Shown here piece after piece: positions 1-64,000 of a stretch of 64,000 nucleotides of DNA. The stretch is from Escherichia phage vB_EcoM_EP32a, in sequence record OR544954. One strand, written 5' to 3'. The notes beneath the pieces were generated by a model. That model saw nothing but the letters and a program-made list of their open reading frames with translations. It ran no database searches and was not told the DNA's origin. Both the position numbers and the translations under genes were made by a program. Numbering within the stretch: position 1 is the first letter of the stretch; every line of letters begins with the position of its first letter.

Positions 1-264
1 AGAAACAGTATCCCCGCATGAAATTGGGTCAGCCATTTGAACGGCCTTTTTACCGGTGACGTATACTTTAGATGTACGAGGTTCAGTAACACCTCCATGA
101 GTCTCGTATGGTTTTTTAATTTCTGTATGAGGTGTTATTTGGTCTCCTGCCACAAGAACAGGAATACCGCCGGTGAACACTTTAGATTGGGAAGCATTTA
201 TTACAGTAGGAGGCCATGCTTCATGACCTGTTGTAACGCACTTGTCGTAACTTAAGCCAGACAT
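1..264 (-). CDS. 5.4: PAAR-repeat baseplate spike tip protein gp5.4, N-terminal part (gene runs past window start)
   Basis: Minus-strand ATG at 264-262; translation [33 protein letters not shown]... is recognisable as T4 gp5.4; sits directly downstream of the gene 5 operon. Confidence 0.8.
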
Positions 265-266
265 TT

Positions 267-782
267 TCACGGCCTCACATAAACGTAGTTTCGTAATTGA
301 TGAGCCCATTTGCTCCAATTTCCTACTATAGTTTTTGTATAAACCTTAGTAAGAGTTTTTTGTACTGGAGCCGGTGGAGGTTCTGTACCAGAGTCACTTC
401 TAGAACCGCCTGATGAACTTTCTTCTTGGTAGTTATAAATCATTTCAACCGTATAACTAAACACTTTACGAAGATTCTGAGGAGCTCTCCACAAATATAA
501 CTGGGTTGATTCATCTTTTGGTAAATCATCCCATGAAGATGCGGTTTCAAAATTATCATTTAATCGGTATTTCAATGCGTCTGAAGAAAAGCTAAACACA
601 CTTTCATATGTTCCATATAAACGATTACCATCTACCGTAATGCCTTGTGTCGGTTCATAATCTGTTATATTTATTGACACTAAAGTTTCGGTTGTTTCTA
701 ACTGTGGAGTAAAAAGGACGTCAATAGACGCCCCTTCCATGTCTTCTCCTAAGTCGGTATTTAAAGGAAGTATTTGTGCCAT
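267..782 (-). CDS. hypothetical protein downstream of gp5 (171 aa, T4 5.1 position)
   Basis: Six-frame ORF; start 4 nt after gp5 stop, stop 3 nt before gp5.4 start. Confidence 0.6.
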
Positions 783-785
783 ATA

Positions 786-2519
786 TTACCCAATATCAAT
801 ACGAGATCCGTCAACAGTGTATTGTCCTGAAGCTACTGAGCTCATTGTAGACATTGTTTCTGCCCAATCCCCTGCAACAGTCATATCAACATTACCGTTA
901 ACAGTCCATTTAACGTTTCCGTTGACGGTGTAATCATGATTCCCTTCGACCTGAGTTTTAGCATCACCTTTAACAAGAATATCTGCATTTCCGTCAACAA
1001 CTATTTTGATATTCCCCTTAACGTAAAGAGTTCCATCACCTTCAACAGTTTTAGTTTGATTACCACGAATAAAGATTGTGTCATTGCCGTCTATTTGATG
1101 GAGGCGGTCTGCCATGTTATAATATATTTCATTAGCGCCAACGTTAACAAGCTTATCGCCAGAAATCAAGAAGTTCCCATCACCATTAGTGATGTCATAA
1201 AGGTCTTCTACAGTTTTACGAGTACGACGCCCGGACGGAGAAACTTCCTCATATGACCCTGTTGGATGAACTAAGCGATAACGTTCATTACCTGGAGTAT
1301 CGTCAAATTCTTGGATATGACCACTTTCTGTTTCCATAGCATGAACGTATGGATACTCACCACGATAACTTGATTCTGGTTCTTTAAAAAGGATGCGTGA
1401 ATCTAATGGAACAGGAGGACCAGCCGGGTCTTCTGAATCGGTATTTCTAGTAACTAAATCGGCACCAACTCCTGGTGAAGGAGGTGTTTTAACAGGAACA
1501 CCGTATGATTCCATATTACCTGTTAAAATAATTGTTGTTACACGTGAAGCGCGTCCTTTAGTCTGTTGGAACCATAATGAATCGCGCCCAGATTTGTATG
1601 CAGTTTTCCAATCACCTTCGGCCATTGCTTTAAGCATAGTATTGAATTTTGCTACACCACCAACGCCCATTTGGAAGCACATGTTTTCTAATGCCATTTG
1701 GCGAGATCTGTTCATTTTAGCATAAACAGGACCCACTTTAGAATTAGAACGAATGTCTTTCTGCATCTTAGCAAGGTCTTTCTCAAATAACGCTGTTGCT
1801 TCTTCTAATGTAATAGTCCCGGGATTTCCTGTTACTTCACGCCCTACTTGATCAGATAACAATTTATTAATTCGAGACATATCTCGGGTCTTTTCCATTA
1901 CGATAAGGTGTCCAATACCTACTGTAGGATACCCGAGATGGTCCCAATACACTTTATCACGAAGACCTTCGTCACGACGTAACATTTCTGTTATTGTAAA
2001 ATTAGGGTCATCATCTTCTGGAATATTTGCTAAATCTGTATCATCTGGGTTTATACCATAATCCAAGTTGTTATCTTGAATTACGTTAGAGTTCGAATAA
2101 TAACCAGCTTCACCACCTTGGTTTAATACGTTCGTATCATTACCTAAACGTCGTGGATATTGACCTGTAGGGTCGGAAAAACCTTCGAGTCTATTAGGCT
2201 TTTCGCGTACAATTCCACCGTATGTACCGAGTACAATACCGTTTGTTTTCCATTTGTCTAAGAAATGACCATATACTCTAGTTCCTTCAACAGGACCTGT
2301 AACAGAACCACCAATACCTGACATTGACGCAGACGTAATAGGTTGAATAACAGTCATCCACGGAAGTTTTTCTGTAGGAATACCTTGTACGTCACCTTGT
2401 GCTCTCTGTGCCGGATGAAGACCAACGACTCGAACTCGAACTCGCCCTTGTTTTAATGGGTCCATTCTGTCCTCGACAACACCAACGAACCAATTAAGGC
2501 TACTGCTAATCATTTCCAT
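786..2519 (-). CDS. 5: baseplate hub subunit and tail lysozyme gp5
   Basis: 577-aa ORF (T4 gp5 is 575 aa); internal lysozyme domain (GYPTVGIGHL, GREVTG...EEA); C-terminal beta-helix repeats (VxGN/VDGN). Confidence 0.95.
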   Translation of the reverse strand: MEMISSSLNWFVGVVEDRMDPLKQGRVRVRVVGLHPAQRAQGDVQGIPTEKLPWMTVIQPITSASMSGIGGSVTGPVEGTRVYGHFLDKWKTNGIVLGTYGGIVREKPNRLEGFSDPTGQYPRRLGNDTNVLNQGGEAGYYSNSNVIQDNNLDYGINPDDTDLANIPEDDDPNFTITEMLRRDEGLRDKVYWDHLGYPTVGIGHLIVMEKTRDMSRINKLLSDQVGREVTGNPGTITLEEATALFEKDLAKMQKDIRSNSKVGPVYAKMNRSRQMALENMCFQMGVGGVAKFNTMLKAMAEGDWKTAYKSGRDSLWFQQTKGRASRVTTIILTGNMESYGVPVKTPPSPGVGADLVTRNTDSEDPAGPPVPLDSRILFKEPESSYRGEYPYVHAMETESGHIQEFDDTPGNERYRLVHPTGSYEEVSPSGRRTRKTVEDLYDITNGDGNFLISGDKLVNVGANEIYYNMADRLHQIDGNDTIFIRGNQTKTVEGDGTLYVKGNIKIVVDGNADILVKGDAKTQVEGNHDYTVNGNVKWTVNGNVDMTVAGDWAETMSTMSSVASGQYTVDGSRIDIG

Positions 2520-3094
2520 TATGCAATCTCCATCTCACGAATCAAATCTGTGATAAACGAGTTTATATCTTCTTTTGCAACAATTTTTATTTTACGAAGT
2601 TTTTCATTATCTAATACTGCCGCTTCATAAGTATCTACTGCAGCTAAAGGTCCTTTATATTGCGGATACTTACGAGCTTCATCACCTTTATCGTACCACA
2701 CTAAAGGCTCGTCCGGATATGAAACCAAATTGTAAAATTTCTCACGGTTCTCGTTAATATGATAAAGAATTTGGTCTCCGCCGGCATTTGCATATTTCTG
2801 AATAGAAGCTTGATACGCTGCTTCCTGAGATGTAATCCAACCATAATACGGGTCGTAGTTATCGTTGCACATCAAAAGAACCCAGTATAATTGTGGGTTT
2901 CCATAAATTATGTTTGCTAGTTCTTCAGGACGTGGAGAGCCTTTAATGTAATAAGAACGTAATCTATAATTGGCCGCCACACGCTTAAAGTACTCTTTAT
3001 AGTTACGAAATATGTCTGTCATAGGAATAGTAGGTGCATTCTTATTAACTGTTTTAGCACTATATCCTATTGGGTCGAAGAATGTAAATAACAA
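2519..3094 (-). CDS. 53: baseplate wedge protein gp53
   Basis: 191-aa ORF MLFTFFDPIGYSAKTVNKNAPTIPMTDIFRNY... matching T4 gp53; stop overlaps gp5 start. Confidence 0.9.
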   Translation of the reverse strand: MLFTFFDPIGYSAKTVNKNAPTIPMTDIFRNYKEYFKRVAANYRLRSYYIKGSPRPEELANIIYGNPQLYWVLLMCNDNYDPYYGWITSQEAAYQASIQKYANAGGDQILYHINENREKFYNLVSYPDEPLVWYDKGDEARKYPQYKGPLAAVDTYEAAVLDNEKLRKIKIVAKEDINSFITDLIREMEIA

Positions 3095-3121
3095 GATAGT
3101 CTCCTTCCAATATGAAATTGG

Positions 3122-3129
3122 TATAAATA
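3122..3129 (+). promoter_or_regulatory. late promoter (TATAAATA) for gene 4
   Basis: Exact T4 late-promoter octamer about 27 nt upstream of the gene 4 ATG. Confidence 0.6.
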
Positions 3130-3136
3130 ATAATAC

Positions 3137-3144
3137 TATTTATA
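3137..3144 (-). promoter_or_regulatory. late promoter (TATAAATA on minus strand) for gene 53
   Basis: Plus-strand tatttata is TATAAATA on the minus strand, about 43 nt upstream of the gp53 ATG; divergent from the gene 4 promoter. Confidence 0.55.
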
Positions 3145-3155
3145 AGGAGGACAAC

Positions 3156-3605
3156 ATGGCCTACTCTGGTAAATGGGTCCCAAAAAATTTAAAAAAATAC
3201 CGTGGAGACCATACCAAAATAACGTATCGTTCAAACTGGGAAAAATTCTTTTTCGAATGGTTGGATAAAAATCCAGAAATTATTGCATGGGGTAGTGAAA
3301 CAGCAGTAATTCCATATTTTTGTAATGCTGAAGGTAAGAAACGTCGATACTATATGGACATATGGATGAAAGATGCATCAGGCCAAGAGTTTTTTGTAGA
3401 AATAAAACCAAAGAAAGAAACTCAACCACCTATTAAGCCCGTAAATCTTACGACCGCAGCAAAGAAACGTTATATGAATGAAATCTACACGTGGTCTGTG
3501 AACTGTGACAAATGGAAAGCTGCTTCAGCTGTTGCTGAAAAGAGAAATATAAAATTTCGAGTTCTAACCGAAGATGGACTTAGGAAACTCGGATACAAGG
3601 GGTAA
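3156..3605 (+). CDS. 4: head completion protein gp4
   Basis: [43 protein letters not shown]... matches T4 gp4; start moved to the internal ATG preceded by AAGGAGG. Confidence 0.9.
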
Positions 3606-3607
3606 TT

Positions 3608-4429
3608 ATGAGCATATTCCAAATTATATCTGAAGGCGTACAAGCCCCTAAGATTGCTCAGTCTATGAATGAAAGAAAATGGATTGAGATAGGATTAGAA
3701 TACAAGAAAGCTAAAGAGAAAGGAATCACTGCAAAAGCATTTGCAGAATCAAAAGGAATAAAATACTCGTCGTTTACATCTGCAATGTCTAGATATGCAT
3801 CATCTATTAAGACTGCACAGAAAATTGAAACGCTTGAATCTAAACCTAAAAATAAACTCAATAAGCAAGAACGTCAACTTCTGATGATAAACTCGTTTCG
3901 CAGTTCAATACGAGAAAAGATTAGAAATGAAGGCGCAGCAGTAAACAACAAATCATCTAAGTGGTTTGTTGAAACAATTAAGAAAAGTGTAAAAGGTCAT
4001 AAAGTAGTCAAACCTACGCCAGGCAAAATTTATACTTACGTTTATGATGCTAAACATAAAGATACTCTGCCATACTGGGACCGATATCCTTTGATTATTT
4101 ATTTAGGATTAGGTAAACATAATTTGATGTATGGGTTAAACTTGCACTATATCCCACCTAAAGCGCGTCAACAGTTTCTTGAAGAATTGCTGAAGCAATA
4201 TGCTAGCACAACTACTATTACTAATAACACAAAGTTGAAAATAGACTGGAGTAAGGTGAAAGGATTTCAAGGTGCTGACAAAATGATTAAAGCATACTTG
4301 CCAGGCCACATTAGAGGAACAATAACAGAAATAGCTCCTAAAGACTGGGCTAACATAATCATGTTACCTACTCAGCAGTTTATGTCAAAAGGAAAACGTT
4401 TCTCTGCGAATACTGTTTGGAAATCTTAA
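3608..4429 (+). CDS. 2: DNA end protector protein gp2
   Basis: 273-aa ORF (T4 gp2 is 274 aa), conserved position between genes 4 and 3. Confidence 0.9.
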
Positions 4430-4531
4430 TTCTATTCTCTTCCGTTCGTCTGATATTCTATTGAACCGGATTAATGGAAGAGACCTAAAACCATTATACT
4501 GCATTTTTATTAAAGCGTTTTTGAGGTGCTT

Positions 4532-5116
4532 ATGACTCGTCCAGCGAGACAGATTTTTAACCAAACAAATATAACAAACTTTGTTGTGGATATCCCAGAT
4601 AGTACACGAACTTCAGGTTTTGTGCTCAATGCCCAAACGGCTCCATTGCCAGGTGTGAGAATTCCTGTTGTTGAAACTGTGACAGGCACAATGGGGCTAG
4701 GACGTGCAATGCGTGCAGGCACCACATTTGAATATGACCCTTTTATTGTACGATTTATAGTTGATGAAGACATGACGTCCTGGATGAACATGTATAAATG
4801 GATGCTCAGCACTAATAACTATATAACCGGCCATAATACAGCCCACTCTGATGGTCCTGAGTTTGTTACTTTGCACATTTTAAACAACAATAAGACCGAA
4901 GTAGTTTTGACGGCAAATTTCTATAAACCATGGATTTCTGATTTGAGTGAAATTGAATTTAGTTACACTGAAGACTCCGACCCTGCCGTTACGTGCGTAG
5001 CAACTATTCATTACGCTTATATGACGATAGAAAAAGATGGTGAAGTCATTGTATCTCAACAACCACGTCAAGCGGTCGAATCTAAATCCATTTCTAGACA
5101 CCCTTCCTTGCGTTAA
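4532..5116 (+). CDS. 3: tail completion / sheath stabiliser gp3
   Basis: ORF beginning MTRPARQIFNQTNITNFVVDIPDS...; ATG at 4532 preceded by GAGG. Confidence 0.85.
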   Translation: MTRPARQIFNQTNITNFVVDIPDSTRTSGFVLNAQTAPLPGVRIPVVETVTGTMGLGRAMRAGTTFEYDPFIVRFIVDEDMTSWMNMYKWMLSTNNYITGHNTAHSDGPEFVTLHILNNNKTEVVLTANFYKPWISDLSEIEFSYTEDSDPAVTCVATIHYAYMTIEKDGEVIVSQQPRQAVESKSISRHPSLR

Positions 5117-5143
5117 TCGCTTCTAGCTCCGTATGTTATAATC
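5117..5143 (+). promoter_or_regulatory. candidate middle promoter upstream of gene 1
   Basis: tcGCTTctA (MotA-box-like) followed 12 nt later by TATAAT, within an extended TGTTATAAT. Confidence 0.35.
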
Positions 5144-5169
5144 ACTCATAAATTATATGAGGAAAACCT

Positions 5170-5904
5170 ATGGAGCTAATCTTTTTAAGCGGCATCAAAC
5201 GTAGTGGTAAAGACACCACTGCTGATTACATCAATTCAAACTTTAAATCCGTAAAATATCAATTGGCATATCCAATTAAAGACGCTCTAGCAATAGCCTG
5301 GGGACGTAGGCATGCTGAAAATCCTGATGTATTCACAGAGTTGAAATACGAATACTTTGAAGGCATTGGATACGACCGTGAAACACCATTAAATCTCAAT
5401 AAGTTGGATGTTATTGAATTATTGGAAGAAGCGCTAATTTATTTGCAAAGCCAATATTTACCAATTAATAATGTTAAAGTATTATCATCGTTAGAAGGTG
5501 GATATTCGTATCTAGATATTAAACCATATGAAGCCCTGCGTGAAGCTATAAATAATATCAACGACACATGGTCAATCCGCCGTCTTATGCAAGCCCTCGG
5601 TACGGATGTTGTCGTTAATTTATTTGACCGTATGTATTGGGTTAAACTTTTTGCATTAAACTATATGGATTATATTGGAAGTGATTTCGATTACTATGTC
5701 GTAACCGATACACGTCAAGTCCATGAAATGGAAACCGCTAGAGCGATGGGTGCTACAGTTATTCATGTGGTTCGCTCTGGTACGGAATCCACCGATAAAC
5801 ATATTACAGAAGCTGGGTTGCCTATTGAAGAAGGCGATTTAGTTATTACAAACGACGGCTCTTTAGAAGAGCTTTATTCTAAAATTGAAACAATCTTAAG
5901 GTAA
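5170..5904 (+). CDS. 1: deoxynucleoside monophosphate kinase gp1
   Basis: P-loop FLSGIKRSGKDT; 244 aa (T4 gp1 is 241 aa); conserved synteny. Confidence 0.9.
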   Translation: MELIFLSGIKRSGKDTTADYINSNFKSVKYQLAYPIKDALAIAWGRRHAENPDVFTELKYEYFEGIGYDRETPLNLNKLDVIELLEEALIYLQSQYLPINNVKVLSSLEGGYSYLDIKPYEALREAINNINDTWSIRRLMQALGTDVVVNLFDRMYWVKLFALNYMDYIGSDFDYYVVTDTRQVHEMETARAMGATVIHVVRSGTESTDKHITEAGLPIEEGDLVITNDGSLEELYSKIETILR

Positions 5905-5908
5905 TAAA

Positions 5909-6594
<686 letters not shown>

Positions 6595-6607
6595 TTTTTA
6601 CAAAACA

Positions 6608-6637
6608 GTTTACATAAGGATGATGGTGTGTTACTAT
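6608..6637 (+). promoter_or_regulatory. early sigma70-type promoter (GTTTAC -35, TACTAT -10) within a palindrome
   Basis: GTTTAC at 6608-6613, -10 at 6632-6637, inverted repeat aggatgat...atcatcct around the -10. Confidence 0.5.
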
Positions 6638-6671
6638 CATCCTATCAAATAAACAGCCTCAAGGAAATAAA

Positions 6672-6959
6672 ATGAAAACCTATAAAGAATTTATATCACC
6701 TGTTGCTAACGTTTCTACTCTGACCGAAGCATCCCTTACTTCTGAAGTTATTAAAACAAATAAAGGACGTGAGGGTAAACCAATGATTAGTCTGGTTGAT
6801 GGTGAAGAAGTAAAAGGTACTGTTTACTTAGGGGATGGATGGTCTGCTAAGAAAGATGGCGCTACTATTGTTATCTCTCCGGCTGAAGAGACTGCACTGT
6901 TTAAAGCTAAGCATATTTCTGTAGCTCAGCTTAAAATTATTGCAAAAACTCTTCTGTAA
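6672..6959 (+). CDS. ipI: internal protein (ipI-like) with capsid targeting sequence
   Basis: N-terminal MKTYKEFI is the T4 CTS consensus; 95 aa, same as the T4 IPI precursor; T4 ipI position after 57B. Confidence 0.7.
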   Translation: MKTYKEFISPVANVSTLTEASLTSEVIKTNKGREGKPMISLVDGEEVKGTVYLGDGWSAKKDGATIVISPAEETALFKAKHISVAQLKIIAKTLL

Positions 6960-6963
6960 GTAG

Positions 6964-6992
6964 TTTACATGCTGATAGGACTATGTTATAGT
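6964..6992 (+). promoter_or_regulatory. early promoter cassette (GTTTAC ... TGTTATAGT) with palindrome around the -10
   Basis: GTTTAC 6964-6969, 17-nt spacer, TATAGT 6987-6992, flanked by ataggacta / tagtcctat. Confidence 0.55.
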
Positions 6993-7029
6993 AGTCCTAT
7001 CAAATCAAATGAGTAAATGGAGAAATAAA

Positions 7030-7215
7030 ATGAAACGCGCTGAACTGATTCGTAATGTTGCTGTAGTAATTGCTTCAATGGCTTTTAGTTTTTCGATGTT
7101 TGTAGGATTCATTTGTGGACTACTGACAACAACTGAAAACTCTATCTCATTGGTAGTAGCATTTCTAATCGGCTTAATCGCTATCGTTATGGATAAAATT
7201 GCAAAAGGTGAGTAA
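7030..7215 (+). CDS. small membrane protein
   Basis: ATG after GGAG SD; hydrophobic segments VAVVIASMAFSFSMFVGFICGLL and VVAFLIGLIAIV. Confidence 0.5.
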   Translation: MKRAELIRNVAVVIASMAFSFSMFVGFICGLLTTTENSISLVVAFLIGLIAIVMDKIAKGE

Positions 7216-7216
7216 A

Positions 7217-7579
7217 ATGAAATATCACGTATATGCTGATTTTGAAGCAAATCCTTCTAAAGACCCGGATTGTCGTTTGATACGTAATCCGTTTGATTCA
7301 GCAGCTCAAGCATGGACTTGGATTAAATCTAAATCGCCTGGTTATATGTTCTTTGAAGTAGTCGATGACAATGGTACACTGCATCCAGAACCTACAGAAA
7401 CTATTAATTTCCTTCTGTTTGCTGGTTATGACTGTTATCCTCTTGGTGGTATTGACGACCTTGTTGCTACAGGAAAAACTGTTGAGGCTCTTCGCGAAAT
7501 TTATAAAAACGCAGAAGAAAATTTTGACTGGTATCATATTGTCAGTGCACATACTTTTGAAGTGGTGGAACACTCATGA
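7217..7579 (+). CDS. hypothetical protein
   Basis: 120-aa ORF, ATG preceded by GGTGAG. Confidence 0.5.
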   Translation: MKYHVYADFEANPSKDPDCRLIRNPFDSAAQAWTWIKSKSPGYMFFEVVDDNGTLHPEPTETINFLLFAGYDCYPLGGIDDLVATGKTVEALREIYKNAEENFDWYHIVSAHTFEVVEHS

Positions 7580-7646
7580 TTCTTTACGCTAAAGTAAAAT
7601 CTGTCGAGAACGGATATGAAAGCGACTAGTCGATGACTATGGTATT

Positions 7647-7847
7647 TTGACTAATTTTGAAGTTGAAAAGGTTTATATCGACCGTTCATCTTCGCAAGTT
7701 AAATTACTCTGTGAAGATGATAAATTTAACACAGTGAACTTTGATTTCTTTATTGAAACAGAAAAAGGCCCTCTTGAATATGATATTTTCAAGAATCCTT
7801 TGAAATTACGTTGCATTGAATATAATTACATTAATATGGTACGGTGA
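7647..7847 (+). CDS. hypothetical protein (TTG start only)
   Basis: 66-codon ORF with no ATG; weak. Confidence 0.25.
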   Translation: MTNFEVEKVYIDRSSSQVKLLCEDDKFNTVNFDFFIETEKGPLEYDIFKNPLKLRCIEYNYINMVR

Positions 7848-7851
7848 TTAA

Positions 7852-8367
7852 ATGAATATTCGTTTAGGCAGTACAATTCCTAAGGGCTACGTAATTGATG
7901 TCACTACCTAGGAAAATGATGGTGACAACTATAAAACCAAAACATTGTTTGAAGTGGAAGAGCATGAGCTCCAACAGTTTAAATATCTCTTGAAGAAATT
8001 TAAGAGTCGTCATTCTAGCACTAAAGCCGAACGTTATTGTGGTAATACACCATTCAGTGATTGCTCGCTTTTAATCTATGAATACTTGGTTGAAGGGCTG
8101 TTCTCAGACCAGCTTTATCCAGAATTTATTAAAAAGGTCTTTGATATTGAAGTCGACCTCGGTAATAAATCTGAAGAAGACGAAGCGCGTGTATTTGACC
8201 TGTTCCATGAGAATGGATATTTAGTATCAGAAGGTCTCATTGATATTCTTGGCCATGCTTCTGAATACTATGATTACGATTTCTTGCGTGTAGTTGAACG
8301 TGTCGAATTTGCTTATATTGAAGAAGAAATCGTTTTGCCAACCGTTAAAATGGTTGATTTGCTTTAA
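7852..8367 (+). CDS. hypothetical protein, reading frame interrupted by in-frame TAG at 7909-7911
   Basis: ATG 7852 with GGTGA SD opens MNIRLGSTIPKGYVIDVTT, then TAG, then the same frame continues ENDGDNYKTKTLFEVEEHELQQ... to 8367. Confidence 0.4.
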
Positions 8368-8446
8368 GAATTATGTGTTATTATTAATTCATACCCTCTA
8401 TTACCAAAGGTGCTCTAAAGTGCCTTTCATAATAGAAAGTTATTTA

Positions 8447-8520
8447 GGCCCTGTAGCTCAATGGTTAGCAGCAGTCCCCTCATAAGGGAAAGGTTACCAG
8501 TTCGAATCTGGTCTGGGTCA
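8447..8520 (+). tRNA. tRNA with CAU anticodon (Met, or Ile-AUA if lysidine-modified)
   Basis: Manual cloverleaf fold: acceptor GGCCCTG/CTGGGTC, T-arm ACCAG-TTCGAAT-CTGGT, anticodon loop CTCATAA; D-stem imperfect. Confidence 0.7.
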
Positions 8521-8526
8521 TATATT

Positions 8527-8603
<77 letters not shown>

Positions 8604-8621
8604 ACTTTAAGTGAGGAAAAT

Positions 8622-9017
8622 ATGAAAGGCAATGTTTATCTGGTAGTTCATGATTTAACGTTTTATTTTAACGAACGTGAAACAGTTATTTCCGACCGGT
8701 TGATTAATTCGTTATATCAACACGCTGATTACGTTTATTTCCAAAATGAATTTGGCCATTGGAAGTTCATTAAAAACCGTTCTGGGTTAACTAGTTTTGA
8801 ATACTTTGACCGTAAAGACCTTTTAAACGAAATCCCATTGCAACATCGGTTCCAGAAACGCGAATCATTATATTATTGCCGTCATATATCAAATGCTGAA
8901 TGTGTTGATGAAGTAATTAATCTATGGCGTAGACGTAGAGAAAACAAATTGATGATATGTCAAAATAAGAAGCCGGGTCGCTACCGGCAAGTCGTCGGAC
9001 TGATGTTCCCTGAGTAA
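8622..9017 (+). CDS. hypothetical protein
   Basis: ATG after GTGAGGAAAA; the listed 8574 start would overlap the tRNA. Confidence 0.55.
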   Translation: MKGNVYLVVHDLTFYFNERETVISDRLINSLYQHADYVYFQNEFGHWKFIKNRSGLTSFEYFDRKDLLNEIPLQHRFQKRESLYYCRHISNAECVDEVINLWRRRRENKLMICQNKKPGRYRQVVGLMFPE

Positions 9018-9029
9018 GGACTGGTCTTA

Positions 9030-9280
9030 ATAAATCTTTACGATTTGTTAATATCCCCTTACATCACAGCAGAAACGGCGCACCGAATTATCGATTCGAG
9101 GAAATATCTTTGCCGTAAGCCGAGTAGCGTTTTTGACGGAACGTTCGGATATGGTCGAGATATGGCCTTTTAAAAATATTGAGTAGCGTCAACTGCTTAA
9201 TAACCGGGTTCGAATCCCGGCGTTTCGTACAAACACTTTGCCTTAGTAGGTGGAACCCCGACAAGGTTGCCGCAAGGCTT
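9030..9280 (+). ncRNA. candidate small stable RNA(s) (tRNA-like; analogous to T4 RNA C/D region)
   Basis: About 250 nt with no ORF next to the tRNAs; T-arm-like CCGGG-TTCGAAT-CCCGG at 9204-9220; repeated GAGTAGCGT at 9122 and 9181; ends at a terminator. Confidence 0.3.
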
Positions 9281-9308
9281 AGCCCCTTCCGAAAGGTCGG
9301 GGCTTTTT
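9281..9308 (+). terminator. rho-independent terminator
   Basis: GCCCCttccgaaaggtcGGGGC hairpin followed by TTTTT. Confidence 0.6.
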
Positions 9309-9320
9309 GAGGAAAATGTT

Positions 9321-9623
9321 ATGAGTCTTTACACTGAACTGAATAAAAAATCTGAAGAATCTGCTGAAACTATTTTTAAAAACGTGCAAAAGCGTATTTT
9401 AGAAAAGATGTATAACGCTGCAGCTAAAGGTGAAAAATCTTGCCGGTTTCCGATTAGGTGTTCTTCCGATTTATGCGCAAATACTATTGAATGGTTGGAA
9501 AGTGAAGGTCTTACGGTAGAGAAAAACCCGGCGACTTCTATTGGCAGTGAATCATATATTAGTATTTCTTGGGATAAATCAACAAAATTAAAAATAATGA
9601 TGTACAAGCACCAAGGATGGTGA
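9321..9623 (+). CDS. hypothetical protein
   Basis: ATG after GAGGAAAA; 100 aa. Confidence 0.5.
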   Translation: MSLYTELNKKSEESAETIFKNVQKRILEKMYNAAAKGEKSCRFPIRCSSDLCANTIEWLESEGLTVEKNPATSIGSESYISISWDKSTKLKIMMYKHQGW

Positions 9624-9659
9624 TACTATAGACTTATCAACTACAAAGGAGTAAACAAA

Positions 9660-9824
9660 ATGACTACTTTAATTATTTGGTTCGATGAAAATGAAGAAAC
9701 ATACTGTGTGAATATTGGTGAAAGTCCAATGCCTGAATTTGAATCCTCAGATAAAAACTCTGTTGTATCTTGGGCTGAAGGTTATAAAGCCGCTAAAGGT
9801 GACGTTGAAATAATTTACATCTAA
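9660..9824 (+). CDS. small hypothetical protein (54 aa)
   Basis: ATG after AAGGAG, downstream of a promoter-like TACTATAGAC element; below the ORF-track size cutoff. Confidence 0.4.
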   Translation: MTTLIIWFDENEETYCVNIGESPMPEFESSDKNSVVSWAEGYKAAKGDVEIIYI

Positions 9825-9870
9825 GTAAGTTTATGTTATAGTAATCACATCAAATAAAGAGGAAAACAAA

Positions 9871-10098
9871 ATGGCTAAAGTTAGTATTGATGTCGTTGAT
9901 TATGAATACACCGAAGAAGTTATTCGCAACCGACACCCTGAAGTTCGTATCGATTCAGTCCAAGATTCCAAGTTCTGGACAACTGAGCTTAATCTGAGTG
10001 GTCCTTATGAAGCTGTTAAGAAGTTCATGGTTGAAGAATACTGCGAAGGCATGCACCCTGAAGATGCAGAATTTTATGTCAACTTGATTAAAAAATAA
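9871..10098 (+). CDS. hypothetical protein
   Basis: 75-aa ORF after promoter cassette 9811-9845 and AGAGGAAAA SD. Confidence 0.5.
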   Translation: MAKVSIDVVDYEYTEEVIRNRHPEVRIDSVQDSKFWTTELNLSGPYEAVKKFMVEEYCEGMHPEDAEFYVNLIKK

Positions 10099-10168
10099 TT
10101 TACAAACTCTCGAGAGCAGAGTATAATGCTCTCGTTGGATAATAAACCACCAATTGAAAGGTAATAAT

Positions 10169-10762
10169 ATGAACACACTGAAGAAACTTGTTGAATTCAT
10201 CCGCACTAAACTGGGTACTGCTATGGCTAAAAATCTGACTGTCGAAGAACAGTATAACGCAGCTGCAGATAAGTTGATTACCCAAATCAAAGAACTAAAA
10301 ACGGCTTCTGTTAAATCTATTAATGAAGAAAAACGTATTCGCGAACTTGTTAATGAAAAGAATAAGCAAGCCGCTTCTAAGGAACGTGAAATTCGTAAGC
10401 TCCTGGCTGAAGGACAAGATGTTACTATGCATGCTAAGCTTGGTCTTCTGTATCGTCGAACTGCCGAACAACTTAATACAAAAGCTGACGGGTATGCCGC
10501 TATGCGAATTGAAATTGCTCGTAAGGTGGTTGAACTTGATGATGCTCGTCAGAATCTGGCAATCAAACTCGAATACATTCGTGAAACTCGAGCAGCCAAT
10601 GCCCTTGGTATCTCTACGGCTGATGATGTAATTGAAATCGCTGCACTGACTAAGGTTGATATCGAAGACACTCTGACTCGTGTTGAAACGTTCAATGGCA
10701 CTCCAGCCGGTGTCGAAACCACTTCTGCTGATGTACAAGAATATATTAACTCTTTGAAATAA
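10169..10762 (+). CDS. coiled-coil protein (possible PspA/IM30-like architecture)
   Basis: 197 aa, heptad-rich helical sequence; resemblance to PspA is by pattern only. Confidence 0.5.
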
Positions 10763-10770
10763 AATAATAC

Positions 10771-10794
10771 GGAGGACTCCGGTCCTCCTTTTGG
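10771..10794 (+). terminator. rho-independent terminator
   Basis: GGAGGACTccGGTCCTCC hairpin followed by TTTT. Confidence 0.6.
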
Positions 10795-10811
10795 ATAATA
10801 AAGGAGTTAAC

Positions 10812-11414
10812 ATGCGAAACCAAAATAATGATATTGACTCAATGTTCGAAGAGTTCCGAAATAAGGTAAATCCACCTACGTCTTTAGTTGATTCATTACG
10901 ATATGTTGCAACTGGACGTAAATGGTACTGGTCGTCTTCTTATGAGACTACTGAGAAAACGGCCAGCCATAGCAGAAAATCTTTATTAGCCCCAGGTATT
11001 ATGATTCATGATATCGGAGCTATTGCTAAACTAGTTGCAGACCATGATATTAGATTCACTGATTTCGTTGCTCCTACGTGGTCTGTTTGTTGTTTAAACA
11101 CTGAATGGGAATATATCAGCGAACGCTCTAAAGATTATTATGGTTTTAGAGACAAGCTTTTAAGGTCTAACATGTTTTATATTGATACAGAAGTTCTGGT
11201 CAATAATAAAAAATACTACTTCACTTTAATCATCGATTCTGAAACTATGTATGAAGGCAAGCCTTTGCTTAAGAGAGTTGATGCTTTAAGTGCTATTGAT
11301 GCGCTTTATGAAACTATGGTTGTTAGTCCTAATTTCACTAACAATTTAATCCTTGAGCAATTTATTATGGAATGTAGAGAATATGTCAAAGCCAACCCTA
11401 TACATGCCAAGTAA
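10812..11414 (+). CDS. hypothetical protein, C-terminal EQFIMECRE motif
   Basis: 200-aa ORF; ATG after AAGGAG. Confidence 0.55.
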   Translation: MRNQNNDIDSMFEEFRNKVNPPTSLVDSLRYVATGRKWYWSSSYETTEKTASHSRKSLLAPGIMIHDIGAIAKLVADHDIRFTDFVAPTWSVCCLNTEWEYISERSKDYYGFRDKLLRSNMFYIDTEVLVNNKKYYFTLIIDSETMYEGKPLLKRVDALSAIDALYETMVVSPNFTNNLILEQFIMECREYVKANPIHAK

Positions 11415-11778
11415 GCCCTGGGCGTATGAATACAAGCGTAAATTAATCCCAAATGAAGTACTATTTGGCCCTATTTTAGCTTTAGCATTTTTAATCTTTA
11501 TGATTATAGGAGCTGTTTTAGATTCTAGTGAAGTTATATCGTCTGATGCAGCATTTTCATTAATGTTCGTCGCACCACTTATTGTACCGTTTTTATTAAT
11601 GCCTATTAATTGGGTAGGATATTGGCACCAAGGCCGTCATCACAGAGCCCGATTAAGAGAATGGAAAGTTCAGTGCGCAAAAGCCCAAGCTCAGTATGAT
11701 GAAGCTGTTAAAAAGTATGAATATGAAGAAGCTATGGAATTCGTTAAGGAAATAAGATGCAAAAGCCTCAACTCTTAA
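11383..11778 (+). CDS. small membrane protein
   Basis: Hydrophobic segments ILALAFLIFMIIGAVL and MFVAPLIVPFLLMPI; start overlaps upstream ECRE motif. Confidence 0.5.
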   Translation: MSKPTLYMPSKPWAYEYKRKLIPNEVLFGPILALAFLIFMIIGAVLDSSEVISSDAAFSLMFVAPLIVPFLLMPINWVGYWHQGRHHRARLREWKVQCAKAQAQYDEAVKKYEYEEAMEFVKEIRCKSLNS

Positions 11779-12116
11779 CCGTATGGCCTTCTCTTGGTGA
11801 GAACATTCTAATTTTTATTATGAGTATTGGCATGGGATTTGCCTTTGGATTAGTTGGATTTCTTATTGACGGCGTTGTGTTAGGATTTATAGGGAACACT
11901 GGTGGATTCACAGACCAATGGCAGGACTTACGGTACACCCAAGCCTTTGCATCCATCGCATCATTTTGTACTGTAGTCTATTTTTACTACGATTTTATAA
12001 ACCACAACAAGAAAAATAAAAAGGTTTACGCTTCTCAAATGATTAGTTATAATGAACTCCTAGCTAGACGTGAAAATGAAACAATCGAAAACTTTATTAA
12101 GGAATGTAGAAAATGA
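11757..12116 (+). CDS. small membrane protein, C-terminal ENFIKECRK motif
   Basis: TM segments; conserved C-terminal motif. Confidence 0.5.
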   Translation: MQKPQLLTVWPSLGENILIFIMSIGMGFAFGLVGFLIDGVVLGFIGNTGGFTDQWQDLRYTQAFASIASFCTVVYFYYDFINHNKKNKKVYASQMISYNELLARRENETIENFIKECRK

Positions 12117-12418
12117 GTAAGATTATTGAAATTAAAGTACCAGAGTTTAATGATGCCAAATCCGCTTCAGATGCAATTTATAAACTTCTGAATCAAGCTG
12201 AACGTATCGAAGAAGAAGCAACAAAGATCGCAGACCAATATGCCGTATCATTTTCTGTAGGTGATTATGGTAGCGGTCGTACTTATTATCCTAAGGGTGA
12301 AATCGTATCCCAGTGGATGAAAGATGAAATTGAAAATAATGGCGGCGATGTTAAGCGTGAAGGTAATGGATACGTTATTACTGAAGGTGCTTGGGTTTCG
12401 TCTTCTGCGTTGTGCTAA
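12113..12418 (+). CDS. small protein, C-terminal GAWVSSSALC (paralog 1 of 3)
   Basis: ATGA-coupled ORF; shares C-terminal GWVxSSxxC with the next two ORFs. Confidence 0.5.
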   Translation: MSKIIEIKVPEFNDAKSASDAIYKLLNQAERIEEEATKIADQYAVSFSVGDYGSGRTYYPKGEIVSQWMKDEIENNGGDVKREGNGYVITEGAWVSSSALC

Positions 12419-12427
12419 GGAATCATT

Positions 12428-12700
12428 ATGTCTAAAGAACAAACCGAACTGGCTGAAGCTGTAGCAAAAATCTATGCAGCTATTGAGGCTGCCAAAGAAA
12501 TTGCTGATAAACAAAACACAACATTCAACTTGTACCCAGCTTATGGTATGGGTGGAACCTATCATTCACCCGGACATCTTAAAGCCGATCTTGAACGTTG
12601 TACAAAAAACGGCTATGCTGAATGGGCTGACGTTTACCAATACGACTACAACCTGAGCCTCGAAACTGGTGGTTGGGTCGCATCTTCTCACACTTGCTAA
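12428..12700 (+). CDS. small protein, C-terminal GGWVASSHTC (paralog 2 of 3)
   Basis: ORF after AAGGAA SD. Confidence 0.5.
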   Translation: MSKEQTELAEAVAKIYAAIEAAKEIADKQNTTFNLYPAYGMGGTYHSPGHLKADLERCTKNGYAEWADVYQYDYNLSLETGGWVASSHTC

Positions 12701-12709
12701 GGAAACAAT

Positions 12710-12907
12710 ATGTCTCGTGAATTAGATTGTGCTGTACGTACGGCAGTAGCTGCTCTGGAAAACCTGTTCCAAATTGCAACAGAAGAACGCGAAGAAGTTA
12801 CATTATGGATTGAAGATAACGCAGGTCTGAATCTCCAGGACGCGATCTCATTATCCCACAATAGTATCACTGTTCAAGGCTGGGTATCATCTAGTTATTC
12901 TTGCTAA
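12710..12907 (+). CDS. small protein, C-terminal QGWVSSSYSC (paralog 3 of 3)
   Basis: ORF after AAGGAAA SD. Confidence 0.5.
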   Translation: MSRELDCAVRTAVAALENLFQIATEEREEVTLWIEDNAGLNLQDAISLSHNSITVQGWVSSSYSC

Positions 12908-12913
12908 AACAGT

Positions 12914-12948
12914 TTACAACAAGATAGGGCTATGTTATAGTAGTCCTA
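12914..12948 (+). promoter_or_regulatory. early promoter cassette (GTTTAC ... TGTTATAGT) with palindrome
   Basis: agtttacaacaagatagggctatgttatagtagtcctatcaaaacaaatggag. Confidence 0.5.
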
Positions 12949-12969
12949 TCAAAACAAATGGAGTCCACA

Positions 12970-13209
12970 ATGATTTATTACGAAAGTATCGGAACCAAAG
13001 TGGTTGGCAAAACCATTACTCGTGAAAAGTTTGCAAAGATATTCGATATGCGTTATAAAAAATCTGAACACAAAGGCATCCGATTCGAAGATGCGCACTG
13101 TACAATTTGCCCTTATAATGAAGACATAAACGGTACAATCGTTCCATTGGTAGAAGCTTCACATGATGACCTCTGGGATGAATATAATATCGCATGTCGT
13201 GAAATTTAA
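12970..13209 (+). CDS. hypothetical protein
   Basis: ATG after the conserved leader caaatGGAG. Confidence 0.45.
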   Translation: MIYYESIGTKVVGKTITREKFAKIFDMRYKKSEHKGIRFEDAHCTICPYNEDINGTIVPLVEASHDDLWDEYNIACREI

Positions 13210-13237
13210 GTTAATGAATTAATCCGAGGAAAATATT

Positions 13238-14194
13238 ATGATGTTAGTTATTGGTTCTCGTGCACTTCACTATCACGGTCTTATTGATTCTAGCGCTATC
13301 AAAAATAGTGATTGGGACTTTATTGCGGACCAAGGTTCTTGGAATGCATTCAAAAATCAAATGATGGGTGTATATGTCCACCAAGATAACCCTGATGTCC
13401 AAGTTTTCAAATGCTTCCATAATGGTCGCGAAACTCATTTTGAAGCATATATTGTTCCGGCAATCACTAATGTCCGTGAATTAGTCGGTGAACTCACTCC
13501 TGAAGATTTCACATCTTCTTATGACCTTTTAAAATACGCCAAGAAAAATTTGACTAAAGACCGTTTGAACGGGTTTTACTGGGCAACTCCTGAGATATGT
13601 CTTGCAATTAAGATGTCTCATCGTTTCAAGAAAAATAATCCATTCTTTTTAAAGACTATGAACCATATTCAGTATCTTCGTGGTAAAGGTGTTACACTGA
13701 ACGATGAACTTACTGAAATTATGCTGAAACGCCAAAAAGAAACTTTGAACTATGCTCACCCTGTTCTTGACACTTCTAAAAGTGCGTTCTTTAAAGATGA
13801 CATCTATACATATGACCATGATACTATTCACGAAGCCATTGCACTAACAGACCGTCCGGCTTATATGTTTTACATGAAAGATGGTTCTGAAGTCATGACC
13901 TCACGCGAGAAGTTCGAATCATTACCGGAAATGGTCAAATTGGCCGGTGTATATGAAGAATCATGTGTACTAGCATTAGAACGTTCTCAGATTCCTAACG
14001 ACTTTAAAATCCATCCACGTGATAGTTTTATGATGGCCCTTGAAAAGGTCTGTACATCAATCACATCAGGATGGTTCCGTGAGTTCGCTTGGGAAAATTA
14101 TAGCAAAGTAGTAAGTATGTACCAAAGCTTAGGACACGACGATTACGTCAAGCGTTTCAAACAAAACTTTCATATGGTAAAACCTTTCAAATAA
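13238..14194 (+). CDS. hypothetical protein, possible nucleotidyltransferase fold
   Basis: 318-aa ORF; N-terminal IGSRAL...SDWDFIAD loosely fits the G-S...D-x-D NTase motif with atypical spacing. Confidence 0.5.
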   Translation: MMLVIGSRALHYHGLIDSSAIKNSDWDFIADQGSWNAFKNQMMGVYVHQDNPDVQVFKCFHNGRETHFEAYIVPAITNVRELVGELTPEDFTSSYDLLKYAKKNLTKDRLNGFYWATPEICLAIKMSHRFKKNNPFFLKTMNHIQYLRGKGVTLNDELTEIMLKRQKETLNYAHPVLDTSKSAFFKDDIYTYDHDTIHEAIALTDRPAYMFYMKDGSEVMTSREKFESLPEMVKLAGVYEESCVLALERSQIPNDFKIHPRDSFMMALEKVCTSITSGWFREFAWENYSKVVSMYQSLGHDDYVKRFKQNFHMVKPFK

Positions 14195-14274
14195 TTTCAC
14201 AAAACAGTTTACAAGGTCTGTAGTTGTTGATACTATAGACCTATCAAAACAAATGAGTGAATGGAGATATAAAA

Positions 14275-14475
14275 ATGACTACTTTGAATAAACGTTTCGG
14301 TAAAGCTAAACCTGGTTGTGCAGCAGAACGTCGTTATGTTTTCGCTCAGTTAGAAGATGTAGAGTATCAGATTAATCAAGTTCACATTACTGGTATCGAG
14401 CCTATGTGTGGCCTTGAAGCTCTTCGTGAAGTTCGTGATGGGTATCGTCGTGACATCGAAGAAATGTCAAAATAA
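14275..14475 (+). CDS. hypothetical protein
   Basis: ATG after a promoter cassette and aatGGAG leader. Confidence 0.45.
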   Translation: MTTLNKRFGKAKPGCAAERRYVFAQLEDVEYQINQVHITGIEPMCGLEALREVRDGYRRDIEEMSK

Positions 14476-14533
14476 GTGTACAAACTGATAGGACTATGTT
14501 ATAGTAGTCCTATTAAAACATGAGGAGAATATT

Positions 14534-14839
14534 ATGAAATTAGGCGAAACCAACCGAATTGGTCTTTTAACAATATTTGTATCACTTTTTTACGCAGCTC
14601 TTTCTGTTGCAGTATTACAAAAGGCTTACAGTATGGATGGTGTTCCTGGTTGTATATTTTTATCACCATTTTTGCTATTCGTTGGAGCTTTGTTATTATA
14701 TGCCACGTCTGGTTTCGACAATAATGTCTGGGTCAATTATAAACGTAAATTGTCTGAAGAAGAACACGCAGAAGCTCGTAAAAAAGCTATTGAATCTACC
14801 AATCTAGAAAATTTCATTAAAGAATGTCGAGGAAAATAA
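14534..14839 (+). CDS. small membrane protein, C-terminal ENFIKECRGK motif
   Basis: TM segments LLTIFVSLFYAALSVAVL and FLSPFLLFVGALLLY. Confidence 0.5.
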   Translation: MKLGETNRIGLLTIFVSLFYAALSVAVLQKAYSMDGVPGCIFLSPFLLFVGALLLYATSGFDNNVWVNYKRKLSEEEHAEARKKAIESTNLENFIKECRGK

Positions 14840-14967
14840 TATGAATAGTTCTAAAGTGTTTAATAGTCAAGCTCGTGCAGTAGGTGGTTTTGCTCACGCG
14901 ATTAAAAATGACCAGATTAAAAACGAGCCTATGTTCTTCAACTGTAGTATTTGATTCACGAGTCCAT

Positions 14968-15441
14968 ATGCTGATGCCTGGTTGGTATCCTGCTATTCCA
15001 GGTTATCACCATGACGATGTACCACGCCCGGATATTCCAGTTGGTCAACACTTTATTACTGCAGGACAACCTGACTATGACAATCCTCGCTATTTGTCTG
15101 AACACATTCTTGGTCTTGTTAACGCTGATGTGTGTCCTACTCATTTTGCAACAGGAACTGCAGAGTTCAGTCAGATTCCTGATGGCGAACTTATCTATCG
15201 CCAGTGGCACAAAGAAGTCCTCGAAAAAATCGAAAAAGGTGAACTAGAGAAATGGGAAGCTCCGGACCGTACTCTTCTTCAGTTTGATTGGCAAACATGG
15301 CACACTGGTTCTCGTGCAATTAGTAATGGATGGCGTTGGTTCGGACGTGTATCTCGTAATACAGACCGAGTTAAAAAGATTACCAATGAAATTCGTGTCA
15401 ATGCTCAAGTTTATCTGGAATTCCCTATGGAAGGCTGGTAA
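14968..15441 (+). CDS. hypothetical protein (possibly the shifted continuation of the 14851-14964 mini-ORF)
   Basis: 157-codon ORF from an ATG without an SD; a strongly SD-led 37-codon ORF (14851-14964) ends in another frame just upstream. Confidence 0.35.
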   Translation: MLMPGWYPAIPGYHHDDVPRPDIPVGQHFITAGQPDYDNPRYLSEHILGLVNADVCPTHFATGTAEFSQIPDGELIYRQWHKEVLEKIEKGELEKWEAPDRTLLQFDWQTWHTGSRAISNGWRWFGRVSRNTDRVKKITNEIRVNAQVYLEFPMEGW

Positions 15442-15932
15442 TGATTAACAAAACATATTGGTCTAATATTGACGACGGCAATGAAGGTATTTCATACTAT
15501 TCAGTAGATTGGACAGGATGTCCATCCTACTTAGTGAAACGTATTTGCCAAGAATTTAAAATCGACCAGCCAGCAGGTATTATCGTGAACAGATACATTA
15601 ATGGATATCAACCTATCGATGAAGTAATACGAACAACTCAAGCTGAGCTTGAAAAGTTTTTCAATAAGTGCCAATGGATAACAGGATGGATTATATTTGT
15701 ACCGTCTATATGGTTTTTCAGTACTAAGGTGAGTTCTTTCGGTTTTGTTGATATTATTGCTATCTTATTAGCATCTACTATCGTAAGTATTATTGGCGGT
15801 ATAATTGGTGGAGGTACTGTAGGCATCATTATTAATCTTATTAAAAGTAGTTTACAAGAACATAAAGACAAGATAAAAGCCAAGAATAATGAAGTTGAAC
15901 GTTTTATTACCGAATGCAGGAATTTGAGATGA
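15441..15932 (+). CDS. membrane protein, C-terminal ERFITECRNLR motif
   Basis: ATGA overlap; TM region WITGWIIFVPSIWFF...IIGGIIGGGTVGIIINLI. Confidence 0.5.
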   Translation: MINKTYWSNIDDGNEGISYYSVDWTGCPSYLVKRICQEFKIDQPAGIIVNRYINGYQPIDEVIRTTQAELEKFFNKCQWITGWIIFVPSIWFFSTKVSSFGFVDIIAILLASTIVSIIGGIIGGGTVGIIINLIKSSLQEHKDKIKAKNNEVERFITECRNLR

Positions 15933-16165
15933 GTATAGCAATTTACATTAAATCAGAATCATGTGATAGTTATCTGTACACATACGATAAAGATGTGTCA
16001 GAAGAAAAAATCAAAGACGACCTTAATACGGATCTTGATATGTTCTGTCCTATTGCAGATTACAAACTTGCGGTCTCTAATAGTGAAAGTCCATCTAAAG
16101 AAACGCGCATTGAAGAATTTATGTCCGAATTAATGGCCAAATCATGGGACCGAGATGATGAGTAA
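15929..16165 (+). CDS. hypothetical protein
   Basis: ATGA-coupled 78-aa ORF. Confidence 0.45.
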   Translation: MSIAIYIKSESCDSYLYTYDKDVSEEKIKDDLNTDLDMFCPIADYKLAVSNSESPSKETRIEEFMSELMAKSWDRDDE

Positions 16166-16613
16166 GAAAAATAAAGTGAAAGAACTATCAGCCGGTATTA
16201 TTTTCCTTACCGAAGATAAAGAATTATTCATGGGGCGTGTAACTGGTTCTCGTCCTAAAGGTTCTTTAGCTCATCGCTGGGATATTCCTAAAGGACGTGT
16301 CGAGCCCGGTGAATCTCCTATTGAAGCCGCTATTCGCGAATGCGAAGAAGAAACTGGGTTTACACAATATGACCCTGCCTTCCTGAAAGACCTAGGTGAA
16401 CATCATTACTCAGACAATAAGAATATTCATCTGTTCCTATATACCATCCCTGTAGAGCACGAGCAATTCAGAAACAGTGCTTGTAATTCCTATCATACAT
16501 TCCCAGACGGACGACAGATTCCTGAATTTGATGCGTTCGCTTTAATTAAACCTTCTCAATGGGAATATGTAATGGGCAAATCATTATATAAGGTGCTCAC
16601 TACCCTCCTATAA
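16155..16613 (+). CDS. nudE: Nudix hydrolase (NudE / e.1-like)
   Basis: Nudix box GRVEPGESPIEAAIRECEEETGF; immediately upstream of lysozyme as in T4. Confidence 0.8.
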   Translation: MMSKKNKVKELSAGIIFLTEDKELFMGRVTGSRPKGSLAHRWDIPKGRVEPGESPIEAAIRECEEETGFTQYDPAFLKDLGEHHYSDNKNIHLFLYTIPVEHEQFRNSACNSYHTFPDGRQIPEFDAFALIKPSQWEYVMGKSLYKVLTTLL

Positions 16614-16647
16614 GTAATAAATACCTCCTATAAACGTGGGAGGTATT
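16603..16647 (+). promoter_or_regulatory. SD-sequestering hairpin with embedded late-promoter-like TATAAAcg upstream of gene e
   Basis: tACCTCCtataaacgtgGGAGGTa: the SD GGAGG pairs with upstream CCTCC; direct repeat cctcctataa at 16603 and 16624. Confidence 0.45.
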
Positions 16648-17136
16648 ATGAATATATTTGAAATGCTTCGTAATGACGAAGGTCTTAGACTGACTTTATA
16701 CAAAGACACTGAAGGCTTTTGGACGATTGGCATAGGCCATTTAGTAACAAAGAACCCATCTTTAGCCGTAGCTAAAGCTGAACTTGACAGAATGATCGGA
16801 CGTAAATGCAACGGTACAATTACCCTTGATGAGGCTGAAAAGCTATTTAATGAAGACGTTGATAAAGCTGTTCGCGGAATCTTGGGTAATGCTAAACTTA
16901 AACCGGTATATGATTCTTTAGATGCAGTTCGTCGATGTGCATTGGTCAATATGGTCTTCCAAATGGGTGTAACAGGCGTCGCCGGTTTTACTAATTCTCT
17001 TCGTATGCTTCAACAGAAACGTTGGGACGAGGCGGCAGTAAATCTAGCCCAATCTAAATGGTACCGTCAGACACCTAATCGCGCGAAACGCGTAATCTCA
17101 ACATTTAAAACAGGAACTTGGAAAGCGTATATATGA
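16648..17136 (+). CDS. e: endolysin (T4 lysozyme e homolog)
   Basis: [32 protein letters not shown]... strongly similar to T4 lysozyme. Confidence 0.95.
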
Positions 17137-17414
17137 AAACATATAGTGAATTTTTATCAGAATCTATTCTTAACGAAGCTACTGACACATTTGCAACTAA
17201 GCTAGGTGCAGCTTTGGTTGAAGCTGAAAGTCTATTAGCACGTATTTCTGAACTTGCTAGTAAGATAGATACTCGCAAATTTGAACGTACCAGCGATATC
17301 GCTAAGCTTGAAGCCTTGTTGCGTATGTGTGATAAACCGGAAGAAATCGCTAAGAACGGCTCGCTGATGAAACAACGTCTTGAAAAATATATTTCAGGCG
17401 CTTCAGAAAAATAG
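17133..17414 (+). CDS. internal protein (ipII-like) with capsid targeting sequence
   Basis: Starts [10 protein letters not shown] (CTS consensus); 93 aa; between e and denV. Confidence 0.65.
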
Positions 17415-17416
17415 TG

Positions 17417-17455
17417 TTTACTTCCTCCAAGGGTTTTGATACTATACATTCATCA
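17417..17455 (+). promoter_or_regulatory. early promoter cassette with palindrome
   Basis: GTTTACttcctccaagggttttgaTACTATacattcatcaactacttggagg; inverted repeat cctccaag/cttggagg. Confidence 0.45.
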
Positions 17456-17472
17456 ACTACTTGGAGGAAATT

Positions 17473-17886
17473 ATGACTCGTATCAATTTAACACTTGTTT
17501 CTGAACTGACCGACCAACATCTTATGGCTGAGTATCGTGAATTACCACGCGTATTTGGTGCAGTCCGTAAACATGTTCAAAACGGTAAACGTGTAAAGGA
17601 TTTTAAAATCTCTCCAACATTTATCTTAGGCACAGGTCACGTAACATTCTTTTACGACAAACTCGAATTTTTACGTTTACGTCAAATCGAGCTAATCGCT
17701 GAATGCTTGAAACGTGGTTTCAAAATCAAGGACACGACTGTTCAGGATATTTCCGACATCCCTGCCGAATTTCGTAATAATTACGTCCCGTCCGAAGCGT
17801 CCATTGCGATAAGTCAAGCACGCTTAGATGAAAAAATTGCTCAACGTCCGACTTGGTACAAATACTATGGTAAATCAATTTACTAA
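17473..17886 (+). CDS. denV: endonuclease V (pyrimidine-dimer DNA glycosylase) DenV
   Basis: [35 protein letters not shown]... matches T4 DenV. Confidence 0.95.
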
Positions 17887-17893
17887 GGAAAAA

Positions 17894-18154
17894 ATGAAAA
17901 TGTATCAAGAATTTATCATTGAAGCAGATGCCAAAGACCCTAAATTTAAAGTTAAAGCTTTCATTGGTGATGCGGAAGACTTTGGCTCATTAAAACGTAA
18001 TGGGTATTCTTTCTTAGGTGGTGATGGTAAAGAAATCAACACCTATGCAAAACGTAGTGAAATTGCTTATGTTGTAGTAAGTCCTAAAGTAGATGTTGAC
18101 GATATTGGATACGATTTTAACAACTTCGGAATTATTTCTGGCGGTAAAGCTTAA
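17894..18154 (+). CDS. internal protein-like with capsid targeting sequence
   Basis: Starts MKMYQEFIIEA (CTS-like); 86 aa. Confidence 0.55.
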   Translation: MKMYQEFIIEADAKDPKFKVKAFIGDAEDFGSLKRNGYSFLGGDGKEINTYAKRSEIAYVVVSPKVDVDDIGYDFNNFGIISGGKA

Positions 18155-18157
18155 ATT

Positions 18158-18195
18158 GTTTACGCTTAAGTATTAATATGGTATAATTACTCTAT
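18158..18195 (+). promoter_or_regulatory. early promoter (GTTTAC -35, extended TGGTATAAT -10)
   Basis: ttGTTTACgcttaagtattaataTGGTATAATtactctatcaaaa. Confidence 0.55.
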
Positions 18196-18217
18196 CAAAA
18201 CAAACAAGGAAACAAAA

Positions 18218-18295
18218 ATGAAAACATATAAAGAATTTATCGCCGATCCAACCTGTAATAAGGTCGAGCCCAAGTGCGGTAATGGGTTTACATAG
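18218..18295 (+). CDS. 25-aa peptide carrying only a capsid targeting sequence (MKTYKEFIADPTCNKVEPKCGNGFT)
   Basis: ATG after AAGGAAACAAAA, downstream of a strong early promoter; first 8 aa identical to the ipI-like CTS. Confidence 0.4.
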   Translation: MKTYKEFIADPTCNKVEPKCGNGFT

Positions 18296-18351
18296 CGAGT
18301 CGAAGGACCTAACATGTGCCACGGAATGGCCCAAACCTTAAGAGAAATAAT

Positions 18352-18891
18352 ATGAGAACATTTTTAACTGGACCTTATCTATCCCTGATGAATGCTTTTA
18401 CACACCATTCTGATGCTAGAGTAGAAGAAATTTGTAAGAACGGTTATGTCCCGCCATTTGAAGAAGTACTCAAGCAGTACTGTACACTTCGTTTAGACGG
18501 CGGCCGACAATCCGGTAAATAAATTGCTGTGACTAACTTTGCTGCTAATTGGCTGTATGATGGTGGAACAGTTATTGTTCTTTCTAATACTTCAGCTTAT
18601 GCTAAAATTTCTGCTGGCAACATTAAAAAAGAATTTTCTCGTTATTCTAGCGATGATATTCGATTCCGTTTATTTACTGATTCTGTTCGTAGTTTTATTG
18701 GCAATGAAGGTTCTAAATTCCGTGGATTAACGCTTTCTCGTATTCTGTATATAATTGACGAGCCTATTAAAGCTCCTGATATGGATAAGATTTACAATGT
18801 ACATATTAAAACAGTCCAACACTGTTGCAAAAGCAAATATTGCATCGGCGGTAATGCTCGTCCTCAATTTTTTGTGATTGGAATGCAATGA
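18352..18891 (+). CDS. putative P-loop NTPase interrupted by in-frame TAA (18520-18522) directly after the Walker A lysine
   Basis: ...LRLDGGRQSGK-TAA-IAVTNFAANWLYDGG...ILYIIDEP in one continuous frame; GxxxxGK is followed by a stop where S/T is expected; Walker-B-like IIDE downstream. Confidence 0.4.
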
Positions 18892-19196
18892 TGACCACTA
18901 TTGAAGTTTTTGAGTATTGTTATAACAGTCCAGTATGCAATAAAAGGGCCCTTGTAGAAAATTACGAGATTTACCATTTTAAACCTAAACGATATCGTTT
19001 GACTAAAGGTCCGTTCGCAGGGCAGCAGGTTCTTTGTACTGCTCCTAATGCACGACTGATGACTAGTATTCCACATTTCAAAATGGAATTTATTGATGGG
19101 CCATTTAAGGGATTAATCACTCAAAGTTTAATGGCGTTTAATTCCGACCCATTTTTGATTAAAGAAAAATCTTGGATAAATTTATTTTCTAATTGA
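18888..19196 (+). CDS. hypothetical protein
   Basis: 102-aa ORF, ATGA overlap with upstream ORF. Confidence 0.45.
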   Translation: MMTTIEVFEYCYNSPVCNKRALVENYEIYHFKPKRYRLTKGPFAGQQVLCTAPNARLMTSIPHFKMEFIDGPFKGLITQSLMAFNSDPFLIKEKSWINLFSN

Positions 19197-19202
19197 GGTT
19201 AT

Positions 19203-19565
19203 ATGAAAGCATATCAAATTCTTGAAGGTGCACATAAAGGCACTATTTATTTTGAAGACGGTACTCAAGCCAGGATTATTGTCTCTAAGACTTTTAAAGA
19301 AGACGCTATTGTAGACCCGGAAATTTTCTACGGTTTGAATGCCCGTGAAATTGAAATTGAACATCAACCTAAAGTTAAAATTGAAGGTGGACAACATCTG
19401 AACGTTAACGTTCTGCGTCGTGAAACTCTAGAAGATGCAGTTAAGCATCCAGAAAAATATCCGCAGCTGACCATCCGTGTATCTGGTTATGCAGTTCGCT
19501 TTAACTCTCTGACTCCGGAACAGCAGCGTGACGTTATCGCTCGCACCTTTACTGAGAGTCTATAA
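19203..19565 (+). CDS. autonomous glycyl radical cofactor (GrcA/YfiD-like)
   Basis: C-terminal ...[59 protein letters not shown] carries the RVSGY glycyl-radical motif and matches, as I recall it, E. coli GrcA. Confidence 0.8.
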
Positions 19566-19789
19566 TGGCTAAATTGATTATAGAAGGGTCTGAAGATGTT
19601 TTAAAATGTTTTGCCGCCTGGTTTAGTTGCTCAGGCGAGCAATCATTCACTGAAGCATTTAGAATGGGTGATATTACTGGAAACTATCCGACAACTGATA
19701 TCACTGTACGTGGATATGGTATTAATGAGCCTATCCAATTGGTCGAATATGACCTTGCCACCGATGAGGAAATTCCTTATGTCGATTGA
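19565..19789 (+). CDS. hypothetical protein
   Basis: 74-aa ORF, ATGG-coupled to the GrcA-like gene. Confidence 0.4.
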   Translation: MAKLIIEGSEDVLKCFAAWFSCSGEQSFTEAFRMGDITGNYPTTDITVRGYGINEPIQLVEYDLATDEEIPYVD

Positions 19790-19912
19790 AGACATCAAAG
19801 GCTACAAGCCGCATACCGATGATAAAATCAGTAAAGTGAACGCTATTAAAGATGCAGAAGTTCGTGTCGTGCAGTATTTCGACCTGAGGAAAAATACTAA
19901 TGGCTAGAGTAG

Positions 19913-19962
19913 TTTACTTCTCCTCTAGTTGTGTTACTATAGACCTGTCAACTAGAGGAGAA
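19913..19962 (+). promoter_or_regulatory. early promoter cassette with 12-bp inverted repeat
   Basis: GTTTACttctcctctagttgtgTTACTATagacctgtcaactagaggag; near-identical copy at 60757-60806. Confidence 0.5.
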
Positions 19963-19968
19963 ATCAAA

Positions 19969-20427
19969 ATGACTATCAATTCAGACGTTTTTATCCGTCG
20001 TAATAAACTCCGTCGAATCTTTGAAACGGAGTTCCGCAAAATAAATGCCGGTATAAAAGATGCTGCAAAGTCTCTTGGACTACCAGGCTTTCATATCAAG
20101 TATTCTCAACATCTCTTAGATCGTGCCATCCAGAGAGAAATAGATGAGAATTACGTTTTTGAATTATTTCATAAAGTAAAAAATCACGTTAAAGAAGTTG
20201 CAGAATTTTTATCAATGCCGGCACGTCCAGATGTTGATGAAGATTTTGTCGAAGGTGTCGAGTATCGTCCAGGCCGTTTAGAAATAACTGACGGAAATCT
20301 TTGGTTAGGACTTACAGTTTGTCGCGAAAATCCGACATTCAAAATGAAGACTCTTCAATGTAGAATGGCTATTATTAACAGTAAACGACTACCAGGAAAA
20401 GCTTCTAAAGCAGTGATTAAAATCTAG
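19969..20427 (+). CDS. regB: endoribonuclease RegB
   Basis: MTINSDVFIRRNKLRR...KYSQHLLDRAIQREIDE...GRLEITDGNLWLG...LQCRMAIINSKRLPGKASKAVIK; 152 aa (T4 RegB 153 aa). Confidence 0.8.
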   Translation: MTINSDVFIRRNKLRRIFETEFRKINAGIKDAAKSLGLPGFHIKYSQHLLDRAIQREIDENYVFELFHKVKNHVKEVAEFLSMPARPDVDEDFVEGVEYRPGRLEITDGNLWLGLTVCRENPTFKMKTLQCRMAIINSKRLPGKASKAVIKI

Positions 20428-20435
20428 AGGTAAAC

Positions 20436-20978
20436 ATGAGAAAAGCACTACTCGCTGGTCTATTTGCTCTTTCATTATCAGCACATAGCTCCGAGCATAC
20501 TTTTAGTAATGTCCAACTCGATAACTTGAATTATGCTTATCAGTTTGGGGAACAGTTTTCTAAGGACGGAAAATTTAAAACGCATGAAAATATGCATAAG
20601 AAAGGACTTGGATACATAATGGCCGCAATACTATGGCAAGAATCATCTGCCGGTATTAATCTTAAAGATAAGAAAGGTCACCATGCGTATGGAATGTTCC
20701 AAAATTATCTACCAACAATGAGGGCAAGAATTAACCAGCTTGGTTATAATATGACTGATGCCCAAATTAAGAAAATGCTATCTAAGCGGTCTAATTCAGC
20801 CAGATGGGCTTATATCGAATTTTCTTATTGGTTAAATATACATAACGGGGATATAAGAAAAGCTATATCCTCATATAATGCGGGATGGAAGACAAGTGCT
20901 GGAAGTAAATATGCTTCTGAAGTCCTAGAAAAGGCTAATTACCTTAAATCAAATAAACTACTGGAAATAAAAGAATGA
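20436..20978 (+). CDS. secreted lytic transglycosylase-like protein (vs.1-like)
   Basis: Signal peptide MRKALLAGLFALSLSAHS; SLT-domain motifs ILWQESSAG, AYGMFQ, YNAG. Confidence 0.7.
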   Translation: MRKALLAGLFALSLSAHSSEHTFSNVQLDNLNYAYQFGEQFSKDGKFKTHENMHKKGLGYIMAAILWQESSAGINLKDKKGHHAYGMFQNYLPTMRARINQLGYNMTDAQIKKMLSKRSNSARWAYIEFSYWLNIHNGDIRKAISSYNAGWKTSAGSKYASEVLEKANYLKSNKLLEIKE

Positions 20979-21322
20979 CCAAAATGTTGGCTTTAATAGT
21001 TAGCTTGGTTTCATTTAACGCTCTTGCTAATACTACATATACTGATGTAACGGAGTATACAAACAGAACGGCGTCTGATTATTGTGGTAAAAGTCAAGAG
21101 TGTAAAGTAGATTTTTCACAAAAATTGTTATACGCGTATAAAGACGGAGAAAAAGATGGGGCGTCTAGTAGGTTCAAGGCGTCTACCTTAATTAAAAGAT
21201 ACTATAAAAAATGGCAAATATTAGAATGCTCGGTGGCGGAACCTAAAGATAAGGCAGCATGCAATTCTATGGTGGACCGTCTAGTTGACTCTTATAATAG
21301 AGGACTTGCAGCAAGTGATTAA
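20975..21322 (+). CDS. small secreted protein
   Basis: Signal peptide MTKMLALIVSLVSFNALA; four Cys in mature part. Confidence 0.5.
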   Translation: MTKMLALIVSLVSFNALANTTYTDVTEYTNRTASDYCGKSQECKVDFSQKLLYAYKDGEKDGASSRFKASTLIKRYYKKWQILECSVAEPKDKAACNSMVDRLVDSYNRGLAASD

Positions 21323-21782
21323 AAACTACATCAAGGGCGATATTGTCGCCCTGTTTTCTAAAGGTAATAATATTGCTCATGGGTGTAATTGTTTTCATAC
21401 AATGGGCGCCGGTGTAGCAGGCCAATTAGCAAAGGCTTATCCAAAAATTTTAGAAGCCGATAAACTTCAAACCGAATTCGGAGACGAGTCTAAACTCGGG
21501 TCTTATTCGGTTTATGAAAAATATTTTAAGACCCATAAAGCTTATTGCTTTAATCTTTATACGCAGTTTGAGCCTGGACCTAATTTTGAGTACTCTGCTT
21601 TAATGAATTGTATAATAGAATTAAATGAATTCGGAAAGAATAAGATAACAAAGCCTGTAATTTATATGCCAAGAATTGGTGCAGGTATCGGTGGTGGAAA
21701 CTGGGATGTCATCGAAGAGATTTTAGATACGTATTCCACTAAACTAGAAATTGTGATTGTTGATTGGGAACCATTATTATGA
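21315..21782 (+). CDS. macro domain protein (ADP-ribose binding / processing)
   Basis: GDIVALFSKGNNIAHGCNC...GAGVAGQL and PRIGAGIGGGNWDVI fit macrodomain signatures; start inferred at GTG 21315 after GAGGA (the ORF has no ATG before the domain). Confidence 0.6.
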   Translation: MIKNYIKGDIVALFSKGNNIAHGCNCFHTMGAGVAGQLAKAYPKILEADKLQTEFGDESKLGSYSVYEKYFKTHKAYCFNLYTQFEPGPNFEYSALMNCIIELNEFGKNKITKPVIYMPRIGAGIGGGNWDVIEEILDTYSTKLEIVIVDWEPLL

Positions 21783-21991
21783 ATATACATTATCCACATC
21801 CATATGACCCAAAGAATAAGGCAGTAATTATTCGTCAATGGGAACGCATTTGCCGTACCAAATGTCCAATTAATAGTCTACATGATGTAGATAAAGACTA
21901 CATTGGAACATTCGTTGAATATACCTTTATTGATAAGAAAGGTCGTAAACAGCATGTAGAAGAATACTGCTTAAAGGTGACATGGTTATGA
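21779..21991 (+). CDS. hypothetical protein
   Basis: 70-aa ORF. Confidence 0.4.
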   Translation: MNIHYPHPYDPKNKAVIIRQWERICRTKCPINSLHDVDKDYIGTFVEYTFIDKKGRKQHVEEYCLKVTWL

Positions 21992-22194
21992 GTCAAACAA
22001 AAATTCTTACAGGTGCTAAATGCGAAAAATGCGAATGGCCTGTAGTTTTTGCTTTATGCAATGACGAAATGGCTTGTGATTTTGATTATTGGTGTTACTG
22101 TTCGAACAAAGGTTGTAGCAATCATAAAGGTGAAGGGTTTTACTCAGGATTTTACCCTTACCCGGATTTCGTTAAAGAAGGTGAACCTAAATGA
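21988..22194 (+). CDS. Cys-rich small protein (putative zinc-binding)
   Basis: CEKCEW...CNDEMACD...WCYCSNKGC. Confidence 0.45.
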   Translation: MSQTKILTGAKCEKCEWPVVFALCNDEMACDFDYWCYCSNKGCSNHKGEGFYSGFYPYPDFVKEGEPK

Positions 22195-22373
22195 AATTGA
22201 CTAAAGAAGAGAAAACTAAACTGTTCGAACTTATCCATGACCTATTGGACGAGCAAGCAGCCACCAATGCGTACGATGAATATGCTCCTTTAACAGATGA
22301 AGAATATCAAGCATTGATGGAATCATTTGACAGGAAAGAACAAGAACTCATTGACTACGTGAATTCACTATAA
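22191..22373 (+). CDS. hypothetical protein
   Basis: 60-aa acidic ORF, ATGA-coupled. Confidence 0.4.
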   Translation: MKLTKEEKTKLFELIHDLLDEQAATNAYDEYAPLTDEEYQALMESFDRKEQELIDYVNSL

Positions 22374-22382
22374 GGGACTCTT

Positions 22383-22964
22383 ATGGCTAGTTTAATTTTT
22401 ACATATGCCGCTATGAATGCTGGTAAGTCTGCTTCATTACTTACTGCCGCACATAACTATAAAGAACGTGGCATGGGTGTATTAGTTCTTAAACCGGCTA
22501 TTGATACTCGCGATTCAAAAGGTGAAATAGTCTCTCGTATTGGTATTCGTCAGGATGCCAATATAATTACAAAAGACATGGATATCTTTGAATTCTATAA
22601 ATGGGCTGCAGCACAAAAGGATATTCACTGTGTATTTGTTGACGAAGCTCAGTTCTTAACTACTGAAAAGGTGTATCAACTTAGTCGTATTGTTGACGTA
22701 TACAATGTGCCGGTAATGGCATATGGACTACGAACAGATTTTAAAGGTAATCTATTTGAAGGTTCTCAAGCATTAATGGCTATTGCCGATAAGCTTGTTG
22801 AACTTAAAGGTGTCTGTCATTGTGGTAAAAAGGCCACAATGGTAGCTAGAGTCACGGAAGACGGACTTCCAATTACAGATGGCAGCCAAATTGAAATTGG
22901 TGATACCGATAGATATGTGTCATTATGCCGGAAGCATTGGAATGATTTGACAGGGTTGTTATAA
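22383..22964 (+). CDS. tk: thymidine kinase
   Basis: P-loop MNAGKSASLL; zinc ribbon CHCGKKAT...CRKHW; 193 aa as in T4 Tk. Confidence 0.9.
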   Translation: MASLIFTYAAMNAGKSASLLTAAHNYKERGMGVLVLKPAIDTRDSKGEIVSRIGIRQDANIITKDMDIFEFYKWAAAQKDIHCVFVDEAQFLTTEKVYQLSRIVDVYNVPVMAYGLRTDFKGNLFEGSQALMAIADKLVELKGVCHCGKKATMVARVTEDGLPITDGSQIEIGDTDRYVSLCRKHWNDLTGLL

Positions 22965-22967
22965 ATA
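22960..22967 (+). promoter_or_regulatory. late promoter TATAAATA
   Basis: Exact octamer about 25 nt upstream of the ATG at 22992. Confidence 0.5.
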
Positions 22968-22991
22968 CTAATATCTAACCAAGAGGTATAT

Positions 22992-23204
22992 ATGCAGCAA
23001 TTAAACGAAAGACAACTTCGTAATCTTACTGTAACCCAATTGGATGAAATCCGAAGAGAATTAGGACATTCTATTTCTCATTTAAACGAGGATATCCGTC
23101 AAACTGGTTCTAAAGCTGATTATACACGCAAGCGCAAGCTGGAAAAATACCTCGCAGATGTTAAGGCCGTCCAAAGGCGAAAAATAAATACTGGCCAAAA
23201 TTAA
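22992..23204 (+). CDS. hypothetical protein
   Basis: 70-aa ORF after AAGAGG SD. Confidence 0.45.
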
Positions 23205-23216
23205 CAGGAGGCCTAT

Positions 23217-23519
23217 ATGGCCTTAAGAGCGATAGCTGTCATGGCGATGCTGGGGTTTTTTGCAGCAACAACTCCTATCGTTGGTACTGCATATATCGAC
23301 CCATATTTTGATAACTTTATGGAATCAGGGATTAAAAACGTATATACTTTGTTTGAAATTCAAAATGTTGAGAATTCTGAAAAATTCTATAAGTATATGG
23401 CAAAGCATTACAAAAATAGTCCCTGTGATGATGCATTTGAATGTCATGAACAAGGCATAAAAACCGCCAGACAATTTGCTGAGTTCATGAAAATAAAATT
23501 AGAGCCTACATCTATCTAA
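23217..23519 (+). CDS. rI: lysis inhibition regulator RI
   Basis: N-terminal signal-anchor MALRAIAVMAMLGFFAA; DPYFDNFMESGIKNVYTLFE...CDDAFEC recognisable as T4 RI; 100 aa (T4 97 aa); position next to tk. Confidence 0.75.
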   Translation: MALRAIAVMAMLGFFAATTPIVGTAYIDPYFDNFMESGIKNVYTLFEIQNVENSEKFYKYMAKHYKNSPCDDAFECHEQGIKTARQFAEFMKIKLEPTSI

Positions 23520-23525
23520 TTTACT

Positions 23526-23553
23526 AGCCCCTTCCTTATGGTTGGGGCTTTTT
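23526..23553 (+). terminator. rho-independent terminator
   Basis: AGCCCCttccttatggttGGGGCT followed by TTTTT. Confidence 0.65.
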
Positions 23554-23620
23554 GGCATTTAGCAGTTTACTTTTCCTCAGGTTGTGTTATAGTAGTCCTT
23601 ACTTACTAGAGGAGAACATT

Positions 23621-23800
23621 ATGACACGTAAAGAAAAAATTTCTAAGTTAATGTTTTTGATTGAAGAGTACGCTAATGCGGTATCTGATTGGGAAAATGC
23701 TCATGGTTGCGAAGATGGAGACATCGACATTAACAGAGCTATGAAAAAGATGGCTGACGCCCACACCGAATTGCAAATGTATGTTAACGAGATTATGTGA
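23621..23800 (+). CDS. small hypothetical protein
   Basis: ATG after promoter cassette and GAGGAG. Confidence 0.4.
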   Translation: MTRKEKISKLMFLIEEYANAVSDWENAHGCEDGDIDINRAMKKMADAHTELQMYVNEIM

Positions 23801-23807
23801 GGATATT

Positions 23808-24014
23808 ATGCTTTACGATTATACTGGAAAATCTGAAGACGGTGTACTTGAGCTTTTATCTGAAAGCGCTGAAGATGACGATACGGTGGTGATGTTTTGT
23901 AAAAATGGTCCTGGGGATAAGGGATGGATTTATCTTCGCCAAGAAAATGACCTAATTGTTTTGGACCCTAAACAAGTTGAAGAACTTTATCAACATTTAA
24001 AACACAATCGGTAG
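23808..24014 (+). CDS. hypothetical protein
   Basis: 68-aa ORF after GTGAGGA. Confidence 0.4.
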   Translation: MLYDYTGKSEDGVLELLSESAEDDDTVVMFCKNGPGDKGWIYLRQENDLIVLDPKQVEELYQHLKHNR

Positions 24015-24178
24015 TTTACGTCTTGGTAGGACTATGATATAGTAATCCTACCAAAACAAATGGAGAACAAAATGAAACTTTTGCTTATCGCTTATGTTGT
24101 AGTACAATATAATTATCCGATGTTTACTTATAACATGGTAAACGGCATAGTGAATCTTATTGAAACGAGTATGGTAAA

Positions 24179-24358
24179 ATGACCCGTGAACAAGCTAATA
24201 AATTGATGGACCTTATCCATGACTTACGTGAAGCCGATTCAGATTTGAATGATGTAGCTTATCATGCGGTAAATGATAACGGAGACTTTTATGAAAATCA
24301 GGTTGATGCTTGCCAGAATGCTTTGGTGAATTTTGTTGAAACTTTAATTGGTGAATAA
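24179..24358 (+). CDS. small hypothetical protein (59 aa)
   Basis: ATGA-coupled to a 36-codon ORF at 24072-24182; below the track cutoff. Confidence 0.3.
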   Translation: MTREQANKLMDLIHDLREADSDLNDVAYHAVNDNGDFYENQVDACQNALVNFVETLIGE

Positions 24359-24359
24359 T

Positions 24360-24890
24360 ATGAAAACTGTAATTGAAACAACCGAGTTGTTTGGCGATTT
24401 ATGTATCGAAAAACGTGGTTATGCTTACGTTCTGACACAAGAAGATGATGCTGTTACTATTCTTCCTATGGAACTGGACAAGATTTTGAAACTCAATCCG
24501 CCCGGCCATGCATCTGTAATTAACATTGATGAAGACCTTCAAGTTCGTTTTTATCACGGTCTTTATAGTGGGGTTAATATCGAAACAGAAGATGAATGCC
24601 TTTCTATCAATAATTGGAAAACATTCGTCACTAAGGTGAAAGAATTCATAGAATCTGAAACTGCCAAAAAGGCCAAACTTCAATGGGCTAAATGCCGTAA
24701 TGCTTTTATTACAAATCAGGACCGCCCTGACTATACAACAGTCCTAGGCGTTAATCCTTCTTATGAAGACGGTGATGTCGTAGTTATTCGCCAAATTGAT
24801 GACCTTCGTCAACATATCGTTACATTAGACAAAGATGAAGCAGTTGCTCTTAAAGCTTATCTTGATTCTATTATCCCGACTTTGAAATAA
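24360..24890 (+). CDS. hypothetical protein
   Basis: 176-aa ORF, TAATATG coupling. Confidence 0.5.
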   Translation: MKTVIETTELFGDLCIEKRGYAYVLTQEDDAVTILPMELDKILKLNPPGHASVINIDEDLQVRFYHGLYSGVNIETEDECLSINNWKTFVTKVKEFIESETAKKAKLQWAKCRNAFITNQDRPDYTTVLGVNPSYEDGDVVVIRQIDDLRQHIVTLDKDEAVALKAYLDSIIPTLK

Positions 24891-24900
24891 GGAAATTATT

Positions 24901-25374
24901 ATGATTATCAATGAAAACTCTTGGCACTTTAAAATTTATGCCGCGTTCAATAGTACGTGGAATCGTCCGAAAACATTATGTGCTTATTTTTGGAAAACGC
25001 TAATCCCGGTATTGGCTGCTTCAATTATTGGATTTGCGATTTTAGCAGCAGTCACAATCATTGGCCAGGAAATTTTAACTAAATTCTTTGTTTTTAGCAG
25101 TCTATGGACATTAGTTCCAGCCTCAATTGGTGTAGGCATTTTGATTGTAGCAGTCATGGCTTTTATTGCTACCGGGGCGGTAATTGGTCCGTCTTGGTTG
25201 TTAGACAAATATAACGACAGAAAATATTATAAAGAAATTGAGTTCATTGCACAAAACCAAGAACGAATTAAAAATGGACTTGAGCCTATTGAACGTAAGA
25301 AATCATTAATAGGTGAATACCTTAAAGCTCGTAAAGAAAAAGTCTGTCCTACTCTTGAATATAAGGCTAAATGA
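24901..25374 (+). CDS. membrane protein
   Basis: TM segments LIPVLAASIIGFAILAAVTIIG and LVPASIGVGILIVAVMAFIATGAVIG. Confidence 0.5.
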   Translation: MIINENSWHFKIYAAFNSTWNRPKTLCAYFWKTLIPVLAASIIGFAILAAVTIIGQEILTKFFVFSSLWTLVPASIGVGILIVAVMAFIATGAVIGPSWLLDKYNDRKYYKEIEFIAQNQERIKNGLEPIERKKSLIGEYLKARKEKVCPTLEYKAK

Positions 25375-26360
25375 TGAAAACAATTATGAAAGGCTACTTT
25401 GGTAGCCACCTTTATGGAACGTCTACTCCTGAATCTGACGTCGATTTTAAAGAAATTTATGTCCCTCATGCTCGTGATATCTTGACCGGTAACGTTAAAG
25501 AACACATGAGCAAGAACACGAATAACACATCTTCTAAGAACACAAAAGACGACGTGGACCACGAGTTGTATAGTCTCAAATATTTCTTTAAACTAGCTGC
25601 GGATGGTGAAACCGTCGCATTAGATATGCTTCACACTCCACAAAGTCTAGTAGTTAAATCTGATTTGCCTGATGTATGGAAGTATATTCAAGATAACAGG
25701 TCTCGTTTCTATACCACTAACATGAAATCTTATTTAGGGTATGTCCGTAAGCAAGCTTCTAAATATGGTGTCAAGGGTTCTCGACTGGCTGTTCTTCGTC
25801 AAGCCCTTAAACGTTCTAATGAATGGGGACGATACTTTGATAATGGTGCCGTAATTCGTTTATCACATATGAAGAACGTTCTGCCTGTAGGTGAATTTGC
25901 TTTGTGGGTTGAAACCGAAAACGAGAAAACAGGTAAGCAAACATTCTATAATCTGTTAGACCGTAAATTCCAAGACACATTAACCAATAAAGAGTTCAAT
26001 GCCATCCTGGTTAAACTAGAAGAGAACTATGGTGAACGTGCTCGTAAGGCAGAAGCTAACGAAGGTATTGACTGGAAAGCATTGAGTCATGCATGTCGTG
26101 GTGGACTTCAATTATTGGAAATTTACAAAACCGGCGACCTGGTTTACCCACTTCAGGATGCTCCGTTTATTCTCGATGTTAAGCTTGGTAAACATACGTT
26201 TAAAACCGTACAAGAATTCCTAGAAGATATCGTTGACCAAGTTGAACATGCGTCAGAACAAGCTGCCAAGAACGGTATGCAACAAAAAGTAGATATGAGT
26301 TTCTGGGATGATTTCCTTGAGCAAGTCTATCTCGAAAATCATAATTCTTACTATAAATAA
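25371..26360 (+). CDS. nucleotidyltransferase-fold protein (Pol-beta superfamily)
   Basis: N-terminal GSHLYGTSTPESDVDF fits the hG[GS]-x(9-13)-[DE]h[DE] minimal NTase motif; 329 aa. Confidence 0.55.
   Translation: MMKTIMKGYFGSHLYGTSTPESDVDFKEIYVPHARDILTGNVKEHMSKNTNNTSSKNTKDDVDHELYSLKYFFKLAADGETVALDMLHTPQSLVVKSDLPDVWKYIQDNRSRFYTTNMKSYLGYVRKQASKYGVKGSRLAVLRQALKRSNEWGRYFDNGAVIRLSHMKNVLPVGEFALWVETENEKTGKQTFYNLLDRKFQDTLTNKEFNAILVKLEENYGERARKAEANEGIDWKALSHACRGGLQLLEIYKTGDLVYPLQDAPFILDVKLGKHTFKTVQEFLEDIVDQVEHASEQAAKNGMQQKVDMSFWDDFLEQVYLENHNSYYK
26352..26359 (+). promoter_or_regulatory. late promoter TATAAATA
   Basis: Exact octamer 33 nt upstream of the ATG at 26392. Confidence 0.5.
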
Positions 26361-26391
26361 GTAGATAAATAACCCTTAACTTGAGGTAAAT

Positions 26392-26673
26392 ATGAAAAAA
26401 TTAGCAATTGGTTTATTCGCAGTAATGATGGCATTCTCTGTTGGTGCTACCACGGGTGCAGCCAGCGGTAGTGCAGGAGCTGGTGGTAACCAGTCTTCTG
26501 GGCCTTCCAACGGTTCGGTAAATGCATCACATTCTCAGGGTATTGAGAATATCAAATCGAGCTATATTAATAGCACGGCCGGACAAGCAACTGAAGCATG
26601 GTCAAAGGGTCGAGTAGTTACTCGCTCCGTATTCTGTGATATGCCTAATTATGTTGCTAAGTGCGATAAGTAA
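26392..26673 (+). CDS. small secreted Gly/Ser-rich protein
   Basis: Signal peptide MKKLAIGLFAVMMAFSVGA; low-complexity G/S/A/N region. Confidence 0.5.
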   Translation: MKKLAIGLFAVMMAFSVGATTGAASGSAGAGGNQSSGPSNGSVNASHSQGIENIKSSYINSTAGQATEAWSKGRVVTRSVFCDMPNYVAKCDK

Positions 26674-26676
26674 ATG

Positions 26677-26697
26677 TGGGGACCTTCGGGTCCCTTT
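26677..26697 (+). terminator. terminator-like UUCG hairpin
   Basis: GGGGACCttcgGGTCCC followed by TTT. Confidence 0.45.
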
Positions 26698-26791
26698 AGG
26701 GGGTTAAAATATTTTTAAAAAGTAGTGTACATGCTTTTAGGATATGTTATTATAGACCTATCGAAACGAAATGAGTAAATTGGAGAATAAA

Positions 26792-27772
26792 ATGTTCAAC
26801 GTTCAAATCAAAAAAGGTATCTATCGTAATAACGAAATCTCTGGTTCTTATGTTGCCACAAAGACCTGGTTCCCGGCAAAGCTTAATCCTGAATGTTCCC
26901 ACTTAGGTGATGGTAAAATTTTCGTTATGATTGATGGTTCTGAACGTGGAGTATGGGTCTTCAAATCAGACATCGTAATGGAAGGAGTTGAGACGTCGCC
27001 AGTTGCAGTTGTTGAAAGCACTGAAGATATGAAAACTCGTATCAACAAACGCTTTAAAGTAATGAACATGATGACGAATGGCATTATCGATGGCAAAATT
27101 CGTTCACTCATTATTTCAGGTGCAGCTGGTATTGGTAAGACGTATTCTCTGGATAAAGCACTTAATAATGCTAATGATAATGGTTTCATCAAATACAAAA
27201 GCATTAATGGTAAAATCTCCGGTATTGGCCTTTACGAACAACTTTGGCTCAACCGTGATGCAGATAGCGTTCTCTTAATCGACGACGTTGATGTATTCTC
27301 GGATATGGATATCTTAAACCTTCTTAAAGCAGCATTAGATACCGGAGATAAACGCAAAGTTTGTTGGAGCACTGCGTCATCTTATCTCGAGGATAAGGGT
27401 ATTGATAAAGAATTTGAGTTTGAAGGTACTATCGTTTTCATTACAAACGTTGATATCGATAAAGAGTTAGAACGGGGTTCGAAACTTGCTCCACACCTTC
27501 AAGCTTTAGTATCTCGTTCAGTGTATCTCGACCTTGGAGTACACTCTAATGAAGAGATTATGGTTCGAGTTGAAGATGTAATATTATCTACTGACATGAT
27601 GCAGAAACGTGGTCTGACGGATGCAGAAACGTATAAAGCATTGTCCTGGATGAAGGCTAACGTATCTCGTCTTCGCAATGTATCATTACGTACGGCTCTT
27701 TATGTAGCAGATTTTATTTCAACCGATAAAGATGGTTGGGAGGAAATCTCGGAAGTTACTTTACTGAAATAA
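26792..27772 (+). CDS. P-loop ATPase (AAA-like)
   Basis: Walker A GAAGIGKTY, Walker B LLIDDVD; start at the ATG after the aatTGGAG leader. Confidence 0.6.
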   Translation: MFNVQIKKGIYRNNEISGSYVATKTWFPAKLNPECSHLGDGKIFVMIDGSERGVWVFKSDIVMEGVETSPVAVVESTEDMKTRINKRFKVMNMMTNGIIDGKIRSLIISGAAGIGKTYSLDKALNNANDNGFIKYKSINGKISGIGLYEQLWLNRDADSVLLIDDVDVFSDMDILNLLKAALDTGDKRKVCWSTASSYLEDKGIDKEFEFEGTIVFITNVDIDKELERGSKLAPHLQALVSRSVYLDLGVHSNEEIMVRVEDVILSTDMMQKRGLTDAETYKALSWMKANVSRLRNVSLRTALYVADFISTDKDGWEEISEVTLLK

Positions 27773-27909
27773 GCTTATAGGAAGTTCTTAGGTAACAAAA
27801 GCCATAAAGATGAATAATCATATGGCTTACCTCAAAGAAGGACACCAGGAACCTACTGAGGGCATAGAAATATTTAAAATAACGATGTACAAATCAAAGA
27901 GGATATGTT

Positions 27910-28197
27910 ATGGATTTTATGCAAAAAATTAAAGCCGCAGTCGAACTGTATGCTCATCGTATGGTTAGTTCTACGATGCAATATAGTGAGGAGGTTCGCC
28001 ATGACTCTTCCTTGAAAGGAAAAACTAAAGCCTTAATTACCTTAGATCGTTTGCAAAAGAATGCCATAGAGATGCTCCAGTACGACAAGGGTGTATATAA
28101 GAAAGAACAGGAAGAGAAACTTAAATCTGAAAAATTACAAAAAATCCCGAAGTCTGTTTGGTTCAGTGGAAAAAATACCGAAAAAAGTTTCTTTTAG
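27910..28197 (+). CDS. hypothetical protein
   Basis: 95-aa ORF. Confidence 0.4.
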   Translation: MDFMQKIKAAVELYAHRMVSSTMQYSEEVRHDSSLKGKTKALITLDRLQKNAIEMLQYDKGVYKKEQEEKLKSEKLQKIPKSVWFSGKNTEKSFF

Positions 28198-28255
28198 TTG
28201 TTTACAAGGTCTATGGTTATGTTATTATAGACCTATCAACTACTGGAGGTAAAAC

Positions 28256-28783
28256 ATGAACGCTAAAGATATTTTCAACCTGGTAAATTATAACGACGGT
28301 AAATTTAAATCTGAAGCACAAAGCAAGTTCTTTAATGACGTTGCTTATGGTAACGAGATTACCGTGGACGGAGGTCAGATTTTCAAATCTCGCTGGAATT
28401 GGATTGTTATCATCGATTCAGTTGGAATTGTGGAAGTCTACAAAAACACTAACAAAAAACGTACATTATTCTGGTCTCGTGAAACTAACGAGCAGTACAA
28501 AAAGGATAAAGCATCTCGTTTATCCAAAGTAACCCAGGAAGATATCGACTTCATCAAGAAAGATATCGAGATGTACGAAAATTTAATTGCTGAAGACCAG
28601 GCAGTACTCGATAAGTTTGATGAAATTAAAGCTTCTCGTGAAATCCCTGACTTCATGAAAGAAACAGTAAACGAACGATACGCTCTCACTTCAGAACGTA
28701 TTGCAAACTATACAAAACAGAAAGCAGAACGTATTAGTACTCTTCGGAAATTTGAAGAACGTTTAAAGACGGTTCACGCATAA
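28256..28783 (+). CDS. hypothetical protein
   Basis: 175-aa ORF after promoter cassette 28199-28250. Confidence 0.5.
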   Translation: MNAKDIFNLVNYNDGKFKSEAQSKFFNDVAYGNEITVDGGQIFKSRWNWIVIIDSVGIVEVYKNTNKKRTLFWSRETNEQYKKDKASRLSKVTQEDIDFIKKDIEMYENLIAEDQAVLDKFDEIKASREIPDFMKETVNERYALTSERIANYTKQKAERISTLRKFEERLKTVHA

Positions 28784-28845
28784 ACGCTTTACCCAAGGAC
28801 GGGTTATAATGGTTTTGAGTTCCAATTCAATCTGAGGAAATAGTT

Positions 28846-29841
28846 ATGAGCATTACATCTGATGCGGTAAAACATGAAATTAACGGTTTATGTGCTTCAC
28901 AGATTAAAGTGTGGTTTAAAGACCATAATGATCGCAGAGCACTTAATTATGAACGAATTGCTATCCAAGTTCATCAATTACTGGTTAGTAAATTTGATTT
29001 TCATATGCCGTCTGAAATCTATACTAATCTACCTCGAGCGCTTATTAAAGCGTGTAAAGGCTACGGAAAATCAATGGCTGATGGAATCTTCAGCGCGCTG
29101 AATAAACTTAACGTTCTGTCGATGATTAACTCTAACAACATCCTGCGTAATCTAGGACGTACTGATTTGTTCGGTCGTGAACAGTGTAAAATGCCTTTGA
29201 AATGGATTGTTGCTCATCTTAACGAGAACCAAACACGTTTTATGGCCGTAACAGCACGTTTACAAATGGGCCTAGATCGTCAGATGAACTTTAAAACTCA
29301 TCCACGTTATTCAGGTTCAACTGACTTTTATAAATGCGAGCTTCAAAAGGTTGCAGGCAAAACTGTCTTAGTAGTTCGTGTAACGTTTGAAGGACGACGT
29401 CAAGGATATTTTGACCTAATTGGCTCTGGTCTCAAACATTGTGGATTTATCGACGAAGTTGATATCAAGCGAGACGGCACTGGATACCGTATTGGATATG
29501 TTTGCACTCTTAAAGAAGAGATTTCGGGACCAGCACCAGGACTAAAAGACGTTAGATATAAAGACGAGCTAGTTGAAGAAATAAAAGAAGTTGAATATGA
29601 TATCAACCAAGAAGATGCTCTTAAAGACCTTATTGACGAACTAAACCAAGACGTTATTCCGGTTCAGAAATTTGAATCAAAACATGCTGAGCAAATCAAA
29701 TACTTTGAAGCTTTGATTAACGAACTTAATGTAACTATTCAGCAGACTGACGATGAAATCTCACGATTAGCAGGCTTAAATGGTAAAAATAAAACAGAAC
29801 GAGCTAATCTTATTCAAGTAGTAAAACTTCTTAAGGAATGA
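28846..29841 (+). CDS. hypothetical protein with C-terminal coiled coil (family member 1 of 3)
   Basis: 331 aa; globular N-terminal part plus helical C-terminus. Confidence 0.5.
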   Translation: MSITSDAVKHEINGLCASQIKVWFKDHNDRRALNYERIAIQVHQLLVSKFDFHMPSEIYTNLPRALIKACKGYGKSMADGIFSALNKLNVLSMINSNNILRNLGRTDLFGREQCKMPLKWIVAHLNENQTRFMAVTARLQMGLDRQMNFKTHPRYSGSTDFYKCELQKVAGKTVLVVRVTFEGRRQGYFDLIGSGLKHCGFIDEVDIKRDGTGYRIGYVCTLKEEISGPAPGLKDVRYKDELVEEIKEVEYDINQEDALKDLIDELNQDVIPVQKFESKHAEQIKYFEALINELNVTIQQTDDEISRLAGLNGKNKTERANLIQVVKLLKE

Positions 29842-29896
29842 TGTACAACCAAGGATGGTTGGAGTATAATAAATTTTTCAACATGAGGAATATAAA

Positions 29897-30727
29897 ATGG
29901 CTTTTATTACACGTAGAGAACTTATCAAAGAATTTACCTCTAACGCATATACTCCAGGACCTAATCCTATCCGTATGCCTGTAAAGACTCCTGAAGAGAT
30001 TGAGGAAATCTGTTCATATTATGGGATTACTTCTCGTAAGTTTACTCAATTTGAATGTGTTACTAACACACCCGTTAAAGAGTTCATTAAAAATGGCGAG
30101 TTCAGCCGTTTATTAGCCAAACAGAAACTTCGTAATTTTTGTATCGGCGGTGAAGGACAATATTTCGCTAAGCAGTTCCGAAATAACCTTAACAATCTGA
30201 TGGCCATTGCTTCTCGTATTCGTCCTCAAGCAATTAACATGAAACATTTGAAATATACTTACGATAAGTTAGAAATCATGGTTATCAGTGAGAACGAGTT
30301 CACTCTTACATATAATCCTAAGAATGATAACGTTGCTCGTGTATTCCACCAAGCACTGGAAGTTTTAGGCGATAATATCCACCAGATTAAAGCGATTTAT
30401 TCTCGTGAGCTTAATATTATTGACCCTATCAAGAATAAGGGCAATATCGCTATCCAGGCTCGTGTATCTATTGGTAAAAAGGTTCCTGCGCCATGGTGGC
30501 ACAAAGACTCTGAATACTATCAAAATCTTAAAAAGGAAAATGCATTGTTTGAAGCTCTTCTTCCGGCCGAAGATTACCATTACAATCAAATCAAGGCCAC
30601 TATGGACCAACTGTCTGTTGAACTTGACAAAGCACAAGCTAAGCTTCGTGATGCTCAACAAGTAGTTACCAATCTCCAGTTGCAGTACTCTAAACTTTTT
30701 AACGCAATGAATGCATTAAAATCATAA
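29897..30727 (+). CDS. hypothetical protein with C-terminal coiled coil (family member 2 of 3)
   Basis: 276 aa; preceded by caaccaaggatggttgGAGTATAAT cassette. Confidence 0.5.
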   Translation: MAFITRRELIKEFTSNAYTPGPNPIRMPVKTPEEIEEICSYYGITSRKFTQFECVTNTPVKEFIKNGEFSRLLAKQKLRNFCIGGEGQYFAKQFRNNLNNLMAIASRIRPQAINMKHLKYTYDKLEIMVISENEFTLTYNPKNDNVARVFHQALEVLGDNIHQIKAIYSRELNIIDPIKNKGNIAIQARVSIGKKVPAPWWHKDSEYYQNLKKENALFEALLPAEDYHYNQIKATMDQLSVELDKAQAKLRDAQQVVTNLQLQYSKLFNAMNALKS

Positions 30728-30789
30728 ATCAGTTTACAACCAAGGATGGTTGGAGTATAATGAATCTATCTTAACGAGAGGAAAATATT

Positions 30790-31740
30790 ATGACACGTTC
30801 ACATTACATTGATTATTTTGCAGGTCTTATCGCTAATGTTCATGCCCAACGTGCTTCTGGTTCATTAGGATTTGATGTTCCACACCGAGATGTAGTAAGT
30901 GGTATTCTTCGCGATTTTGGTACATATACCGGCCAAGAAAATCATATCTGTAAAGATACTCAAAATGCGTATTCTCATTCATTAGGGACACTGCTTCAAT
31001 GGTTCAAACGTTCTCGTTTATTATCTTCTACTGTAGCTCGCGATAACATTAAAAACTTTATGAAACCGAGCTTTATTAAATCTGTGACATCTAAAACCGA
31101 TTTGGTTGAATTCACTATTGTTAATGATGTTAAAAAGACTCATTTAGCTGATTGGTTATCTACCATTCCTGAAACTAAATTTGCTGATAAATTTGCTTGT
31201 GAATTCAATAACCAAGTGAATATGCTTTTTAAACATTCTCGTAAATTATTCACTGGCGGTGATGGTCGTACAAATAAAGTTCATGTTAAAGATTGGGTTA
31301 CTGCAGTATTCAAACCAACCGGTAATGGTAACGCATCATTATCAATTGATATCCAGGTTCCTTATTACTACTCATGTAATCTCGGTACCATGAAAGCCGA
31401 AGAAATTAAGAAGCACAATAAAACCGTTCGTTCGCTGTCTTATAAACTTCGCATGATGTTAAGAGTCATGGACGTGGTAGAAATGTATGATGAAACCGAA
31501 GATAATGGTTCAATGTTATACAGTTCTCGCATTCAAATTAAGTTGAAGAACCCTAACGAGTATAAGCCTAAGCCTATTAAAGAGCCTAAAGCAGAAAAAG
31601 TTGATAACTTAAGAGAAGAACGTGAGTACCTCAAATCTCGTCTGAAAGAAGTCGAAGCCCAGATTGCAGAACAAACTAAATCGTTAAAAGCTCTGAATGC
31701 GAAAGCGGACGGTTTACGAAATGCCATTGAGGTTTTATAA
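30790..31740 (+). CDS. hypothetical protein with C-terminal coiled coil (family member 3 of 3)
   Basis: 316 aa; preceded by a near-identical caaccaaggatggttgGAGTATAAT cassette. Confidence 0.5.
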   Translation: MTRSHYIDYFAGLIANVHAQRASGSLGFDVPHRDVVSGILRDFGTYTGQENHICKDTQNAYSHSLGTLLQWFKRSRLLSSTVARDNIKNFMKPSFIKSVTSKTDLVEFTIVNDVKKTHLADWLSTIPETKFADKFACEFNNQVNMLFKHSRKLFTGGDGRTNKVHVKDWVTAVFKPTGNGNASLSIDIQVPYYYSCNLGTMKAEEIKKHNKTVRSLSYKLRMMLRVMDVVEMYDETEDNGSMLYSSRIQIKLKNPNEYKPKPIKEPKAEKVDNLREEREYLKSRLKEVEAQIAEQTKSLKALNAKADGLRNAIEVL

Positions 31741-32045
31741 TGAAACTACGTCTTTTAGAGGATATTGACATGAGCACTAATCATGGCTTGGTTAAGTTTA
31801 TTGACGATAGTTCAAAGATTGAATTTGTTCAGCGAGATAAAATCCACGGTGAAGAAGAGTTCGTTCCTCCGGCATGGAACGAAATAATGAAAATGGTTGA
31901 ACGACGTGAAAATGCTGCCAAATCGGCAGCAAAACATCCATGCCCGGAATGTGGAACTATCCAAGTCCAACTGGTTAACTGGACCAGTGATAACTTGAAA
32001 TTGAAATGCCGTAAATGCTTCCACAAATTTGAGAGAACATTATAA
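31740..32045 (+). CDS. zinc-ribbon protein
   Basis: CPECG...CRKC pair; ATGA-coupled. Confidence 0.5.
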   Translation: MKLRLLEDIDMSTNHGLVKFIDDSSKIEFVQRDKIHGEEEFVPPAWNEIMKMVERRENAAKSAAKHPCPECGTIQVQLVNWTSDNLKLKCRKCFHKFERTL

Positions 32046-32458
32046 TGAGATATAGCCTTCGTTGTTTTATCGCAGCTTTAGTTTTTGCTATTATTCCATT
32101 CATTTGGAACAGCCAGAATACTTACATGGAAACTAAAGTAATTCCCGTGGAGGTAGTGGAATTAATCTCAGGCCAATCTACAGGAAAATATTCTAAATTA
32201 GAATTTATTGCAGTCTATAAAGATGAGCAAGGACGAGTTTTTGACAGGCGTATATCACCGTCGTTTTATACGCTTCTGAATAAAGGTGATACGATAGCTA
32301 TAGAAATTCGTGAGATGGATATCAAACAAACTACTAAAGATAACTTGATTTGGTTCTTTGGTACAGTGTTGTTGGTTTCTATCTGTATCACAGGTTTTAT
32401 TACATGTATTGTATTTGGCATTGCATATTTAATCGATGAAAGGAAAAATAATGTTTAA
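32045..32458 (+). CDS. membrane protein
   Basis: N-terminal and C-terminal TM segments. Confidence 0.45.
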   Translation: MRYSLRCFIAALVFAIIPFIWNSQNTYMETKVIPVEVVELISGQSTGKYSKLEFIAVYKDEQGRVFDRRISPSFYTLLNKGDTIAIEIREMDIKQTTKDNLIWFFGTVLLVSICITGFITCIVFGIAYLIDERKNNV

Positions 32459-32714
32459 AGTGTACGGGTATGACTCTACTATTCATAAATGCATTTATTG
32501 CGATAATGCGAAACGATTGCTGACTGTTAAGAAACAGCCGTTCGAATTCATTAATGTTATGCCAGAAAAAGGTGTTTTTGATGATGAGAAAATTGCTGAG
32601 CTTCTGACTAAGCTCGGGCGTGAAACAAAAGTCGGATTGACAATGCCACAGGTATTTGCTCCTGATGGAACTTTGATCGGCGGATTTGACCAACTGCGAG
32701 AATATTTTAAATGA
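32451..32714 (+). CDS. nrdC: glutaredoxin NrdC
   Basis: MFKVYGYDSTIHKCIYCDNAKRLL... matches T4 NrdC; CxYC active site; 87 aa. Confidence 0.9.
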   Translation: MFKVYGYDSTIHKCIYCDNAKRLLTVKKQPFEFINVMPEKGVFDDEKIAELLTKLGRETKVGLTMPQVFAPDGTLIGGFDQLREYFK

Positions 32715-32738
32715 GACCTGCGAGAATATTTTAAATGA
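32694..32738 (+). repeat. tandem direct repeat 2 x 21 bp (CTGCGAGAATATTTTAAATGA) separated by GAC
   Basis: Copy 1 is the last codons and stop of nrdC; copy 2 supplies the ATG of the next ORF. Confidence 0.85.
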
Positions 32739-33091
32739 CATATTCATTAAATCTTAAAGATTTCCAAGATGTATACGAAGTTTGTGCCAATGAACTTGGT
32801 CCTGATGCTCCAACTATTATTGAAGTTTTAAATGTGCTCCCTTCATCATTAGCTTACGAAGCCAAATCATGGGGTTGGAACGACACTGTCGTTCGTGATG
32901 ACCTTTACGTCCTGATGAACGATATGATGGTTAAAAAGGCAGAACCGGTTGCACCAATTGTTACCATTACCGTTGAAGAATATAATCGCCTGCAAGCCAT
33001 TGAAGAGCTTCTGTGGAACATTGAATGTGACCTGCCATCCGGACTAGAATCCTGGATTGATTATGAAGAGCTCAATAAACTCCGGGGTTAA
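32735..33091 (+). CDS. hypothetical protein
   Basis: 118-aa ORF whose ATG lies in the duplicated nrdC 3' end. Confidence 0.5.
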   Translation: MTYSLNLKDFQDVYEVCANELGPDAPTIIEVLNVLPSSLAYEAKSWGWNDTVVRDDLYVLMNDMMVKKAEPVAPIVTITVEEYNRLQAIEELLWNIECDLPSGLESWIDYEELNKLRG

Positions 33092-33219
33092 ACCATGGTA
33101 TTCGGCTCGATGGGAGACAGTCGAGCCAGACGTCGAAACAGTTTACAATGACGAAGAAACGTGTTATGATGAACCTTCAATAAATGAATTAATTGATATG
33201 GAAATGGGAAGAGATTATT

Positions 33220-33390
33220 ATGCAAGTTAAATTATTGTACCGTTTATTAAAAAATGGCAAGCATGATTGGTATTTGCTTATTAAAACCGATCCGAATTTT
33301 TTCTCTGGACAACCATTTACAGTTCGTCCTACTAAACGTCAGCTTCGCAAAGCTAAACGTTCCCATCGTAACTTTTATAGAGAATATTGA
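33220..33390 (+). CDS. small basic protein with C-terminal VRPTKRQLRKAKR
   Basis: ATG after GGGAAGAG; shares the VRPTKRQ[IL]R motif with ORF 61315-61527. Confidence 0.4.
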   Translation: MQVKLLYRLLKNGKHDWYLLIKTDPNFFSGQPFTVRPTKRQLRKAKRSHRNFYREY

Positions 33391-33391
33391 T

Positions 33392-33817
33392 ATGAATATT
33401 TCTGAAACTCGCGGTAAATGGTTCAAGATTGTTAAAGAAGACGAAGAACTCCAAGATAAGTTTCCTGAATTAAAGAAAGATACGATCATCAAGGTAATTG
33501 GTACTACTACCGAAGATGGTTATGGCGACCATGGCATTATCGAAGTGATGTTGAACACAGGTGAGAAACTTTGCATCTATGACCGTGATACTTCTCTTTG
33601 GTGCTTCTGGGAATCCCATTCAATAGATGAACTCGAAGAAATTGATTCGGCTGATATTGCGGATGTGCTAGGTAGTAAACTTGGTGAATTCGAAGGTGAA
33701 CGAATTTCTTATGCATTAGCTAAATTAGCTGGACAAGAAAATAACGACGGCTATGAAGGTAACCTGATGCAAGCAGCCGCAGAATACATTGAATATTTAG
33801 AAAGACGTTTAAGTTAA
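33392..33817 (+). CDS. hypothetical protein (T4 pin position)
   Basis: 141-aa acidic ORF between nrdC and gene 49. Confidence 0.45.
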   Translation: MNISETRGKWFKIVKEDEELQDKFPELKKDTIIKVIGTTTEDGYGDHGIIEVMLNTGEKLCIYDRDTSLWCFWESHSIDELEEIDSADIADVLGSKLGEFEGERISYALAKLAGQENNDGYEGNLMQAAAEYIEYLERRLS

Positions 33818-33852
33818 TAAATACCCTTATCTATTTATGGTAAGGGTTTATT

Positions 33853-34326
33853 ATGTTATTATCTGGCAAATTATACAAAGAAGAAAAACAAAAATTTTAT
33901 GATGCACAGAATGGTAAGTGTCCTATTTGCCACCGTGAATTAGACCCTGATGTTCAAGGTAACCATCTTGACCACGACCACGAATTAAACGGGCCAAAAG
34001 CAGGTAGAGTTCGTGGGTTACTCTGTAATCTGTGCAACGCAGCAGAAGGCCAAATGAAGCATAAGTTCAACCGTTCCGGTCTTAAAGGACGTGATGTCGA
34101 CTACCTCGAATGGCTTGAAGCTCTTCTTGCTTATTTGAAACAAGATTATTCTGATAATAATATCCATCCTAATTTTGTTCCAGACAAAACTAAAGAGTTC
34201 TCAAGACTAGGTAAAGAGGAAATGATGACTGAGATGCTTCAAAGAGGATTTGAATATAATGAATCTGATACCAAAACACAATTAATAGCTTCATTCAAAA
34301 AGCAGCTTAGAAAGAGTTTAAAATGA
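33853..34326 (+). CDS. 49: recombination endonuclease VII (Holliday junction resolvase) gp49
   Basis: MLLSGKLYKEEKQKFYDAQNGKCPICHRELDPD...HLDHDHELNGPKAG; 157 aa as in T4. Confidence 0.95.
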   Translation: MLLSGKLYKEEKQKFYDAQNGKCPICHRELDPDVQGNHLDHDHELNGPKAGRVRGLLCNLCNAAEGQMKHKFNRSGLKGRDVDYLEWLEALLAYLKQDYSDNNIHPNFVPDKTKEFSRLGKEEMMTEMLQRGFEYNESDTKTQLIASFKKQLRKSLK

Positions 34327-36140
34327 AAATTGAAAAAGAAATTGAAGGATTAATTCATAAAACTAATAAAGATCTTTTGAACGAGAATGCTAATAAAGAT
34401 TCTCGTGTTTTTCCAACTCAACGGGACCTTATGGCTGGTATTGTGTCTAAGCACATTGCCAAAAATATGGTCCCGTCTTTTATTATGAAAGCACATGAAA
34501 GCGGAATTATCCATTTCCATGATATTGATTATTCCCCTGCTCTTCCATTTACTAATTGCTGTTTAGTAGATTTAAAAGGAATGCTTGAAAACGGGTTTAA
34601 GCTAGGTAATGCTCAAATTGAAACGCCTAAATCGATTGGTGTTGCTACTGCAATTATGGCACAAATTACCGCACAGGTTGCTTCACATCAGTACGGCGGA
34701 ACGACTTTTGCTAATGTAGATAAAGTACTTTCTCCTTATGTTAAACGCACCTATGCAAAACATATTGAGGATGCAGAAAAATGGCAAATTGCTGATGCGT
34801 TGAATTATGCCCAATCTAAAACAGAAAAAGACGTATACGATGCATTTCAAGCTTATGAGTATGAAGTAAATACTCTTTTTAGCTCAAACGGTCAAACGCC
34901 TTTTGTAACAATTACATTTGGTACTGGAACTGACTGGACTGAACGAATTATTCAGAAAGCAATTCTGAAAAATCGTATTAAAGGTCTTGGTCGTGATGGA
35001 ATAACTCCTATTTTCCCTAAACTTGTTATGTTCGTTGAAGAAGGTGTTAATCTTTATAAAGACGATCCGAACTATGATATTAAGCAGCTTGCGTTAGAAT
35101 GTGCAAGCAAAAGAATGTATCCTGATATTATTTCGGTTAAGAACAATAAAGCTATCACTGGTTCATCTATTCCTGTTTCTCCAATGGGTTGTCGTAGTTT
35201 CTTGAGTGTATGGAAAGATTCGACTGGAAATGAAATTCTTGATGGACGTAATAATCTTGGTGTTGTAACACTGAATCTTCCTCGTATTGCGTTAGATTCT
35301 TATATTGGAACACAATTCAATGAACAGAAATTTGTTGAGCTATTTAATGAACGAATGGATCTGTGTTTTGAAGCCTTGATGTGTAGAATTAGTTCTTTAA
35401 AGGGTGTTAAAGCAACTGTTGCTCCTATTCTTTACCAAGAAGGTGCATTCGGGGTTCGTCTTAAACCTGATGACGATATAATTGAGTTATTTAAAACCGG
35501 TAGAAGTTCAGTGTCCTTAGGATACATTGGTATTCACGAATTGAATATTCTTGTCGGTCGTGATATTGGACAAGAAATTTTAACTAAAATGAATGCTCAT
35601 CTTAAGCAGTGGACTGAAAGAACCGGTTTTGCTTTTAGCTTGTATTCTACTCCTGCTGAAAACCTGTGCTATCGCTTCTGTAAACTTGATACCGAGAAAT
35701 ATGGAAGTGTAAAAGATGTTACTGATAAAGGCTGGTACACTAATAGTTTCCATGTTTCAGTAGAAGAAAATATCACTCCGTTTGAAAAGATTTCTCGCGA
35801 AGCCCCATATCATTTCATTGCGACTGGCGGACATATTTCTTATGTTGAACTTCCAGATATGAAAAACAATTTAAAGGGTCTTGAGGCTGTATGGGATTAT
35901 GCTGCACAACATTTAGATTATTTTGGTGTTAATATGCCAGTAGATAAATGTTTTACATGTGGAAGTACTCATGAAATGACTCCTACTGAAACCGGATTTG
36001 TTTGTTCTATTTGTGGAGAAACTGACCCTAAAAAGATGAACACCATAAGAAGAACATGCGGTTATCTTGGAAATCCTAACGAACGCGGATTTAATCTCGG
36101 CAAAAATAAAGAAATCATGCATAGGGTTAAACACCAATGA
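34323..36140 (+). CDS. nrdD: anaerobic ribonucleoside-triphosphate reductase NrdD
   Basis: 605 aa as in T4 NrdD; C-terminal glycyl-radical region and Cys cluster CFTCGSTHEM...CSICGE; no intron. Confidence 0.9.
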   Translation: MKIEKEIEGLIHKTNKDLLNENANKDSRVFPTQRDLMAGIVSKHIAKNMVPSFIMKAHESGIIHFHDIDYSPALPFTNCCLVDLKGMLENGFKLGNAQIETPKSIGVATAIMAQITAQVASHQYGGTTFANVDKVLSPYVKRTYAKHIEDAEKWQIADALNYAQSKTEKDVYDAFQAYEYEVNTLFSSNGQTPFVTITFGTGTDWTERIIQKAILKNRIKGLGRDGITPIFPKLVMFVEEGVNLYKDDPNYDIKQLALECASKRMYPDIISVKNNKAITGSSIPVSPMGCRSFLSVWKDSTGNEILDGRNNLGVVTLNLPRIALDSYIGTQFNEQKFVELFNERMDLCFEALMCRISSLKGVKATVAPILYQEGAFGVRLKPDDDIIELFKTGRSSVSLGYIGIHELNILVGRDIGQEILTKMNAHLKQWTERTGFAFSLYSTPAENLCYRFCKLDTEKYGSVKDVTDKGWYTNSFHVSVEENITPFEKISREAPYHFIATGGHISYVELPDMKNNLKGLEAVWDYAAQHLDYFGVNMPVDKCFTCGSTHEMTPTETGFVCSICGETDPKKMNTIRRTCGYLGNPNERGFNLGKNKEIMHRVKHQ

Positions 36141-36607
36141 ATTATGATAGATTTTATCCTTGCGATTTTGTGAATGGCCCTGGTTGCAGGGTCGTTCTTT
36201 TCGTTACAGGTTGTTTGCATAAATGCGAAGGGTGTTATAATAAATCAACATGGAACGCTAGAAATGGTATTCCATTCACGGGTGAAACACTAGAGCAATT
36301 AATTGAATGTTTGAATAATGATTATATAGAAGGATTAACTATAACTGGAGGAGACCCTCTCTATCCCGATAACAGAGATGTTGTTCATTGCATTGCTCAA
36401 ACAGTAAAAAATCTTTATCCCAATAAAAGCATTTGGTTGTGGACAGGATATAAGTTTGAAGATATTAAACAACTAGAAATGCTTAAATATGTTGATGTTA
36501 TTATTGATGGGAAGTATGAGAAAAATCTTCCGACCAAAAAACTGTGGCGAGGATCAGATAATCAGCGACTTTGGTCAAATACCGATGGGGTGTGGAAACA
36601 TGATTAA
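36137..36607 (+). CDS. nrdG: anaerobic RNR activating enzyme NrdG (radical SAM)
   Basis: GCRVVLFVTGCLHKCEGCYN (CxxxCxxC); ATGA overlap with nrdD. Confidence 0.9.
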   Translation: MNYDRFYPCDFVNGPGCRVVLFVTGCLHKCEGCYNKSTWNARNGIPFTGETLEQLIECLNNDYIEGLTITGGDPLYPDNRDVVHCIAQTVKNLYPNKSIWLWTGYKFEDIKQLEMLKYVDVIIDGKYEKNLPTKKLWRGSDNQRLWSNTDGVWKHD

Positions 36608-36717
36608 ATTGAATTACATTATGGATACTATAAATGATATGATTTTTCGTTTTGGTCCAGAATTTTATTCGCAGTATAGTTTGGTGTTTATCAATGCTTA
36701 GTTAATTAAGGGTAAAT

Positions 36718-36933
36718 ATGTATAAATTTCGTAAAGGTTTAGCTGATTTTCTTACAACTGTAACGTTCTTTTTGTTTATGGCAGTTGGAGCTATTTTTCT
36801 TATTCCTTTTACTGTTGTATTTTTCTTGATTAGTTTAATTTCTCCGGAAAAGGGTTTATCCTCCAGCGAATTCAATGAACGTTTGGACAAAATTACTAAT
36901 AAACTGAATTCTGTTCTTGATAAAAAGGCTTAA
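36718..36933 (+). CDS. small membrane protein
   Basis: TM segment FLFMAVGAIFLIPFTVVFFLISLI. Confidence 0.45.
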   Translation: MYKFRKGLADFLTTVTFFLFMAVGAIFLIPFTVVFFLISLISPEKGLSSSEFNERLDKITNKLNSVLDKKA

Positions 36934-36935
36934 TT

Positions 36936-37253
36936 ATGATTAGTTTTGAGCGGTATGTGGTAGAGAGTTGGAAAGGTTTTGATATGTTCGGTAATGACTA
37001 TTATTTTTACGAATGTAATCTGAACCCAAGCTTCTGGGCTGGACGTGAACGAGATCTCGAAGAAATTAATGCTCGTGCCGAATTGTTAGGTGAACTGCCT
37101 ACAGTTTATTTTACCTTTGATGAATCCGGCTTCGTTATCCAGGTTTATTTTCCTGAAGAAAACTCTGGCGAGGATTCTGTTAATCCTCCTTATTGGGCTT
37201 ACCAAGGAATTATTTCTCGTGGAACAAAACTCGAACTTAAAGAACAAGATTGA
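36936..37253 (+). CDS. hypothetical protein
   Basis: 105-aa ORF. Confidence 0.45.
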   Translation: MISFERYVVESWKGFDMFGNDYYFYECNLNPSFWAGRERDLEEINARAELLGELPTVYFTFDESGFVIQVYFPEENSGEDSVNPPYWAYQGIISRGTKLELKEQD

Positions 37254-37542
37254 AATTTATGGCATCCCTGAAGAAGTAGGACGTTGTCCGGGATGTTATA
37301 CTGTTACAAAACTTTTAAAGGAGCTCAATGCTCCTTATACATTTTATAAAGTCCTCACTAATAATGGTAAGATTGAATATGACCGTCCTTTAATCGTATC
37401 TCTTGCTAAACGTGCAGGATTCACTTCACTTAATATTCGTTATCCTGTCATATTTTTAAATGATAAGAAACAAAAGAATATTGCAGAGTTTAAAAAGACC
37501 TTGATTTCATTAGGATATGACTCTGATATCATAGAAGATTGA
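37219..37542 (+). CDS. nrdH: glutaredoxin-like NrdH (start uncertain; no in-frame ATG)
   Basis: KIEIYGIPEEVGRCPGCYTVTKLL... with CPGC active site; candidate start GTG 37219 after AAGGA, or ATT 37249; overlaps upstream ORF. Confidence 0.6.
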   Translation: MEQNSNLKNKIEIYGIPEEVGRCPGCYTVTKLLKELNAPYTFYKVLTNNGKIEYDRPLIVSLAKRAGFTSLNIRYPVIFLNDKKQKNIAEFKKTLISLGYDSDIIED

Positions 37543-37641
37543 CCAGGTGCCGCCTGGTCTTCTTTATCTCATTTCTAATATAATCCATTGGAATCTTCAC
37601 TTCACTATCTCCTTGTGCCACTCTCAAATCAAAAAATATTT

Positions 37642-37700
37642 TCATAAAACAGTTTACATCCTCAATAGATGTGTTAAGATTAAACCATCTACTATAGAGG
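37642..37700 (+). promoter_or_regulatory. early promoter cassette
   Basis: caGTTTACatcctcaatagatgtgTTAAGATtaaaccatctactatagagg. Confidence 0.4.
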
Positions 37701-37708
37701 AAAATAAA

Positions 37709-37891
37709 ATGACAATTGAAGATAAAGAAATTAAGGTCGACCAGTACTATTCTGTCAACGGTAGTGCAGTACAGATAACCAGAGTTTCAAGCCTGGATGT
37801 TTGGTACCGTTCGATCAAATATCCGGAAATTGGTGAAATGCTTTGTGACCGTGGTATCTTCTGTTCAATTGCGAAGGAAATTAAGCCATGA
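37709..37891 (+). CDS. small hypothetical protein
   Basis: ATG after AGAGGAAAATAAA. Confidence 0.4.
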   Translation: MTIEDKEIKVDQYYSVNGSAVQITRVSSLDVWYRSIKYPEIGEMLCDRGIFCSIAKEIKP

Positions 37892-38136
37892 TTAGTTTAG
37901 ATTCAAAGAAAGTTGTTCTATCTCTTAATGTAAATAACGAACGTCCGATATTCATTACCATTTCCGATTTGAATGTTGAAATTGCTAATGGCGTCCGTAC
38001 TTATCAAACGTCTAAAACACAATGGGACTATATCCCAATGTTGACTCTTACTCAGCGTTTAGAATCAATCGGTCTTAAAGACCTTTCAGTAAGTGAAGTG
38101 AATTTTATCAAACGTATTGTATCAATCAACCTCTGA
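37888..38136 (+). CDS. hypothetical protein
   Basis: 82-aa ATGA-coupled ORF. Confidence 0.4.
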   Translation: MISLDSKKVVLSLNVNNERPIFITISDLNVEIANGVRTYQTSKTQWDYIPMLTLTQRLESIGLKDLSVSEVNFIKRIVSINL

Positions 38137-38143
38137 GGTACTT

Positions 38144-38437
38144 ATGGGTAAAACGTATCGTCGTAAAGATTTGAAAGTTCGCGATTACGACTATTTTGGT
38201 AAGCGTAAAGCTCCTGATGGTGTTAGCCACAAAGACATGGTTGAAAACATTTTCCGCTCAGATAAATGGAAACGTATGAAAGGCGTTGATTCTGAAGTCA
38301 AGAATGAAATGAATCGACAACTCCGCAAAGAAGTTCGTAAGTTGAAAAAAGATGTTTACAGTAAAGAAGAGTATGATTATAATACTTCTCATACTGAAGC
38401 CAAACGTAAAGCTAACGAATGTTATCGTTACAGTTGA
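38144..38437 (+). CDS. small basic protein
   Basis: Lys/Arg-rich 97-aa ORF after GAGGTA. Confidence 0.4.
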   Translation: MGKTYRRKDLKVRDYDYFGKRKAPDGVSHKDMVENIFRSDKWKRMKGVDSEVKNEMNRQLRKEVRKLKKDVYSKEEYDYNTSHTEAKRKANECYRYS

Positions 38438-38444
38438 GGAAATT

Positions 38445-38579
38445 ATGAATATCAAACGAATGCTTTTTAAGCAGGGATTATATACTTTAAATGTTAATCC
38501 AAAGGGTGATACAACTAAATGGTCTGTAAATGACTGGATTAAGTTCATCGATGAAAATGGGGCGTGGAACACAAAATGA
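38445..38579 (+). CDS. small hypothetical protein (44 aa)
   Basis: ATG after GAGGAAA. Confidence 0.3.
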   Translation: MNIKRMLFKQGLYTLNVNPKGDTTKWSVNDWIKFIDENGAWNTK

Positions 38580-38779
38580 ATCCTGAAAATATTGTGTCAT
38601 GGCAAAAGCTTCGTGAAGAACGTGCCGAATTCTTTGCCAATATGAAACTCAACGGTGTTGAGGATGAAGACTTTTTACGTTGGTTCTGGATTTACAAATA
38701 CAAAGAATGCCAGCACGCTGTACTACTGACTTGTGCAGTTATGTACGAAGGCTGGAAAGGCGCTAAAAAGTTCGGTTAA
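38576..38779 (+). CDS. hypothetical protein
   Basis: ATGA-coupled 67-aa ORF. Confidence 0.4.
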   Translation: MNPENIVSWQKLREERAEFFANMKLNGVEDEDFLRWFWIYKYKECQHAVLLTCAVMYEGWKGAKKFG

Positions 38780-38852
38780 TAATATACAACGATAGGAAGA
38801 CATGTTATTATCTTCCTATCGTCTTAAAATGAGGAAAATATCATGGCCCAAG

Positions 38853-38912
38853 AATTAGATTTTATTACAAACTCTTGAGAGCAGAGTATAATGCTCTCTC
38901 ATTGGATAATAA
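38853..38912 (+). promoter_or_regulatory. early promoter cassette with inverted repeat around GAGTATAAT (near-duplicate of 10088-10150)
   Basis: attacaaactcttgagagcaGAGTATAATgctctctcattggataataaa versus 10091 atttacaaactctcgagagcaGAGTATAATgctctcgttggataataaa. Confidence 0.5.
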
Positions 38913-38931
38913 AATAACCGAGGAAAATAAT

Positions 38932-39264
38932 ATGTCTACTAAAATCAAAAACGTAGTTAATTCTTTCGCTTTCGATAAAGTTGTTGCTCTTCTGGAATCC
39001 GGCAATATTGTTACTCCTCAAGTCCTTGACGCGTGGGAATTCCGTCTTTATGAAATCATGCAAAAACACGACCAGAAAATTGGACGTAATTCTATTCGTG
39101 AAATTCTAGTACAATATATTCTTTCTGAATTTGACGTTGCTGCATTTGGTGTTGAATCTAAAGCTTATCAGAAACATGAAATCTCTGAAAAGACTATCCG
39201 TCGTATGAAAAATCAACGTAAGAAAAAATTCGTTGACCTGAAAATTGTTAAGGCGGTAAAATGA
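38932..39264 (+). CDS. hypothetical protein
   Basis: 110-aa ORF after GAGGAAAATAAT. Confidence 0.45.
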   Translation: MSTKIKNVVNSFAFDKVVALLESGNIVTPQVLDAWEFRLYEIMQKHDQKIGRNSIREILVQYILSEFDVAAFGVESKAYQKHEISEKTIRRMKNQRKKKFVDLKIVKAVK

Positions 39265-39488
39265 GCGTATTAACAGAATCTTTGATTAATGACCTGCGTC
39301 TAGCTGGTTACGAAGTTGGTACAAATAGCCTAGGTCTTTCTCAGATTGAAGGGCTTGGATTTATCCTAGAATATGAATTCAAACAATGGTGGCTATATGC
39401 TACGGCTGACGATGCGTTGAATATCGATTTCGTTGACCAATTTGATTCGTTGGATGATGCTCTTGAAGCAGCAAAGGAACTAGAATGA
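39261..39488 (+). CDS. hypothetical protein
   Basis: ATGA-coupled 75-aa ORF. Confidence 0.4.
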   Translation: MSVLTESLINDLRLAGYEVGTNSLGLSQIEGLGFILEYEFKQWWLYATADDALNIDFVDQFDSLDDALEAAKELE

Positions 39489-39754
39489 AATTAACTCGAA
39501 TCAGTATAACTGAAGAAAAGCTGGGCGAATTTTATGTTGACGAATACATGAAAGTCACGTATTTTCCATTCGTTAAAGGTGTTGGTTTTTGGGAAACTCA
39601 TGTATCTCAATTAAACGAAGGCGACTATAACGAAACTCATGAGAACTTTTTAGATTTTCTTTATAATGCCGGTCTTACTGAGCTTTATATCGATATCCAT
39701 GAGTTCAAACGTTTAATGGAAAAAGTGTTTCAGGCTTATTGTTTGCTCCGATAG
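39485..39754 (+). CDS. hypothetical protein
   Basis: ATGA-coupled 89-aa ORF. Confidence 0.4.
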   Translation: MKLTRISITEEKLGEFYVDEYMKVTYFPFVKGVGFWETHVSQLNEGDYNETHENFLDFLYNAGLTELYIDIHEFKRLMEKVFQAYCLLR

Positions 39755-39763
39755 TATCTCGTG

Positions 39764-39802
39764 CTTTAAGATAGGTCTCTAAATATTATGATATAATAGA
39801 CC
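39764..39802 (+). promoter_or_regulatory. promoter upstream of gene 55 (MotA-box-like TGCTTTAAG plus -10) with palindrome
   Basis: tgctttaagaTAGGTCTctaaatattatgatataatAGACCTA. Confidence 0.4.
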
Positions 39803-39826
39803 TATGAATTGAGCTAAGAGGTACTT

Positions 39827-40384
39827 ATGACTGGACAAAAACCTAAAAATAACTATGTGAATAATAAAGAGCTTCTCGCCGCTATAATCGAGTGGAAAAA
39901 GGAGCTCTTAAATAATAAAGACCCAAACAAAATTATTCGTCAGAATGATACCATCGGTTTAGCAATTATGCTTATCGCCGAAGGCCTGTCCAAACGTTTC
40001 AACTTTTCAGGATATACCCAGTCTTGGAAGCAGGAGATGATTGCAGATGGGATTGAAGCCTCTATTAAGGGACTTCATAATTTCGACGAAACTAAGTACA
40101 ATAACCCACATGCATACATAACTCGAGCTTGTTTTAATGCTTTTGTCCAACGTATCAAAAAAGAACGTAAGGAAGTTGCAAAGAAATATAGTTACTTCGT
40201 TCATAATGTCTACGACAGTCATGACGATGATATGGTAGCGTTGGTAGATGAAACGTTTATTCAAGACATCTACGATAAAATGACGCATTATGAAGAATCC
40301 GCTTATAAAGCTCCTGGGGCTGAAAAGAAGGAAGTTGTTAGCGATTCGCCTAGTTTGGATTTTTTATATGAGGATGACAATTGA
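39827..40384 (+). CDS. 55: late-transcription sigma factor gp55
   Basis: 185 aa as in T4 gp55; [26 protein letters not shown]... Confidence 0.85.
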
Positions 40385-40583
40385 CATCTCTAACTACTTA
40401 GAAGAACCTTTTGACGAAGCAATCCCTTATTTGGTAAAACTGTTGGGTCGTGAATTTAAAATTAATTTTGACATCGACCCTTTGAACCCACATGACGTGT
40501 CATTTTCGATAAATGGGACTCCGGTTGAGTATGAGTTCTGTATTGAAGAGGATGGACGTTTTTATTTTAATTTAATGAGATAA
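40374..40583 (+). CDS. hypothetical protein
   Basis: 70-aa ORF overlapping the gp55 stop. Confidence 0.35.
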
Positions 40584-40584
40584 T

Positions 40585-40908
40585 ATGACTACCGAGATTA
40601 TTGAAAATAAAGAAGCAGAAGATGCAGTAGCTAAAATGCTACAAGAAATCCAAAAGAAAAATGAAGCTGAAGCACGTAAAAAATCCGAAAAGATTCTTAA
40701 AAAGAATCGTTTTGAACTAAACCGTCTTTATGCTCACGCTCAAGAAGCAGCAATTCAAAACAACTTCGAAGCTTACGAATATGCTATTAAGAAATCTCGG
40801 GATATTCTACGCCAACCATATAATGACAAGTTAATTAAAATCCAGTGGGTTACTACTCGTCAGGCTATTGAGGACATCATTAATGGCGCTAGTTCAAACA
40901 AAGTTTAA
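40585..40908 (+). CDS. hypothetical protein
   Basis: 107-aa ORF. Confidence 0.45.
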   Translation: MTTEIIENKEAEDAVAKMLQEIQKKNEAEARKKSEKILKKNRFELNRLYAHAQEAAIQNNFEAYEYAIKKSRDILRQPYNDKLIKIQWVTTRQAIEDIINGASSNKV

Positions 40909-41089
40909 ACGTCTGAAGCTGAACGCAGGGTTCACCCTTAAATTGGGAGGTCCTCTTTGTGTTAAAATCTCTGAAAAGGAATATCACGACTGTTCTATTA
41001 CAGAAATTTGTCCGCCTATTGTAAAGGCAGACCCAAAACAACTCGTGTGGGTTGATTCATTTCAAGTTAAGAAATGGTGGAAACGATGA
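40883..41089 (+). CDS. hypothetical protein
   Basis: 68-aa ORF. Confidence 0.35.
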   Translation: MALVQTKFKRLKLNAGFTLKLGGPLCVKISEKEYHDCSITEICPPIVKADPKQLVWVDSFQVKKWWKR

Positions 41090-41128
41090 GAGAAATCGAT
41101 TTAGGTATTTTCTGAGAGGTGCTTATGC

Positions 41129-41302
41129 ATGACGAACATCCCGACTTCTGAAAATTTCGATAAAATCCATAAAGGCAAAGCAGAAAGAATGAGACGTTTT
41201 AAAGAGTCTTATGATAAAGCTAAAGCCGAAGGAACTATTACATACAAGCCCATTCGATTTAAAAGTTCAAATGAGCCTCTGTACGGTGTACTATGTGGAT
41301 AG
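41129..41302 (+). CDS. small hypothetical protein (57 aa)
   Basis: ATG after GAGAGG; below the track cutoff. Confidence 0.35.
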   Translation: MTNIPTSENFDKIHKGKAERMRRFKESYDKAKAEGTITYKPIRFKSSNEPLYGVLCG

Positions 41303-41329
41303 GAACTCTTCGGAGTTCCTTTTTTTTTT
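41302..41329 (+). terminator. rho-independent terminator (UUCG hairpin plus T9)
   Basis: GGAACTCttcgGAGTTCC followed by TTTTTTTTT. Confidence 0.8.
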
Positions 41330-41353
41330 GCTTTATAGCCGGATGATAGAATG
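41328..41353 (+). promoter_or_regulatory. middle promoter for gene 47 (MotA box TTTGCTTTA plus TAGAAT -10)
   Basis: MotA-box consensus at 41328-41336, -10 about 12 nt downstream, 22 nt before the gene 47 ATG. Confidence 0.5.
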
Positions 41354-41375
41354 AATTAACTAATGAGGAAATAAT

Positions 41376-42395
41376 ATGAAAATTTTGCACTTAGGCGACT
41401 TCCATATCGGAGTCAAACAAGATGACCCATGGGTTCAAGATATTCAACGTGATGGTATTCGTCAAGCAATTGAATACTCTAAGAAACACGGGATTAAAAC
41501 TTGGATTCAGTACGGTGATTGGTTTGACGTCCGTAAAGCAATAACACATCGTACGATGGAATTCAATCGTGAAATCGTTGATATGATTTCTAAAGCAGGC
41601 ATTCACGTTCATGTCACGATAGGAAACCATGACATGGCGTTTAAGAATACAATAACACCTAACACTGTTTCTGAATTGTTAACTCAATTTGAAAACTTTA
41701 CTATTTACGAACATCCAACTACTGTAGATTTTGACGGATGTCTGATTGATATCGTTCCATGGATGTGTGAAGAAAATACGGGTGAAATCTTAGAGCACAT
41801 CAAGACTTCTTCTGCGGCGTATTGTGTTGGGCACTGGGAATTAAATGGCTTCTATTTCTATAAAGGAATGAAGTCTCATGGGCTTGAACCTGATTTCTTA
41901 AAGACCTATAAACAAGTCTGGTCTGGCCACTTCCACACAATCTCTGAAGCTGCTAACGTCAAATATATTGGGACACCATGGACCCTTACTGCAGGCGATG
42001 AGAACGACCCGCGCGGATTCTGGGTATTTGACACTGATGTTGAACGTATGGAATTTATTCCTAATGAAACAACATGGCATCGACGAATCACTTATCCGTT
42101 TAAAGGCAAAATCAATTATTCTGATTATACTAATCTAGCCGTACGTGTTATAGTATCAGAAATTGATTCAGAGTTGACTAAGTTTGAATCTGAACTTGAA
42201 AAAGTAGTTCACTCTCTTCGTATGGTTTCTAAAGTTGATAACAGTGTTGAATCTGATGATGACCAGGAAATCGAGATTAAATCACTTCAAGATATCATTA
42301 AAGAATATATTGACGCGATTCCAGATATCTCAGACGAAGACAGAGAAGCGCTGGTTAAATATTCTAACGAACTTTATATTGAGGCAACACAATGA
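41376..42395 (+). CDS. 47: recombination endonuclease subunit gp47 (Mre11/SbcD-like)
   Basis: Phosphoesterase motifs LHLGDFH, GDWFD, GNHD, GHWE; 339 aa as in T4. Confidence 0.95.
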   Translation: MKILHLGDFHIGVKQDDPWVQDIQRDGIRQAIEYSKKHGIKTWIQYGDWFDVRKAITHRTMEFNREIVDMISKAGIHVHVTIGNHDMAFKNTITPNTVSELLTQFENFTIYEHPTTVDFDGCLIDIVPWMCEENTGEILEHIKTSSAAYCVGHWELNGFYFYKGMKSHGLEPDFLKTYKQVWSGHFHTISEAANVKYIGTPWTLTAGDENDPRGFWVFDTDVERMEFIPNETTWHRRITYPFKGKINYSDYTNLAVRVIVSEIDSELTKFESELEKVVHSLRMVSKVDNSVESDDDQEIEIKSLQDIIKEYIDAIPDISDEDREALVKYSNELYIEATQ

Positions 42396-42649
42396 CTTTA
42401 GATGAATTTAACAATGCCGGGCTCAGCCTTGAAGTTGAAATGGACGTTAAAGATGATGATGGATTCGAGAACACTATCAAGTATTGGATTGAGCCATTAC
42501 GCGTTGAAGGCAATGAAGTTAAAGCAGTTCATGTCTGCACCGACTGGGCTATTGAATTTAGCTTTAATATAATGGACAACGATACTCCTGGCTCTATTCT
42601 TAAAATGGCCGAAGCGTGTATCGAGGATGCGTATAATGACGAAGACTGA
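42392..42649 (+). CDS. hypothetical protein (46.x position)
   Basis: ATGA-coupled 85-aa acidic ORF. Confidence 0.45.
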   Translation: MTLDEFNNAGLSLEVEMDVKDDDGFENTIKYWIEPLRVEGNEVKAVHVCTDWAIEFSFNIMDNDTPGSILKMAEACIEDAYNDED

Positions 42650-42875
42650 TTATGAAATCCATCGTCATGAATTTAGTATTGGTGACGGTTATATTGGTAT
42701 CGTTGAATGGACCGAGAATTACGAGGAATCAACTCCTCGTTTCTTTGGAACAATGTATGTTACCTGTGAGTACGCACCAGGTGTTGTTATGTATGCAGAA
42801 CTAGATGAATATTTTGCTGATAGAGATGACATGTTAAAATATGTAGAGGACTTCATTCGAAGAGAATACATATGA
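42636..42875 (+). CDS. hypothetical protein (46.x position)
   Basis: 79-aa ORF. Confidence 0.45.
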   Translation: MTKTDYEIHRHEFSIGDGYIGIVEWTENYEESTPRFFGTMYVTCEYAPGVVMYAELDEYFADRDDMLKYVEDFIRREYI

Positions 42876-44392
42876 AATCATTTAAATTAAATCGTGTTCG
42901 TTATCAAAACATCATGTCGGTAGGTGGGAATCCTATTGATATCCAATTAGATAAAGTCCAAAAGACATTAATCACTGGTAAAAATGGCGGTGGTAAATCT
43001 ACGATGTTAGAAGCCATTACTTTCGGACTTTTCGGTAAACCATTTCGTGATGTTAAGAAAGGACAAATCATTAACAGCACGAATAAGAAAGAGCTCTTAG
43101 TTGAGCTTTGGATGGAATTCGATGGTAAAAAATACTTCATTAAACGTGGCCAAAAGCCCAATATTTTCGAAATCTCCGTTGACGGTGTTCGTCTTGATGA
43201 ATCTGCCAGCAGTCGCGACTTCCAAGAAGAATTTGAACGTAGCATCGGAATGTCATACGCGTCTTTTAAACAAATCGTTGTGCTTGGGACGGCAGGGTAT
43301 ACCCCTTTCATGGCTCTTAGCACCCCTGCTCGTAGAAAACTTGTCGAAGACCTTTTAGAAGTCGGCACACTCGCTGAAATGGATAAAATCAATAAGTCTC
43401 AAGTTCGAGAACTTAATTCCCAGGGACAAGTTCTCGATGCCAAGAAAGATGGTATTATCCAACAAATTAAGATTTATAACGAGAATATCGAACGTCAAAA
43501 GAAATTATCTGGTGATAATGTAGCGCGTCTACAGAATATGTATGACGACCTAGCCAAAGAAGCTCGTTCATTAAAAGCAGAAATCGAAGAAGCTAATGAG
43601 CGACTACTTAATATCGTTCTTGACGAAGACCCTACTGAGGCATTCAACAAGATAGGACAAGAAGCATTCTTGATTAAATCTAAAATTGACTCATATAACA
43701 AAGTTATTAAGATGTATCATGATGGCGGTACATGTCCTACTTGTGCATCACAGTTGCACCAGGGTGATCCTATTGTCTCTAAGATTACCGATAAGCTTCA
43801 CGAATGTAATCACTCATTCGAGCAACTTACATGTCACAGAGATAATCTGAGTGTCCTAGTGGACGAATATAGAGCTAATGTTAAGACTAAACAGGACCTT
43901 GCATCTGATATTCGCACCAAGAAACAAGCAATGATTGCCACTATTGATAAAGCTAAGAAAGTTAAAGCTGCAATAGAGCAAGCCTCAGCAGAATTTATCG
44001 ACCATGCCGATGAGATAGCTTTGCTTCAAAAAGAACTTGATAAAATCATTAAAACAAAATCAGATATCGTTCTTGAAAAATACCATCGTGGTATTATCAC
44101 AGATATGTTAAAAGATTCTGGTATTAAAGGTGCTATCATTAAAAAATATGTGCCTCTGTTCAACAAGCAGATTAACCATTATCTTAAAATCATGGAAGCT
44201 GATTACGTGTTTTCTATTGATGAAGAATTCAATGAATCTATAAAATCACGTGGTCGTGAAGATTTTAGTTATGCTTCATTTAGTCAAGGTGAAAAAGCGC
44301 GTATCGATATCGCATTGTTGTTTACATGGCGAGATATTGCTGAAAAGGTCTCTGGCGTTAGAATCAACAAACGTGTTCATTATTTGTCATAG
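42872..44392 (+). CDS. 46: recombination endonuclease subunit gp46 (Rad50/SbcC-like), frame broken near 44366-44372; the H-loop segment continues in another frame to 44471
   Basis: Walker A GKNGGGKST, coiled coil, signature FSQGEKARIDIAL; after ...VSGVRIN the frame stops (KRVHYLS*), while the shifted frame reads TNVFIICHRDHDPQAYGQHLQMSKVGRFTVMTVS; no Walker B/D-loop between signature and H-loop. Confidence 0.85.
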   Translation: MKSFKLNRVRYQNIMSVGGNPIDIQLDKVQKTLITGKNGGGKSTMLEAITFGLFGKPFRDVKKGQIINSTNKKELLVELWMEFDGKKYFIKRGQKPNIFEISVDGVRLDESASSRDFQEEFERSIGMSYASFKQIVVLGTAGYTPFMALSTPARRKLVEDLLEVGTLAEMDKINKSQVRELNSQGQVLDAKKDGIIQQIKIYNENIERQKKLSGDNVARLQNMYDDLAKEARSLKAEIEEANERLLNIVLDEDPTEAFNKIGQEAFLIKSKIDSYNKVIKMYHDGGTCPTCASQLHQGDPIVSKITDKLHECNHSFEQLTCHRDNLSVLVDEYRANVKTKQDLASDIRTKKQAMIATIDKAKKVKAAIEQASAEFIDHADEIALLQKELDKIIKTKSDIVLEKYHRGIITDMLKDSGIKGAIIKKYVPLFNKQINHYLKIMEADYVFSIDEEFNESIKSRGREDFSYASFSQGEKARIDIALLFTWRDIAEKVSGVRINKRVHYLS

Positions 44393-44475
44393 AGACCATG
44401 ACCCACAAGCTTATGGACAACATCTTCAAATGAGCAAAGTTGGACGATTTACTGTAATGACTGTTTCATAAACGC

Positions 44476-44510
44476 TTTAACACGATGTGGTTATAATGAC
44501 CACATCAAAT
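44476..44510 (+). promoter_or_regulatory. promoter-like palindrome with TATAAT
   Basis: cgATGTGGTtataatgACCACATcaaattaaatggag. Confidence 0.35.
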
Positions 44511-44525
44511 TAAATGGAGAACAAC

Positions 44526-44714
44526 ATGGAGTATTCAACTGGCCAACATCTTCTCGTTGTCCCTGAAATTAAAAAATATGTTTTGACCAATACGTTTTCA
44601 GGTGAAGAACATATTGTTACTGAACAAATGCTCAAATCTGCTTTTAAAGATGAGTATAATAAAATAATGTCTAATCGCAATTCCGCATGGACAGTTACCG
44701 ACTTCTACGAATAA
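44526..44714 (+). CDS. 45.2: gp45.2-like small protein
   Basis: 62-aa ORF between 46 and rpbA, as in T4. Confidence 0.55.
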   Translation: MEYSTGQHLLVVPEIKKYVLTNTFSGEEHIVTEQMLKSAFKDEYNKIMSNRNSAWTVTDFYE

Positions 44715-44726
44715 GAGAGAAATAAT

Positions 44727-45143
44727 ATGTTTACTACTGCTAAAGGTTTCACTGCTGCTGATCTGAAAGTTACTTCTATCCGTACTGACGCTAACCCACA
44801 TAACCATAATCGTGTTCGTAAAGCATGGGTCCTGCATTGTGATGACGCAAGTGCTAAAAAACTCCAATCTTTGCCACAAGAAACTCGTTTTATGATTTAT
44901 GGTTTTATTGATAATGATGTATCTGATATGTGGATTCATCTGATGCATAAGCACTATAAAGATTCTATTGAAGCTGGTGGAAAAATCGTTCTTGATAAAG
45001 ACGGTTCTGAGCGTCTGGAAGATTTCTATTGTGTTGACGCTGACGAACAACTAATTGCAGCTGGCGAAATTGTTGCTTCTAAAATTCCAGAATATATTGA
45101 ATCACTGCCTGAAGCTATTAAAAAGCAGATGGTTGCTGCATAA
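44727..45143 (+). CDS. rpbA: RNA polymerase-binding protein RpbA-like
   Basis: 138-aa ORF directly upstream of gene 45 (synteny). Confidence 0.55.
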   Translation: MFTTAKGFTAADLKVTSIRTDANPHNHNRVRKAWVLHCDDASAKKLQSLPQETRFMIYGFIDNDVSDMWIHLMHKHYKDSIEAGGKIVLDKDGSERLEDFYCVDADEQLIAAGEIVASKIPEYIESLPEAIKKQMVAA

Positions 45144-45185
45144 TAAATTTGTTATAAACTTTGAATTGTCTTGAAAGGAAATAAA

Positions 45186-45872
45186 ATGAAACTGTCTAAA
45201 GATACTATCGCTATTCTGAAAAACTTTGCCTCTATTAACTCCGGCATTCTGCTGAGTCAAGGTAAATTTATTATGACTCGTGCAGTTAATGGCACCACTT
45301 ATGCGGAAGCAAATATCTCTGATGAAATTGATTTTGACGTAGCACTTTATGATTTGAATAGCTTCTTAAGCATTTTGAGTCTAGTGTCTGATGATGCTGA
45401 AATTTCAATGCACACTGATGGCAATATTAAAATTGCAGATACACGTTCCACAGTTTATTGGCCTGCCGCTGACAAGAGCACCATTGTTTTTCCTAATAAG
45501 CCAATTCAATTCCCGGTGGCTTCTGTGATTACTGAAATTAAAGCTGAAGACCTTCAACAATTGCTTCGAGTTTCACGTGGTCTTCAGATTGATACAATTG
45601 CTATTACAAATAAAGATGGTAAAATTGTTATCAATGGCTATAATAAAGTTGAAGATTCTGGTCTAACTCGTCCTAAGTATTCTTTGACTCTTACCGATTA
45701 TGATGGTTCTAACAACTTTAACTTCGTAATCAATATGGCTAATATGAAAATCCAGCCAGGTAACTATAAAGTAATGTTGTGGGGAGCTGGTGATAAAGTT
45801 GCAGCCAAGTTTGAAAGCTCTCAAGTAAGTTATGTTATTGCGATGGAAGCCGATTCTACTCACGACTTCTAA
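45186..45872 (+). CDS. 45: sliding clamp gp45
   Basis: MKLSKDTIAILKNFASINSGILLSQGKFIMTRAVNGTTYAEANISD... matches T4/RB69 gp45; 228 aa. Confidence 0.95.
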   Translation: MKLSKDTIAILKNFASINSGILLSQGKFIMTRAVNGTTYAEANISDEIDFDVALYDLNSFLSILSLVSDDAEISMHTDGNIKIADTRSTVYWPAADKSTIVFPNKPIQFPVASVITEIKAEDLQQLLRVSRGLQIDTIAITNKDGKIVINGYNKVEDSGLTRPKYSLTLTDYDGSNNFNFVINMANMKIQPGNYKVMLWGAGDKVAAKFESSQVSYVIAMEADSTHDF

Positions 45873-45947
45873 GTCAAAGCTTTACGTTTATTGTGATACG
45901 ATTATGGAGGAGAAATCCTCCAGTTTAATGATAATGAGGAAAATTAC

Positions 45948-46910
45948 ATGATTACTATCAATTCCAAAGAACACATTCTAGAACAGAAATATCGTCCTTC
46001 TTCCATTGATGAATGTATTCTGCCTGCGTATGACCATGAAACATTCAAGTCTTTAGTATCTAAAGGAAAACTTCCTCATATTATTTTACACTCTCCATCT
46101 CCTGGTACCGGTAAAACCACCGTGGCAAAAGCATTATGTAACGATATCAACGCTGAAATGATGTTTGTCAACGGTTCTGATTGTAAAATTGATTTTGTAC
46201 GCGGTCCGTTAACTGCATTTGCTCGTTCAGTCTCAATGGAAGGCAAACCTAAAGTTATTGTTATTGATGAATTTGACCGTAGTGGCCTCGCCGAATCACA
46301 ACGTCACCTTCGTACATTCATGGAAGAATTCTCTAGTAACTGTTCTATTATTATTACTGCCAACAACATCGATGGAATTATTGAACCATTACGTAGTCGT
46401 TGTCGAGTTATTGAATTCGGTCGTCCGACTGAAGAAGATAAAATCTCAATGATGAAGAAAATGATTCATCGCATGGTTGAAATCTGTAAGAACGAAAATA
46501 TCGAAATCGCTGATATGAAAGTTGTTGCAGCTCTGGTTAAAAAGAACTTTCCGGACTTTCGTCGTACAATTGGTCAATTAGACCAGTACTCGTCTAAAGG
46601 TGTTCTTGATGCAGGTATTTTGTCTATTGTAACCAATGATCGTGGCACGGTAGATGATGTCATAGAAGCAATGAAAAATAAAGATATCAAACAGCTTCGT
46701 GCGTTAGCTCCAAAATATGCCGCTGATTATTCATGGTTCATCGATAAATTAGTTTCTGAGTGTTATGACAAAGTTGCACCAGGTAAAAGTATTATTTCGC
46801 TTTATGAAATTGCAGGCGAAAATAATAAGTTTCATGGATTAGCAAGTAATATTGAATTACATGTTATGTATATGCTTCTTCAACTGACCTGCGAACTGAC
46901 TTGGAAATAA
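45948..46910 (+). CDS. 44: clamp loader large subunit gp44 (AAA+)
   Basis: Walker [11 protein letters not shown], Walker [12 protein letters not shown] motif; 320 aa. Confidence 0.95.
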
Positions 46911-46911
46911 T

Positions 46912-47475
46912 ATGAACTTATTTGATGATGACGTCCAACTTAACGAGCACCAAATTGCATGGAAGTCTAACGACGCTGATGCGATTCAAAAATGTGCTGA
47001 CATGTTTAAAGAAAAACCTGAGAATGAATTCTTTAAAATCATTAATGCTATTAATGAAAAGAAATCTATGTCAATTGCTCAGGTCGACTACTCAAAATTT
47101 ATGGTTGAGAACTCATTATCCCAGTTTCCAGAATGTATGCCCGCAGTTTACATGATGAACTTGGTCGGTTCTGAATTAAGTGATGAAGCACACTTCAACT
47201 ATATGATGGCCGCCGTTCCGCGTGGCCGACGATTCTCTAAATGGGCTAAACTAGTTGAAGACACTTCAGAGTTACTAGTTATCAAACTGTTGATGAAACG
47301 TTACACAATCAACATGAATGATGCTACCGAGTATAAGCGGCTCCTTGAAAAAAATAACAAGTTGCCAATAGTCCTTAAAGAACTGAAGGCCATGGTCACT
47401 GATGAGTTTCTCAAAGAAGTTACAAAAAATGTGAAAGAACAAAAACAATTTAAAAAATTAGCATTGGAATGGTAA
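46912..47475 (+). CDS. 62: clamp loader small subunit gp62
   Basis: 187 aa as in T4; immediately after gene 44. Confidence 0.85.
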
Positions 47476-47477
47476 AA

Positions 47478-47846
47478 ATGATTGAAATTAAATTGAAGAA
47501 CCCCGAAGATTTTCTTAAAGTCAAAGAGACTCTGACCCGTATGGGCATCGCTAATAACAAGGATAAAGTTCTTTATCAGTCCTGTCATATCCTCCAAAAG
47601 CAAGGTAAATATTACATCGTCCACTTTAAAGAAATGTTGCGTATGGACGGGCGTCAAGTTGATATTGATGGTGAAGACTACCAACGACGTGATTCGATTG
47701 CCCAGTTGCTTGAAGACTGGGGATTGATTGTTATTGAAGACTCTGCTCGTGAAGATCTGTTTGGCCTAACTAATAACTTCCGTGTTATCTCTTTTAAACA
47801 GAAAGATGACTGGACTTTGAAAGCAAAATATACAATTGGTAATTAA
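47478..47846 (+). CDS. regA: translational repressor RegA
   Basis: MIEIKLKNPEDFLKVKETLTRMGIANNKDKVLYQSCHILQKQGKYYIVHFKEMLRMDGRQV matches T4 RegA; 122 aa. Confidence 0.9.
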   Translation: MIEIKLKNPEDFLKVKETLTRMGIANNKDKVLYQSCHILQKQGKYYIVHFKEMLRMDGRQVDIDGEDYQRRDSIAQLLEDWGLIVIEDSAREDLFGLTNNFRVISFKQKDDWTLKAKYTIGN

Positions 47847-47852
47847 AGCAAT

Positions 47853-47866
47853 GGGACTTCGGTCCC
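47853..47866 (+). terminator. UUCG hairpin (terminator or RNA stability element)
   Basis: GGGACttcgGTCCC; weak T-run (attt). Confidence 0.35.
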
Positions 47867-47899
47867 ATTTGGAGTATAATAAGTTCATCAACAAACAAA

Positions 47900-47927
47900 A
47901 GACAATAACTCGTCTAAAGGAAATTAA
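47900..47927 (+). promoter_or_regulatory. gene 43 translational operator (hairpin with 8-nt loop AAUAACUC next to the SD)
   Basis: AGAC-aataactc-GTCT followed by aAAGGAaattaaATG; matches the T4 gp43 autoregulatory operator as I recall it. Confidence 0.5.
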
Positions 47928-50639
47928 ATGAAAGAATTTTACTTAACGGTTGAACAGATTGGTGATTCAATTTTTGAACGTTACATCGATTCTAATGGCC
48001 GTGAACGTACTCGTGAAGTAGAATATAAACCATCGCTGTTTGCTCATTGTCCAGAAAGTCAGGCTACGAAATATTTCGATATCTACGGTAAGCCGTGTAC
48101 TCGTAAGTTGTTCGCTAATATGCGTGATGCCTCCCAATGGATTAAACGCATGGAAGATATCGGACTTGAAGCACTTGGCATGGACGATTTCAAATTGGCG
48201 TATTTGTCTGACACTTATAACTATGAAATCAAATACGACCATACAAAAATTCGTGTGGCTAACTTCGACATCGAAGTAACATCTCCGGACGGGTTCCCTG
48301 AGCCGTCACAAGCAAAACATCCTATTGATGCTATCACCCATTATGACTCAATTGACGACAGGTTCTACGTATTTGATCTATTGAATTCTCCATATGGTAA
48401 TGTGGAAGAATGGTCTATCGAAATTGCAGCTAAGCTTCAAGAACAAGGTGGTGATGAAGTTCCATCCGAAATTATCGACAAAATCGTTTATATGCCGTTT
48501 GATAATGAAAAAGAATTATTGATGGAATATCTCAACTTCTGGCAACAGAAAACTCCTGTCATTTTGACTGGATGGAACGTTGAGTCATTTGATATTCCAT
48601 ATGTGTATAACCGAATCAAGAATATTTTTGGCGAATCTACTGCGAAACGTTTATCACCACATCGTAAAACTCGCGTTAAAGTTATCGAAAACATGTATGG
48701 TTCTCGTGAAATCATTACATTGTTCGGTATCTCTGTTCTTGATTACATTGACCTTTACAAAAAATTCTCTTTTACTAATCAACCGTCGTATTCTCTGGAT
48801 TACATTTCAGAATTTGAATTGAACGTTGGTAAACTGAAATATGACGGCCCTATTTCTAAGCTTCGTGAAAGCAATCACCAACGATATATTTCTTATAACA
48901 TTATCGACGTGTATCGTGTATTGCAAATTGATGCTAAGCGTCAGTTCATCAACTTGAGTTTGGACATGGGTTATTATGCTAAGATACAGATTCAATCTGT
49001 GTTTAGCCCAATTAAAACATGGGATGCTATTATTTTTAATAGCCTTAAAGAGCAGAACAAGGTGATTCCACAAGGTCGTTCTCACCCGGTTCAACCTTAT
49101 CCTGGCGCTTTTGTTAAGGAACCTATTCCAAATCGATACAAATATGTAATGAGTTTCGACCTTACATCTCTGTATCCAAGTATTATTCGCCAAGTGAATA
49201 TTAGCCCAGAAACAATAGCAGGAACGTTTAAAGTAGCTCCATTGCATGATTATATTAACGCTGTTGCTGAACGTCCTTCTGATGTGTACAGTTGCTCTCC
49301 TAACGGCATGATGTATTATAAAGACCGTGATGGTGTAGTTCCAACTGAAATCACTAAAGTCTTTAATCAACGTAAAGAACATAAAGGTTATATGCTTGCG
49401 GCTCAACGTAATGGTGAAATAATTAAAGAGGCGTTGCATAATCCTAATCTTTCTGTTGACGAACCATTAGATGTTGATTATCGTTTCGACTTTAGCGATG
49501 AGATTAAAGAAAAGATTAAAAAGTTGTCTGCTAAATCTCTTAATGAAATGTTGTTTAGAGCTCAACGTACTGAAGTTGCAGGTATGACTGCCCAAATTAA
49601 CCGTAAATTGCTTATCAACTCACTTTATGGTGCACTTGGCAACGTTTGGTTCCGTTATTACGATTTGCGTAATGCTACTGCAATCACAACATTTGGTCAA
49701 ATGGCTTTACAGTGGATTGAACGTAAAGTTAATGAATATCTGAATGAAGTTTGTGGCACAGAAGGTGAAGCTTTCGTTCTTTATGGTGATACAGACTCTA
49801 TTTACGTATCTGCTGATAAAATTATCGATAAGGTTGGTGAATCTAAATTCCGTGATACCAACCATTGGGTAGACTTCTTAGATAAGTTTGCACGTGAACG
49901 TATGGAACCAGCTATTGATAGAGGTTTCCGTGAAATGTGTGAATACATGAACAATAAACAACACTTAATGTTCATGGACCGAGAAGCTATCGCTGGTCCT
50001 CCGCTTGGTTCTAAAGGTATTGGTGGATTCTGGACTGGCAAGAAACGTTATGCATTAAACGTGTGGGATATGGAAGGCACTCGTTACGCTGAGCCTAAAC
50101 TCAAAATCATGGGTCTCGAGACTCAGAAATCTTCGACTCCTAAAGCAGTACAGAAAGCTCTTAAAGAATGTATTCGTCGTATGCTTCAAGAAGGTGAAGA
50201 ATCATTACAAGAATATTTTAAAGAGTTTGAAAAAGAATTCCGTCAATTGAATTATATTAGCATCGCGTCGGTATCTTCTGCGAATAACATTGCTAAATAT
50301 GACGTAGGTGGATTCCCTGGTCCCAAATGCCCGTTCCATATTCGTGGAATTCTGACGTATAACCGGGCTATCAAAGGTAATATTGATGCTCCACAAGTTG
50401 TAGAAGGTGAAAAAGTATATGTTCTGCCTTTACGTGATGGAAACCCATTCGGTGATAAATGTATCGCATGGCCTTCTGGTACTGAAATCACAGATTTAAT
50501 TAAAGACGACGTACTTCATTGGATGGACTACACTGTTCTCCTTGAGAAGACATTTATTAAACCACTTGAAGGATTCACATCAGCAGCGAAACTCGATTAC
50601 GAGAAGAAAGCATCTCTGTTCGATATGTTCGATTTTTGA
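47928..50639 (+). CDS. 43: DNA polymerase gp43 (family B)
   Basis: 903 aa; exonuclease motifs FDIEV, YNIIDV; polymerase motifs DLTSLYPSII, KLLINSLYGALG, YGDTDS; long stretches match the RB69 gp43 sequence as I recall it. Confidence 0.97.
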   Translation: MKEFYLTVEQIGDSIFERYIDSNGRERTREVEYKPSLFAHCPESQATKYFDIYGKPCTRKLFANMRDASQWIKRMEDIGLEALGMDDFKLAYLSDTYNYEIKYDHTKIRVANFDIEVTSPDGFPEPSQAKHPIDAITHYDSIDDRFYVFDLLNSPYGNVEEWSIEIAAKLQEQGGDEVPSEIIDKIVYMPFDNEKELLMEYLNFWQQKTPVILTGWNVESFDIPYVYNRIKNIFGESTAKRLSPHRKTRVKVIENMYGSREIITLFGISVLDYIDLYKKFSFTNQPSYSLDYISEFELNVGKLKYDGPISKLRESNHQRYISYNIIDVYRVLQIDAKRQFINLSLDMGYYAKIQIQSVFSPIKTWDAIIFNSLKEQNKVIPQGRSHPVQPYPGAFVKEPIPNRYKYVMSFDLTSLYPSIIRQVNISPETIAGTFKVAPLHDYINAVAERPSDVYSCSPNGMMYYKDRDGVVPTEITKVFNQRKEHKGYMLAAQRNGEIIKEALHNPNLSVDEPLDVDYRFDFSDEIKEKIKKLSAKSLNEMLFRAQRTEVAGMTAQINRKLLINSLYGALGNVWFRYYDLRNATAITTFGQMALQWIERKVNEYLNEVCGTEGEAFVLYGDTDSIYVSADKIIDKVGESKFRDTNHWVDFLDKFARERMEPAIDRGFREMCEYMNNKQHLMFMDREAIAGPPLGSKGIGGFWTGKKRYALNVWDMEGTRYAEPKLKIMGLETQKSSTPKAVQKALKECIRRMLQEGEESLQEYFKEFEKEFRQLNYISIASVSSANNIAKYDVGGFPGPKCPFHIRGILTYNRAIKGNIDAPQVVEGEKVYVLPLRDGNPFGDKCIAWPSGTEITDLIKDDVLHWMDYTVLLEKTFIKPLEGFTSAAKLDYEKKASLFDMFDF

Positions 50640-50679
50640 TATAATGTCATGGACGGTAAACTAATTAAATGAGAGAAAT

Positions 50680-51315
50680 ATGAAAACTACTCCTATTACT
50701 ATCGCTATTGACGCAATCATAAAACAAGCTTCTTCTTTGGCCGCTATGGCCAAAGTAATTAGTCAAAACCCTGCTCGTTATAATGCTATTCTAGAAACTC
50801 TTCGACGCCCTGGACTTAGTAATTATGAAAGCCGGGTAATTATTACAGGTGTTGGTAAGAATGCTAATATCGCAACTAAAGCTTCCGAGACTTTTGCTTC
50901 ACTAGGTATTCCTAGCATGTATTTGAACACCGGGCATTATTCTCATGGTGATGCAGGATTTATTGCGCCTAATGATGTGTTGATTCATATTAGTCGTTCT
51001 GGTAAAACTGAAGAAATGATAGGTGTTGCTAAACATCTTCGTATGATTCGTCCTCAGGTTAAACAGATTCTGTTACATTGTAACCCAGACATTCCACAAG
51101 AATACGAAGCTCTTTTTGATTATACGTTCTGTACCGGTATCGCGGTAGAAGTTGACGAGAACTCTTTGGCTCCGACTATGTCCACTACATTGTTGTTAGC
51201 GCTTATCGATACGTTTGCTATCAACCTTTCGTCTGAACGCGGATTTACCTCTAATGACTTCCTTAAGTTCCACCCTGGTGGTGCACTAGGTGCCATGTTA
51301 CGAGGCGAACAATGA
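50680..51315 (+). CDS. SIS-domain sugar phosphate isomerase, KdsD/GutQ-type arabinose-5-phosphate isomerase-like
   Basis: VIITGVGKNANIATKASETFASLGIP, HGDAGF, ISRSGKTEE, LAPTMSTT, RGFTSNDFLKFHPGGALG align with the KdsD SIS domain by eye; 211 aa, single SIS domain. Confidence 0.8.
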   Translation: MKTTPITIAIDAIIKQASSLAAMAKVISQNPARYNAILETLRRPGLSNYESRVIITGVGKNANIATKASETFASLGIPSMYLNTGHYSHGDAGFIAPNDVLIHISRSGKTEEMIGVAKHLRMIRPQVKQILLHCNPDIPQEYEALFDYTFCTGIAVEVDENSLAPTMSTTLLLALIDTFAINLSSERGFTSNDFLKFHPGGALGAMLRGEQ

Positions 51316-51443
51316 AAGCAATAACAATAGGACTTTTACTATTGATGCTTGTCATGACTATCTACTGGAGCTTAATGGCTCCAGTAATGATTCCAACACT
51401 TGTAATTGGATGGATTATGATTGGACTACAAGCAAAGTATGAA

Positions 51444-51468
51444 TGCTTTATCTAGAATAGTGTACAAT
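51444..51468 (+). promoter_or_regulatory. middle promoter (MotA box aaTGCTTTA, -10 TACAAT)
   Basis: MotA box 51444-51450, TACAAT at 51463-51468, 29 nt before the ATG at 51497. Confidence 0.45.
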
Positions 51469-51496
51469 ACTCCTACTTACCAATGAGGACTTCAAC

Positions 51497-53182
51497 ATGA
51501 AAAAAGCTGTTATTCTTGGTGCTGGACTGGCAACTCGTTTGTATCCAATAACGCATCATATTCCTAAGGTGCTTGTTAACTATAAACAAGACACTATTCT
51601 GAGCAATTTGTATACAATTTATTCTGACCTTGGCGCAGATGAAATTATTGTAGTAGTTCATTCAAAATTTGCTGAAACCGTTCGAGCTTATTGTGAGCAA
51701 GAAGGGTTCAATGTGACTATTCGTACAGTTGATGAAGCGTATGGTTCTGCTTATGCTCTTGCTAAATTATACAAAGATTTAGATGGCCATAACGTAATTG
51801 TTAACTGGTGTGATATTATTCCTGATTTTGGTTCATGGTCTTGGAATGTTAACGCAATCTATGTTAAGGGTGATGAATGTCGATATAATTTCGACGGTGA
51901 AAATATCACTAACGTAGGTTCAACGGGTGGTAATGTTGTAGGAATTTACCAGTTCAAAGACTGGGAATTCTATATGGGTTCTACTGATGAGGAAATTCAT
52001 GAATACTGCAAAGGACGTGATTTCGTAGAATTCCTTTACGGGAGTGCATTCAATAAATCAGAGCTTATGAATCTAATTGATTTAGGTGATATGCCTAAAC
52101 TTGAAAAAGCTCATGAAGTTCGTGAACTTAATCGTAGTTTTAATGCAGTTGAAATTGGTGAAGAAACTGTAACTAAATTCGCATTAACCGAACAGGGTCG
52201 AGCTCTTCAGAAAGATGAGATTTCATGGTATCTTAAAGTGAAATCAGATTCAGTTCCTCAGTTAGTTTCTGTTAATGAAAATAACTTTGAAATGGAACGC
52301 ATTAAAGGTAAGCCGGCATTTGAATATATTAAATCCAAATCAAGTCTTGCTCGTCCACAAATTGTTGATGCAATTTTAGATGCACTGAAATTCAGCACAG
52401 ACACTTATTTTGTAAGTCCTGAAACTGTTCGTCGTGATTTCACTAAAGAATTCTATACGAAAGTTATTGATCGTTGTGAAAGCATTCAGCCATTGATTGA
52501 TTCATTTGGTAAAATCACACATGTGAACTACACTAAGATTGGACGTCTGAAGCCAATGCTGAAACAAGCTTTAGAACACCTTATTCGTTATCATAACCGT
52601 TCTCAGGGACAGTACTCTGTTATTCACGGTGACCCGAACTTCAGTAATACTATGATTACTGATAATGGCGAAGTCAAGTTTATCGACCCTCGTGGATATT
52701 TTGGTGAAACCAAGATTTACGGGCCAAAATTGTATGACGAAGCTAAAGTGCTTTATGCTGTTTCAGGTTATGATGAATTCAATGCTAATCCAACCTGGGG
52801 ACAGTTTACTATTGATGAAACAACTTGTAATGTGACTATTAACATCAATCCATTAGTTTACAAATATGGAAAGATGAGTTCGTTTAACGAGTATCATCAT
52901 TTGGCAGTGGCAATTATCTGGATTGCATTAGGTGGTTATTTCAAGAATAATCCACTTAAAGCGGTAGCCGCATATTATAAAGGTATGGAACTTCTGACTA
53001 AGCAATTACGTAACATGGGCCGTGTACTTCAGGACGGCTCTATTAGTTATGACGTAGCAGAACCTGTAACGGCTACTCTGATTACAAAAAATCCTGGTAA
53101 ATGGGTACTAACTGATAAAGAAACTGGTGTTTCCTATCGTCCAATCGGTGGCGATATCACTCATCAATGGGAACGAATCTAA
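51497..53182 (+). CDS. bifunctional sugar-1-phosphate nucleotidyltransferase (N-terminal) / APH-ChoK-fold kinase (C-terminal)
   Basis: N-terminus AVILGAGLATRLYPITHHIPKVLV (G-x-G-x-x-R, LicC/MurU-like); C-terminus VIHGDPNFSNTMITDNGEVKFIDPRG (HGDxxxxN catalytic loop plus D of the APH/choline-kinase fold); 561 aa. Confidence 0.75.
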   Translation: MKKAVILGAGLATRLYPITHHIPKVLVNYKQDTILSNLYTIYSDLGADEIIVVVHSKFAETVRAYCEQEGFNVTIRTVDEAYGSAYALAKLYKDLDGHNVIVNWCDIIPDFGSWSWNVNAIYVKGDECRYNFDGENITNVGSTGGNVVGIYQFKDWEFYMGSTDEEIHEYCKGRDFVEFLYGSAFNKSELMNLIDLGDMPKLEKAHEVRELNRSFNAVEIGEETVTKFALTEQGRALQKDEISWYLKVKSDSVPQLVSVNENNFEMERIKGKPAFEYIKSKSSLARPQIVDAILDALKFSTDTYFVSPETVRRDFTKEFYTKVIDRCESIQPLIDSFGKITHVNYTKIGRLKPMLKQALEHLIRYHNRSQGQYSVIHGDPNFSNTMITDNGEVKFIDPRGYFGETKIYGPKLYDEAKVLYAVSGYDEFNANPTWGQFTIDETTCNVTININPLVYKYGKMSSFNEYHHLAVAIIWIALGGYFKNNPLKAVAAYYKGMELLTKQLRNMGRVLQDGSISYDVAEPVTATLITKNPGKWVLTDKETGVSYRPIGGDITHQWERI

Positions 53183-53568
53183 TGCACCGTGTAGAAAACA
53201 TGCTTAATCTTTGTTTTGATGTCGACGATTGTATAACAGAGTGGAATAACAATCGTGATTACGTGAACTTCAAGCCAGACGTCGAAATGGTGACTGCCAT
53301 TAATGCCCTGTATGATGCAGGGCATACCATAACGCTTTACACTGCTCGTGGTATGAAGTCAGTAGGTCCTGGACGTATAGCAATTGATATTCTCCCAAGT
53401 CTGATTCAGAACTTGGCAAACATTGGCTTGAAGTACCATAATTTGCTAACACATAAACCAGTATATGATTGGATTATCGACGACAAAGCTATGCGTCCTG
53501 ACGAATTCAAAGCTCTTATGAATAAAGGCGAATTCGAAACATTTAAATCGTATAAACCGAATCTATAA
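53182..53568 (+). CDS. HAD-superfamily phosphatase-like protein
   Basis: Motif I-like FDVDDCIT, motif II ITLYTARG, motif III/IV HKPVYDWIIDDKA; start taken at the ATG overlapping the upstream stop. Confidence 0.55.
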   Translation: MHRVENMLNLCFDVDDCITEWNNNRDYVNFKPDVEMVTAINALYDAGHTITLYTARGMKSVGPGRIAIDILPSLIQNLANIGLKYHNLLTHKPVYDWIIDDKAMRPDEFKALMNKGEFETFKSYKPNL

Positions 53569-53628
53569 TAATTTAAGTAAGACCTGCAAAAAAAAACCAT
53601 CGCGTCAATTAACGTGAGATGCAAAAAA

Positions 53629-54789
53629 ATGAATACTTTTAAAATCGGAACGAATTTTGATTTAGCTCTTCTTGATAAAATCGTAGAGCTCAATAAAACT
53701 TATCCTAATAGCTTGATAAACGAAGTATACGGCTCTACAAGAGAAATGGCTTTTGTAGCAGCCAGACCTGATTTTAGGCTTCCTGACGTTGACAAAAAGA
53801 TGTTAGAAGATTACGTTAAACGTTGTAACGAATTAGGTATTTGCTTTAACTATACACTCAACACGATAAATCCTGGTTCAAAAAGAGAACTAGTTGAGTG
53901 GAAGAAGAAAGCTATTCAGGATTATGTTCAGTATCTTTGGTCAATAGGCGTATGGCGTATTACTATCGCTAACCCTGTTGTTATGGAAATTGTTCGTGAA
54001 GTCAATAAAGACATTGAGATTGAAGTTTCAACAATTCTACATGTCGATGCTGTAACTCAAATAAAATACTTACATGACCAATACAATATCAAAAAGGTCT
54101 GCTGTGGAATTCATAAGAACCGTTCAGTTTCTTTCCTGAAGCGTGCAGCAGAGTTTTGCAATAAGAACAATATAATATTTGAAGTTCTTGTAAATGAGTT
54201 CTGTTCTAATGCTGGTAAAGGGTATACAACACATTGTAGCTATCGTGACTCTTGCTATATTTTCCATAGTACTGATGTTACAGCTGATGATGCTAAATCC
54301 TTAAACGGGTATCCTATGCAGCACTGTATTAAAGCTCGTGATACAGACCCATTTAACTGGTTGAGAACTCGTTTTGTTCGTCCTCAAGATTTGAAACTTT
54401 ATAATGATATTGGTATCACTCAATTCAAAGTTTCAGGACGTACAGGTAGCACAGACTACATTTTGAAAGTTCTTGAAGCATACGCTTCTGAAAAGTTTGA
54501 AGGTAATTTGTTAGAACTGTGGAAGCCTTTAGAGACTATTTTCACTCTTGAAAACGAAACTGAGTTTTCACATACAGTAAATATTGAAACCTCTTTGTTA
54601 GATGGCTTTTTAGAAAAAAGGTGGTTCAGACATCCAGATTTCGATTGTGCTAATGAAATCTGCGGGACGACGTGTACATATTGTGAAAGATATTATAAAC
54701 GTCAATTATCTAAAAACGGGTTAGCAGAAAACTCTATATCTATTATTGATATAACTAACTCTGATGACGCTTTGAGGTACCCGGAATGA
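53629..54789 (+). CDS. hypothetical Cys-cluster protein (possibly peptidase-U32-like)
   Basis: 386 aa; NEFCSNAGKGYTTHCSYRDSC resembles the U32 signature E-x-F-x2-G-[SA]-h-C-x4-G-x-C; C-terminal C-x4-C-x3-C-x2-C; assignment tentative. Confidence 0.45.
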   Translation: MNTFKIGTNFDLALLDKIVELNKTYPNSLINEVYGSTREMAFVAARPDFRLPDVDKKMLEDYVKRCNELGICFNYTLNTINPGSKRELVEWKKKAIQDYVQYLWSIGVWRITIANPVVMEIVREVNKDIEIEVSTILHVDAVTQIKYLHDQYNIKKVCCGIHKNRSVSFLKRAAEFCNKNNIIFEVLVNEFCSNAGKGYTTHCSYRDSCYIFHSTDVTADDAKSLNGYPMQHCIKARDTDPFNWLRTRFVRPQDLKLYNDIGITQFKVSGRTGSTDYILKVLEAYASEKFEGNLLELWKPLETIFTLENETEFSHTVNIETSLLDGFLEKRWFRHPDFDCANEICGTTCTYCERYYKRQLSKNGLAENSISIIDITNSDDALRYPE

Positions 54790-55025
54790 TTTCTAGAAAA
54801 ACTTTTAATCACCGACTTAATGAAGAGATTTTGACTACGAAACTGAACACTAACGAACAAATTCTTAAAAAGGCCCTGATGGGCCTGTTTGAAATTAAAG
54901 CGGCTAAAGTGATTAAAGAACCTGTTCAATTGGAATACTACGCTGATGCATTTCTTCATAGTGTTCTTGGAAGTATCGATGCTGAAGCTTTACGTTATAT
55001 CAACATTGTCAAGAAATTCAAATAA
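54786..55025 (+). CDS. hypothetical protein
   Basis: 79-aa ORF ATGA-coupled to the preceding gene; not membrane-like, so unlikely to be Imm. Confidence 0.4.
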   Translation: MISRKTFNHRLNEEILTTKLNTNEQILKKALMGLFEIKAAKVIKEPVQLEYYADAFLHSVLGSIDAEALRYINIVKKFK

Positions 55026-55066
55026 GCTTTACGAATTGAGTATATAATAATTGTATTGAGGTAAAC

Positions 55067-55783
55067 ATGGGAAAACATAACACAATGAAATATATCAAAG
55101 CCGCAGATTTTCAAACCGCATTTAAAGCAGTCAATCGTGAAATTTTAGAAAACCCGGAATTCGTAACTGATTCTCGTATTGGACGTTGTAATGAAATTGG
55201 GTCTATGACAGTAGTTGTTGACACTCCATCATCATTCAAAATGACAGACCCACGTATTAACCGCATCTCTTATGAATATGCCGAAGACTTCTGGAAGTTT
55301 ATGATTTCTGGTGGTACCAACGCAGAAGAAGCGTTTAAGGCATATCCTAATGTCGCTAAATTTATTTCTAAACCAAAATCAGATGTTTTGCCGGCGAACT
55401 TCAACACTTTCTATGGTCCTCGCATTGCGGCCCAGCTACCGGCTCTTCTAAAAGAACTTAAAGAGAAGCCTAACTCTCGAAGAGTTGTGTTCCAAATTCT
55501 AGAAAGTTCTGATCAGGCTTTGCTTGATTCGGACGAAACGCTTGAATATCCATGTACTGACTCAGTGACTTATTATATTCGTGATGGTAAGCTTTATACC
55601 CACTGTCATATGCGTTCCCAGAACTGTGCTGTTGTTATGCAGTTGGATTTTTATCTCCAAGGAAAATTACTTCATTATATCGCTAACGAATGTGGTGTAG
55701 AAGTTGGTGATTATACTCATACCATGGTAAGTGCCCATGTGTTTGAACGTGATTTTGATTATGTTAAAGGATTCCTTGACTAA
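55067..55783 (+). CDS. 42: dCMP hydroxymethylase gp42 (thymidylate-synthase fold)
   Basis: NSRRVVFQI, YPCTDSVTYYIRDGKLYTHCHMRSQN, VSAHVFERDF correspond to T4 gp42 motifs (DSRRG, CTNTVQYLIRD, SLHVYSRHF); 238 aa. Confidence 0.8.
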   Translation: MGKHNTMKYIKAADFQTAFKAVNREILENPEFVTDSRIGRCNEIGSMTVVVDTPSSFKMTDPRINRISYEYAEDFWKFMISGGTNAEEAFKAYPNVAKFISKPKSDVLPANFNTFYGPRIAAQLPALLKELKEKPNSRRVVFQILESSDQALLDSDETLEYPCTDSVTYYIRDGKLYTHCHMRSQNCAVVMQLDFYLQGKLLHYIANECGVEVGDYTHTMVSAHVFERDFDYVKGFLD

Positions 55784-56682
55784 TGGCTATTTTCCGCGTA
55801 CCTATCTTGAGTATGCGGTCTTATGAAACTGGACAGTATGCTATCCTTAAGGATGGCAACTTCCAACTTCATTTGCACCGTGCTAATCCAGGTGATGTGA
55901 TTACATATCCACGTAATGCATCTGATATTAAAGAATGCGAACGTCTTTTTCCGGAATTTAAGTTTGTTCCATTATGGTATAAAGATAACGCGTATAACAC
56001 TCGTAAATATTTCTGGTCTGAAAATGAATTTGTGGTTGATTCATTAATTGCTTATTATGATTGTGATTTTCTAATCACAGATATCACCGGATATGATGGC
56101 GCTTTTGACGTAGAATTCAATTTCAATATCACTGCAGACCCTAATAAACCACGTTTTTATATTGATGAATTCTTAAAAACCGACATGTTGTCTGTTAATC
56201 GTTCACTTCAAACTACTGTGTTGAATGAACGTCAAAAAGAAGTGCTGGTTAACGCAGGTGCAGATGGTAATAAGATTATCGTAACACAGAAAGTTATACG
56301 TCCTTCCGTCATGCAGCGTCTTGTAGGTGATTTGGCTCCTATTCATCTAGATGGTATTTTTCATCCATTTCGAATTAGTGACCCATGCTATCGTTTTGAA
56401 CAAGTGGTTGAATGCGCAATTCAATTAGGTCAACCGCTTTATATAACTGATCCAAATAATAGTTTCGACAGAAATAAGTATCCTGAAGAAGCGCTGATTC
56501 GAATTTTTAATCCAACTAAAACTGAGTACTATCAAATTCTTAAAGGACGTCCGAAGATTCAATATTTCGAAAATCCTGAAGAAGTATTCCATCCAGGTCT
56601 TGGTGAGTTCATCTACTTTAATGCTTTAATTTCTTCACCGTATAATATACCTAAATACGAAGATGTCGTAATCGAGGAATAA
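55783..56682 (+). CDS. hypothetical protein in the beta-glucosyltransferase slot (candidate hmC-DNA glycosyltransferase)
   Basis: 299-aa ORF ATGG-coupled to gene 42, between 42 and uvsX where T4 has beta-gt; no similarity to T4 beta-gt by eye; function from position only. Confidence 0.45.
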   Translation: MAIFRVPILSMRSYETGQYAILKDGNFQLHLHRANPGDVITYPRNASDIKECERLFPEFKFVPLWYKDNAYNTRKYFWSENEFVVDSLIAYYDCDFLITDITGYDGAFDVEFNFNITADPNKPRFYIDEFLKTDMLSVNRSLQTTVLNERQKEVLVNAGADGNKIIVTQKVIRPSVMQRLVGDLAPIHLDGIFHPFRISDPCYRFEQVVECAIQLGQPLYITDPNNSFDRNKYPEEALIRIFNPTKTEYYQILKGRPKIQYFENPEEVFHPGLGEFIYFNALISSPYNIPKYEDVVIEE

Positions 56683-56683
56683 A

Positions 56684-57232
56684 ATGGCTAAAATTATTTT
56701 AGTAGACGGGCCTGATAATGCTGGTAAAACAACTTTCATTAATGACATAATGGAAATTAGTGAAAGATATGTAAAGATTGATTTCCCTAAACGAACAGTT
56801 GATGGGCGTTTCGATGTTAAGTCTCGAAATGAAGTTGGCTGTTTCGAAACGATGTTGAATTATTTAGACCCTACTAAGATTTATCTATTAGACCGTGGAT
56901 ATATTAGTAACTGGGTTTATGGACGTATTCGACAAGATGCGGACTCGGTTCTTGACGTTTATGAACAGGATTATGTTCGTCTTTGCCAAAACCATGATGT
57001 GTTCACAATTATTTTAACCCGTAACGAAATGACTGAAAGTTTTGAAGACGACCTTATTACTTTGTCTTCATTCGGTTTTAATACAGTCATTTCACATTTT
57101 GAAGAGTTTGCAATTCATAACAAAATCCAAACGTATCAATTACTTAATCATGATGGTTCTAACAAAGTTATAGGATTTAATGCAAGTGAACGTAATAATT
57201 TGATTACAGAAATCATTAAATGGGCTCGTTAA
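56684..57232 (+). CDS. P-loop kinase, thymidylate-kinase/dNK-like fold
   Basis: IILVDGPDNAGKTTFIND, LLDRGYISNWVYG (DR motif); 182 aa; separate from gene 1. Confidence 0.55.
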   Translation: MAKIILVDGPDNAGKTTFINDIMEISERYVKIDFPKRTVDGRFDVKSRNEVGCFETMLNYLDPTKIYLLDRGYISNWVYGRIRQDADSVLDVYEQDYVRLCQNHDVFTIILTRNEMTESFEDDLITLSSFGFNTVISHFEEFAIHNKIQTYQLLNHDGSNKVIGFNASERNNLITEIIKWAR

Positions 57233-57251
57233 GAGCCATTTAAAGTTTTAA

Positions 57252-57281
57252 ATGCTGTATAACTCTTAGTATATAATCATC
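57252..57281 (+). promoter_or_regulatory. middle promoter upstream of uvsX (MotA-box-like AAATGCTGTA plus TATATAAT)
   Basis: MotA-like box 57252-57261, -10 about 12 nt downstream. Confidence 0.4.
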
Positions 57282-57330
57282 TTATCTTTTAAACATGAGT
57301 AAAATATAATGATGCCTATGGAAAAATACA

Positions 57331-58503
57331 ATGTCTGATTTAAAATCTCGTCTGATTAAAGCTTCTACTTCTAAAATGACTGCAGACTTGACTAAGTCTA
57401 AGCTGTTTAATAATCGTGATGAAGTCCCTACTCGTATTCCGATGTTGAATATTGCATTAGGTGGTGCTCTGAATGCAGGATTGCAATCAGGCTTGACTAT
57501 TTTTGCTGCTCCTTCTAAACACTTTAAAACGTTGTTTGGACTAACTATGGTTGCAGCATATATGAAGAAATATAAAGATGCAATTTGTTTGTTCTATGAT
57601 TCAGAATTTGGTGCTTCAGAATCTTATTTTCGTTCAATGGGTGTTGATTTAGACCGTGTAGTTCATACACCAATTCAGTCAGTAGAACAACTTAAAGTTG
57701 ATATGACTAATCAGCTTGACGCGATTGAACGCGGTGATAAAGTTATTATCTTTATCGATTCAATCGGTAATACTGCATCTAAGAAAGAAACTGAAGATGC
57801 ATTGAACGAGAAAGTTGTAGGTGATATGTCTCGTGCTAAGGCACTTAAATCTCTTTTCCGTATTGTGACCCCGTATCTGACTATTAAAGATATTCCGTGT
57901 GTTGCAATTAACCATACCGCAATGGAAATTGGCGGATTGTATCCTAAAGAGATTATGGGCGGTGGTACAGGTATTCTTTATTCTGCTAACACTGTATTCT
58001 TTATCTCTAAACGTCAGGTTAAAGAAGGTACAGAATTGACCGGTTATGACTTCACGTTGAAAGCAGAAAAATCTCGTACAGTTAAAGAGAAATCTACTTT
58101 CCCGATCACGGTTAATTTCGATGGTGGTATCGACCCATTCAGTGGCTTGCTAGAAATGGCAACTGAAATCGGTTTTGTGGTTAAGCCTAAAGCCGGGTGG
58201 TATGCTCGTGAATTCCTTGACGAAGAAACAGGTGAAATGATTCGTGAAGAGAAATCGTGGCGTGCTAAAGCTACTGATTGTGTAGAATTCTGGGGACCGT
58301 TGTTTAAACACAAGCCTTTCCGTGACGCAATTGAAACTAAATATAAACTAGGTGCTATCTCTTCTATTAAAGAAGTTGATGACGCTGTTAACGACCTTAT
58401 TAATTGCAAAGCAACAACTAAAGTTCCGGTTAAAACTTCTGATGCTCCGTCTGCAGCAGATATAGAAAACGACCTTGACGAAATGGAAGATTTCGATGAA
58501 TAA
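57331..58503 (+). CDS. uvsX: recombinase UvsX (RecA-like)
   Basis: MSDLKSRLIKASTSKMTADLTKSKLFN...; Walker A AAPSKHFKT; 390 aa (T4 391 aa). Confidence 0.95.
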   Translation: MSDLKSRLIKASTSKMTADLTKSKLFNNRDEVPTRIPMLNIALGGALNAGLQSGLTIFAAPSKHFKTLFGLTMVAAYMKKYKDAICLFYDSEFGASESYFRSMGVDLDRVVHTPIQSVEQLKVDMTNQLDAIERGDKVIIFIDSIGNTASKKETEDALNEKVVGDMSRAKALKSLFRIVTPYLTIKDIPCVAINHTAMEIGGLYPKEIMGGGTGILYSANTVFFISKRQVKEGTELTGYDFTLKAEKSRTVKEKSTFPITVNFDGGIDPFSGLLEMATEIGFVVKPKAGWYAREFLDEETGEMIREEKSWRAKATDCVEFWGPLFKHKPFRDAIETKYKLGAISSIKEVDDAVNDLINCKATTKVPVKTSDAPSAADIENDLDEMEDFDE

Positions 58504-58837
58504 TCTCGATGATTTAAATCTAGAAATCGTTGATGAATCCCCTTCTTTGGAAGGGGAGGACATTCGCAAAGAACGAGTGTTTAATGAATCTCTTAAAATT
58601 GTCCGTTCAGCAATGGAAAATGTCATTCAAGAGATTCTGATTACACTTGAAGACGGTTCCCATCATATAGTCTATATTACAAAACTAGACTGGGTTGATG
58701 GTAAAATCGTAATGGACTTTGCAGTTCTTGACCAGGACAGAAAAGCAGAACTTGCGCCACATGTTGAAAAATGTGTTACAATGCAAGTACAACAAGCTTT
58801 TAATGAACGGACCAAGAAAAAATTTAAATTCTTTTAA
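58496..58837 (+). CDS. 40: gp40-like protein
   Basis: 113-aa ORF between uvsX and 41 (synteny); start overlaps uvsX stop. Confidence 0.55.
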   Translation: MNNLDDLNLEIVDESPSLEGEDIRKERVFNESLKIVRSAMENVIQEILITLEDGSHHIVYITKLDWVDGKIVMDFAVLDQDRKAELAPHVEKCVTMQVQQAFNERTKKKFKFF

Positions 58838-58846
58838 GGAGTTATC

Positions 58847-60289
58847 GTGGTAGAAATTATTTTGTCTCATCTAGTATACGACCAGGCTTATTTTTCTAAG
58901 GTCTGGCCTTATATGGATTCTGAGTATTTTGAGCGTGGACCGGCAAAAAACGTCTTTAAAATTATAAAGAGCCACGTTAACGAATATAATGCAATGCCGT
59001 CTATCAATGCATTAAAGGTGGCTTTAGATAACAGTTCTTTAACTGAAGCTGAATATAAAGGAACTTCAGACCTAATTGAAAAATTGGCTGATACTCCTGA
59101 AGACCATGAATGGCTGGTTAAAGAAACTGAGAAATATGTCCAGCAAAAAGCGATGTATAATGCTACGTCCAAAATCATTGAGATTCAGTCTAATGCTGAA
59201 CTACCTCCAGAACAACGTAACAAGAAAATGCCTGACGTAGGAGCTATTCCTGATATTATGCGTCAAGCACTTTCAATTTCGTTTGATAGTTATGTTGGAC
59301 ATGACTGGATGGAAGACTACGAAGCACGCTGGCTTTCTTATCTAAATAAAGCACGTAAGGTCCCGTTCAAATTAAACATTCTGAATAAAATCACTAAAGG
59401 TGGTGCTGAAACAGGTACACTGAATGTTTTAATGGCCGGTGTTAACGTTGGTAAATCTTTAGGCCTTTGTTCACTTGCTGCAGATTATCTTCAAACAGGT
59501 CATAATGTTCTTTATATTTCCATGGAAATGGCTGAAGAAGTTTGTGCTAAGCGTATAGATGCAAACATGCTTGACGTATCACTCGATGATATCGATGATG
59601 GTAACGTATCTTATGCCGAATATAAAGCCAAGATGGAAAAATGGCGTTCAAAATCCACATTAGGACGTTTAGTAGTTAAACAGTATCCTACTGGTGGAGC
59701 TAACGCTAATACATTTCGTGCATTGCTTAATGAGTTAAAACTTAAGAAGAACTTTGTGCCATCTGTAATCATGGTTGATTACTTAGGTATTTGTGGGTCT
59801 TGTCGTATCAGAGTTTACACTGAAAATAGCTACACATTAGTTAAAGCTATCGCAGAAGAACTTCGTGCATTAGCAGTAGAATCTGAAACAGTTCTATGGA
59901 CTGCAGCTCAAGTAGGACGTGCAGCATGGGATGCTTCGGATATGAACATGAGTGATATTGCAGAATCAGCAGGTTTACCAGCAACGGCAGATTTCATGTT
60001 GGCTGTAATTGAAACCGAAGAACTTGCACAAGCTGAACAACAACTTATCAAACAAATCAAATCACGATATGGTGATAAGAATAAGTGGAATAAATTCCTG
60101 ATGGGTGTACGTAAAGGCAACCAGAAATGGATTGAGATTGAGCAAGAAGGCATGAACACACCTAACACAGTAAATGAAAACGCAGGTGCTCAGATGCGTC
60201 AGGCAGAGGTGAATCGTACGGAACGCGTAGGTAAAGCCAAAGCAACACGGGCTGACCTAGATAGCTTAGCCAATGAGTTAAAATTTTAA
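58847..60289 (+). CDS. 41: replicative helicase gp41 (DnaB-like)
   Basis: MVEIILSHLVYDQAYFSKVWPYMDSEYFE...; Walker A MAGVNVGKSL; GTG start after AAGGAG; 480 aa. Confidence 0.95.
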   Translation: MVEIILSHLVYDQAYFSKVWPYMDSEYFERGPAKNVFKIIKSHVNEYNAMPSINALKVALDNSSLTEAEYKGTSDLIEKLADTPEDHEWLVKETEKYVQQKAMYNATSKIIEIQSNAELPPEQRNKKMPDVGAIPDIMRQALSISFDSYVGHDWMEDYEARWLSYLNKARKVPFKLNILNKITKGGAETGTLNVLMAGVNVGKSLGLCSLAADYLQTGHNVLYISMEMAEEVCAKRIDANMLDVSLDDIDDGNVSYAEYKAKMEKWRSKSTLGRLVVKQYPTGGANANTFRALLNELKLKKNFVPSVIMVDYLGICGSCRIRVYTENSYTLVKAIAEELRALAVESETVLWTAAQVGRAAWDASDMNMSDIAESAGLPATADFMLAVIETEELAQAEQQLIKQIKSRYGDKNKWNKFLMGVRKGNQKWIEIEQEGMNTPNTVNENAGAQMRQAEVNRTERVGKAKATRADLDSLANELKF

Positions 60290-60294
60290 TAAAA

Positions 60295-60313
60295 AGGAGA
60301 CTTCGGTCTCCTT
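60295..60313 (+). terminator. UUCG hairpin terminator after gene 41
   Basis: GGAGACttcgGTCTCC followed by TTTCGGGG. Confidence 0.5.
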
Positions 60314-60377
60314 TCGGGGTTTACATCTTCCTCTAGGCATGATATGATGTACTTACACCAACCAAGAGGAAAACATT

Positions 60378-60752
60378 ATGAATATGTCTCAAGCAATTTT
60401 TACTGCAATCACCGAAAACACAACTGTTGAAGTAGTTTCTCCACTGGCAACCTACGTTATTCTTGCTCCTAAAACTATTGTATCTCGTATGGAAAACATG
60501 GGCAAACGTATCGTACAAATTGTTGGAGCCGGAAATCAAAAACTTGATTATCTGCGAACCATCAAAGCTTATGAACATTTCCAACTCGAAAAAGGTTCTC
60601 CTATCCAGGTAGAACTTGTAAATGGTGATATCGTTCGAGCAATGTTCCATCATTTCTATGCATTGAATGACCCATCTAAAGCGGTTCGTTTAATTGCATA
60701 CGACGCAAACCAAAACGAAATCAACGCAGATATATCTAAATTACGTTTTTAA
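60378..60752 (+). CDS. hypothetical protein
   Basis: 124-aa ORF after AGAGGAAAACATT. Confidence 0.5.
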   Translation: MNMSQAIFTAITENTTVEVVSPLATYVILAPKTIVSRMENMGKRIVQIVGAGNQKLDYLRTIKAYEHFQLEKGSPIQVELVNGDIVRAMFHHFYALNDPSKAVRLIAYDANQNEINADISKLRF

Positions 60753-60756
60753 GTTT

Positions 60757-60806
60757 ACTTCTCCAGTAGTTGTGTTATTATAGACCTATCAACTACTGGA
60801 GAACAA
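60757..60806 (+). promoter_or_regulatory. early promoter cassette (near-duplicate of 19913-19962)
   Basis: GTTTACttctccagtagttgtgTTATTATagacctatcaactactggag. Confidence 0.5.
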
Positions 60807-60807
60807 A

Positions 60808-61125
60808 ATGAAAACCATCGATTGTAAAGCAGAATTTAAGATTTTTTATCACGGTTCAAGTAGTTCAGCTAACATCGAAAACATGCTTTGTCCTCCTGAG
60901 GAAACAGGAGTTCTGTCTGAAACTGGGCGTAAGAAAAACTTGGATCGTGTATTCTTTACCGAAGATATCGGTTTAGCAAAGATTTATGCAGGACGAGCAG
61001 CACGCTCTTATGGAGGTGAACCACGTCTCTATCGAGTAATTTCTCCGGTAGATGTAGTTCAAATGAATGATACTAAAGGCGCTACAGTTTATCACGCTGA
61101 ATGGGCATTTTGCGAGGAAATATGA
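60808..61125 (+). CDS. hypothetical protein, possible Arr-like ADP-ribosyltransferase fold
   Basis: FYHGSSS, RVFFTEDIGLAKIYAGRA, EPRLYRVISP resemble Arr motifs (FYHGT, IYFS...AVWGA, YIYIVEP) by eye; 105 aa. Confidence 0.5.
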   Translation: MKTIDCKAEFKIFYHGSSSSANIENMLCPPEETGVLSETGRKKNLDRVFFTEDIGLAKIYAGRAARSYGGEPRLYRVISPVDVVQMNDTKGATVYHAEWAFCEEI

Positions 61126-61313
61126 GCAAATTAACTAAAGTTACTTTTATTGGTTGGTTTAAAAGCGGTGAGATGTTCACTAAAGATATCATGTTATCAG
61201 GCGACCGTGAAGAAATCGAGTGGGTTGCGGTACAACTTGCTGAAGTGAACAAAGCATTAGTTAAAGCATTTGTTAATGACGAGAAAGTTTTTGAAGCTGA
61301 TTTCAGAGGATAA
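61122..61313 (+). CDS. small hypothetical protein
   Basis: 63-aa ATGA-coupled ORF. Confidence 0.4.
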   Translation: MSKLTKVTFIGWFKSGEMFTKDIMLSGDREEIEWVAVQLAEVNKALVKAFVNDEKVFEADFRG

Positions 61314-61314
61314 T

Positions 61315-61527
61315 ATGTATTCAACTGTGTTTAAACCATCAACATACGAATTTGCATCAACTACACAATGGAAAGCTCTTATTCTGGAAGGATGGGAACT
61401 AATGATGGACTGTGAAGCATCTGAAAAGTTTCCACACGGCAAAGTGGACTTCGTTAAATTTGCTGTACGTCCGACTAAACGACAGATTCGTCAAGAAAAA
61501 CGCAAATTTCGAAAAAGTTTAAAATAG
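61315..61527 (+). CDS. small basic protein with C-terminal VRPTKRQIRQEKRKFRK
   Basis: Shares the xVRPTKRQ[IL]R motif with ORF 33220-33390. Confidence 0.4.
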   Translation: MYSTVFKPSTYEFASTTQWKALILEGWELMMDCEASEKFPHGKVDFVKFAVRPTKRQIRQEKRKFRKSLK

Positions 61528-61587
61528 CTGTTTACAAGCACCACATACTGTGTTACTATCTTTCTATCAACTACAGAGGAAATTGAA

Positions 61588-61956
61588 ATGAAAAAATTAA
61601 TCGCTTTAGCAATGGTATTTGGATTAACCGGATGTGGTGCCCATGGCTTTATTCCTAATAACGTTGGCCAACTGATTTACAATCCGAATGTTAAACAGTA
61701 CAACCAACCTAAAGTTGAAGTGGAAGACCCGGTTACTGTAGGTAATCGAATGATTCAAGCCGATGCTCATGCTCAACGTTATCGTGATTCCGATACTGTA
61801 GCTATGTCAAAAGAACAGCGCGTTAAAGAACATTGCTTACAGGCTACTGAAATCGCATTCATTCGCTATGTTGAAACAACTGGTAAAGAGCCTACCCAGA
61901 AACAAATCGCGAATAACTATGTCCAGTGTATTGAACGTTTAAACAAATTTAATTAA
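61588..61956 (+). CDS. lipoprotein
   Basis: Signal peptide with lipobox MKKLIALAMVFGLTGC. Confidence 0.6.
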   Translation: MKKLIALAMVFGLTGCGAHGFIPNNVGQLIYNPNVKQYNQPKVEVEDPVTVGNRMIQADAHAQRYRDSDTVAMSKEQRVKEHCLQATEIAFIRYVETTGKEPTQKQIANNYVQCIERLNKFN

Positions 61957-62017
61957 TTGGTTTACACCAAAGTTAAAATAAGATACTATAAACATAACAA
62001 ATCAAGAGGAAATTAAC

Positions 62018-62266
62018 ATGGAATTATTCGTAGCTAGTTCAGTAGCAGTTTTAATCGCAGGTATTGGTTCAATCATCATTTACATGTTGCCTTGGGTAAT
62101 CGCACTTATTCGTGGCACAAAAAGCACAACAGCAATCTTCTTTGTATCTTTACTCTTTAACTGGACGATGGTTGGTTGGATTGGAACTTTAATTTGGTCT
62201 ATCGTTGCCGAAAAGAAATCGGCTCAGCAGCCTCAACAAGTAATTATTATTCGCGAAAAAGAATAA
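62018..62266 (+). CDS. small two-TM membrane protein
   Basis: Two hydrophobic segments; 82 aa. Confidence 0.5.
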   Translation: MELFVASSVAVLIAGIGSIIIYMLPWVIALIRGTKSTTAIFFVSLLFNWTMVGWIGTLIWSIVAEKKSAQQPQQVIIIREKE

Positions 62267-62329
62267 ACTTGTTTACATTATAGATGGACTATAGTATAGT
62301 AGTCCTATCAAATCAACTAAGGAGTTAAA

Positions 62330-62623
62330 ATGAAAAAGTTATCATTAGCAGCAATCTTACTTGCAGTATCATGTGCACCGGCTCCAGTTACGGCAGGTTA
62401 TGATAAAGACCTCTGTGAGTGGTCAATGACTGCAAATCAAGAAGATGTTGAACAACAAATCTTCTCTGATATCATGAACATCACTAAACGAGACCGTCCT
62501 AATATGGTTAATAAAGTTGTTCAACAACTTAAATCTGGCGGTATCATGCAGTACAATTATGTTTTGTATTGTGACCCTAATTTCGATAACAAAGATATCG
62601 TAACCGAAATCACAGGTGAATAA
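62330..62623 (+). CDS. sp: spackle periplasmic protein (superinfection exclusion / lysozyme inhibitor)
   Basis: Signal peptide MKKLSLAAILLAVSCAPA; GYDKDLCEWSMTANQ...SGGIMQYNYVLYCDPNFDNKDIVTEITGE matches T4 Sp as I recall it; 97 aa. Confidence 0.8.
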   Translation: MKKLSLAAILLAVSCAPAPVTAGYDKDLCEWSMTANQEDVEQQIFSDIMNITKRDRPNMVNKVVQQLKSGGIMQYNYVLYCDPNFDNKDIVTEITGE

Positions 62624-62624
62624 T

Positions 62625-63275
62625 ATGATTTATTACATGCACAAAAACGCGCCGTTTAAATATGGTAAATTTCCTAATGCACAATGTTATAATATAACGC
62701 CGAACGAAAATAATAATGGATACCATATTGGTATAATTTTTGTAATTGTTAAAGATAACGAAATCGTTGCCTGGGCAGATTTTAAAGGTACAACATATGA
62801 TGTTAATCCCGTGCCTTTCACATATTACAATATAATGGATTTGGCATATGATTATAATTGGTTTAATCATGACGCGTTGGCTCATATTGAAGGTGTAGGA
62901 TTTGACATCTCATATTCTAGTTATTCATTATGTCCTATGAGCCGAGCTCACGGTAAAGATGCATCATATCTTTCATTTCGGAAACGTGTAAACTTCAAAC
63001 GTAGTACAGAGTATGTTGGTGGGCTCTTTGTTAAAGATAATAAAATAACCCGTATTAGTTATCCTTTAAGTGTAGGTCAAAAAGATGTTGATGTTGATTT
63101 AGACTTAACTGAAAGTAACATTAATCGTATTGCTTCTGTATATTTTGATATCGATGAAAAAATTGTAGTGTGTGGATACGAATTACCACCTGAAGAAAAG
63201 GCTGAAACAATTGAAGTCGAATTAGAAATTTCTGTTGATGACCAAATATTTAATGCATTTATGAATCGAGGTTAA
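62625..63275 (+). CDS. hypothetical protein
   Basis: 216-aa ORF. Confidence 0.45.
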   Translation: MIYYMHKNAPFKYGKFPNAQCYNITPNENNNGYHIGIIFVIVKDNEIVAWADFKGTTYDVNPVPFTYYNIMDLAYDYNWFNHDALAHIEGVGFDISYSSYSLCPMSRAHGKDASYLSFRKRVNFKRSTEYVGGLFVKDNKITRISYPLSVGQKDVDVDLDLTESNINRIASVYFDIDEKIVVCGYELPPEEKAETIEVELEISVDDQIFNAFMNRG

Positions 63276-63276
63276 A

Positions 63277-63474
63277 ATGACTACTGCAATTTGCACTGGT
63301 TCTAAAATTAGTGTTTTTACAAGTTTTGAAGATTATGAAGTTGTTTCAAAACACCAATGCCATATTAGCGTAAAAGCTAATGACGGTGTAATTTGGAATA
63401 TTCCACAGTATGAAGGCACTACATATGAAGTCACAGATATAAATGGTGACAAAGCAATCTTTGTAATTGATTAA
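63277..63474 (+). CDS. hypothetical protein
   Basis: 65-aa ORF. Confidence 0.4.
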   Translation: MTTAICTGSKISVFTSFEDYEVVSKHQCHISVKANDGVIWNIPQYEGTTYEVTDINGDKAIFVID

Positions 63475-63493
63475 ATATACTCAGGAGGTACCT

Positions 63494-63961
63494 ATGGGTA
63501 TTATTAACACTGCAATAGATTCTGTTTACGCATATAAGTTTATTCGACTAATGCAAAAACCTTTTACCGAATGGAAAGCATACGAAGCCAAAATCATCGA
63601 TGAACGTGGAAGTGTTCTTAAACGTCCTTCTACTCCTGAAGAGAAAGCGGCTTATACACCTTTTCATGCTTCAGTTCGTTCAATGAAGCGAATGATGAGC
63701 ACTGTTCCAGGTCTTAATGGAATGGCCTCAATGATGTCTGCCTGGAGTGCTGTAGCTTCACGCTATAACATTACGGAAGAACAACAGAAAGAAATATTTA
63801 AAGAACTCCCTTTATTTGAGGATATGGTTGCTGGTGATTCAGGTGGCAACCCTCAAGCTATTGCATCAGGAACAACTACAGGTGCAGTCGTAAATAAAGG
63901 TCCAGAACAAATTCCTTCCAAGAAAAGAAAGCGAATTAAAGTAAATATTAATAAGTTGTGA
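63494..63961 (+). CDS. hypothetical protein
   Basis: 155-aa ORF after GGAGGTACCT; basic C-terminus. Confidence 0.45.
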   Translation: MGIINTAIDSVYAYKFIRLMQKPFTEWKAYEAKIIDERGSVLKRPSTPEEKAAYTPFHASVRSMKRMMSTVPGLNGMASMMSAWSAVASRYNITEEQQKEIFKELPLFEDMVAGDSGGNPQAIASGTTTGAVVNKGPEQIPSKKRKRIKVNINKL

Positions 63962-64000
63962 TATGATGGCCTTAAATTAATAAGGCCTCTGGAGAATACT

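Follow-up and report, generated by a model that had tools for sequence, protein, structure and literature searches.

A frame-breaking gap in gene 46 of the genome record of Escherichia phage vB_EcoM_EP32a is probably an artefact of assembly or finishing

Introduction

The closest known counterparts of the gene described here are gp46 of phage RB69 (NP_861753.1, 562 aa) and gp46 of phage T4, the Rad50/SbcC-like ATPase subunit of the gp46/47 (Mre11-Rad50) recombination nuclease. Gp46 and gp47 are essential in T4, as a preliminary description of the present locus had noted for gp46, and their inactivation leads to the strongest DNA-arrest phenotype (PMC3016281). In T4 recombination mutants, inactivation of UvsW suppresses the DNA arrest (PMC3016281).

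Escherichia phage vB_EcoM_EP32a (EP32a; OR544954) is an RB69-like Mosigvirus, and the closest complete genome to it in the phage collection, that of APCEc01, is 97.7% identical across 24 kb. It was obtained, like its sister phage EP32b (vB_EcoP_EP32B, OR544955.1; hereafter EP32B), from enrichments on host J32, and the isolate underwent three rounds of plaque purification (PMC11657129). Sequencing was by NextSeq 2x150 at about 100 Mb per sample, followed by Trimmomatic and de novo assembly with SPAdes 3.13, and the reported genomes measure 163,906 bp (EP32a) and 156,698 bp (EP32B; PMC11657129). The complete Mosigvirus records among the matches listed are mostly 167-171 kb. The latent period of EP32a is 15 min and its burst is 392 PFU per cell; that of EP32B is 200 PFU per cell (PMC11657129).

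Here we compared gene 46 of EP32a with its relatives within a 64,000-nucleotide stretch of OR544954, referred to below as the window. The gene as deposited lacks 89 bp that encode the Walker B motif and D-loop, and we consider the manner in which this segment was most likely lost.

Results

Gene 46 of EP32a and its neighbourhood

The gene order around gene 46 is canonical (55 - a-gt.x - 47 - 46.2 - 46.1 - 46 - 45.2 - rpbA - 45 - 44 - 62 - regA - 43), and EP32a shares with RB69 the neighbours 47, 46.2, 46.1, 45.2, rpbA and 45. The RpbA protein encoded in the window is WPK28855.1 of vB_EcoM_EP32a, and the exact 506-aa gene 46 product is WPK28852.1, annotated as a recombination-related endonuclease of the same phage. 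The Mre11/SbcD-like partner nuclease, gp47, is present and intact, and its exact protein sequence occurs on 184 contigs, other Mosigviruses among them. Coordinates of all features are given in Table 1.

Table 1 Features of the gene 46 region and gaps in the EP32a and EP32B assemblies, in window coordinates.
Feature	Position	Strand	Evidence or remark
Gene 47, Mre11/SbcD-like nuclease partner, intact, 339 aa	41376..42395	+	ORF list
Gene 46 codons 1-499, Rad50/SbcC-like ATPase, authentic frame	42872..44368	+	ORF list, translation, Pfam, Rad50 structures
Walker A, GKNGGGKST	42977-43003 (residues 36-44)	+	translation
Zinc hook CPTC in the coiled coil	43733-43744 (residues 288-291)	+	translation
ABC signature, FSQGEKARIDIAL	44279-44317 (residues 470-482)	+	translation
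Out-of-frame tail KRVHYLS followed by TAG (44390-44392), product of the frame shift	44369..44392	+	ORF list, translation
Authentic gene 46 C-terminus, last 33 codons (NVFIICHRDHDPQ...TVMTVS, stop), +1 frame	44370..44471	+	aligned to the gp46 C-termini of RB69 and APCEc01 (last 33 codons)
Junction, 89 bp missing (88 bp in EP32B)	44369..44370	+	alignments
Shared site in RB69ORF132c homologue, frameshifted	14942		EP32a 86 bp, EP32B 92 bp
Shared site in nrdC.5-like gene, in frame in EP32a	30555		EP32a 105 bp relative to APCEc01 and 129 bp relative to O157 typing phage 3, its closest allele; EP32B 109 bp
Shared site in gene 46, frameshifted	44369		EP32a 89 bp, EP32B 88 bp
EP32B gap in DNA polymerase gene 43	homologous to 50976-51135		three-way alignment
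EP32B gaps, further examples	homologous to 3530-3606 and 8466-12742		three-way alignment

The frame-0 open reading frame of gene 46 has 506 codons (42872-44392). Its identification as a Rad50/SbcC-like gp46 with Walker A, coiled coil and ABC signature, made in the preliminary description, was confirmed by translation, Pfam and Rad50 structures. Pfam matches were AAA_23, AAA_29, ABC_tran, SMC_N and Rad50_zn_hook, the last of which falls below the Pfam cut-off (E = 0.0078), as it also does for the intact gp46 of RB69. The Walker A motif aligns to the P-loop of Rad50 in structure 3qf7, with a further Rad50 structure match to 3tho. A long coiled coil carries the CxxC zinc hook. The signature motif is identical in RB69 gp46, where it aligns to LSGGERALISISL of 3qf7. 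EP32a gp46 thus resembles its RB69 counterpart in Walker A, zinc hook, signature and H-loop, the last of these in another frame.

That frame break had been placed after ...VSGVRIN, and this is correct: these are the last in-frame residues, codon 499 ends at 44368, and seven foreign codons follow before the stop. The +1 frame from 44370 to 44471 reads NVFIICHRDHDPQAYGQHLQMSKVGRFTVMTVS and then a stop, so that the C-terminus with its H-loop is intact, and it lies out of frame as had been described. The H-loop His codon (44388-44390) is read in the +1 frame only, beyond the point at which frame 0 diverges, which would place it on a separate polypeptide from Walker A and the signature. EP32a therefore differs from RB69 in having a 506-aa product and an orphan 33-codon tail, without T500-A529 of the RB69 protein.

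The codon before the H-loop His (44385-44387) specifies Cys (TGT) in EP32a, where relatives have Ser (FIISH). Relatives encode this Ser by TCT or AGT, and TGT is one change from each. The TGT allele was found in no other record, and the best match to the right flank has 95.9% identity.

The missing segment encodes Walker B and the D-loop

The gene 46 span in EP32a (42872-44471) is 1600 bp and that of RB69 is 1689 bp, a difference of 89. Alignment with RB69, APCEc01, DCP548, O157 typing phage 3 and CEV1, all of which contain the segment, placed the absence of exactly 89 bp at the 44369/44370 junction, to within 1 nt. The gap is a determinate sequence difference and not a statistical one. The loss had been estimated at roughly 80 bp and non-triplet; the second part holds and the first is too small. 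Since 89 is not a multiple of three, frame 0 stops at 44392 and the last 33 codons are pushed into +1.

The missing residues correspond to T500-A529 of RB69 gp46 (TLIMDEVMDSATDSEGIKAISTILNSLTDA), 30 residues that include Walker B and the D-loop. In a HMMER alignment to Thermotoga maritima Rad50 (3qf7), ntlimDE pairs with daffiDE, the Walker B motif, and DEvmdsatD pairs with DEGFSSLD, the D-loop. The Walker B core in the lost segment is LIMDE or LILDE, RB69 having TLIMDEVMDSATD and APCEc01 having TLILDEVFDGAVD. As had been noticed, no Walker B (hhhhDE) lies between the signature and the H-loop; it and the D-loop are missing from the 506-codon reading frame, from the +1 tail and from the window as a whole, and searches of the whole window with both cassette alleles (blastn-short and tblastn) gave nothing significant.

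In principle, an active ATPase could form from two separate fragments or from their fusion by a programmed +1 frameshift, and the 33 C-terminal codons are indeed open in +1 and overlap the end of the frame-0 reading frame. This possibility, raised in the preliminary description as a split enzyme, is effectively refuted. Walker B and the D-loop are in neither fragment and no cassette allele occurs elsewhere in the window as DNA or protein, so a fused product would still be without the catalytic Asp-Glu. Moreover, the sequence at 44360-44392 has no evident slippery or hop signal, and the C-terminal piece of 33 aa has no family match in Pfam. Because neither Walker B nor the D-loop is found anywhere in the window, gene 46 as deposited is predicted to be unable to encode an active ABC ATPase, whether as one product, two, or a frameshifted one; on this evidence it cannot. 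Judged by its sequence, the gene is unambiguously gene 46 by descent, but as deposited it is a disrupted member of the Rad50/SbcC-type ABC ATPases.

The remainder of the gene is well conserved. Residues 1-499 have 99.2% protein identity to APCEc01, and the retained 1600 bp have 98.3% nucleotide identity to RB69. Together with the open 33-codon tail and the intact gene 47, the 99.2% identity gives no sign of decay or of a pseudogene.

The gap is confined to two assemblies of one study

Gene 46 is matched by 565 phage records, and among the matches listed all span the additional 89 bp except OR544955 (vB_EcoP_EP32B). In the protein cluster of gp46 at 90% identity (216 members, 40 of them read), all proteins listed have 562 aa apart from the short forms of EP32a (506 aa) and EP32B (520 aa), which are found on one NCBI contig each. 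A 28-mer across the EP32a junction was in no record of the phage collection, which contains OR544955 and OR544956 but not OR544954 itself, and the junction was likewise not found in IMG/VR or in JGI metagenomes. The exact 506-aa protein is known from the NCBI deposit only, on one contig, and from no Logan assembly. Among the records listed, the cluster members read, IMG/VR and the JGI metagenomes, the gap is thus restricted to EP32a and EP32B, products of a single pipeline. It had been considered that relatives might share the junction and encode an intact ATPase in some other way. This is not the case: EP32B shares the gapped cassette, but its gene is also frame-broken, and no alternative coding for the ATPase was found.

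The sister assembly EP32B

Gp46 of EP32B (WPK29061.1, 520 aa) lacks 88 bp at the same cassette and is also out of frame, and the two assemblies come from the same laboratory, type of sequencing run and assembler. They differ in other respects. Over about 150 bp around the junction there are five SNPs and one base of gap length (about 3.5%), and the surrounding block is about 2.8% divergent. Since the end point of the EP32B gap is 1 nt off and the flanks differ by about 3.5%, the gap allele was not recently shared between the two.

EP32B has many more gaps than EP32a, DNA polymerase included. Gene 43 has a 160-bp out-of-frame gap, 77 bp are absent at the boundary of gene 4 and gene 2, and a 5-kb gap removes the tRNA region. 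More than 20 other gaps occur in the region homologous to the window, most of them in conserved sequence. As deposited, with a broken gene 43, EP32B could not replicate, yet the phage grows; the pipeline must therefore lose sequence. Biologically impossible lesions other than that of gene 46 are thus found in the output of this pipeline, and OR544955 is unreliable as a complete genome. EP32B carries a podovirus-type name (vB_EcoP) yet is a Mosigvirus.

Coincident gaps lie on multi-allelic cassettes

When APCEc01 and EP32B were aligned together with the whole window, EP32a and EP32B proved to coincide at two further in-gene gaps, at 14942 and 30555, with end points offset by 4-11 nt. The segments missing at these two sites are present in all other records listed. 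The gap at 14942 splits the homologue of RB69ORF132c and APCEc01_172 (228 aa) into reading frames at 14808-14954 and 14884-15441. This cassette is bi-allelic, with a divergent DCP548 type and a type common to RB69 and APCEc01, and the left junction bases in EP32a are of the DCP548 type. The site at 30555 is hypervariable and variable in length, with RB69, APCEc01 and O157 typing phage 3 all different, and the EP32a flanks match O157 typing phage 3 at 100%.

All three shared sites are short cassettes with sharply different Mosigvirus alleles between conserved flanks. In gene 46, identity between the RB69 and APCEc01 types is 60% across 88 nt, compared with 97.7% for the left flank and 90% for the right flank, and both gap ends lie no more than 1 nt from where the allele-specific bases begin and end. 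The two genomes, from one laboratory, thus carry six separate events at three sites, a pattern that mutation hardly accounts for but that a technical failure tied to particular sites readily does. Spontaneous deletions in T4 usually arise between short direct repeats. There is no direct repeat longer than about 2 nt at the gene 46 junction, nor at the junctions at 14942 and 30555.

The Walker B/D-loop cassettes of Mosigviruses fall into two types, that of RB69 given above and that of APCEc01 and O157 typing phage 3 (TLILDEVFDGAVDSEAVKAIDTILGSLQNT), a very localised mosaic within the core of an essential ATPase. Other lesions in the window lie outside the shared sites. A 19-bp gap at 7624 is present in EP32a only, the segment being retained in EP32B, APCEc01 and RB69, and it frameshifts the tRNA.2 homologue (APCEc01_154). 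The non-essential RB69ORF151c homologue has a premature TAG at codon 20 (7909-7911; relatives have TGG or TAT), and the non-essential vs.8 homologue has a premature TAA (18520-18522; relatives have TCA). These two stops could reflect either real pseudogenes or errors.

Base-level quality of the window

Several other accounts of the record were examined and set aside. Sequencing noise was rejected: substitutions private to the window comprise 334 synonymous, 64 non-synonymous and one stop, similar to the ratios in APCEc01 (257/47) and EP32B (380/77), and this normal pattern indicates that the base calls record genuine evolutionary change. Two codons hinted at a consensus mixed base by base from two strains: the TGT of FII(S/C)H, one step from TCT and AGT, and the TAG at 7909, one step from TAT and TGG. 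The number of novel two-site haplotypes within 2-20 nt gave no excess, however, with 18/396 in the window, 19/402 in APCEc01 and 16/164 in RB69. Mismatches at the junctions were not a product of poor contig ends, as the sequences at 14942 (98.1% to DCP548) and 30555 (100% to O157 typing phage 3) are natural alleles.

The proposal that all drop-outs fall on divergent cassettes is true for the three shared in-gene gaps and false for most EP32B gaps, as these are in conserved sequence. No highly divergent segment is kept by both EP32a and EP32B, save for one borderline stretch at 72%. This joint absence fits a mixed stock but does not discriminate, as the window compared with APCEc01 also has none.

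Discussion

We conclude that the gene 46 gap in OR544954 is likely an artefact of genome assembly or finishing and not the mark of a defective or unusual phage. Of the three origins offered in the preliminary description, assembly error is the one favoured here. This reading is preferred because the gap is unique to two assemblies of one study, the sister assembly is itself defective and EP32a is reported to grow; because the same three sites are hit in both assemblies with different end points, on multi-allelic cassettes; because the junctions have no repeat longer than about 2 nt, unlike the usual T4 deletions; and because gene 46 is otherwise undecayed. The real EP32a very probably carries a continuous gene 46 of 562 codons with an ordinary Walker B/D-loop cassette.

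Short-read assemblies can collapse or drop strain-variable segments, a general class of misassembly. The EP32a and EP32B records resemble this class in that short divergent cassettes are lost between conserved flanks, related samples are affected at the same sites with shifted end points, and base accuracy elsewhere is normal. We infer the exact step of the pipeline at which bases were lost: the assembler would have been unable to resolve the divergent cassette, and the flanks would have been joined with nothing between them, creating a false frameshift. Possible causes are a stock with more than one Mosigvirus, giving an unresolved bubble; a scaffold gap stripped of its Ns; or a reference-guided ordering of contigs in which the unaligned stretch was discarded. 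Some observations run against an artefact. Plain de novo SPAdes does not normally delete a clean 89 bp, and PMC11657129 describes no software step that removes bases. The base-level sequence of the window is good, and the haplotype counts, which are nearly the same in the window and APCEc01, give no support to a mixed-strain consensus.

The occurrence of the gap in two assemblies could also mean that deleted molecules existed in a shared lysate. In such a mixed stock, a co-infecting Mosigvirus would supply gp46 in trans and genomes with a real deletion would persist in, or even dominate, the DNA preparation. The gap at the same cassette in both J32-enrichment assemblies and the clean junction are consistent with this, and EP32B was described as short-tailed (PMC11657129) although its genome is that of a Mosigvirus, of the myovirus type, which hints at impure stocks. 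We nevertheless consider a defective isolate of this kind unlikely. At none of the three shared sites do the end points agree, and the flanks are 3-4% divergent, so a single inherited deletion allele does not account for the gaps. The stock was plaque-purified three times and has a high burst, and at low multiplicity of infection a lethal allele cannot remain predominant. In addition, the EP32B gaps in conserved essential genes point to technical loss of sequence.

In a variant of the mixed-stock account, the coincident gaps would be real and would have formed when cassette alleles of co-infecting Mosigviruses paired as heteroduplexes, with the mismatch bubbles excised (for example by endonuclease VII-type cleavage and ligation) and the defective genomes kept by complementation. 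Such excision would explain the same sites, the different end points and the lack of microhomology in two co-isolated phages, but we regard it as highly improbable, slightly more so than a viable gp46-null phage.

That last alternative, in which EP32a truly lacks gp46 function and lives through a suppressor such as loss of UvsW, or on a host that makes Mre11/Rad50 dispensable, is itself very unlikely. The relief of T4 DNA arrest by UvsW inactivation (PMC3016281) provides a precedent, and other, non-essential genes in the window are broken (by the 19-bp gap at 7624, by a TAG stop at 7909 and by a TAA stop at 18520). However, uvsW lies outside the window, growth is wild-type-like, at 392 PFU per cell after a latent period of 15 min, and such a burst after three plaque purifications does not fit a T4-type phage without gp46. 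Gene 47 is also perfectly conserved, gene 46 has not decayed further, and the cassette is kept in all of the other Mosigvirus records examined.

The main value of the finding is in quality control. OR544954 and OR544955 are offered as complete genomes of biocontrol candidates, and they contain frame-breaking gaps in essential genes, namely gene 46 in both records and DNA polymerase in EP32B. Caution is due for safety or comparative claims that are based on annotation, and for the entries WPK28852.1 and WPK29061.1. Were the deletion true, a T4-type phage would grow well without Rad50 ATPase activity, which would be surprising; the evidence points instead to an EP32a with an ordinary gene 46.

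Follow-up and report, generated by a model that had tools for sequence, protein, structure and literature searches.

T4 and the RB69-type phages share a common logic of DNA modification: dCMP is altered by a ThyA-superfamily enzyme ahead of replication, and GT-B enzymes attach sugars to the DNA later. In T4, gene 42 and the alpha- and beta-glucosyltransferases produce glucosyl-hmC. For RB69, arabinose was found in the DNA and arabinosyl-hmC was proposed (Thomas et al. 2018, PMC6024577). This structure has since been superseded by arabinosyl-5-hydroxycytosine: NMR and MS of the arabinosyl base revealed an ether link, with the methylene absent (PMC13326640), and the hmC assignment has been termed erroneous (PMC13390438). 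Experiments with RB69 gp48 showed that it forms 5-hydroxy-dCMP and takes the oxygen from O2 (the 18O label was seen in the product); a flavin (FMN) co-purifies with it (PMC13326640). The gene module itself is not new (Thomas 2018; Lee et al. NAR 2026, PMC13326640).

Here, we examined a 64,000-nucleotide stretch of Escherichia phage vB_EcoM_EP32a (the window), in which a block of genes on the + strand lies between DNA polymerase gp43 (47928-50639) and uvsX (57331-58503), a neighborhood like that of T4 gene 42. The block is 97.5% identical in nucleotide sequence to RB69 ORF055c-045c, its proteins are 91-100% identical, and at least 150 Mosigvirus genomes match it at 98% identity. The RB69 gp45-gp55 and HY126 Afh clusters have the same gene set and order between gp43 and uvsX, and the window holds another member. 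We are confident, by near-identity to RB69 and HY126, that this is the Mosigvirus (RB69-type) cluster that would replace cytosine with mono- and di-arabinosylated 5-hydroxycytosine. Two genes that the RB69 reference record shows as split (046/047 and 052/053) are intact in the present phage. A previous sequence-only reading had proposed a sugar-nucleotide biosynthesis module serving DNA glycosylation, and this agrees with what we found, a UDP-arabinose module specific to RB69-like phages. Its seven ORFs were all located at the coordinates and with the folds it gave, and its enzyme classes for the isomerase, fusion protein, phosphatase, and P-loop kinase were upheld by Pfam, NCBIfam, PHROG, and solved relatives. 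He et al. (Nat Chem Biol 2026) and Mahler et al. (Cell Host Microbe 2025), cited by Lee et al. NAR 2026, are said to be further papers on the module. What is new here is that a U32-family Cys-rich ORF is an accessory gene of the module.

The ThyA-superfamily gene (55067..55783; 238 aa) occupies the relative position of T4 gene 42, and its product exceeds the gathering cut-off of Pfam Thymidylat_synt (56.9 bits, 2.3e-15). It had been read as dCMP hydroxymethylase gp42, yet it is only 25% identical to T4 gp42, as against 99.2% to RB69 gp48 (ORF048c) and ~97-98% to the solved structures 9IQC/9IR2/9IQU. In the alignment, Asn stands at the position of Asp169 in E. coli ThyA and T4 gp42 (the diagnostic D169N); N177D and L143E, which hydroxymethylases have as well, are also present. 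Judged from its sequence, the gene is a 5-hydroxy-dCMP synthase orthologous to RB69 gp48 and not a dCMP hydroxymethylase. Given this identity and the activity of gp48, the modified base would be arabinosyl-5-hydroxycytosine, with 5-hydroxycytosine rather than 5-hmC as the acceptor, and by the same evidence the locus is not the hmC locus it had been taken for. A model in which a gp42-type hydroxymethylase makes hmC, and an NDP-pentose formed via free pentose is transferred to 5-hmC, could draw on the 2018 proposal, the gene's position, the Thymidylat_synt match, and the retained N177D and L143E, but is scarcely credible in view of D169N, the low identity to T4 gp42, and the 18O labeling and flavin of gp48; for RB69 it has already been refuted by nucleoside MS and NMR.

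Like RB69 gp48, the enzyme would hydroxylate dCMP at C5 using O2 and a flavin cofactor, unlike T4 gp42, which has Asp169 and adds CH2OH from folate. Kinases would then raise 5-hydroxy-dCMP to the triphosphate for incorporation by the phage polymerase. The last gene of the block (56684..57232; 182 aa; RB69 ORF045c) encodes a thymidylate-kinase-like P-loop kinase with the P-loop GPDNAGKT, which matches PHROG 761 "thymidylate kinase" at 1.7e-45 and the NCBIfam dTMP kinase model weakly.

The sugar branch is predicted to begin with conversion of ribulose-5-P to arabinose-5-P by a SIS protein (50680..51315; 211 aa) that is 98.1% identical to RB69 ORF055c. It scores above the gathering cut-off of Pfam SIS (39.8 bits, 4.8e-10), and it matches NCBIfam KpsF/GutQ (5.2e-32) and KdsD (2.1e-30), both across the SIS part only. 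The closest proteins of solved structure are single-domain arabinose-5-phosphate isomerases (3etn of B. fragilis at 6.8e-25, followed by 5uqi of E. coli and by 2xhz), and the SIS catalytic domain gives the best sequence match to these and to KdsD/GutQ alike. KdsD and GutQ carry tandem CBS domains and feed Kdo synthesis, whereas the phage protein is without CBS domains and its product would feed UDP-arabinose.

Two further proteins would complete this branch. A nucleotidyltransferase/kinase fusion (51497..53182; 561 aa), of the HY126 AfhE type, matches both RB69 half-ORFs (ORF053c+052c) at 99.7-100% identity, and its gene is present in 368 records, 57 of them Acinetobacter. Its N-terminal half exceeds the cut-off of Pfam NTP_transferase (38.4 bits, 1.3e-9), has LicC (1jyk) as a solved relative, and also matches NCBIfam sugar-1-P nucleotidyltransferases. 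The kinase half, of APH/choline-kinase fold, carries an HGDxxxxN motif (HGDPNFSN); its matches to the APH, fructosamine-kinase, and EcKL families (residues 308-409) are all sub-threshold. The HAD-superfamily phosphatase (53167..53568; 133 aa), of the HY126 AfhF type, is 98.4% identical to RB69 ORF051c, has a DVDD motif, and matches PHROG 1238 at 8.1e-43; its best NCBIfam match, capsule biosynthesis phosphatase TIGR01689 (4.6e-13), is under the cut-off.

In the account of He et al. 2026 relayed in PMC13326640, the HY126 kinase domain converts Ara5P to Ara-1,5-bisphosphate, the HAD enzyme strips the 5-phosphate to leave Ara-1-P, and the nucleotidyltransferase step joins Ara-1-P and UTP into UDP-Araf. 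As relayed there, the kinase precedes the phosphatase and the route has no free pentose intermediate, so the opposite order of the sequence-only reading (phosphatase, free pentose, kinase) is not supported; Table 1 of PMC13326640 keeps the older "free arabinose" order. By homology to the HY126 enzymes as relayed, the kinase domain of the fusion would turn the isomerase product into arabinofuranose-1,5-bisphosphate, the HAD phosphatase would remove the 5-phosphate, and the nucleotidyltransferase domain would yield UDP-arabinofuranose. The sugar would come from phage-encoded enzymes, whereas T4 uses host UDP-glucose.

The 299-aa protein that follows (55783..56682; RB69 ORF047c+046c), previously left unassigned, proved to have a GT-B fold. 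This glycosyltransferase is the predicted first, base-proximal arabinosyltransferase, which would put the first arabinose onto the 5-hydroxyl; activity of its DLP3 homolog on 5hoC DNA was not demonstrable in vitro (PMC13326640). The next arabinose would be added by a second transferase, of the RB69 ORF003c type, encoded beyond the window. We also searched the window with T4 proteins using tblastn. The genes for gp55 (39827-40372) and gp47 (41376-42392) lie ~1 kb apart, too close for a 1.2-kb alpha-gt to fit; T4 alpha-gt gave nothing significant in the window (best E 0.015) and T4 beta-gt gave zero matches at E <= 1, in keeping with the absence of both that had been noted. Homologs of imm and imm.1 are located at 61594-62263, and the phage also carries nrdG (anaerobic ribonucleotide reductase activase).

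The Cys-rich protein (53629..54789; 386 aa; RB69 ORF050c) had been described correctly in size and position but given no role. It belongs to the U32 family (Pfam Peptidase_U32, 42.2 bits, above the gathering cut-off). Its start is likelier at 53629, a conserved ATG, than at an in-frame GTG at 53614 that gives 391 aa; relative to RB69, the start differs through a single A within a poly-A stretch. The viral proteins form their own subfamily, with ten invariant Cys that are differently spaced, and pairwise comparison with the E. coli paralogs gives insignificant similarity. The canonical CX6CX15CX3-4C motif is not kept (two Cys only align, as CX5C), and there is an extra C-terminal CX4CX3CX2C motif. 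The start of the next gene (54786..55025; 79 aa; RB69 ORF049c) overlaps the U32 stop. This 79-aa ORF matches PHROG 8601 at 2.8e-49 and had no match in Pfam and NCBIfam searches; the homologs seen are confined to modules possessing U32.

We found U32 in 221 phage records, every one at least 80% identical, whose listed hosts are Enterobacterales or Shewanella; Acinetobacter is missing from the ten genera listed. At 82% identity between E. coli and Shewanella phages, U32 is the best-conserved module member. The module of Acinetobacter AbTZA1, Pseudomonas PspYZU05, and E. coli Dhakavirus IME08 is kept without U32, so the gene is dispensable for the pathway, an accessory. Within Straboviridae, U32 is invariably near the ThyA-like gene, and 54 cultured relatives have a chorismate mutase gene between the two (Pfam CM_2, 35.9 and 44.6 bits; cut-off 27). 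At the position of the 79-aa ORF, relatives have its homolog followed by the chorismate mutase gene, or both fused. The present Mosigvirus itself has no chorismate mutase gene.

Uncultured viruses extend this picture. Among 31 viral loci whose U32 is 44-58% identical, 12 have an adjoining DAHP synthase gene, several fused to chorismate mutase, and all 31 lack a ThyA-family gene over the surrounding 8-10 kb, although one could lie farther than 10 kb away. In several, U32 directly abuts a glycosyltransferase gene, and in at least nine it is placed after isomerase and nucleotidyltransferase/kinase genes. U32 also occurs beside genes for dCMP deaminase, Tmk, and DNA polymerase where the vicinity is free of arabinose genes, and beside a UDP-galactopyranose mutase/TAGT set. 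The hosts of the U32-only contigs appear Bacteroidota-like. We also surveyed 58 viral loci anchored on the 299-aa transferase family (GT299), with a reach of 10 kb. All those not cut by a contig end have a ThyA-like gene, U32, or both, usually as the immediate neighbor of the transferase gene, and the P-loop kinase accompanies the family in ThyA-type and U32-type loci alike.

What, then, might U32 do? UbiU/V, TrhP, and RlhA, all U32 proteins, are implicated in O2-independent, prephenate-dependent hydroxylations, including ho5C in rRNA (RlhA, ho5C2501 of 23S rRNA) and ho5U in tRNA (PMC10990095, PMC6599085). E. coli pairs an O2-using enzyme with a U32 Fe-S protein both for ho5U34 of tRNA (TrhO/TrhP) and for ubiquinone (UbiI-H-F/UbiU-V). 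We lean toward the view that the phage U32 iron-sulfur protein is likewise a prephenate-dependent, O2-independent cytosine 5-hydroxylase: with the coupled 79-aa ORF, it would form an accessory second hydroxylase that takes prephenate in place of O2, so that it and the ThyA-like enzyme may serve one C5-pyrimidine hydroxylation. Family membership, the dispensability of U32 for the pathway, the chorismate mutase and DAHP synthase genes beside viral U32 (which echo the family's prephenate link), the U32 loci lacking a nearby ThyA-family gene, the presence of one or both genes at every GT299 locus not cut by a contig end, and phage nrdG all point this way. Unlike in E. coli, the O2-dependent partner would be a ThyA homolog and the presumed substrate a deoxynucleotide or DNA. 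If so, the phage could keep making 5-hydroxycytosine during anoxic growth of its facultatively anaerobic host. Against this count the unconserved Cys motif and insignificant paralog similarity, the Dhakaviruses, which infect E. coli yet have no U32, the missing chorismate mutase gene of the present phage, and, for the U32-only contigs, the chance of a more distant ThyA-like gene and Bacteroidota-like hosts that need not be anaerobes; moreover, we know of no U32 protein so far proven to hydroxylate in vitro.

Alternatively, U32 might not hydroxylate at all but assist the ThyA-like enzyme in its redox chemistry, for instance by providing reduced FMN as an Fe-S flavin (heterocycle) reductase. The synthase holds FMN loosely and would require it reduced, RB69 gp50 is labeled "sugar or heterocycle reductase" (PMC13326640 Table 1), the ten Cys hint at electron-transfer clusters, and the Straboviridae genes stay close together. 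We nevertheless regard this as unlikely, since viral loci exist with U32 and no ThyA-family gene within 10 kb, chorismate mutase and DAHP synthase have no obvious part in flavin reduction, and modules free of U32 function in Acinetobacter phages.

Less probable still is a role in the sugar branch, where U32 would tailor the pentose phosphate or UDP-pentose, for example as a reductase or epimerase. The gene does sit between the HAD phosphatase and base-branch genes and follows sugar genes in the uncultured loci noted above, and TIM-barrel folds are frequent in sugar enzymes. However, AfhE and AfhF alone are credited with Ara5P to UDP-Araf in the account relayed in PMC13326640, which assigns a U32 protein no part, the arabinose of RB69 DNA is plain, and Acinetobacter phages reach mono-, di-, and tri-arabinosyl 5hoC with no U32 gene (PMC13326640); its other settings, beside dCMP deaminase, Tmk, and DNA polymerase genes with no arabinose gene close by or beside the galactopyranose set, also speak against it. 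That U32 is a protease or a passenger unrelated to DNA modification (host takeover, anti-defence), as the family's naming after collagenase-like peptidases, the GenBank label "peptidase," and the gene turnover of the pol-uvsX interval (PMC6024577) might suggest, is very doubtful given its unmatched conservation within the module, its overlap with the 79-aa ORF, and its recurring linkage to GT299, nucleotide metabolism, and chorismate mutase across unrelated viral lineages.

Finally, a small hydrophobic ORF (51312..51455; 47 aa) lies between the isomerase and fusion genes. It is 97% identical to RB69 ORF054c, appears among the annotated CDSs of phage AlbertHofmann, and has a 28-aa match inside the T4 42-imm intergenic region.

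The region between the gp43 DNA polymerase gene (47928-50639) and uvsX (57331-58503) contains nine close-packed ORFs on the + strand, and the seven that the sequence-only reading of this DNA had described are confirmed. They encode a 211-amino-acid (aa) SIS protein; a 47-aa small protein (51312-51455) between the isomerase and fusion genes; a 561-aa nucleotidyltransferase/kinase fusion; a 133-aa HAD-like protein; a Cys-rich 386-aa U32-family protein (53629-54789, from a conserved ATG; here U32); a 79-aa ORF with its start overlapping the U32 stop; a 238-aa ThyA-family protein; a 299-aa ORF; and a 182-aa P-loop kinase. Profile searches, the check proposed in that reading, returned SIS, NTP_transferase, Peptidase_U32, and Thymidylat_synt above their Pfam thresholds. 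The kinase half of the fusion carries an HGDxxxxN motif and matches kinase-fold families in Pfam below threshold only. NCBIfam, PHROGs, and solved-structure searches agreed with the enzyme classes originally named.

Over 150 Mosigvirus genomes carry the block at 98% identity, and RB69 (ORF055c-045c) carries it at 97.5%, with individual proteins 91 to 100% identical to those of RB69. The half-ORF pairs 046/047 and 052/053 of the RB69 reference are single intact ORFs in the window, in agreement with the attribution of the RB69 splits to sequencing errors (PMC13326640). The 47-aa protein, conserved as RB69 ORF054c, is strongly hydrophobic and has a 28-aa match between genes 42 and imm of T4, in an intergenic stretch with no annotated T4 gene. 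Poly-A runs (A9 and A7) lie at 53588-53628, just 5' of the conserved U32 start (MNTFK, 53629). The A7 run has one base more than expected from the RB69 annotation, and the upstream start annotated for U32 consequently differs among records (GTG at 53614 in the window, MQKM... in RB69). A scan for promoters and terminators was no richer than chance (21 sites versus 26.7 expected). Homologs of imm.1 (32% identical to T4) and imm (64%) are found at 61594-62263, about 4 kb downstream of uvsX; in T4 they lie between genes 43 and 42.

This module is already known. Thomas et al. detected arabinose in RB69 DNA, proposed arabinosyl-hmC as the modified base, and named the pol-uvsX module as a likely source of UDP-arabinose (2018, PMC6024577). 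The genes of a UDP-arabinose route (SIS isomerase, kinase/nucleotidyltransferase fusion, and HAD phosphatase) are all present and adjacent in the window, and their products are 98 to 100% identical to the RB69 counterparts, with support from profile and solved-structure matches. The earlier description of a KdsD/GutQ-like isomerase holds as far as the SIS match is concerned, but not for a full-length KdsD or GutQ. Those proteins combine SIS with tandem CBS domains over some 320 to 330 aa, whereas the NCBIfam KdsD and GutQ models align to the 211-aa phage protein only at profile positions ~41-202, and its closest solved relatives are single-domain isomerases. It is predicted to act as an isomerase of the KdsD/GutQ kind. 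The proposed order of steps, with the phosphatase acting before the kinase, is the reverse of that in phage HY126. There, according to the account of He et al. 2026 given in PMC13326640, the fusion protein AfhE phosphorylates Ara5P to Ara-1,5-P2, the HAD protein AfhF removes the 5-phosphate, and AfhE later makes UDP-Araf.

The base to which the arabinose is attached has since been revised. Lee et al. (2026, PMC13326640) place arabinose in an ether bond to 5-hydroxycytosine, and arabinosyl-5-hydroxy-dC replaces dC in the virion DNA of RB69 (PMC13326640) and of Mosigvirus NP (PMC13390438). Both 5-ara-dC and 5-ara-ara-dC were confirmed in a Mosigvirus other than RB69, and the hmC structure was termed erroneous (PMC13390438). 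The ThyA homolog responsible in RB69, gp48, yields 5-hydroxy-dCMP with oxygen (18O) drawn from O2, and FMN co-purifies with the enzyme; D169N (Escherichia coli ThyA numbering) marks this activity (PMC13326640). The ThyA-like protein of the window is 99.2% identical to RB69 gp48 and 25% identical to T4 gp42. In alignments it reads MRSQN where T4 gp42 has MRSND and E. coli ThyA has QRSCD, which corresponds to D169N, and it also carries N177D and L143E. It thereby combines Asn169, N177D, and an acidic residue 143, as expected of a 5hodCMP synthase, and departs from a gp42-type dCMP hydroxymethylase, which would keep Asp169 and lie close to T4 gp42. Three solved structures (9IQC, 9IR2, and 9IQU) are ~97 to 98% identical to it; among the best 60 of its 106 solved-structure matches, bacterial ThyA is present and no T4 gp42 structure appears. 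Together, D169N, the 25% identity to gp42, and the near-identity to 9IQC and its companions indicate that the earlier label of gene 42 at an hmC-modification locus is functionally wrong. On these comparisons, the gene is a distant homolog of gene 42, in the same position and with a different predicted function.

The absence of T4-like glucosyltransferases was borne out. By tblastn across the window, T4 alpha-gt reached a best E value of 0.015, which is not significant, and beta-gt gave no match at E <= 1; the gp55 and gp47 homologs are separated by ~1 kb. The window thus encodes no recognizable alpha- or beta-glucosyltransferase homolog of the T4 type. Beside the hydroxylase gene, the 299-aa ORF is predicted to adopt the GT-B fold of a DNA arabinosyltransferase (AF2 model, pLDDT 93.7). 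A sequence search of solved structures returned no match for this ORF or for U32. One solved entry neighboring the 9IQC set, 9IQZ, is labeled as a phage HY126 glycosyltransferase. RB69 ORF003c, the second arabinosyltransferase, associated with the di-arabinosyl form, had no tblastn match within the window; in RB69 it sits between rIIA and the topoisomerase gene, a region beyond the window.

The module accounts for why RB69 is genetically isolated from other T-even phages, why it resists restriction enzymes and CRISPR, and why it is sensitive to some type IV systems. What had been found from sequence is thus a correct rediscovery of a published system, apart from the hmC error and one reversed step order. 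Because the module is published, finding it again adds little past one correction: the base is 5-hydroxycytosine, and the gene is wrongly labeled "dCMP hydroxymethylase" in many GenBank records. The value that is left is in a sub-module made up of U32, the 79-aa ORF, and a chorismate mutase, which is the part worth pursuing.

U32 has been listed simply as a "sugar or heterocycle reductase," without discussion (PMC13326640). Outside the full texts of He et al. 2026 and Mahler et al. 2025, our literature search found no paper in which phage DNA modification is connected with U32, with chorismate mutase, or with prephenate, and neither the LC53/Bas46 transposon-mutagenesis preprint nor the Thanatos paper mentions the U32 gene. 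Cellular members of the family, namely UbiU/V (ubiquinone precursors), TrhP (tRNA U34), and RlhA (23S rRNA C2501), are implicated in O2-independent hydroxylation, with prephenate as the oxygen donor and a requirement for Fe-S clusters (PMC10990095; PMC6599085). Direct in vitro activity is yet to be demonstrated for any U32 enzyme (PMC10990095).

The phage protein matches PF01136 (Peptidase_U32) at 42.2 bits (cut-off, 22.4), and its AF2 model has a pLDDT of 89. Pairwise BLAST gave no significant similarity to E. coli RlhA or UbiU, and plain MAFFT with the four E. coli paralogs misaligned the Cys region; profile-profile comparison alone succeeded. With hhalign, the phage U32 subfamily matched E. 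coli TrhP/RlhA/UbiU/UbiV with a probability of 96.1% (E = 3.3e-9, 211 columns), and the U32 domain and TIM barrel of the hydroxylase family are present. Only the first two Cys of the CX6CX15CX3-4C motif are matched, by C208 and C214 (CX5C). Ten Cys are invariant in the subfamily (163, 182, 197, 208, 214, 238, 345, 350, 354, and 357), including a C-terminal CX4CX3CX2C. This conservation makes Fe-S cluster binding plausible, with the canonical four-Cys spacing not kept.

U32 occurs in 221 phage records, every one at least 80% identical. Their listed hosts belong to Enterobacterales or Shewanella, and Acinetobacter is absent from the ten genera listed. For the fusion gene the count is 368 records, 57 of them from Acinetobacter phages. 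Between E. coli and Shewanella phages, U32 is 82% identical versus 71% for the hydroxylase. Judged by these records, U32 is both an accessory to the module and its most conserved member. The module is present, and U32 and the 79-aa ORF are absent, in AbTZA1 (Acinetobacter), PspYZU05 (Pseudomonas), and IME08 (an E. coli Dhakavirus).

In 54 GenBank phage records, a short chorismate mutase gene (CM_2, 35.9 and 44.6 bits; cut-off, 27) stands between U32 and the ThyA-like hydroxylase gene. The gene is found in most U32-bearing Straboviridae other than Mosigviruses, for example at 9008-9313 and 8962-9306 of the retrieved viral loci L072 and L077 (also L073, L074, L078, L081, and L082). The hosts of these phages are Yersinia, Serratia, Erwinia, Klebsiella, Enterobacter, Edwardsiella, Proteus, Providencia, Morganella, and Shewanella, and in Serratia phage CHI14 the gene overlaps both neighbors. 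Mosigviruses, including the window, have the 79-aa ORF alone in this slot. That ORF is not a degenerate chorismate mutase: it has no CM_2 match, and Yersinia phages carry its homolog along with a separate chorismate mutase ORF.

More distant U32 homologs, at 44 to 58% identity, are common in uncultured viral contigs. The commonest neighbors over 31 such loci were homologs of the 299-aa ORF (GT299 family; 22 loci), nucleotidyltransferase/kinase (15), KdsC-like HAD (15), DAHP synthase (12), isomerase (9), Tmk-like kinase (6), and dCMP deaminase (6). With three ThyA queries at E <= 1e-3, no ThyA-family gene was detected within 8 to 10 kb of U32 at any of the 31; one could lie farther off in the U32-only genomes. 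DAHP synthase genes adjoin U32 in loci L040 (8411-9433), L041 (9-971), L042 (7302-8357), L051 (11085-12203), L010 (9145-9891), and L030 (9384-10130). They are of the Bacillus/Bacteroidota type, several with a fused C-terminal chorismate mutase. Their nearest named cellular homologs (Muribaculaceae, Bacteroidaceae, Flavobacterium, and Marivirga; 43 to 46% identity) point only to Bacteroidota, a group of both aerobes and anaerobes. A reading of this DAHP_synth_1 neighbor as an Ara5P-using Kdo8P synthase fails, as DAHP synthase models score three to four times higher than KDO8P models and several copies bear the chorismate mutase domain. Viewed from the transferase, 58 GT299-anchored viral loci contained ThyA-like only (~36), both genes (~16), or U32 only (~4, with U32 directly abutting the transferase); in the 2 with neither, the contig stops immediately next to the transferase gene.

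Because the known phage hydroxylase requires O2, we considered U32 as an anoxic alternative. Three patterns point in this direction: two unrelated viral lineages have prephenate-making enzymes next to U32; a ThyA-like gene, U32, or both stand beside the same transferase family; and phages of strict aerobes lack U32. The U32-less Dhakaviruses, which infect E. coli, count against it, and U32 could possibly be a flavin-reductase helper instead. Weighing these, we consider it somewhat probable that U32 hydroxylates C5 of deoxycytidylate or of DNA cytosine in a prephenate-dependent, O2-independent manner. The frequent Tmk-like kinase and dCMP deaminase neighbors in U32-only loci suggest a mononucleotide substrate.

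If U32 is such a hydroxylase, RB69-like phages would have two routes to 5-hydroxycytosine, the flavin/O2-dependent ThyA homolog in air and U32 in the anoxic gut. The 79-aa ORF, translationally coupled to U32, may assist it. In related phages, their own chorismate mutase would feed the U32 route, and uncultured phages, probably of Bacteroidota, would add a DAHP synthase-chorismate mutase. The latter may depend on the U32 route alone, given that no ThyA-family gene lies near their U32. The TrhO/TrhP and UbiIHF/UbiUV pairs of the E. coli host follow the same dual logic. The phage also appears fit for DNA precursor synthesis without O2, as the window encodes homologs of nrdG, the activase of anaerobic ribonucleotide reductase (36137-36604, 79% identical to T4), and nrdH (37240-37539, 87%). 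Such a hydroxylase would explain how gut phages fully modify their DNA without O2 and would be the first U32 enzyme linked to DNA. Its substrate might be a soluble nucleotide, which would offer the in vitro assay that the U32/prephenate field lacks (PMC10990095), and for uncultured phages without a ThyA homolog it would supply a rule by which 5-hydroxypyrimidine DNA can be predicted.

Several uncultured loci show other arrangements. In the metagenomic phage contig L012 (6474-10486 and 13073-14179), the genes run from a Tmk-like kinase through a GT299-like transferase, U32, and a glycosyltransferase of the TAGT family to a dUTPase/DCD, and a UDP-galactopyranose mutase gene is nearby; we saw no arabinose genes in this locus, and its content suggests a U32-linked hypermodification with another sugar. 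In L008 (13227-14360 and 12160-13185; L009 is alike), a metagenomic contig, a second, highly divergent U32 paralog (22% identical) lies beside a radical SAM/SPASM gene, surrounded by genes for a nucleoside 2-deoxyribosyltransferase, a deoxynucleoside kinase, a 5'-nucleotidase, and a PnuC-like transporter. L007 also has a radical SAM/SPASM gene near U32. The IMG/VR loci L086-L099 keep a trio of ThyA-like (54 to 62% identical), GT299-like (38%), and Tmk-like (~31%) genes; isomerase, fusion, and HAD genes are missing from the vicinity, and these phages may glycosylate 5-hydroxycytosine with a host-supplied sugar. Finally, in L114, a 230-kb IMG/VR contig unlike Straboviridae, ThyA-like (35%) and U32 (48%) genes flank GT299-like and nucleotidyltransferase/kinase genes (9124-14686), which extends the layout with both putative hydroxylases beyond T4-like phages.

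Follow-up and report, generated by a model that had tools for sequence, protein, structure and literature searches.

The window analyzed in this study, a 64,000-nucleotide stretch of Escherichia phage vB_EcoM_EP32a (OR544954), comes from a Mosigvirus (RB69-type phage) and encodes a U32-family protein that is 99.5% identical to RB69 ORF050 (Table 1). The U32 gene is a single open reading frame for which the ORF list starts at a GTG codon at 53614; since translation from the ATG at 53629 gives MNTFKIG, the N-terminus common to all homologs, this downstream start is considered correct, and the interval of 53629-54789 given in the initial annotation is borne out. Approximately 280 bp separate the U32 gene from a ThyA-like gene whose product depends on flavin and O2, and the window also encodes NrdD, NrdG and a GrcA-like glycyl-radical protein. 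A scan of 50.5-57.4 kb for promoters and terminators gave sites that were no more frequent than in shuffled sequence.

Table 1. Genes and sequence features at and around the U32 locus
Feature	Position	Strand	Basis or remark
SIS-domain arabinose-5-phosphate isomerase (RB69 gp55)	50680..51315	+	Pfam SIS 39.8 bits; PMC13326640
Bifunctional nucleotidyltransferase/kinase (RB69 gp52:53 / AfhE analog), UDP-arabinose pathway	51497..53182	+	Pfam NTP_transferase and weak kinase-type matches; PMC13326640
HAD-like phosphatase (RB69 gp51 / AfhF analog), UDP-arabinose pathway	53167..53568	+	Synteny, PMC13326640; without Pfam match
U32-family protein, 386 aa	53629..54789	+	Homolog of RB69 ORF050 / NP_861740; candidate (deoxy)cytidylate C5-hydroxylase
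U32-motif region, aa 185-213 (E185...NE190F-C192-x10-C203-x5-C209-YIFH213)	54181..54267	+	Homologous to RlhA/TrhP/UbiU signature EFFIHGALCVAYSGQCYIS
C233 codon, invariant subfamily-specific Cys	54325..54327	+	Kept in 34/34 homologs and 125/125 remote representatives
F-K-V-S-G-R-T-G motif, aa 266-273	54424..54447	+	MAFFT alignment A3
C-terminal Cys cluster C340-x4-C345-x3-C349-x2-C352	54646..54684	+	Probable second metal/Fe-S site
79-aa ORF, phrog_8601	54786..55025	+	Start overlaps U32 stop (ATGA); no cysteines
ThyA-like 5-hydroxy-dCMP synthase (RB69 gp48 homolog)	55067..55783	+	Pfam Thymidylat_synt 56.9 bits; 98-100% identical to Mosigvirus homologs
Glycosyltransferase (RB69 gp46:47 homolog, arabinosyltransferase 1)	55783..56682	+	Synteny, clustering; PMC13326640 Table 1
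P-loop nucleotide-kinase-like protein (RB69 gp45 homolog)	56684..57232	+	HMM table; PMC13326640 Table 1

Membership of the U32 family, which the initial annotation had raised as a possibility to be checked against Pfam, was confirmed by a Peptidase_U32 match (PF01136) of 42.2 bits against a gathering cut-off of 22.4 (E 7.3e-11), spanning aa 94-286 and profile positions 2-192 of 233, and by a U32-like fold. The AF2 structure (pLDDT 91.3, pTM 0.90) models the protein as a U32-like TIM barrel, the best PDB match of which in Foldseek is the U32 protein Mk0906 (5d88, E 5.3e-8), with flavin and folate reductases among the lower-ranked matches. Searches of the PDB by sequence, with either the protein or a 34-sequence profile, gave chance-level matches only and no U32 structure, so 5d88 was detected by fold comparison only. 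A full-length match was found to phrog_5757, while the only NCBIfam match was to the UbiU equivalog NF047963, at 18.5 bits far below its cut-off of 440. The subfamily comprises 466 clusters at 50% identity (E <= 1e-30), and an experimental study of this protein or of any other member was not found in the literature searched. The gene is under strong purifying selection, with pN = 0 and pS = 0.046 relative to another Mosigvirus, and dN of 0.09-0.14 with saturated dS relative to other genera.

The initial annotation was based on a segment thought to resemble the peptidase U32 signature, NEFCSNAGKGYTTHCSYRDSC (residues 189-209), and on a C-terminal cysteine cluster, CANEICGTTCTYC (residues 340-352, with CGTTCTYC located at 54661). 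The resemblance holds in that both alignments identify the same homologous region, but the exact signature is unmatched: the PROSITE-type pattern, which we take to be E-x-F-x2-G-[SA]-[LIVM]-C-x4-G-x-C-x-[LIVM]-S, matched E. coli RlhA, TrhP and UbiU exactly (at positions 161, 162 and 161, respectively) and found no match in the phage U32 protein or in UbiV. The phage motif region contains an insertion and has C-x5-C in place of C-x6-C. C203 and C209 align with RlhA C169 and C176 (hhalign against RlhA; MAFFT A3), and the conserved glutamate aligning with RlhA E161 is E185 or E190 depending on the alignment. These three RlhA residues and their TrhP equivalents (E162, C170 and C177) are essential by mutagenesis (PMC5727448, PMC6599085), and their phage counterparts are invariant or nearly so among the 34 homologs.

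Nine cysteines (C158, C192, C203, C209, C233, C340, C345, C349 and C352), including the full C-terminal cluster, are invariant in the 34 homologs, even at identities as low as 47%. In a set of 125 remote representatives, retention is 124 for C192, complete for C233 and 97-110 for the four C-terminal cysteines, with 74 and 78 (~60%) for C203 and C209. K267 and R271, each found in 125/125 remote representatives, belong to the FKVSGRTG motif, whose counterparts in canonical U32 proteins are FKIEGRYK (RlhA), LKIEGRTK (TrhP) and VKIEGRQR (UbiU). The positions of RlhA C192/C196 are gapped in the phage protein (A3), and C233 replaces this canonical CxxxC pair, so that the second half of the four-cysteine [4Fe-4S] motif (C-x6-C-x15-C-x3-C or the UbiU variant) is absent. 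Because the canonical motif is half conserved and C203/C209 are kept in only ~60% of the wider subfamily, the cluster may be held by other ligands than in RlhA, TrhP and UbiU, as judged from the alignments, and it is plausible that Fe-S binding occurs through ligands other than the canonical four. The invariant cysteines support the initial annotation in that this is probably a metal or Fe-S protein. A radical-SAM reading of C345-x3-C349-x-Y-C352 (CxxxCxφC-like) was rejected, as there is no Pfam Radical_SAM match at E <= 0.01, a fourth invariant cysteine precedes the motif, and the motif lies in the wrong position, at the extreme C-terminus.

The DNA of RB69 carries arabosylated 5-hydroxycytosine, the 5-hydroxyl of which is made by the ThyA-like gp48 in a reaction needing flavin and O2, as shown with 18O2 labelling; RB69 also encodes a dCTPase and replaces its cytosine completely (PMC13326640). 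The initial annotation correctly placed the U32 gene within a DNA-modification module, but its reading of the downstream ORF as gene 42 has to be revised, as this ORF encodes a flavin/O2-dependent 5-hydroxy-dCMP synthase, not a dCMP hydroxymethylase, and the DNA contains arabinosyl-5-hydroxycytosine (PMC13326640). RB69 gp50 is labelled only as a 'sugar or heterocycle reductase' in Table 1 of the same paper, where the pathway from Ru5P to UDP-arabinofuranose is complete without gp50, Acinetobacter phage DLP3 makes poly-arabinosyl-5hoC without a U32 gene, and the structure of the RB69 base by NMR and MS includes no additional sugar chemistry (PMC13326640). The RB69 modification is thus fully accounted for without the U32 gene, leaving no extra chemistry to explain. 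Of the earlier proposal that the protein tailors the sugar or base rather than acting as a protease, the second part stands, a protease being very unlikely, while sugar tailoring conflicts with the complete pathway and with the DLP3 case, as well as with the many divergent phages described below. The U32 protein probably adds no further tailoring feature, and an alternative, O2-independent installation of the same 5-hydroxyl on the base is more likely.

The link to prephenate rests on relatives, since the Mosigvirus window has no chorismate mutase (CM); neither a CM nor a DAHP synthase (DAHPS) was found within the 64 kb at E <= 10. The U32 and ThyA-like genes of Kanagawavirus, Winklervirus and other sister genera are separated by the gene for a bona fide CM (Pfam CM_2, 40.9 and 44.6 bits), the enzyme that makes prephenate. 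This CM is present in 54 isolated-phage records, all 54 of which also carry the U32 gene, and a U32+CM fusion query of the isolated-phage collection returned the same 221 records as U32 alone, meaning that there is no CM-bearing phage without a U32 gene. Both genes are missing from Dhakavirus Bp7 and Pseudomonas phage PspYZU05. In unrelated viral contigs, the U32 gene adjoins DAHP-synthase::CM fusions (125 + 65 bits), free CM or DAHPS. By analogy with the cellular U32 enzymes, the phage U32 protein would depend on prephenate. No paper joining 'chorismate mutase', phage and hydroxycytosine was found in the full-text literature searched, and there was no phage paper among the matches listed for prephenate, U32 and hydroxylation combined. 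The 79-aa ORF of the window adjoins the slot where sister genera carry CM; a degenerate CM was considered and rejected, as the ORF has no CM_2 match, its hhalign probability against a phage CM profile is 0.4%, and the ORF and a CM are neighbors in both Yersinia phage TG1 and Pectobacterium phage PM2.

The context of the gene was also compared within 10 kb on either side of 43 divergent viral or MAG U32 loci from 31 lineages. A P-loop nucleotide kinase is present in 28 of these loci, the glycosyltransferase family of the window (RB69 gp46:47 homolog) in 27, AfhE-like genes in 18, CM in 14 and SIS genes in 10, and the minimal recurring module consists of kinase, glycosyltransferase and U32 gene, which in several lineages occurs without sugar-activation genes. 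The top neighboring Pfam families are thymidylate and guanylate kinases, with deoxynucleoside kinases, dUTPase, dCMP deaminase, DAHPS and CM also prominent. No homolog of the 5-hydroxy-dCMP synthase was found within ±10 kb of any of the 43 loci, although a ThyA-like gene could lie elsewhere in these genomes, and the single thymidylate-synthase homolog found within 10 kb (1/43) is a canonical ThyA. This arrangement suggests that the U32 gene occupies the slot of the hydroxylating enzyme in the divergent loci.

The distribution of the gene follows host oxygen physiology in part. The 221 U32-bearing isolate records are all at least 80% identical, and their hosts, among the matches listed, belong only to Enterobacterales genera or Shewanella, which are facultative anaerobes. 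The gene is absent from phages of strict aerobes, with no U32 match in 57 Acinetobacter and 20 Rhizobium phage records that contain a ThyA-like gene, and most of the GTDB matches come from taxa of anaerobe type (Oscillospiraceae, Romboutsia, Erysipelotrichales, Tannerella and Phocaeicola). It is also absent from closely related hmC phages and was not seen outside 5hoC-type clusters in the isolated-phage collection. Dhakaviruses of E. coli share the modification cluster but lack the U32 gene, which shows that the gene is dispensable for the modification and that its presence is not fully predictable from the lifestyle of the host; a strict host-oxygen rule is ruled out as an absolute by the E. 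coli Dhakavirus Bp7.

Taken together, we consider the chances slightly better than even that the U32 protein is a divergent Fe-S enzyme carrying out prephenate-dependent, O2-independent C5-hydroxylation of a cytosine nucleotide, most likely dCMP. We infer Fe-S binding from the cysteines; the cytosine substrate and the mononucleotide level of action would follow from the neighboring genes and the known pathway, and O2 independence from the distribution and the cellular paralogs. Prephenate would serve as the hydroxyl donor, as in RlhA, TrhP and UbiU/UbiV, and conversion of dCMP to 5-hydroxy-dCMP without molecular oxygen would constitute a second route to this intermediate, so that the U32 protein would complement, independently of O2, the neighboring flavin/O2-dependent ThyA-like synthase. 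The product would then be phosphorylated, incorporated into DNA and arabinosylated by the known route. In Mosigvirus, prephenate would come from the host PheA/TyrA, as the phage itself encodes no chorismate mutase. An aerobic NrdAB reductase is known for T4-type phages, and the proposed pairing of O2-dependent and O2-independent enzymes would parallel the presence of phage NrdDG beside it. Whether there is a widespread phage subfamily of prephenate-dependent, O2-independent deoxypyrimidine-nucleotide C5-hydroxylases, with this protein as its founding member, is, in our estimation, an even call.

There are several alternative explanations for the U32 gene. The best of these, which we regard as unlikely, is a U32 hydroxylase with a polymer as its substrate, either cytosines of the phage DNA after replication or host or phage RNA (tRNA U34 or an rRNA C2501-type position). 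The characterized pyrimidine-hydroxylating members RlhA and TrhP do have RNA polymers as substrates (PMC5727448, PMC6599085), the closest paralog is RlhA, and the linkage to CM would fit equally well; however, the phage protein has only the U32 Pfam domain in its 386 aa and lacks the DUF3656 and C-terminal RNA-binding extensions of RlhA, and its neighbors across the 31 lineages, among them nucleotide kinases, dUTPase, dCMP deaminase, 5'-nucleotidase and deoxynucleoside kinase, point to free-nucleotide metabolism. In addition, given the dCTPase and full cytosine replacement of RB69, the phage would have no C-type dNTP to polymerize without hydroxylation before replication, and an RNA target would leave the linkage to DNA glycosyltransferases unexplained. 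Marginally less probable still is a redox enzyme, either a sugar or heterocycle redox enzyme of the arabinose branch or an Fe-S electron donor that returns the flavin of the ThyA-like hydroxylase to its reduced state. The location of the U32 gene between the UDP-arabinose genes and the hydroxylase, its frequent association with AfhE-like and SIS genes in the divergent loci and the TIM barrel with its flavin and folate reductase matches are all consistent with such a role, but the published pathway, the DLP3 modification and the RB69 base structure speak against a part in the sugar branch, several lineages have the kinase-glycosyltransferase-U32 module without sugar activation, and 42 of the 43 divergent loci have no ThyA-like partner within ±10 kb. 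Furthermore, a redox role gives no rationale for the linkage to CM and DAHPS, and every U32 member characterized so far has been associated with hydroxylating aromatic or heteroaromatic carbons (PMC10990095). A collagenase-type peptidase, or a role unrelated to DNA modification, is very improbable despite the GenBank/RefSeq annotation 'peptidase family U32', database labels such as 'peptidase' and 'collagenase-like protease' and the collagenases reported for PrtC from P. gingivalis and HP0169 from H. pylori in work cited in PMC5727448, since U32 proteolysis has no known catalytic mechanism (PMC5727448) and the gene is co-oriented and translationally coupled inside a nucleotide/DNA-modification operon, co-varies with CM, glycosyltransferases and kinases in unrelated phages, and shows the restriction to 5hoC-type clusters described above.

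If the proposed O2-independent hydroxylation of dCMP is correct, it would have several implications. Only an O2-consuming enzyme has hitherto been offered to explain the known 5-hydroxycytosine pathway in RB69-type phages, while these phages destroy dCTP and live in the largely anoxic gut; an O2-independent hydroxylase would close this gap and make RB69-type hypermodification independent of oxygen. The essentiality of the genes involved would then be predicted to depend on conditions, which is relevant to phage therapy and engineering. Prephenate-dependent U32 hydroxylation would be extended from RNA and quinones to DNA precursors, with these proteins being the first U32 hydroxylases to use a free nucleotide as well as the first to take part in DNA hypermodification, and phage-borne chorismate mutase and DAHP synthase would be auxiliary genes supplying an organic oxygen donor. 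In phages of strict anaerobes, the U32 enzyme would be the sole source of the 5-hydroxyl for DNA glycosylation and possibly methoxylation, and glycosylated 5-hydroxypyrimidine DNA made without a thymidylate-synthase homolog probably occurs in a great many uncultured phages of anaerobes. Finally, a U32 enzyme of this small size, made of one chain and acting on a simple soluble substrate, could reveal the mechanism of the family.

The connection to Fe-S-dependent U32 hydroxylases drawn in the initial annotation was the productive lead. The best structural match, Mk0906 from Methanopyrus kandleri (target-normalized TM-score 0.69), is also the match given for RB69 gp50 (PMC13326640), but it is only 11% identical and covers the barrel alone (247 aa), without a counterpart of the C-terminal Cys cluster. 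Among the four E. coli paralogs, RlhA is the closest by hhalign (probability 80%, E 1.4e-5, 203 columns), followed by TrhP (9%), UbiU (5%) and UbiV (0.4%). RlhA makes ho5C2501 of 23S rRNA, TrhP makes ho5U34 of tRNA, and UbiU/UbiV act in anaerobic ubiquinone synthesis (PMC5727448, PMC6599085, PMC10990095). No U32 hydroxylase has so far been reconstituted in vitro (PMC10990095), so even U32 chemistry as such has been deduced from genetics and isotope labelling. The phage protein shares with RlhA (YdcP) the U32 domain, the conserved Glu and two motif Cys, and a proposed chemistry, cytosine C5-hydroxylation, that would be identical; both also have extra C-terminal cysteines, of which C580 and C611 are needed in RlhA (PMC5727448). 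The genetic dependence of RlhA on prephenate and Fe-S assembly (PMC5727448) is mirrored, for prephenate, by the chorismate mutase encoded by phages of sister genera. However, RlhA orthologs combine U32 with DUF3656, a pairing found solely in the RlhA subfamily (PMC5727448), in ~650 aa (653 in RlhA), while the phage protein has PF01136 only and ~19% identity and is not an RlhA ortholog by sequence. It also differs in lacking the C192/C196 pair and the exact signature, with C-x5-C for C-x6-C, and in its probable substrate, a deoxynucleotide rather than a ribosomal precursor. UbiU and UbiV pair as a heterodimer in which each subunit holds one [4Fe-4S] cluster, whereas the phage protein has its two groups of cysteines in a single chain.

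The ThyA-like enzymes (RB69 gp48, DLP3 gp80 and the HY126 homolog) occupy the same position in the pathway, and the proposed U32 product is likewise 5-hydroxy-dCMP, the glycosylation acceptor. They differ in having a thymidylate-synthase fold rather than a U32 TIM barrel and in needing flavin and O2, and the function of gp48 is experimentally proven (PMC13326640) while that of the U32 protein is predicted. The closest precedents for the use of both enzymes are TrhP/TrhO and UbiUV/UbiI/H/F, in which an O2-independent, prephenate-dependent U32 Fe-S enzyme and an O2-dependent enzyme (rhodanese-type TrhO or the flavin enzymes UbiI/H/F) give the same product (PMC6599085, PMC10990095), so that facultative anaerobes function across the whole O2 range. 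The phage appears to follow the same paired logic, a redundancy read from its genes, in which a DNA precursor as the class of substrate and a virus as the setting would both be new.

The DNA examined here comes from a T4-type phage, a Mosigvirus, and its 1161-bp U32 region is 99.7% identical to that of Escherichia phage NRG-P0074 and 99.6% identical to that of APCEc01. The U32 gene encodes a 386-aa protein that shares 99.5% identity with its RB69 counterpart, gp50 (ORF050 / NP_861740). The ORF listing gives a longer frame, from a GTG at 53614; homologs all begin MNTFK. In the window, one unbroken ORF encodes the AfhE-like nucleotidyltransferase/kinase (561 aa) and another the glycosyltransferase (299 aa), consistent with a published account that ascribes the splitting of ORFs 52/53 and 46/47 in the RB69 reference to sequencing errors (PMC13326640).

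Coordinates of the genes discussed in the text
Feature	Position	Strand	Remarks
GrcA/YfiD (T4 Y06I)-type autonomous glycyl-radical protein, 120 aa	19203-19565	+	Gly_radical 67.3 bits; RVSGY
Class III ribonucleotide reductase NrdD	34323-36140	+	Pfam NRDD 567.6 bits; glycyl-radical motif RRTCGY
Radical-SAM activase NrdG	36137-36607	+	Fer4_12 163 bits; CLHKCEGC
DNA polymerase gp43	47928-50639	+	
SIS arabinose-5-phosphate isomerase	50680-51315	+	
Nucleotidyltransferase/kinase (AfhE-like)	51497-53182	+	
Small HAD-like phosphatase	53167-53568	+	
U32 gene	53629-54789	+	ATG start, through stop
79-aa ORF	54786-55025	+	Overlaps U32 stop
Thymidylate-synthase-like (ThyA-like) gene	55067-55783	+	Counterpart of RB69 gp48
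Glycosyltransferase (GT)	55783-56682	+	
P-loop kinase-like protein	56684-57232	+	
UvsX	from 57331	+	

The possible U32 relationship raised in the initial annotation held up in the Pfam search (Peptidase_U32, 42.2 bits versus a gathering threshold, GA, of 22.4). In addition, the protein matches phrog_5757 ('peptidase') over its full length, and the top PDB match of its AlphaFold2 model (built on 34 homologs; pLDDT 91.3, pTM 0.90) is the U32 protein Mk0906 (5d88), the remaining matches all being generic TIM barrels. Membership is more than chance; since PDB sequence searches returned no match and the sole NCBIfam match, UbiU, is far below threshold, the phage protein represents a divergent U32 branch. 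A full HMM scan covering 1.84 billion representative proteins gave 466 clusters with E <= 1e-30, rising to no more than 1672 when the limit was E <= 1e-3; these proteins form a compact, distinct subfamily (roughly 330-480 aa, typically ~360) that is mostly single-domain. The C-terminal C-x4-C-x3-C-x2-C cluster described in the initial annotation is present (CANEICGTTCTYC, residues 340-352), and its four cysteines, together with C158, C192, C203, C209 and C233, are invariant in 34 homologs (to 47% identity). Among 125 remote representatives, C192 is found in 124, C233 in all 125 and the four cysteines of the C-terminal cluster in 97-110, while C203 (74/125) and C209 (78/125) are not universal across the wider subfamily. 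Strong purifying selection acts on the gene (pS 0.046 and pN 0 against another Mosigvirus allele; dN 0.09-0.14 against other genera, with synonymous sites saturated).

When the four E. coli K-12 paralogs were each compared with the subfamily profile by hhalign, RlhA, which makes 5-hydroxycytidine 2501 in 23S rRNA, scored a probability of 80% (E 1.4e-5, 203 aligned columns), followed by TrhP (9%), UbiU (5%) and UbiV (0.4%). Phage C203 and C209 align with RlhA C169 and C176, and RlhA E161 is matched by a conserved Glu, which is either E185 or E190 according to the alignment used; these three residues are required for function in both RlhA and TrhP (PMC5727448, PMC6599085). The segment NEFCSNAGKGYTTHCSYRDSC (residues 189-209), previously noted as resembling the U32 signature, is homologous to the signature region, although a PROSITE-type pattern that matches RlhA, TrhP and UbiU fails on the phage protein. 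The canonical four-Cys motif is not found there, as the second pair (RlhA C192, C196) is missing in the alignment; the subfamily instead has C192 and C233 of its own, together with the C-terminal cluster. Like the cluster-bearing C-terminus of the phage protein, that of RlhA contains cysteines, of which C580 and C611 are required (PMC5727448). The U32 hydroxylation systems characterised genetically, namely RlhA, TrhP and UbiU/UbiV, are all O2-independent or O2-irrelevant, Fe-S-dependent and prephenate-requiring (PMC5727448, PMC6599085, PMC10990095), and for ubiquinone made anaerobically, isotope labelling shows that prephenate donates the oxygen atom (PMC10990095). Orthology to RlhA itself was rejected because the phage protein lacks the DUF3656 of RlhA.

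Prephenate is the product of chorismate mutase (CM), and a CM gene lies between the U32 and ThyA-like genes in Enterobacter phage Entb_45 (Kanagawavirus; Pfam CM_2, 40.9 bits versus GA 27) and Serratia phage LC53 (Winklervirus; 44.6 bits). By tblastn, this CM occurs in 54 isolated-phage records, whose hosts are Klebsiella, Serratia, Yersinia, Enterobacter, Proteus, Erwinia, Edwardsiella, Providencia, Pectobacterium, Morganella, Kosakonia and Shewanella, with Escherichia phage EcS1 in addition. A fused U32+CM query and a U32-only query returned the identical 221 records, both pieces joining as neighbours; therefore, none of the 50,697 records in the collection has this CM but lacks the U32 gene. 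No CM was found in U32-less relatives with the ThyA-like cluster, such as Dhakavirus Bp7 and Pseudomonas phage PspYZU05. The window contains neither CM nor DAHP synthase (DAHPS), and the prephenate linkage is missing from the window itself. Marfavirus-like Klebsiella phages (records H287-H295, among them Marfa, Potts1, EI and Clarke_MM3; locus L010) have a U32 gene of ~89% identity in a rearranged cluster, AfhE-HAD-kinase-U32-ThyA-like-GT, whose locus contains no SIS isomerase and, as in Mosigvirus, no CM. The 79-aa ORF (phrog_8601; zero cysteines) changes much faster than the U32 gene, with mostly 86-96% aa identity among Mosigviruses and some alleles shortened or matching in two pieces, and its N-terminal motif M-x-INHKLNEEL recurs at the N-terminus of the 114-aa LC53 CM (L008:5660-6004). 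These arrangements suggest an ancestral order U32-orf79-CM-ThyA from which genera would differ by fusion or deletion, CM having been lost in Mosigvirus and Marfavirus.

Scanning IMG/VR and GTDB yielded 57 further U32 loci; adding the context and isolate loci already collected brought the table to 60, and their ORFs were called, clustered and compared with HMMs of the cluster genes. Seventeen loci are Straboviridae-type and 43 are divergent (40-58% identity, 31 lineages; visible to +-10 kb only). The ThyA-like gene is present in 17/17 Straboviridae-type loci but only 1/43 divergent loci (a canonical thymidylate synthase, 244 bits). The corresponding counts are 17/17 and 28/43 for the P-loop nucleotide-kinase-like gene, 17/17 and 27/43 for the window's GT family, 17/17 and 18/43 for the AfhE-like gene, 13/17 and 10/43 for SIS isomerase, 15/17 and 14/43 for CM, and 0/17 and 6/43 for DAHPS (mostly DAHPS::CM fusions, 125 + 65 bits). 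Six lineages have a minimal module of kinase, GT and U32 beside a replicative polymerase, without sugar-activation genes. When the five genes closest to the U32 gene in each of the 31 lineages were assigned to Pfam families, the most frequent were thymidylate kinase (9) and methyltransferases (6), then Pol III alpha, DAHPS and CM_2 (5 each), followed by guanylate kinase and SIS (4 each), dUTPase families, deoxynucleoside kinase and dCMP deaminase. The hydroxyl handle of T-even phages is made by gp42-type enzymes; judging from the gene-family counts and the neighbour census, the U32 gene would fill this slot in divergent phages, beside a kinase for the modified nucleotide and a transferase that glycosylates it.

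Several divergent loci have further distinctive layouts. DAHPS::CM fusions directly adjoin the U32 gene in four (L037:7317-8357, L034:8411-9433, L038:8353-9387, L048:11100-12197), and separate genes do so in two (L023:9384-10130, DAHPS only; L040:11113-11436, CM only). The contigs are large, uncultured and viral (49-200 kb where known), and phage genes for shikimate entry and prephenate synthesis seem not to have been described before as auxiliary metabolic genes. In L062-L065 (labelled Phocaeicola faecalis, Tannerella, BRC1 and Woesearchaeota), a 423-aa guanylate-kinase::SAM-methyltransferase fusion, a 267-aa protein without a Pfam match and the U32 gene follow one another (L065:3990-5261 / 5249-6052 / 6049-7125), which suggests a pathway from 5-hydroxy- to 5-methoxypyrimidine nucleotide. 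An 86-kb ENA scaffold carries a nucleoside/nucleotide island (L002:7135-17428). Besides the U32 gene and a gene for another, weakly U32-like protein (21.7 bits), it encodes NT5C, which is a 5'(3')-deoxyribonucleotidase, a transporter resembling PnuC, a deoxynucleoside kinase, a radical SAM-SPASM protein and a protein resembling nucleoside 2-deoxyribosyltransferase; the U32 protein of a Bacillota MAG (GTDB locus L057) is at least 90% identical to that of this island, and a 466-kb contig (L001) also has a radical SAM-SPASM gene near its U32 gene. A conserved family of ~200 aa, f16 (18 loci; L032-L053, e.g., L043:17792-18394, L037:8317-8955), has no Pfam match and is often encoded right beside the U32 gene or close to it. 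Several divergent viral loci have f16 between the AfhE-like and U32 genes, the position of the HAD phosphatase in Straboviridae; f16 may be a phosphatase of analogous function or may act together with the U32 protein.

On balance, we lean towards the U32 protein being a prephenate-dependent, O2-independent C5-hydroxylase of a cytosine nucleotide, which would give the phage another way of making 5-hydroxy-dCMP, in addition to the O2/flavin enzyme whose gene lies ~280 bp downstream. The mononucleotide is the favoured substrate level because RB69 encodes a dCTPase and fully replaces C (PMC13326640), because the genes around it in the various lineages encode enzymes that metabolise free nucleotides, and because the protein lacks RNA-binding extensions. 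A U32 hydroxylase working on DNA or RNA polymers is unlikely, as it poorly fits both the neighbouring genes and the dCTPase logic.

RB69 DNA contains mono-/di-arabinosylated 5-hydroxycytosine (5hoC), not arabinosyl-hmC (Lee et al., NAR 2026, PMC13326640). According to that study, gp48 binds flavin and puts on the 5-hydroxyl at the mononucleotide level with oxygen derived from O2, by 18O2 labelling; in vitro confirmation of its activity is cited there to He et al. 2026. All sugar-branch steps (Ru5P -> Ara5P -> Ara-1,5-P2 -> Ara-1-P -> UDP-Araf) are assigned to gp55, gp52:53 and gp51, and the Acinetobacter phage DLP3 cluster makes tri-arabinosyl-5hoC without a gp50-type gene (PMC13326640). RB69 gp50 appears only in Table 1, undiscussed, as 'sugar or heterocycle reductase' with a 5d88 match; RlhA/TrhP-type RNA hydroxylation is called unrelated to gp48, and no connection is drawn to gp50 (PMC13326640). 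A redox role on sugar or heterocycle, or as flavin-reducing partner of gp48, is quite improbable: the sugar pathway is already complete, DLP3 lacks the gene, some U32 loci lack sugar genes or a ThyA-like partner, and linkage to CM would be left without a role. Of the initial proposal that the protein tailors the sugar or base rather than acting as a protease, the complete pathway and DLP3 speak against the sugar half; more likely, the protein puts the same 5-hydroxyl on the base. A protease or unrelated role, for which legacy annotation and nothing else speaks, is very improbable. The gene has long been known and annotated as 'peptidase', and its family membership is not new; the only role given in the searchable literature is the reductase label (PMC13326640), with no mention of a prephenate-dependent hydroxylase of the U32 family that has been co-opted for making DNA precursors. 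Such a hydroxylase, coupled in many phages to phage-encoded CM or DAHPS, is what we propose as new.

The 221 U32-bearing isolates are all at least 80% identical, and every host genus among the matches listed belongs to Enterobacterales or is Shewanella, all facultative anaerobes. No U32 match was found in 57 Acinetobacter and 20 Rhizobium phage records bearing the ThyA-like gene, and E. coli Dhakaviruses have the ThyA-like cluster without the U32 gene. The ten GTDB loci are labelled Erysipelotrichales, Bacillota, Oscillospiraceae, Romboutsia (two), Tannerella, Phocaeicola faecalis, Planctomycetota, BRC1 and Woesearchaeota. With NrdD, NrdG and a GrcA-like protein, the window phage is itself equipped to replicate without oxygen, and in phages of anaerobes the U32 enzyme is probably the sole hydroxylase.

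By analogy with the UbiU/V proposal (PMC10990095), the substrate ring would undergo two-electron oxidation, with Fe-S centres passing electrons to an acceptor, and decarboxylating aromatisation of prephenate would give hydroxide, leaving phenylpyruvate and CO2. Because the window lacks CM and DAHPS, host PheA/TyrA would supply prephenate in Mosigvirus. There has so far been no in vitro reconstitution of a U32 hydroxylase (PMC10990095), and the phage protein could become the first tractable one for the field. While the UbiU-UbiV heterodimer holds two clusters in two chains, the phage protein could, speculatively, hold two in one (C192/C203/C209/C233 and C340/C345/C349/C352). T4-type phages have the aerobic NrdAB reductase, and the proposed U32/ThyA-like pair would parallel in design both phage NrdDG beside NrdAB and the TrhP/TrhO and UbiUV/UbiIHF systems of the host.
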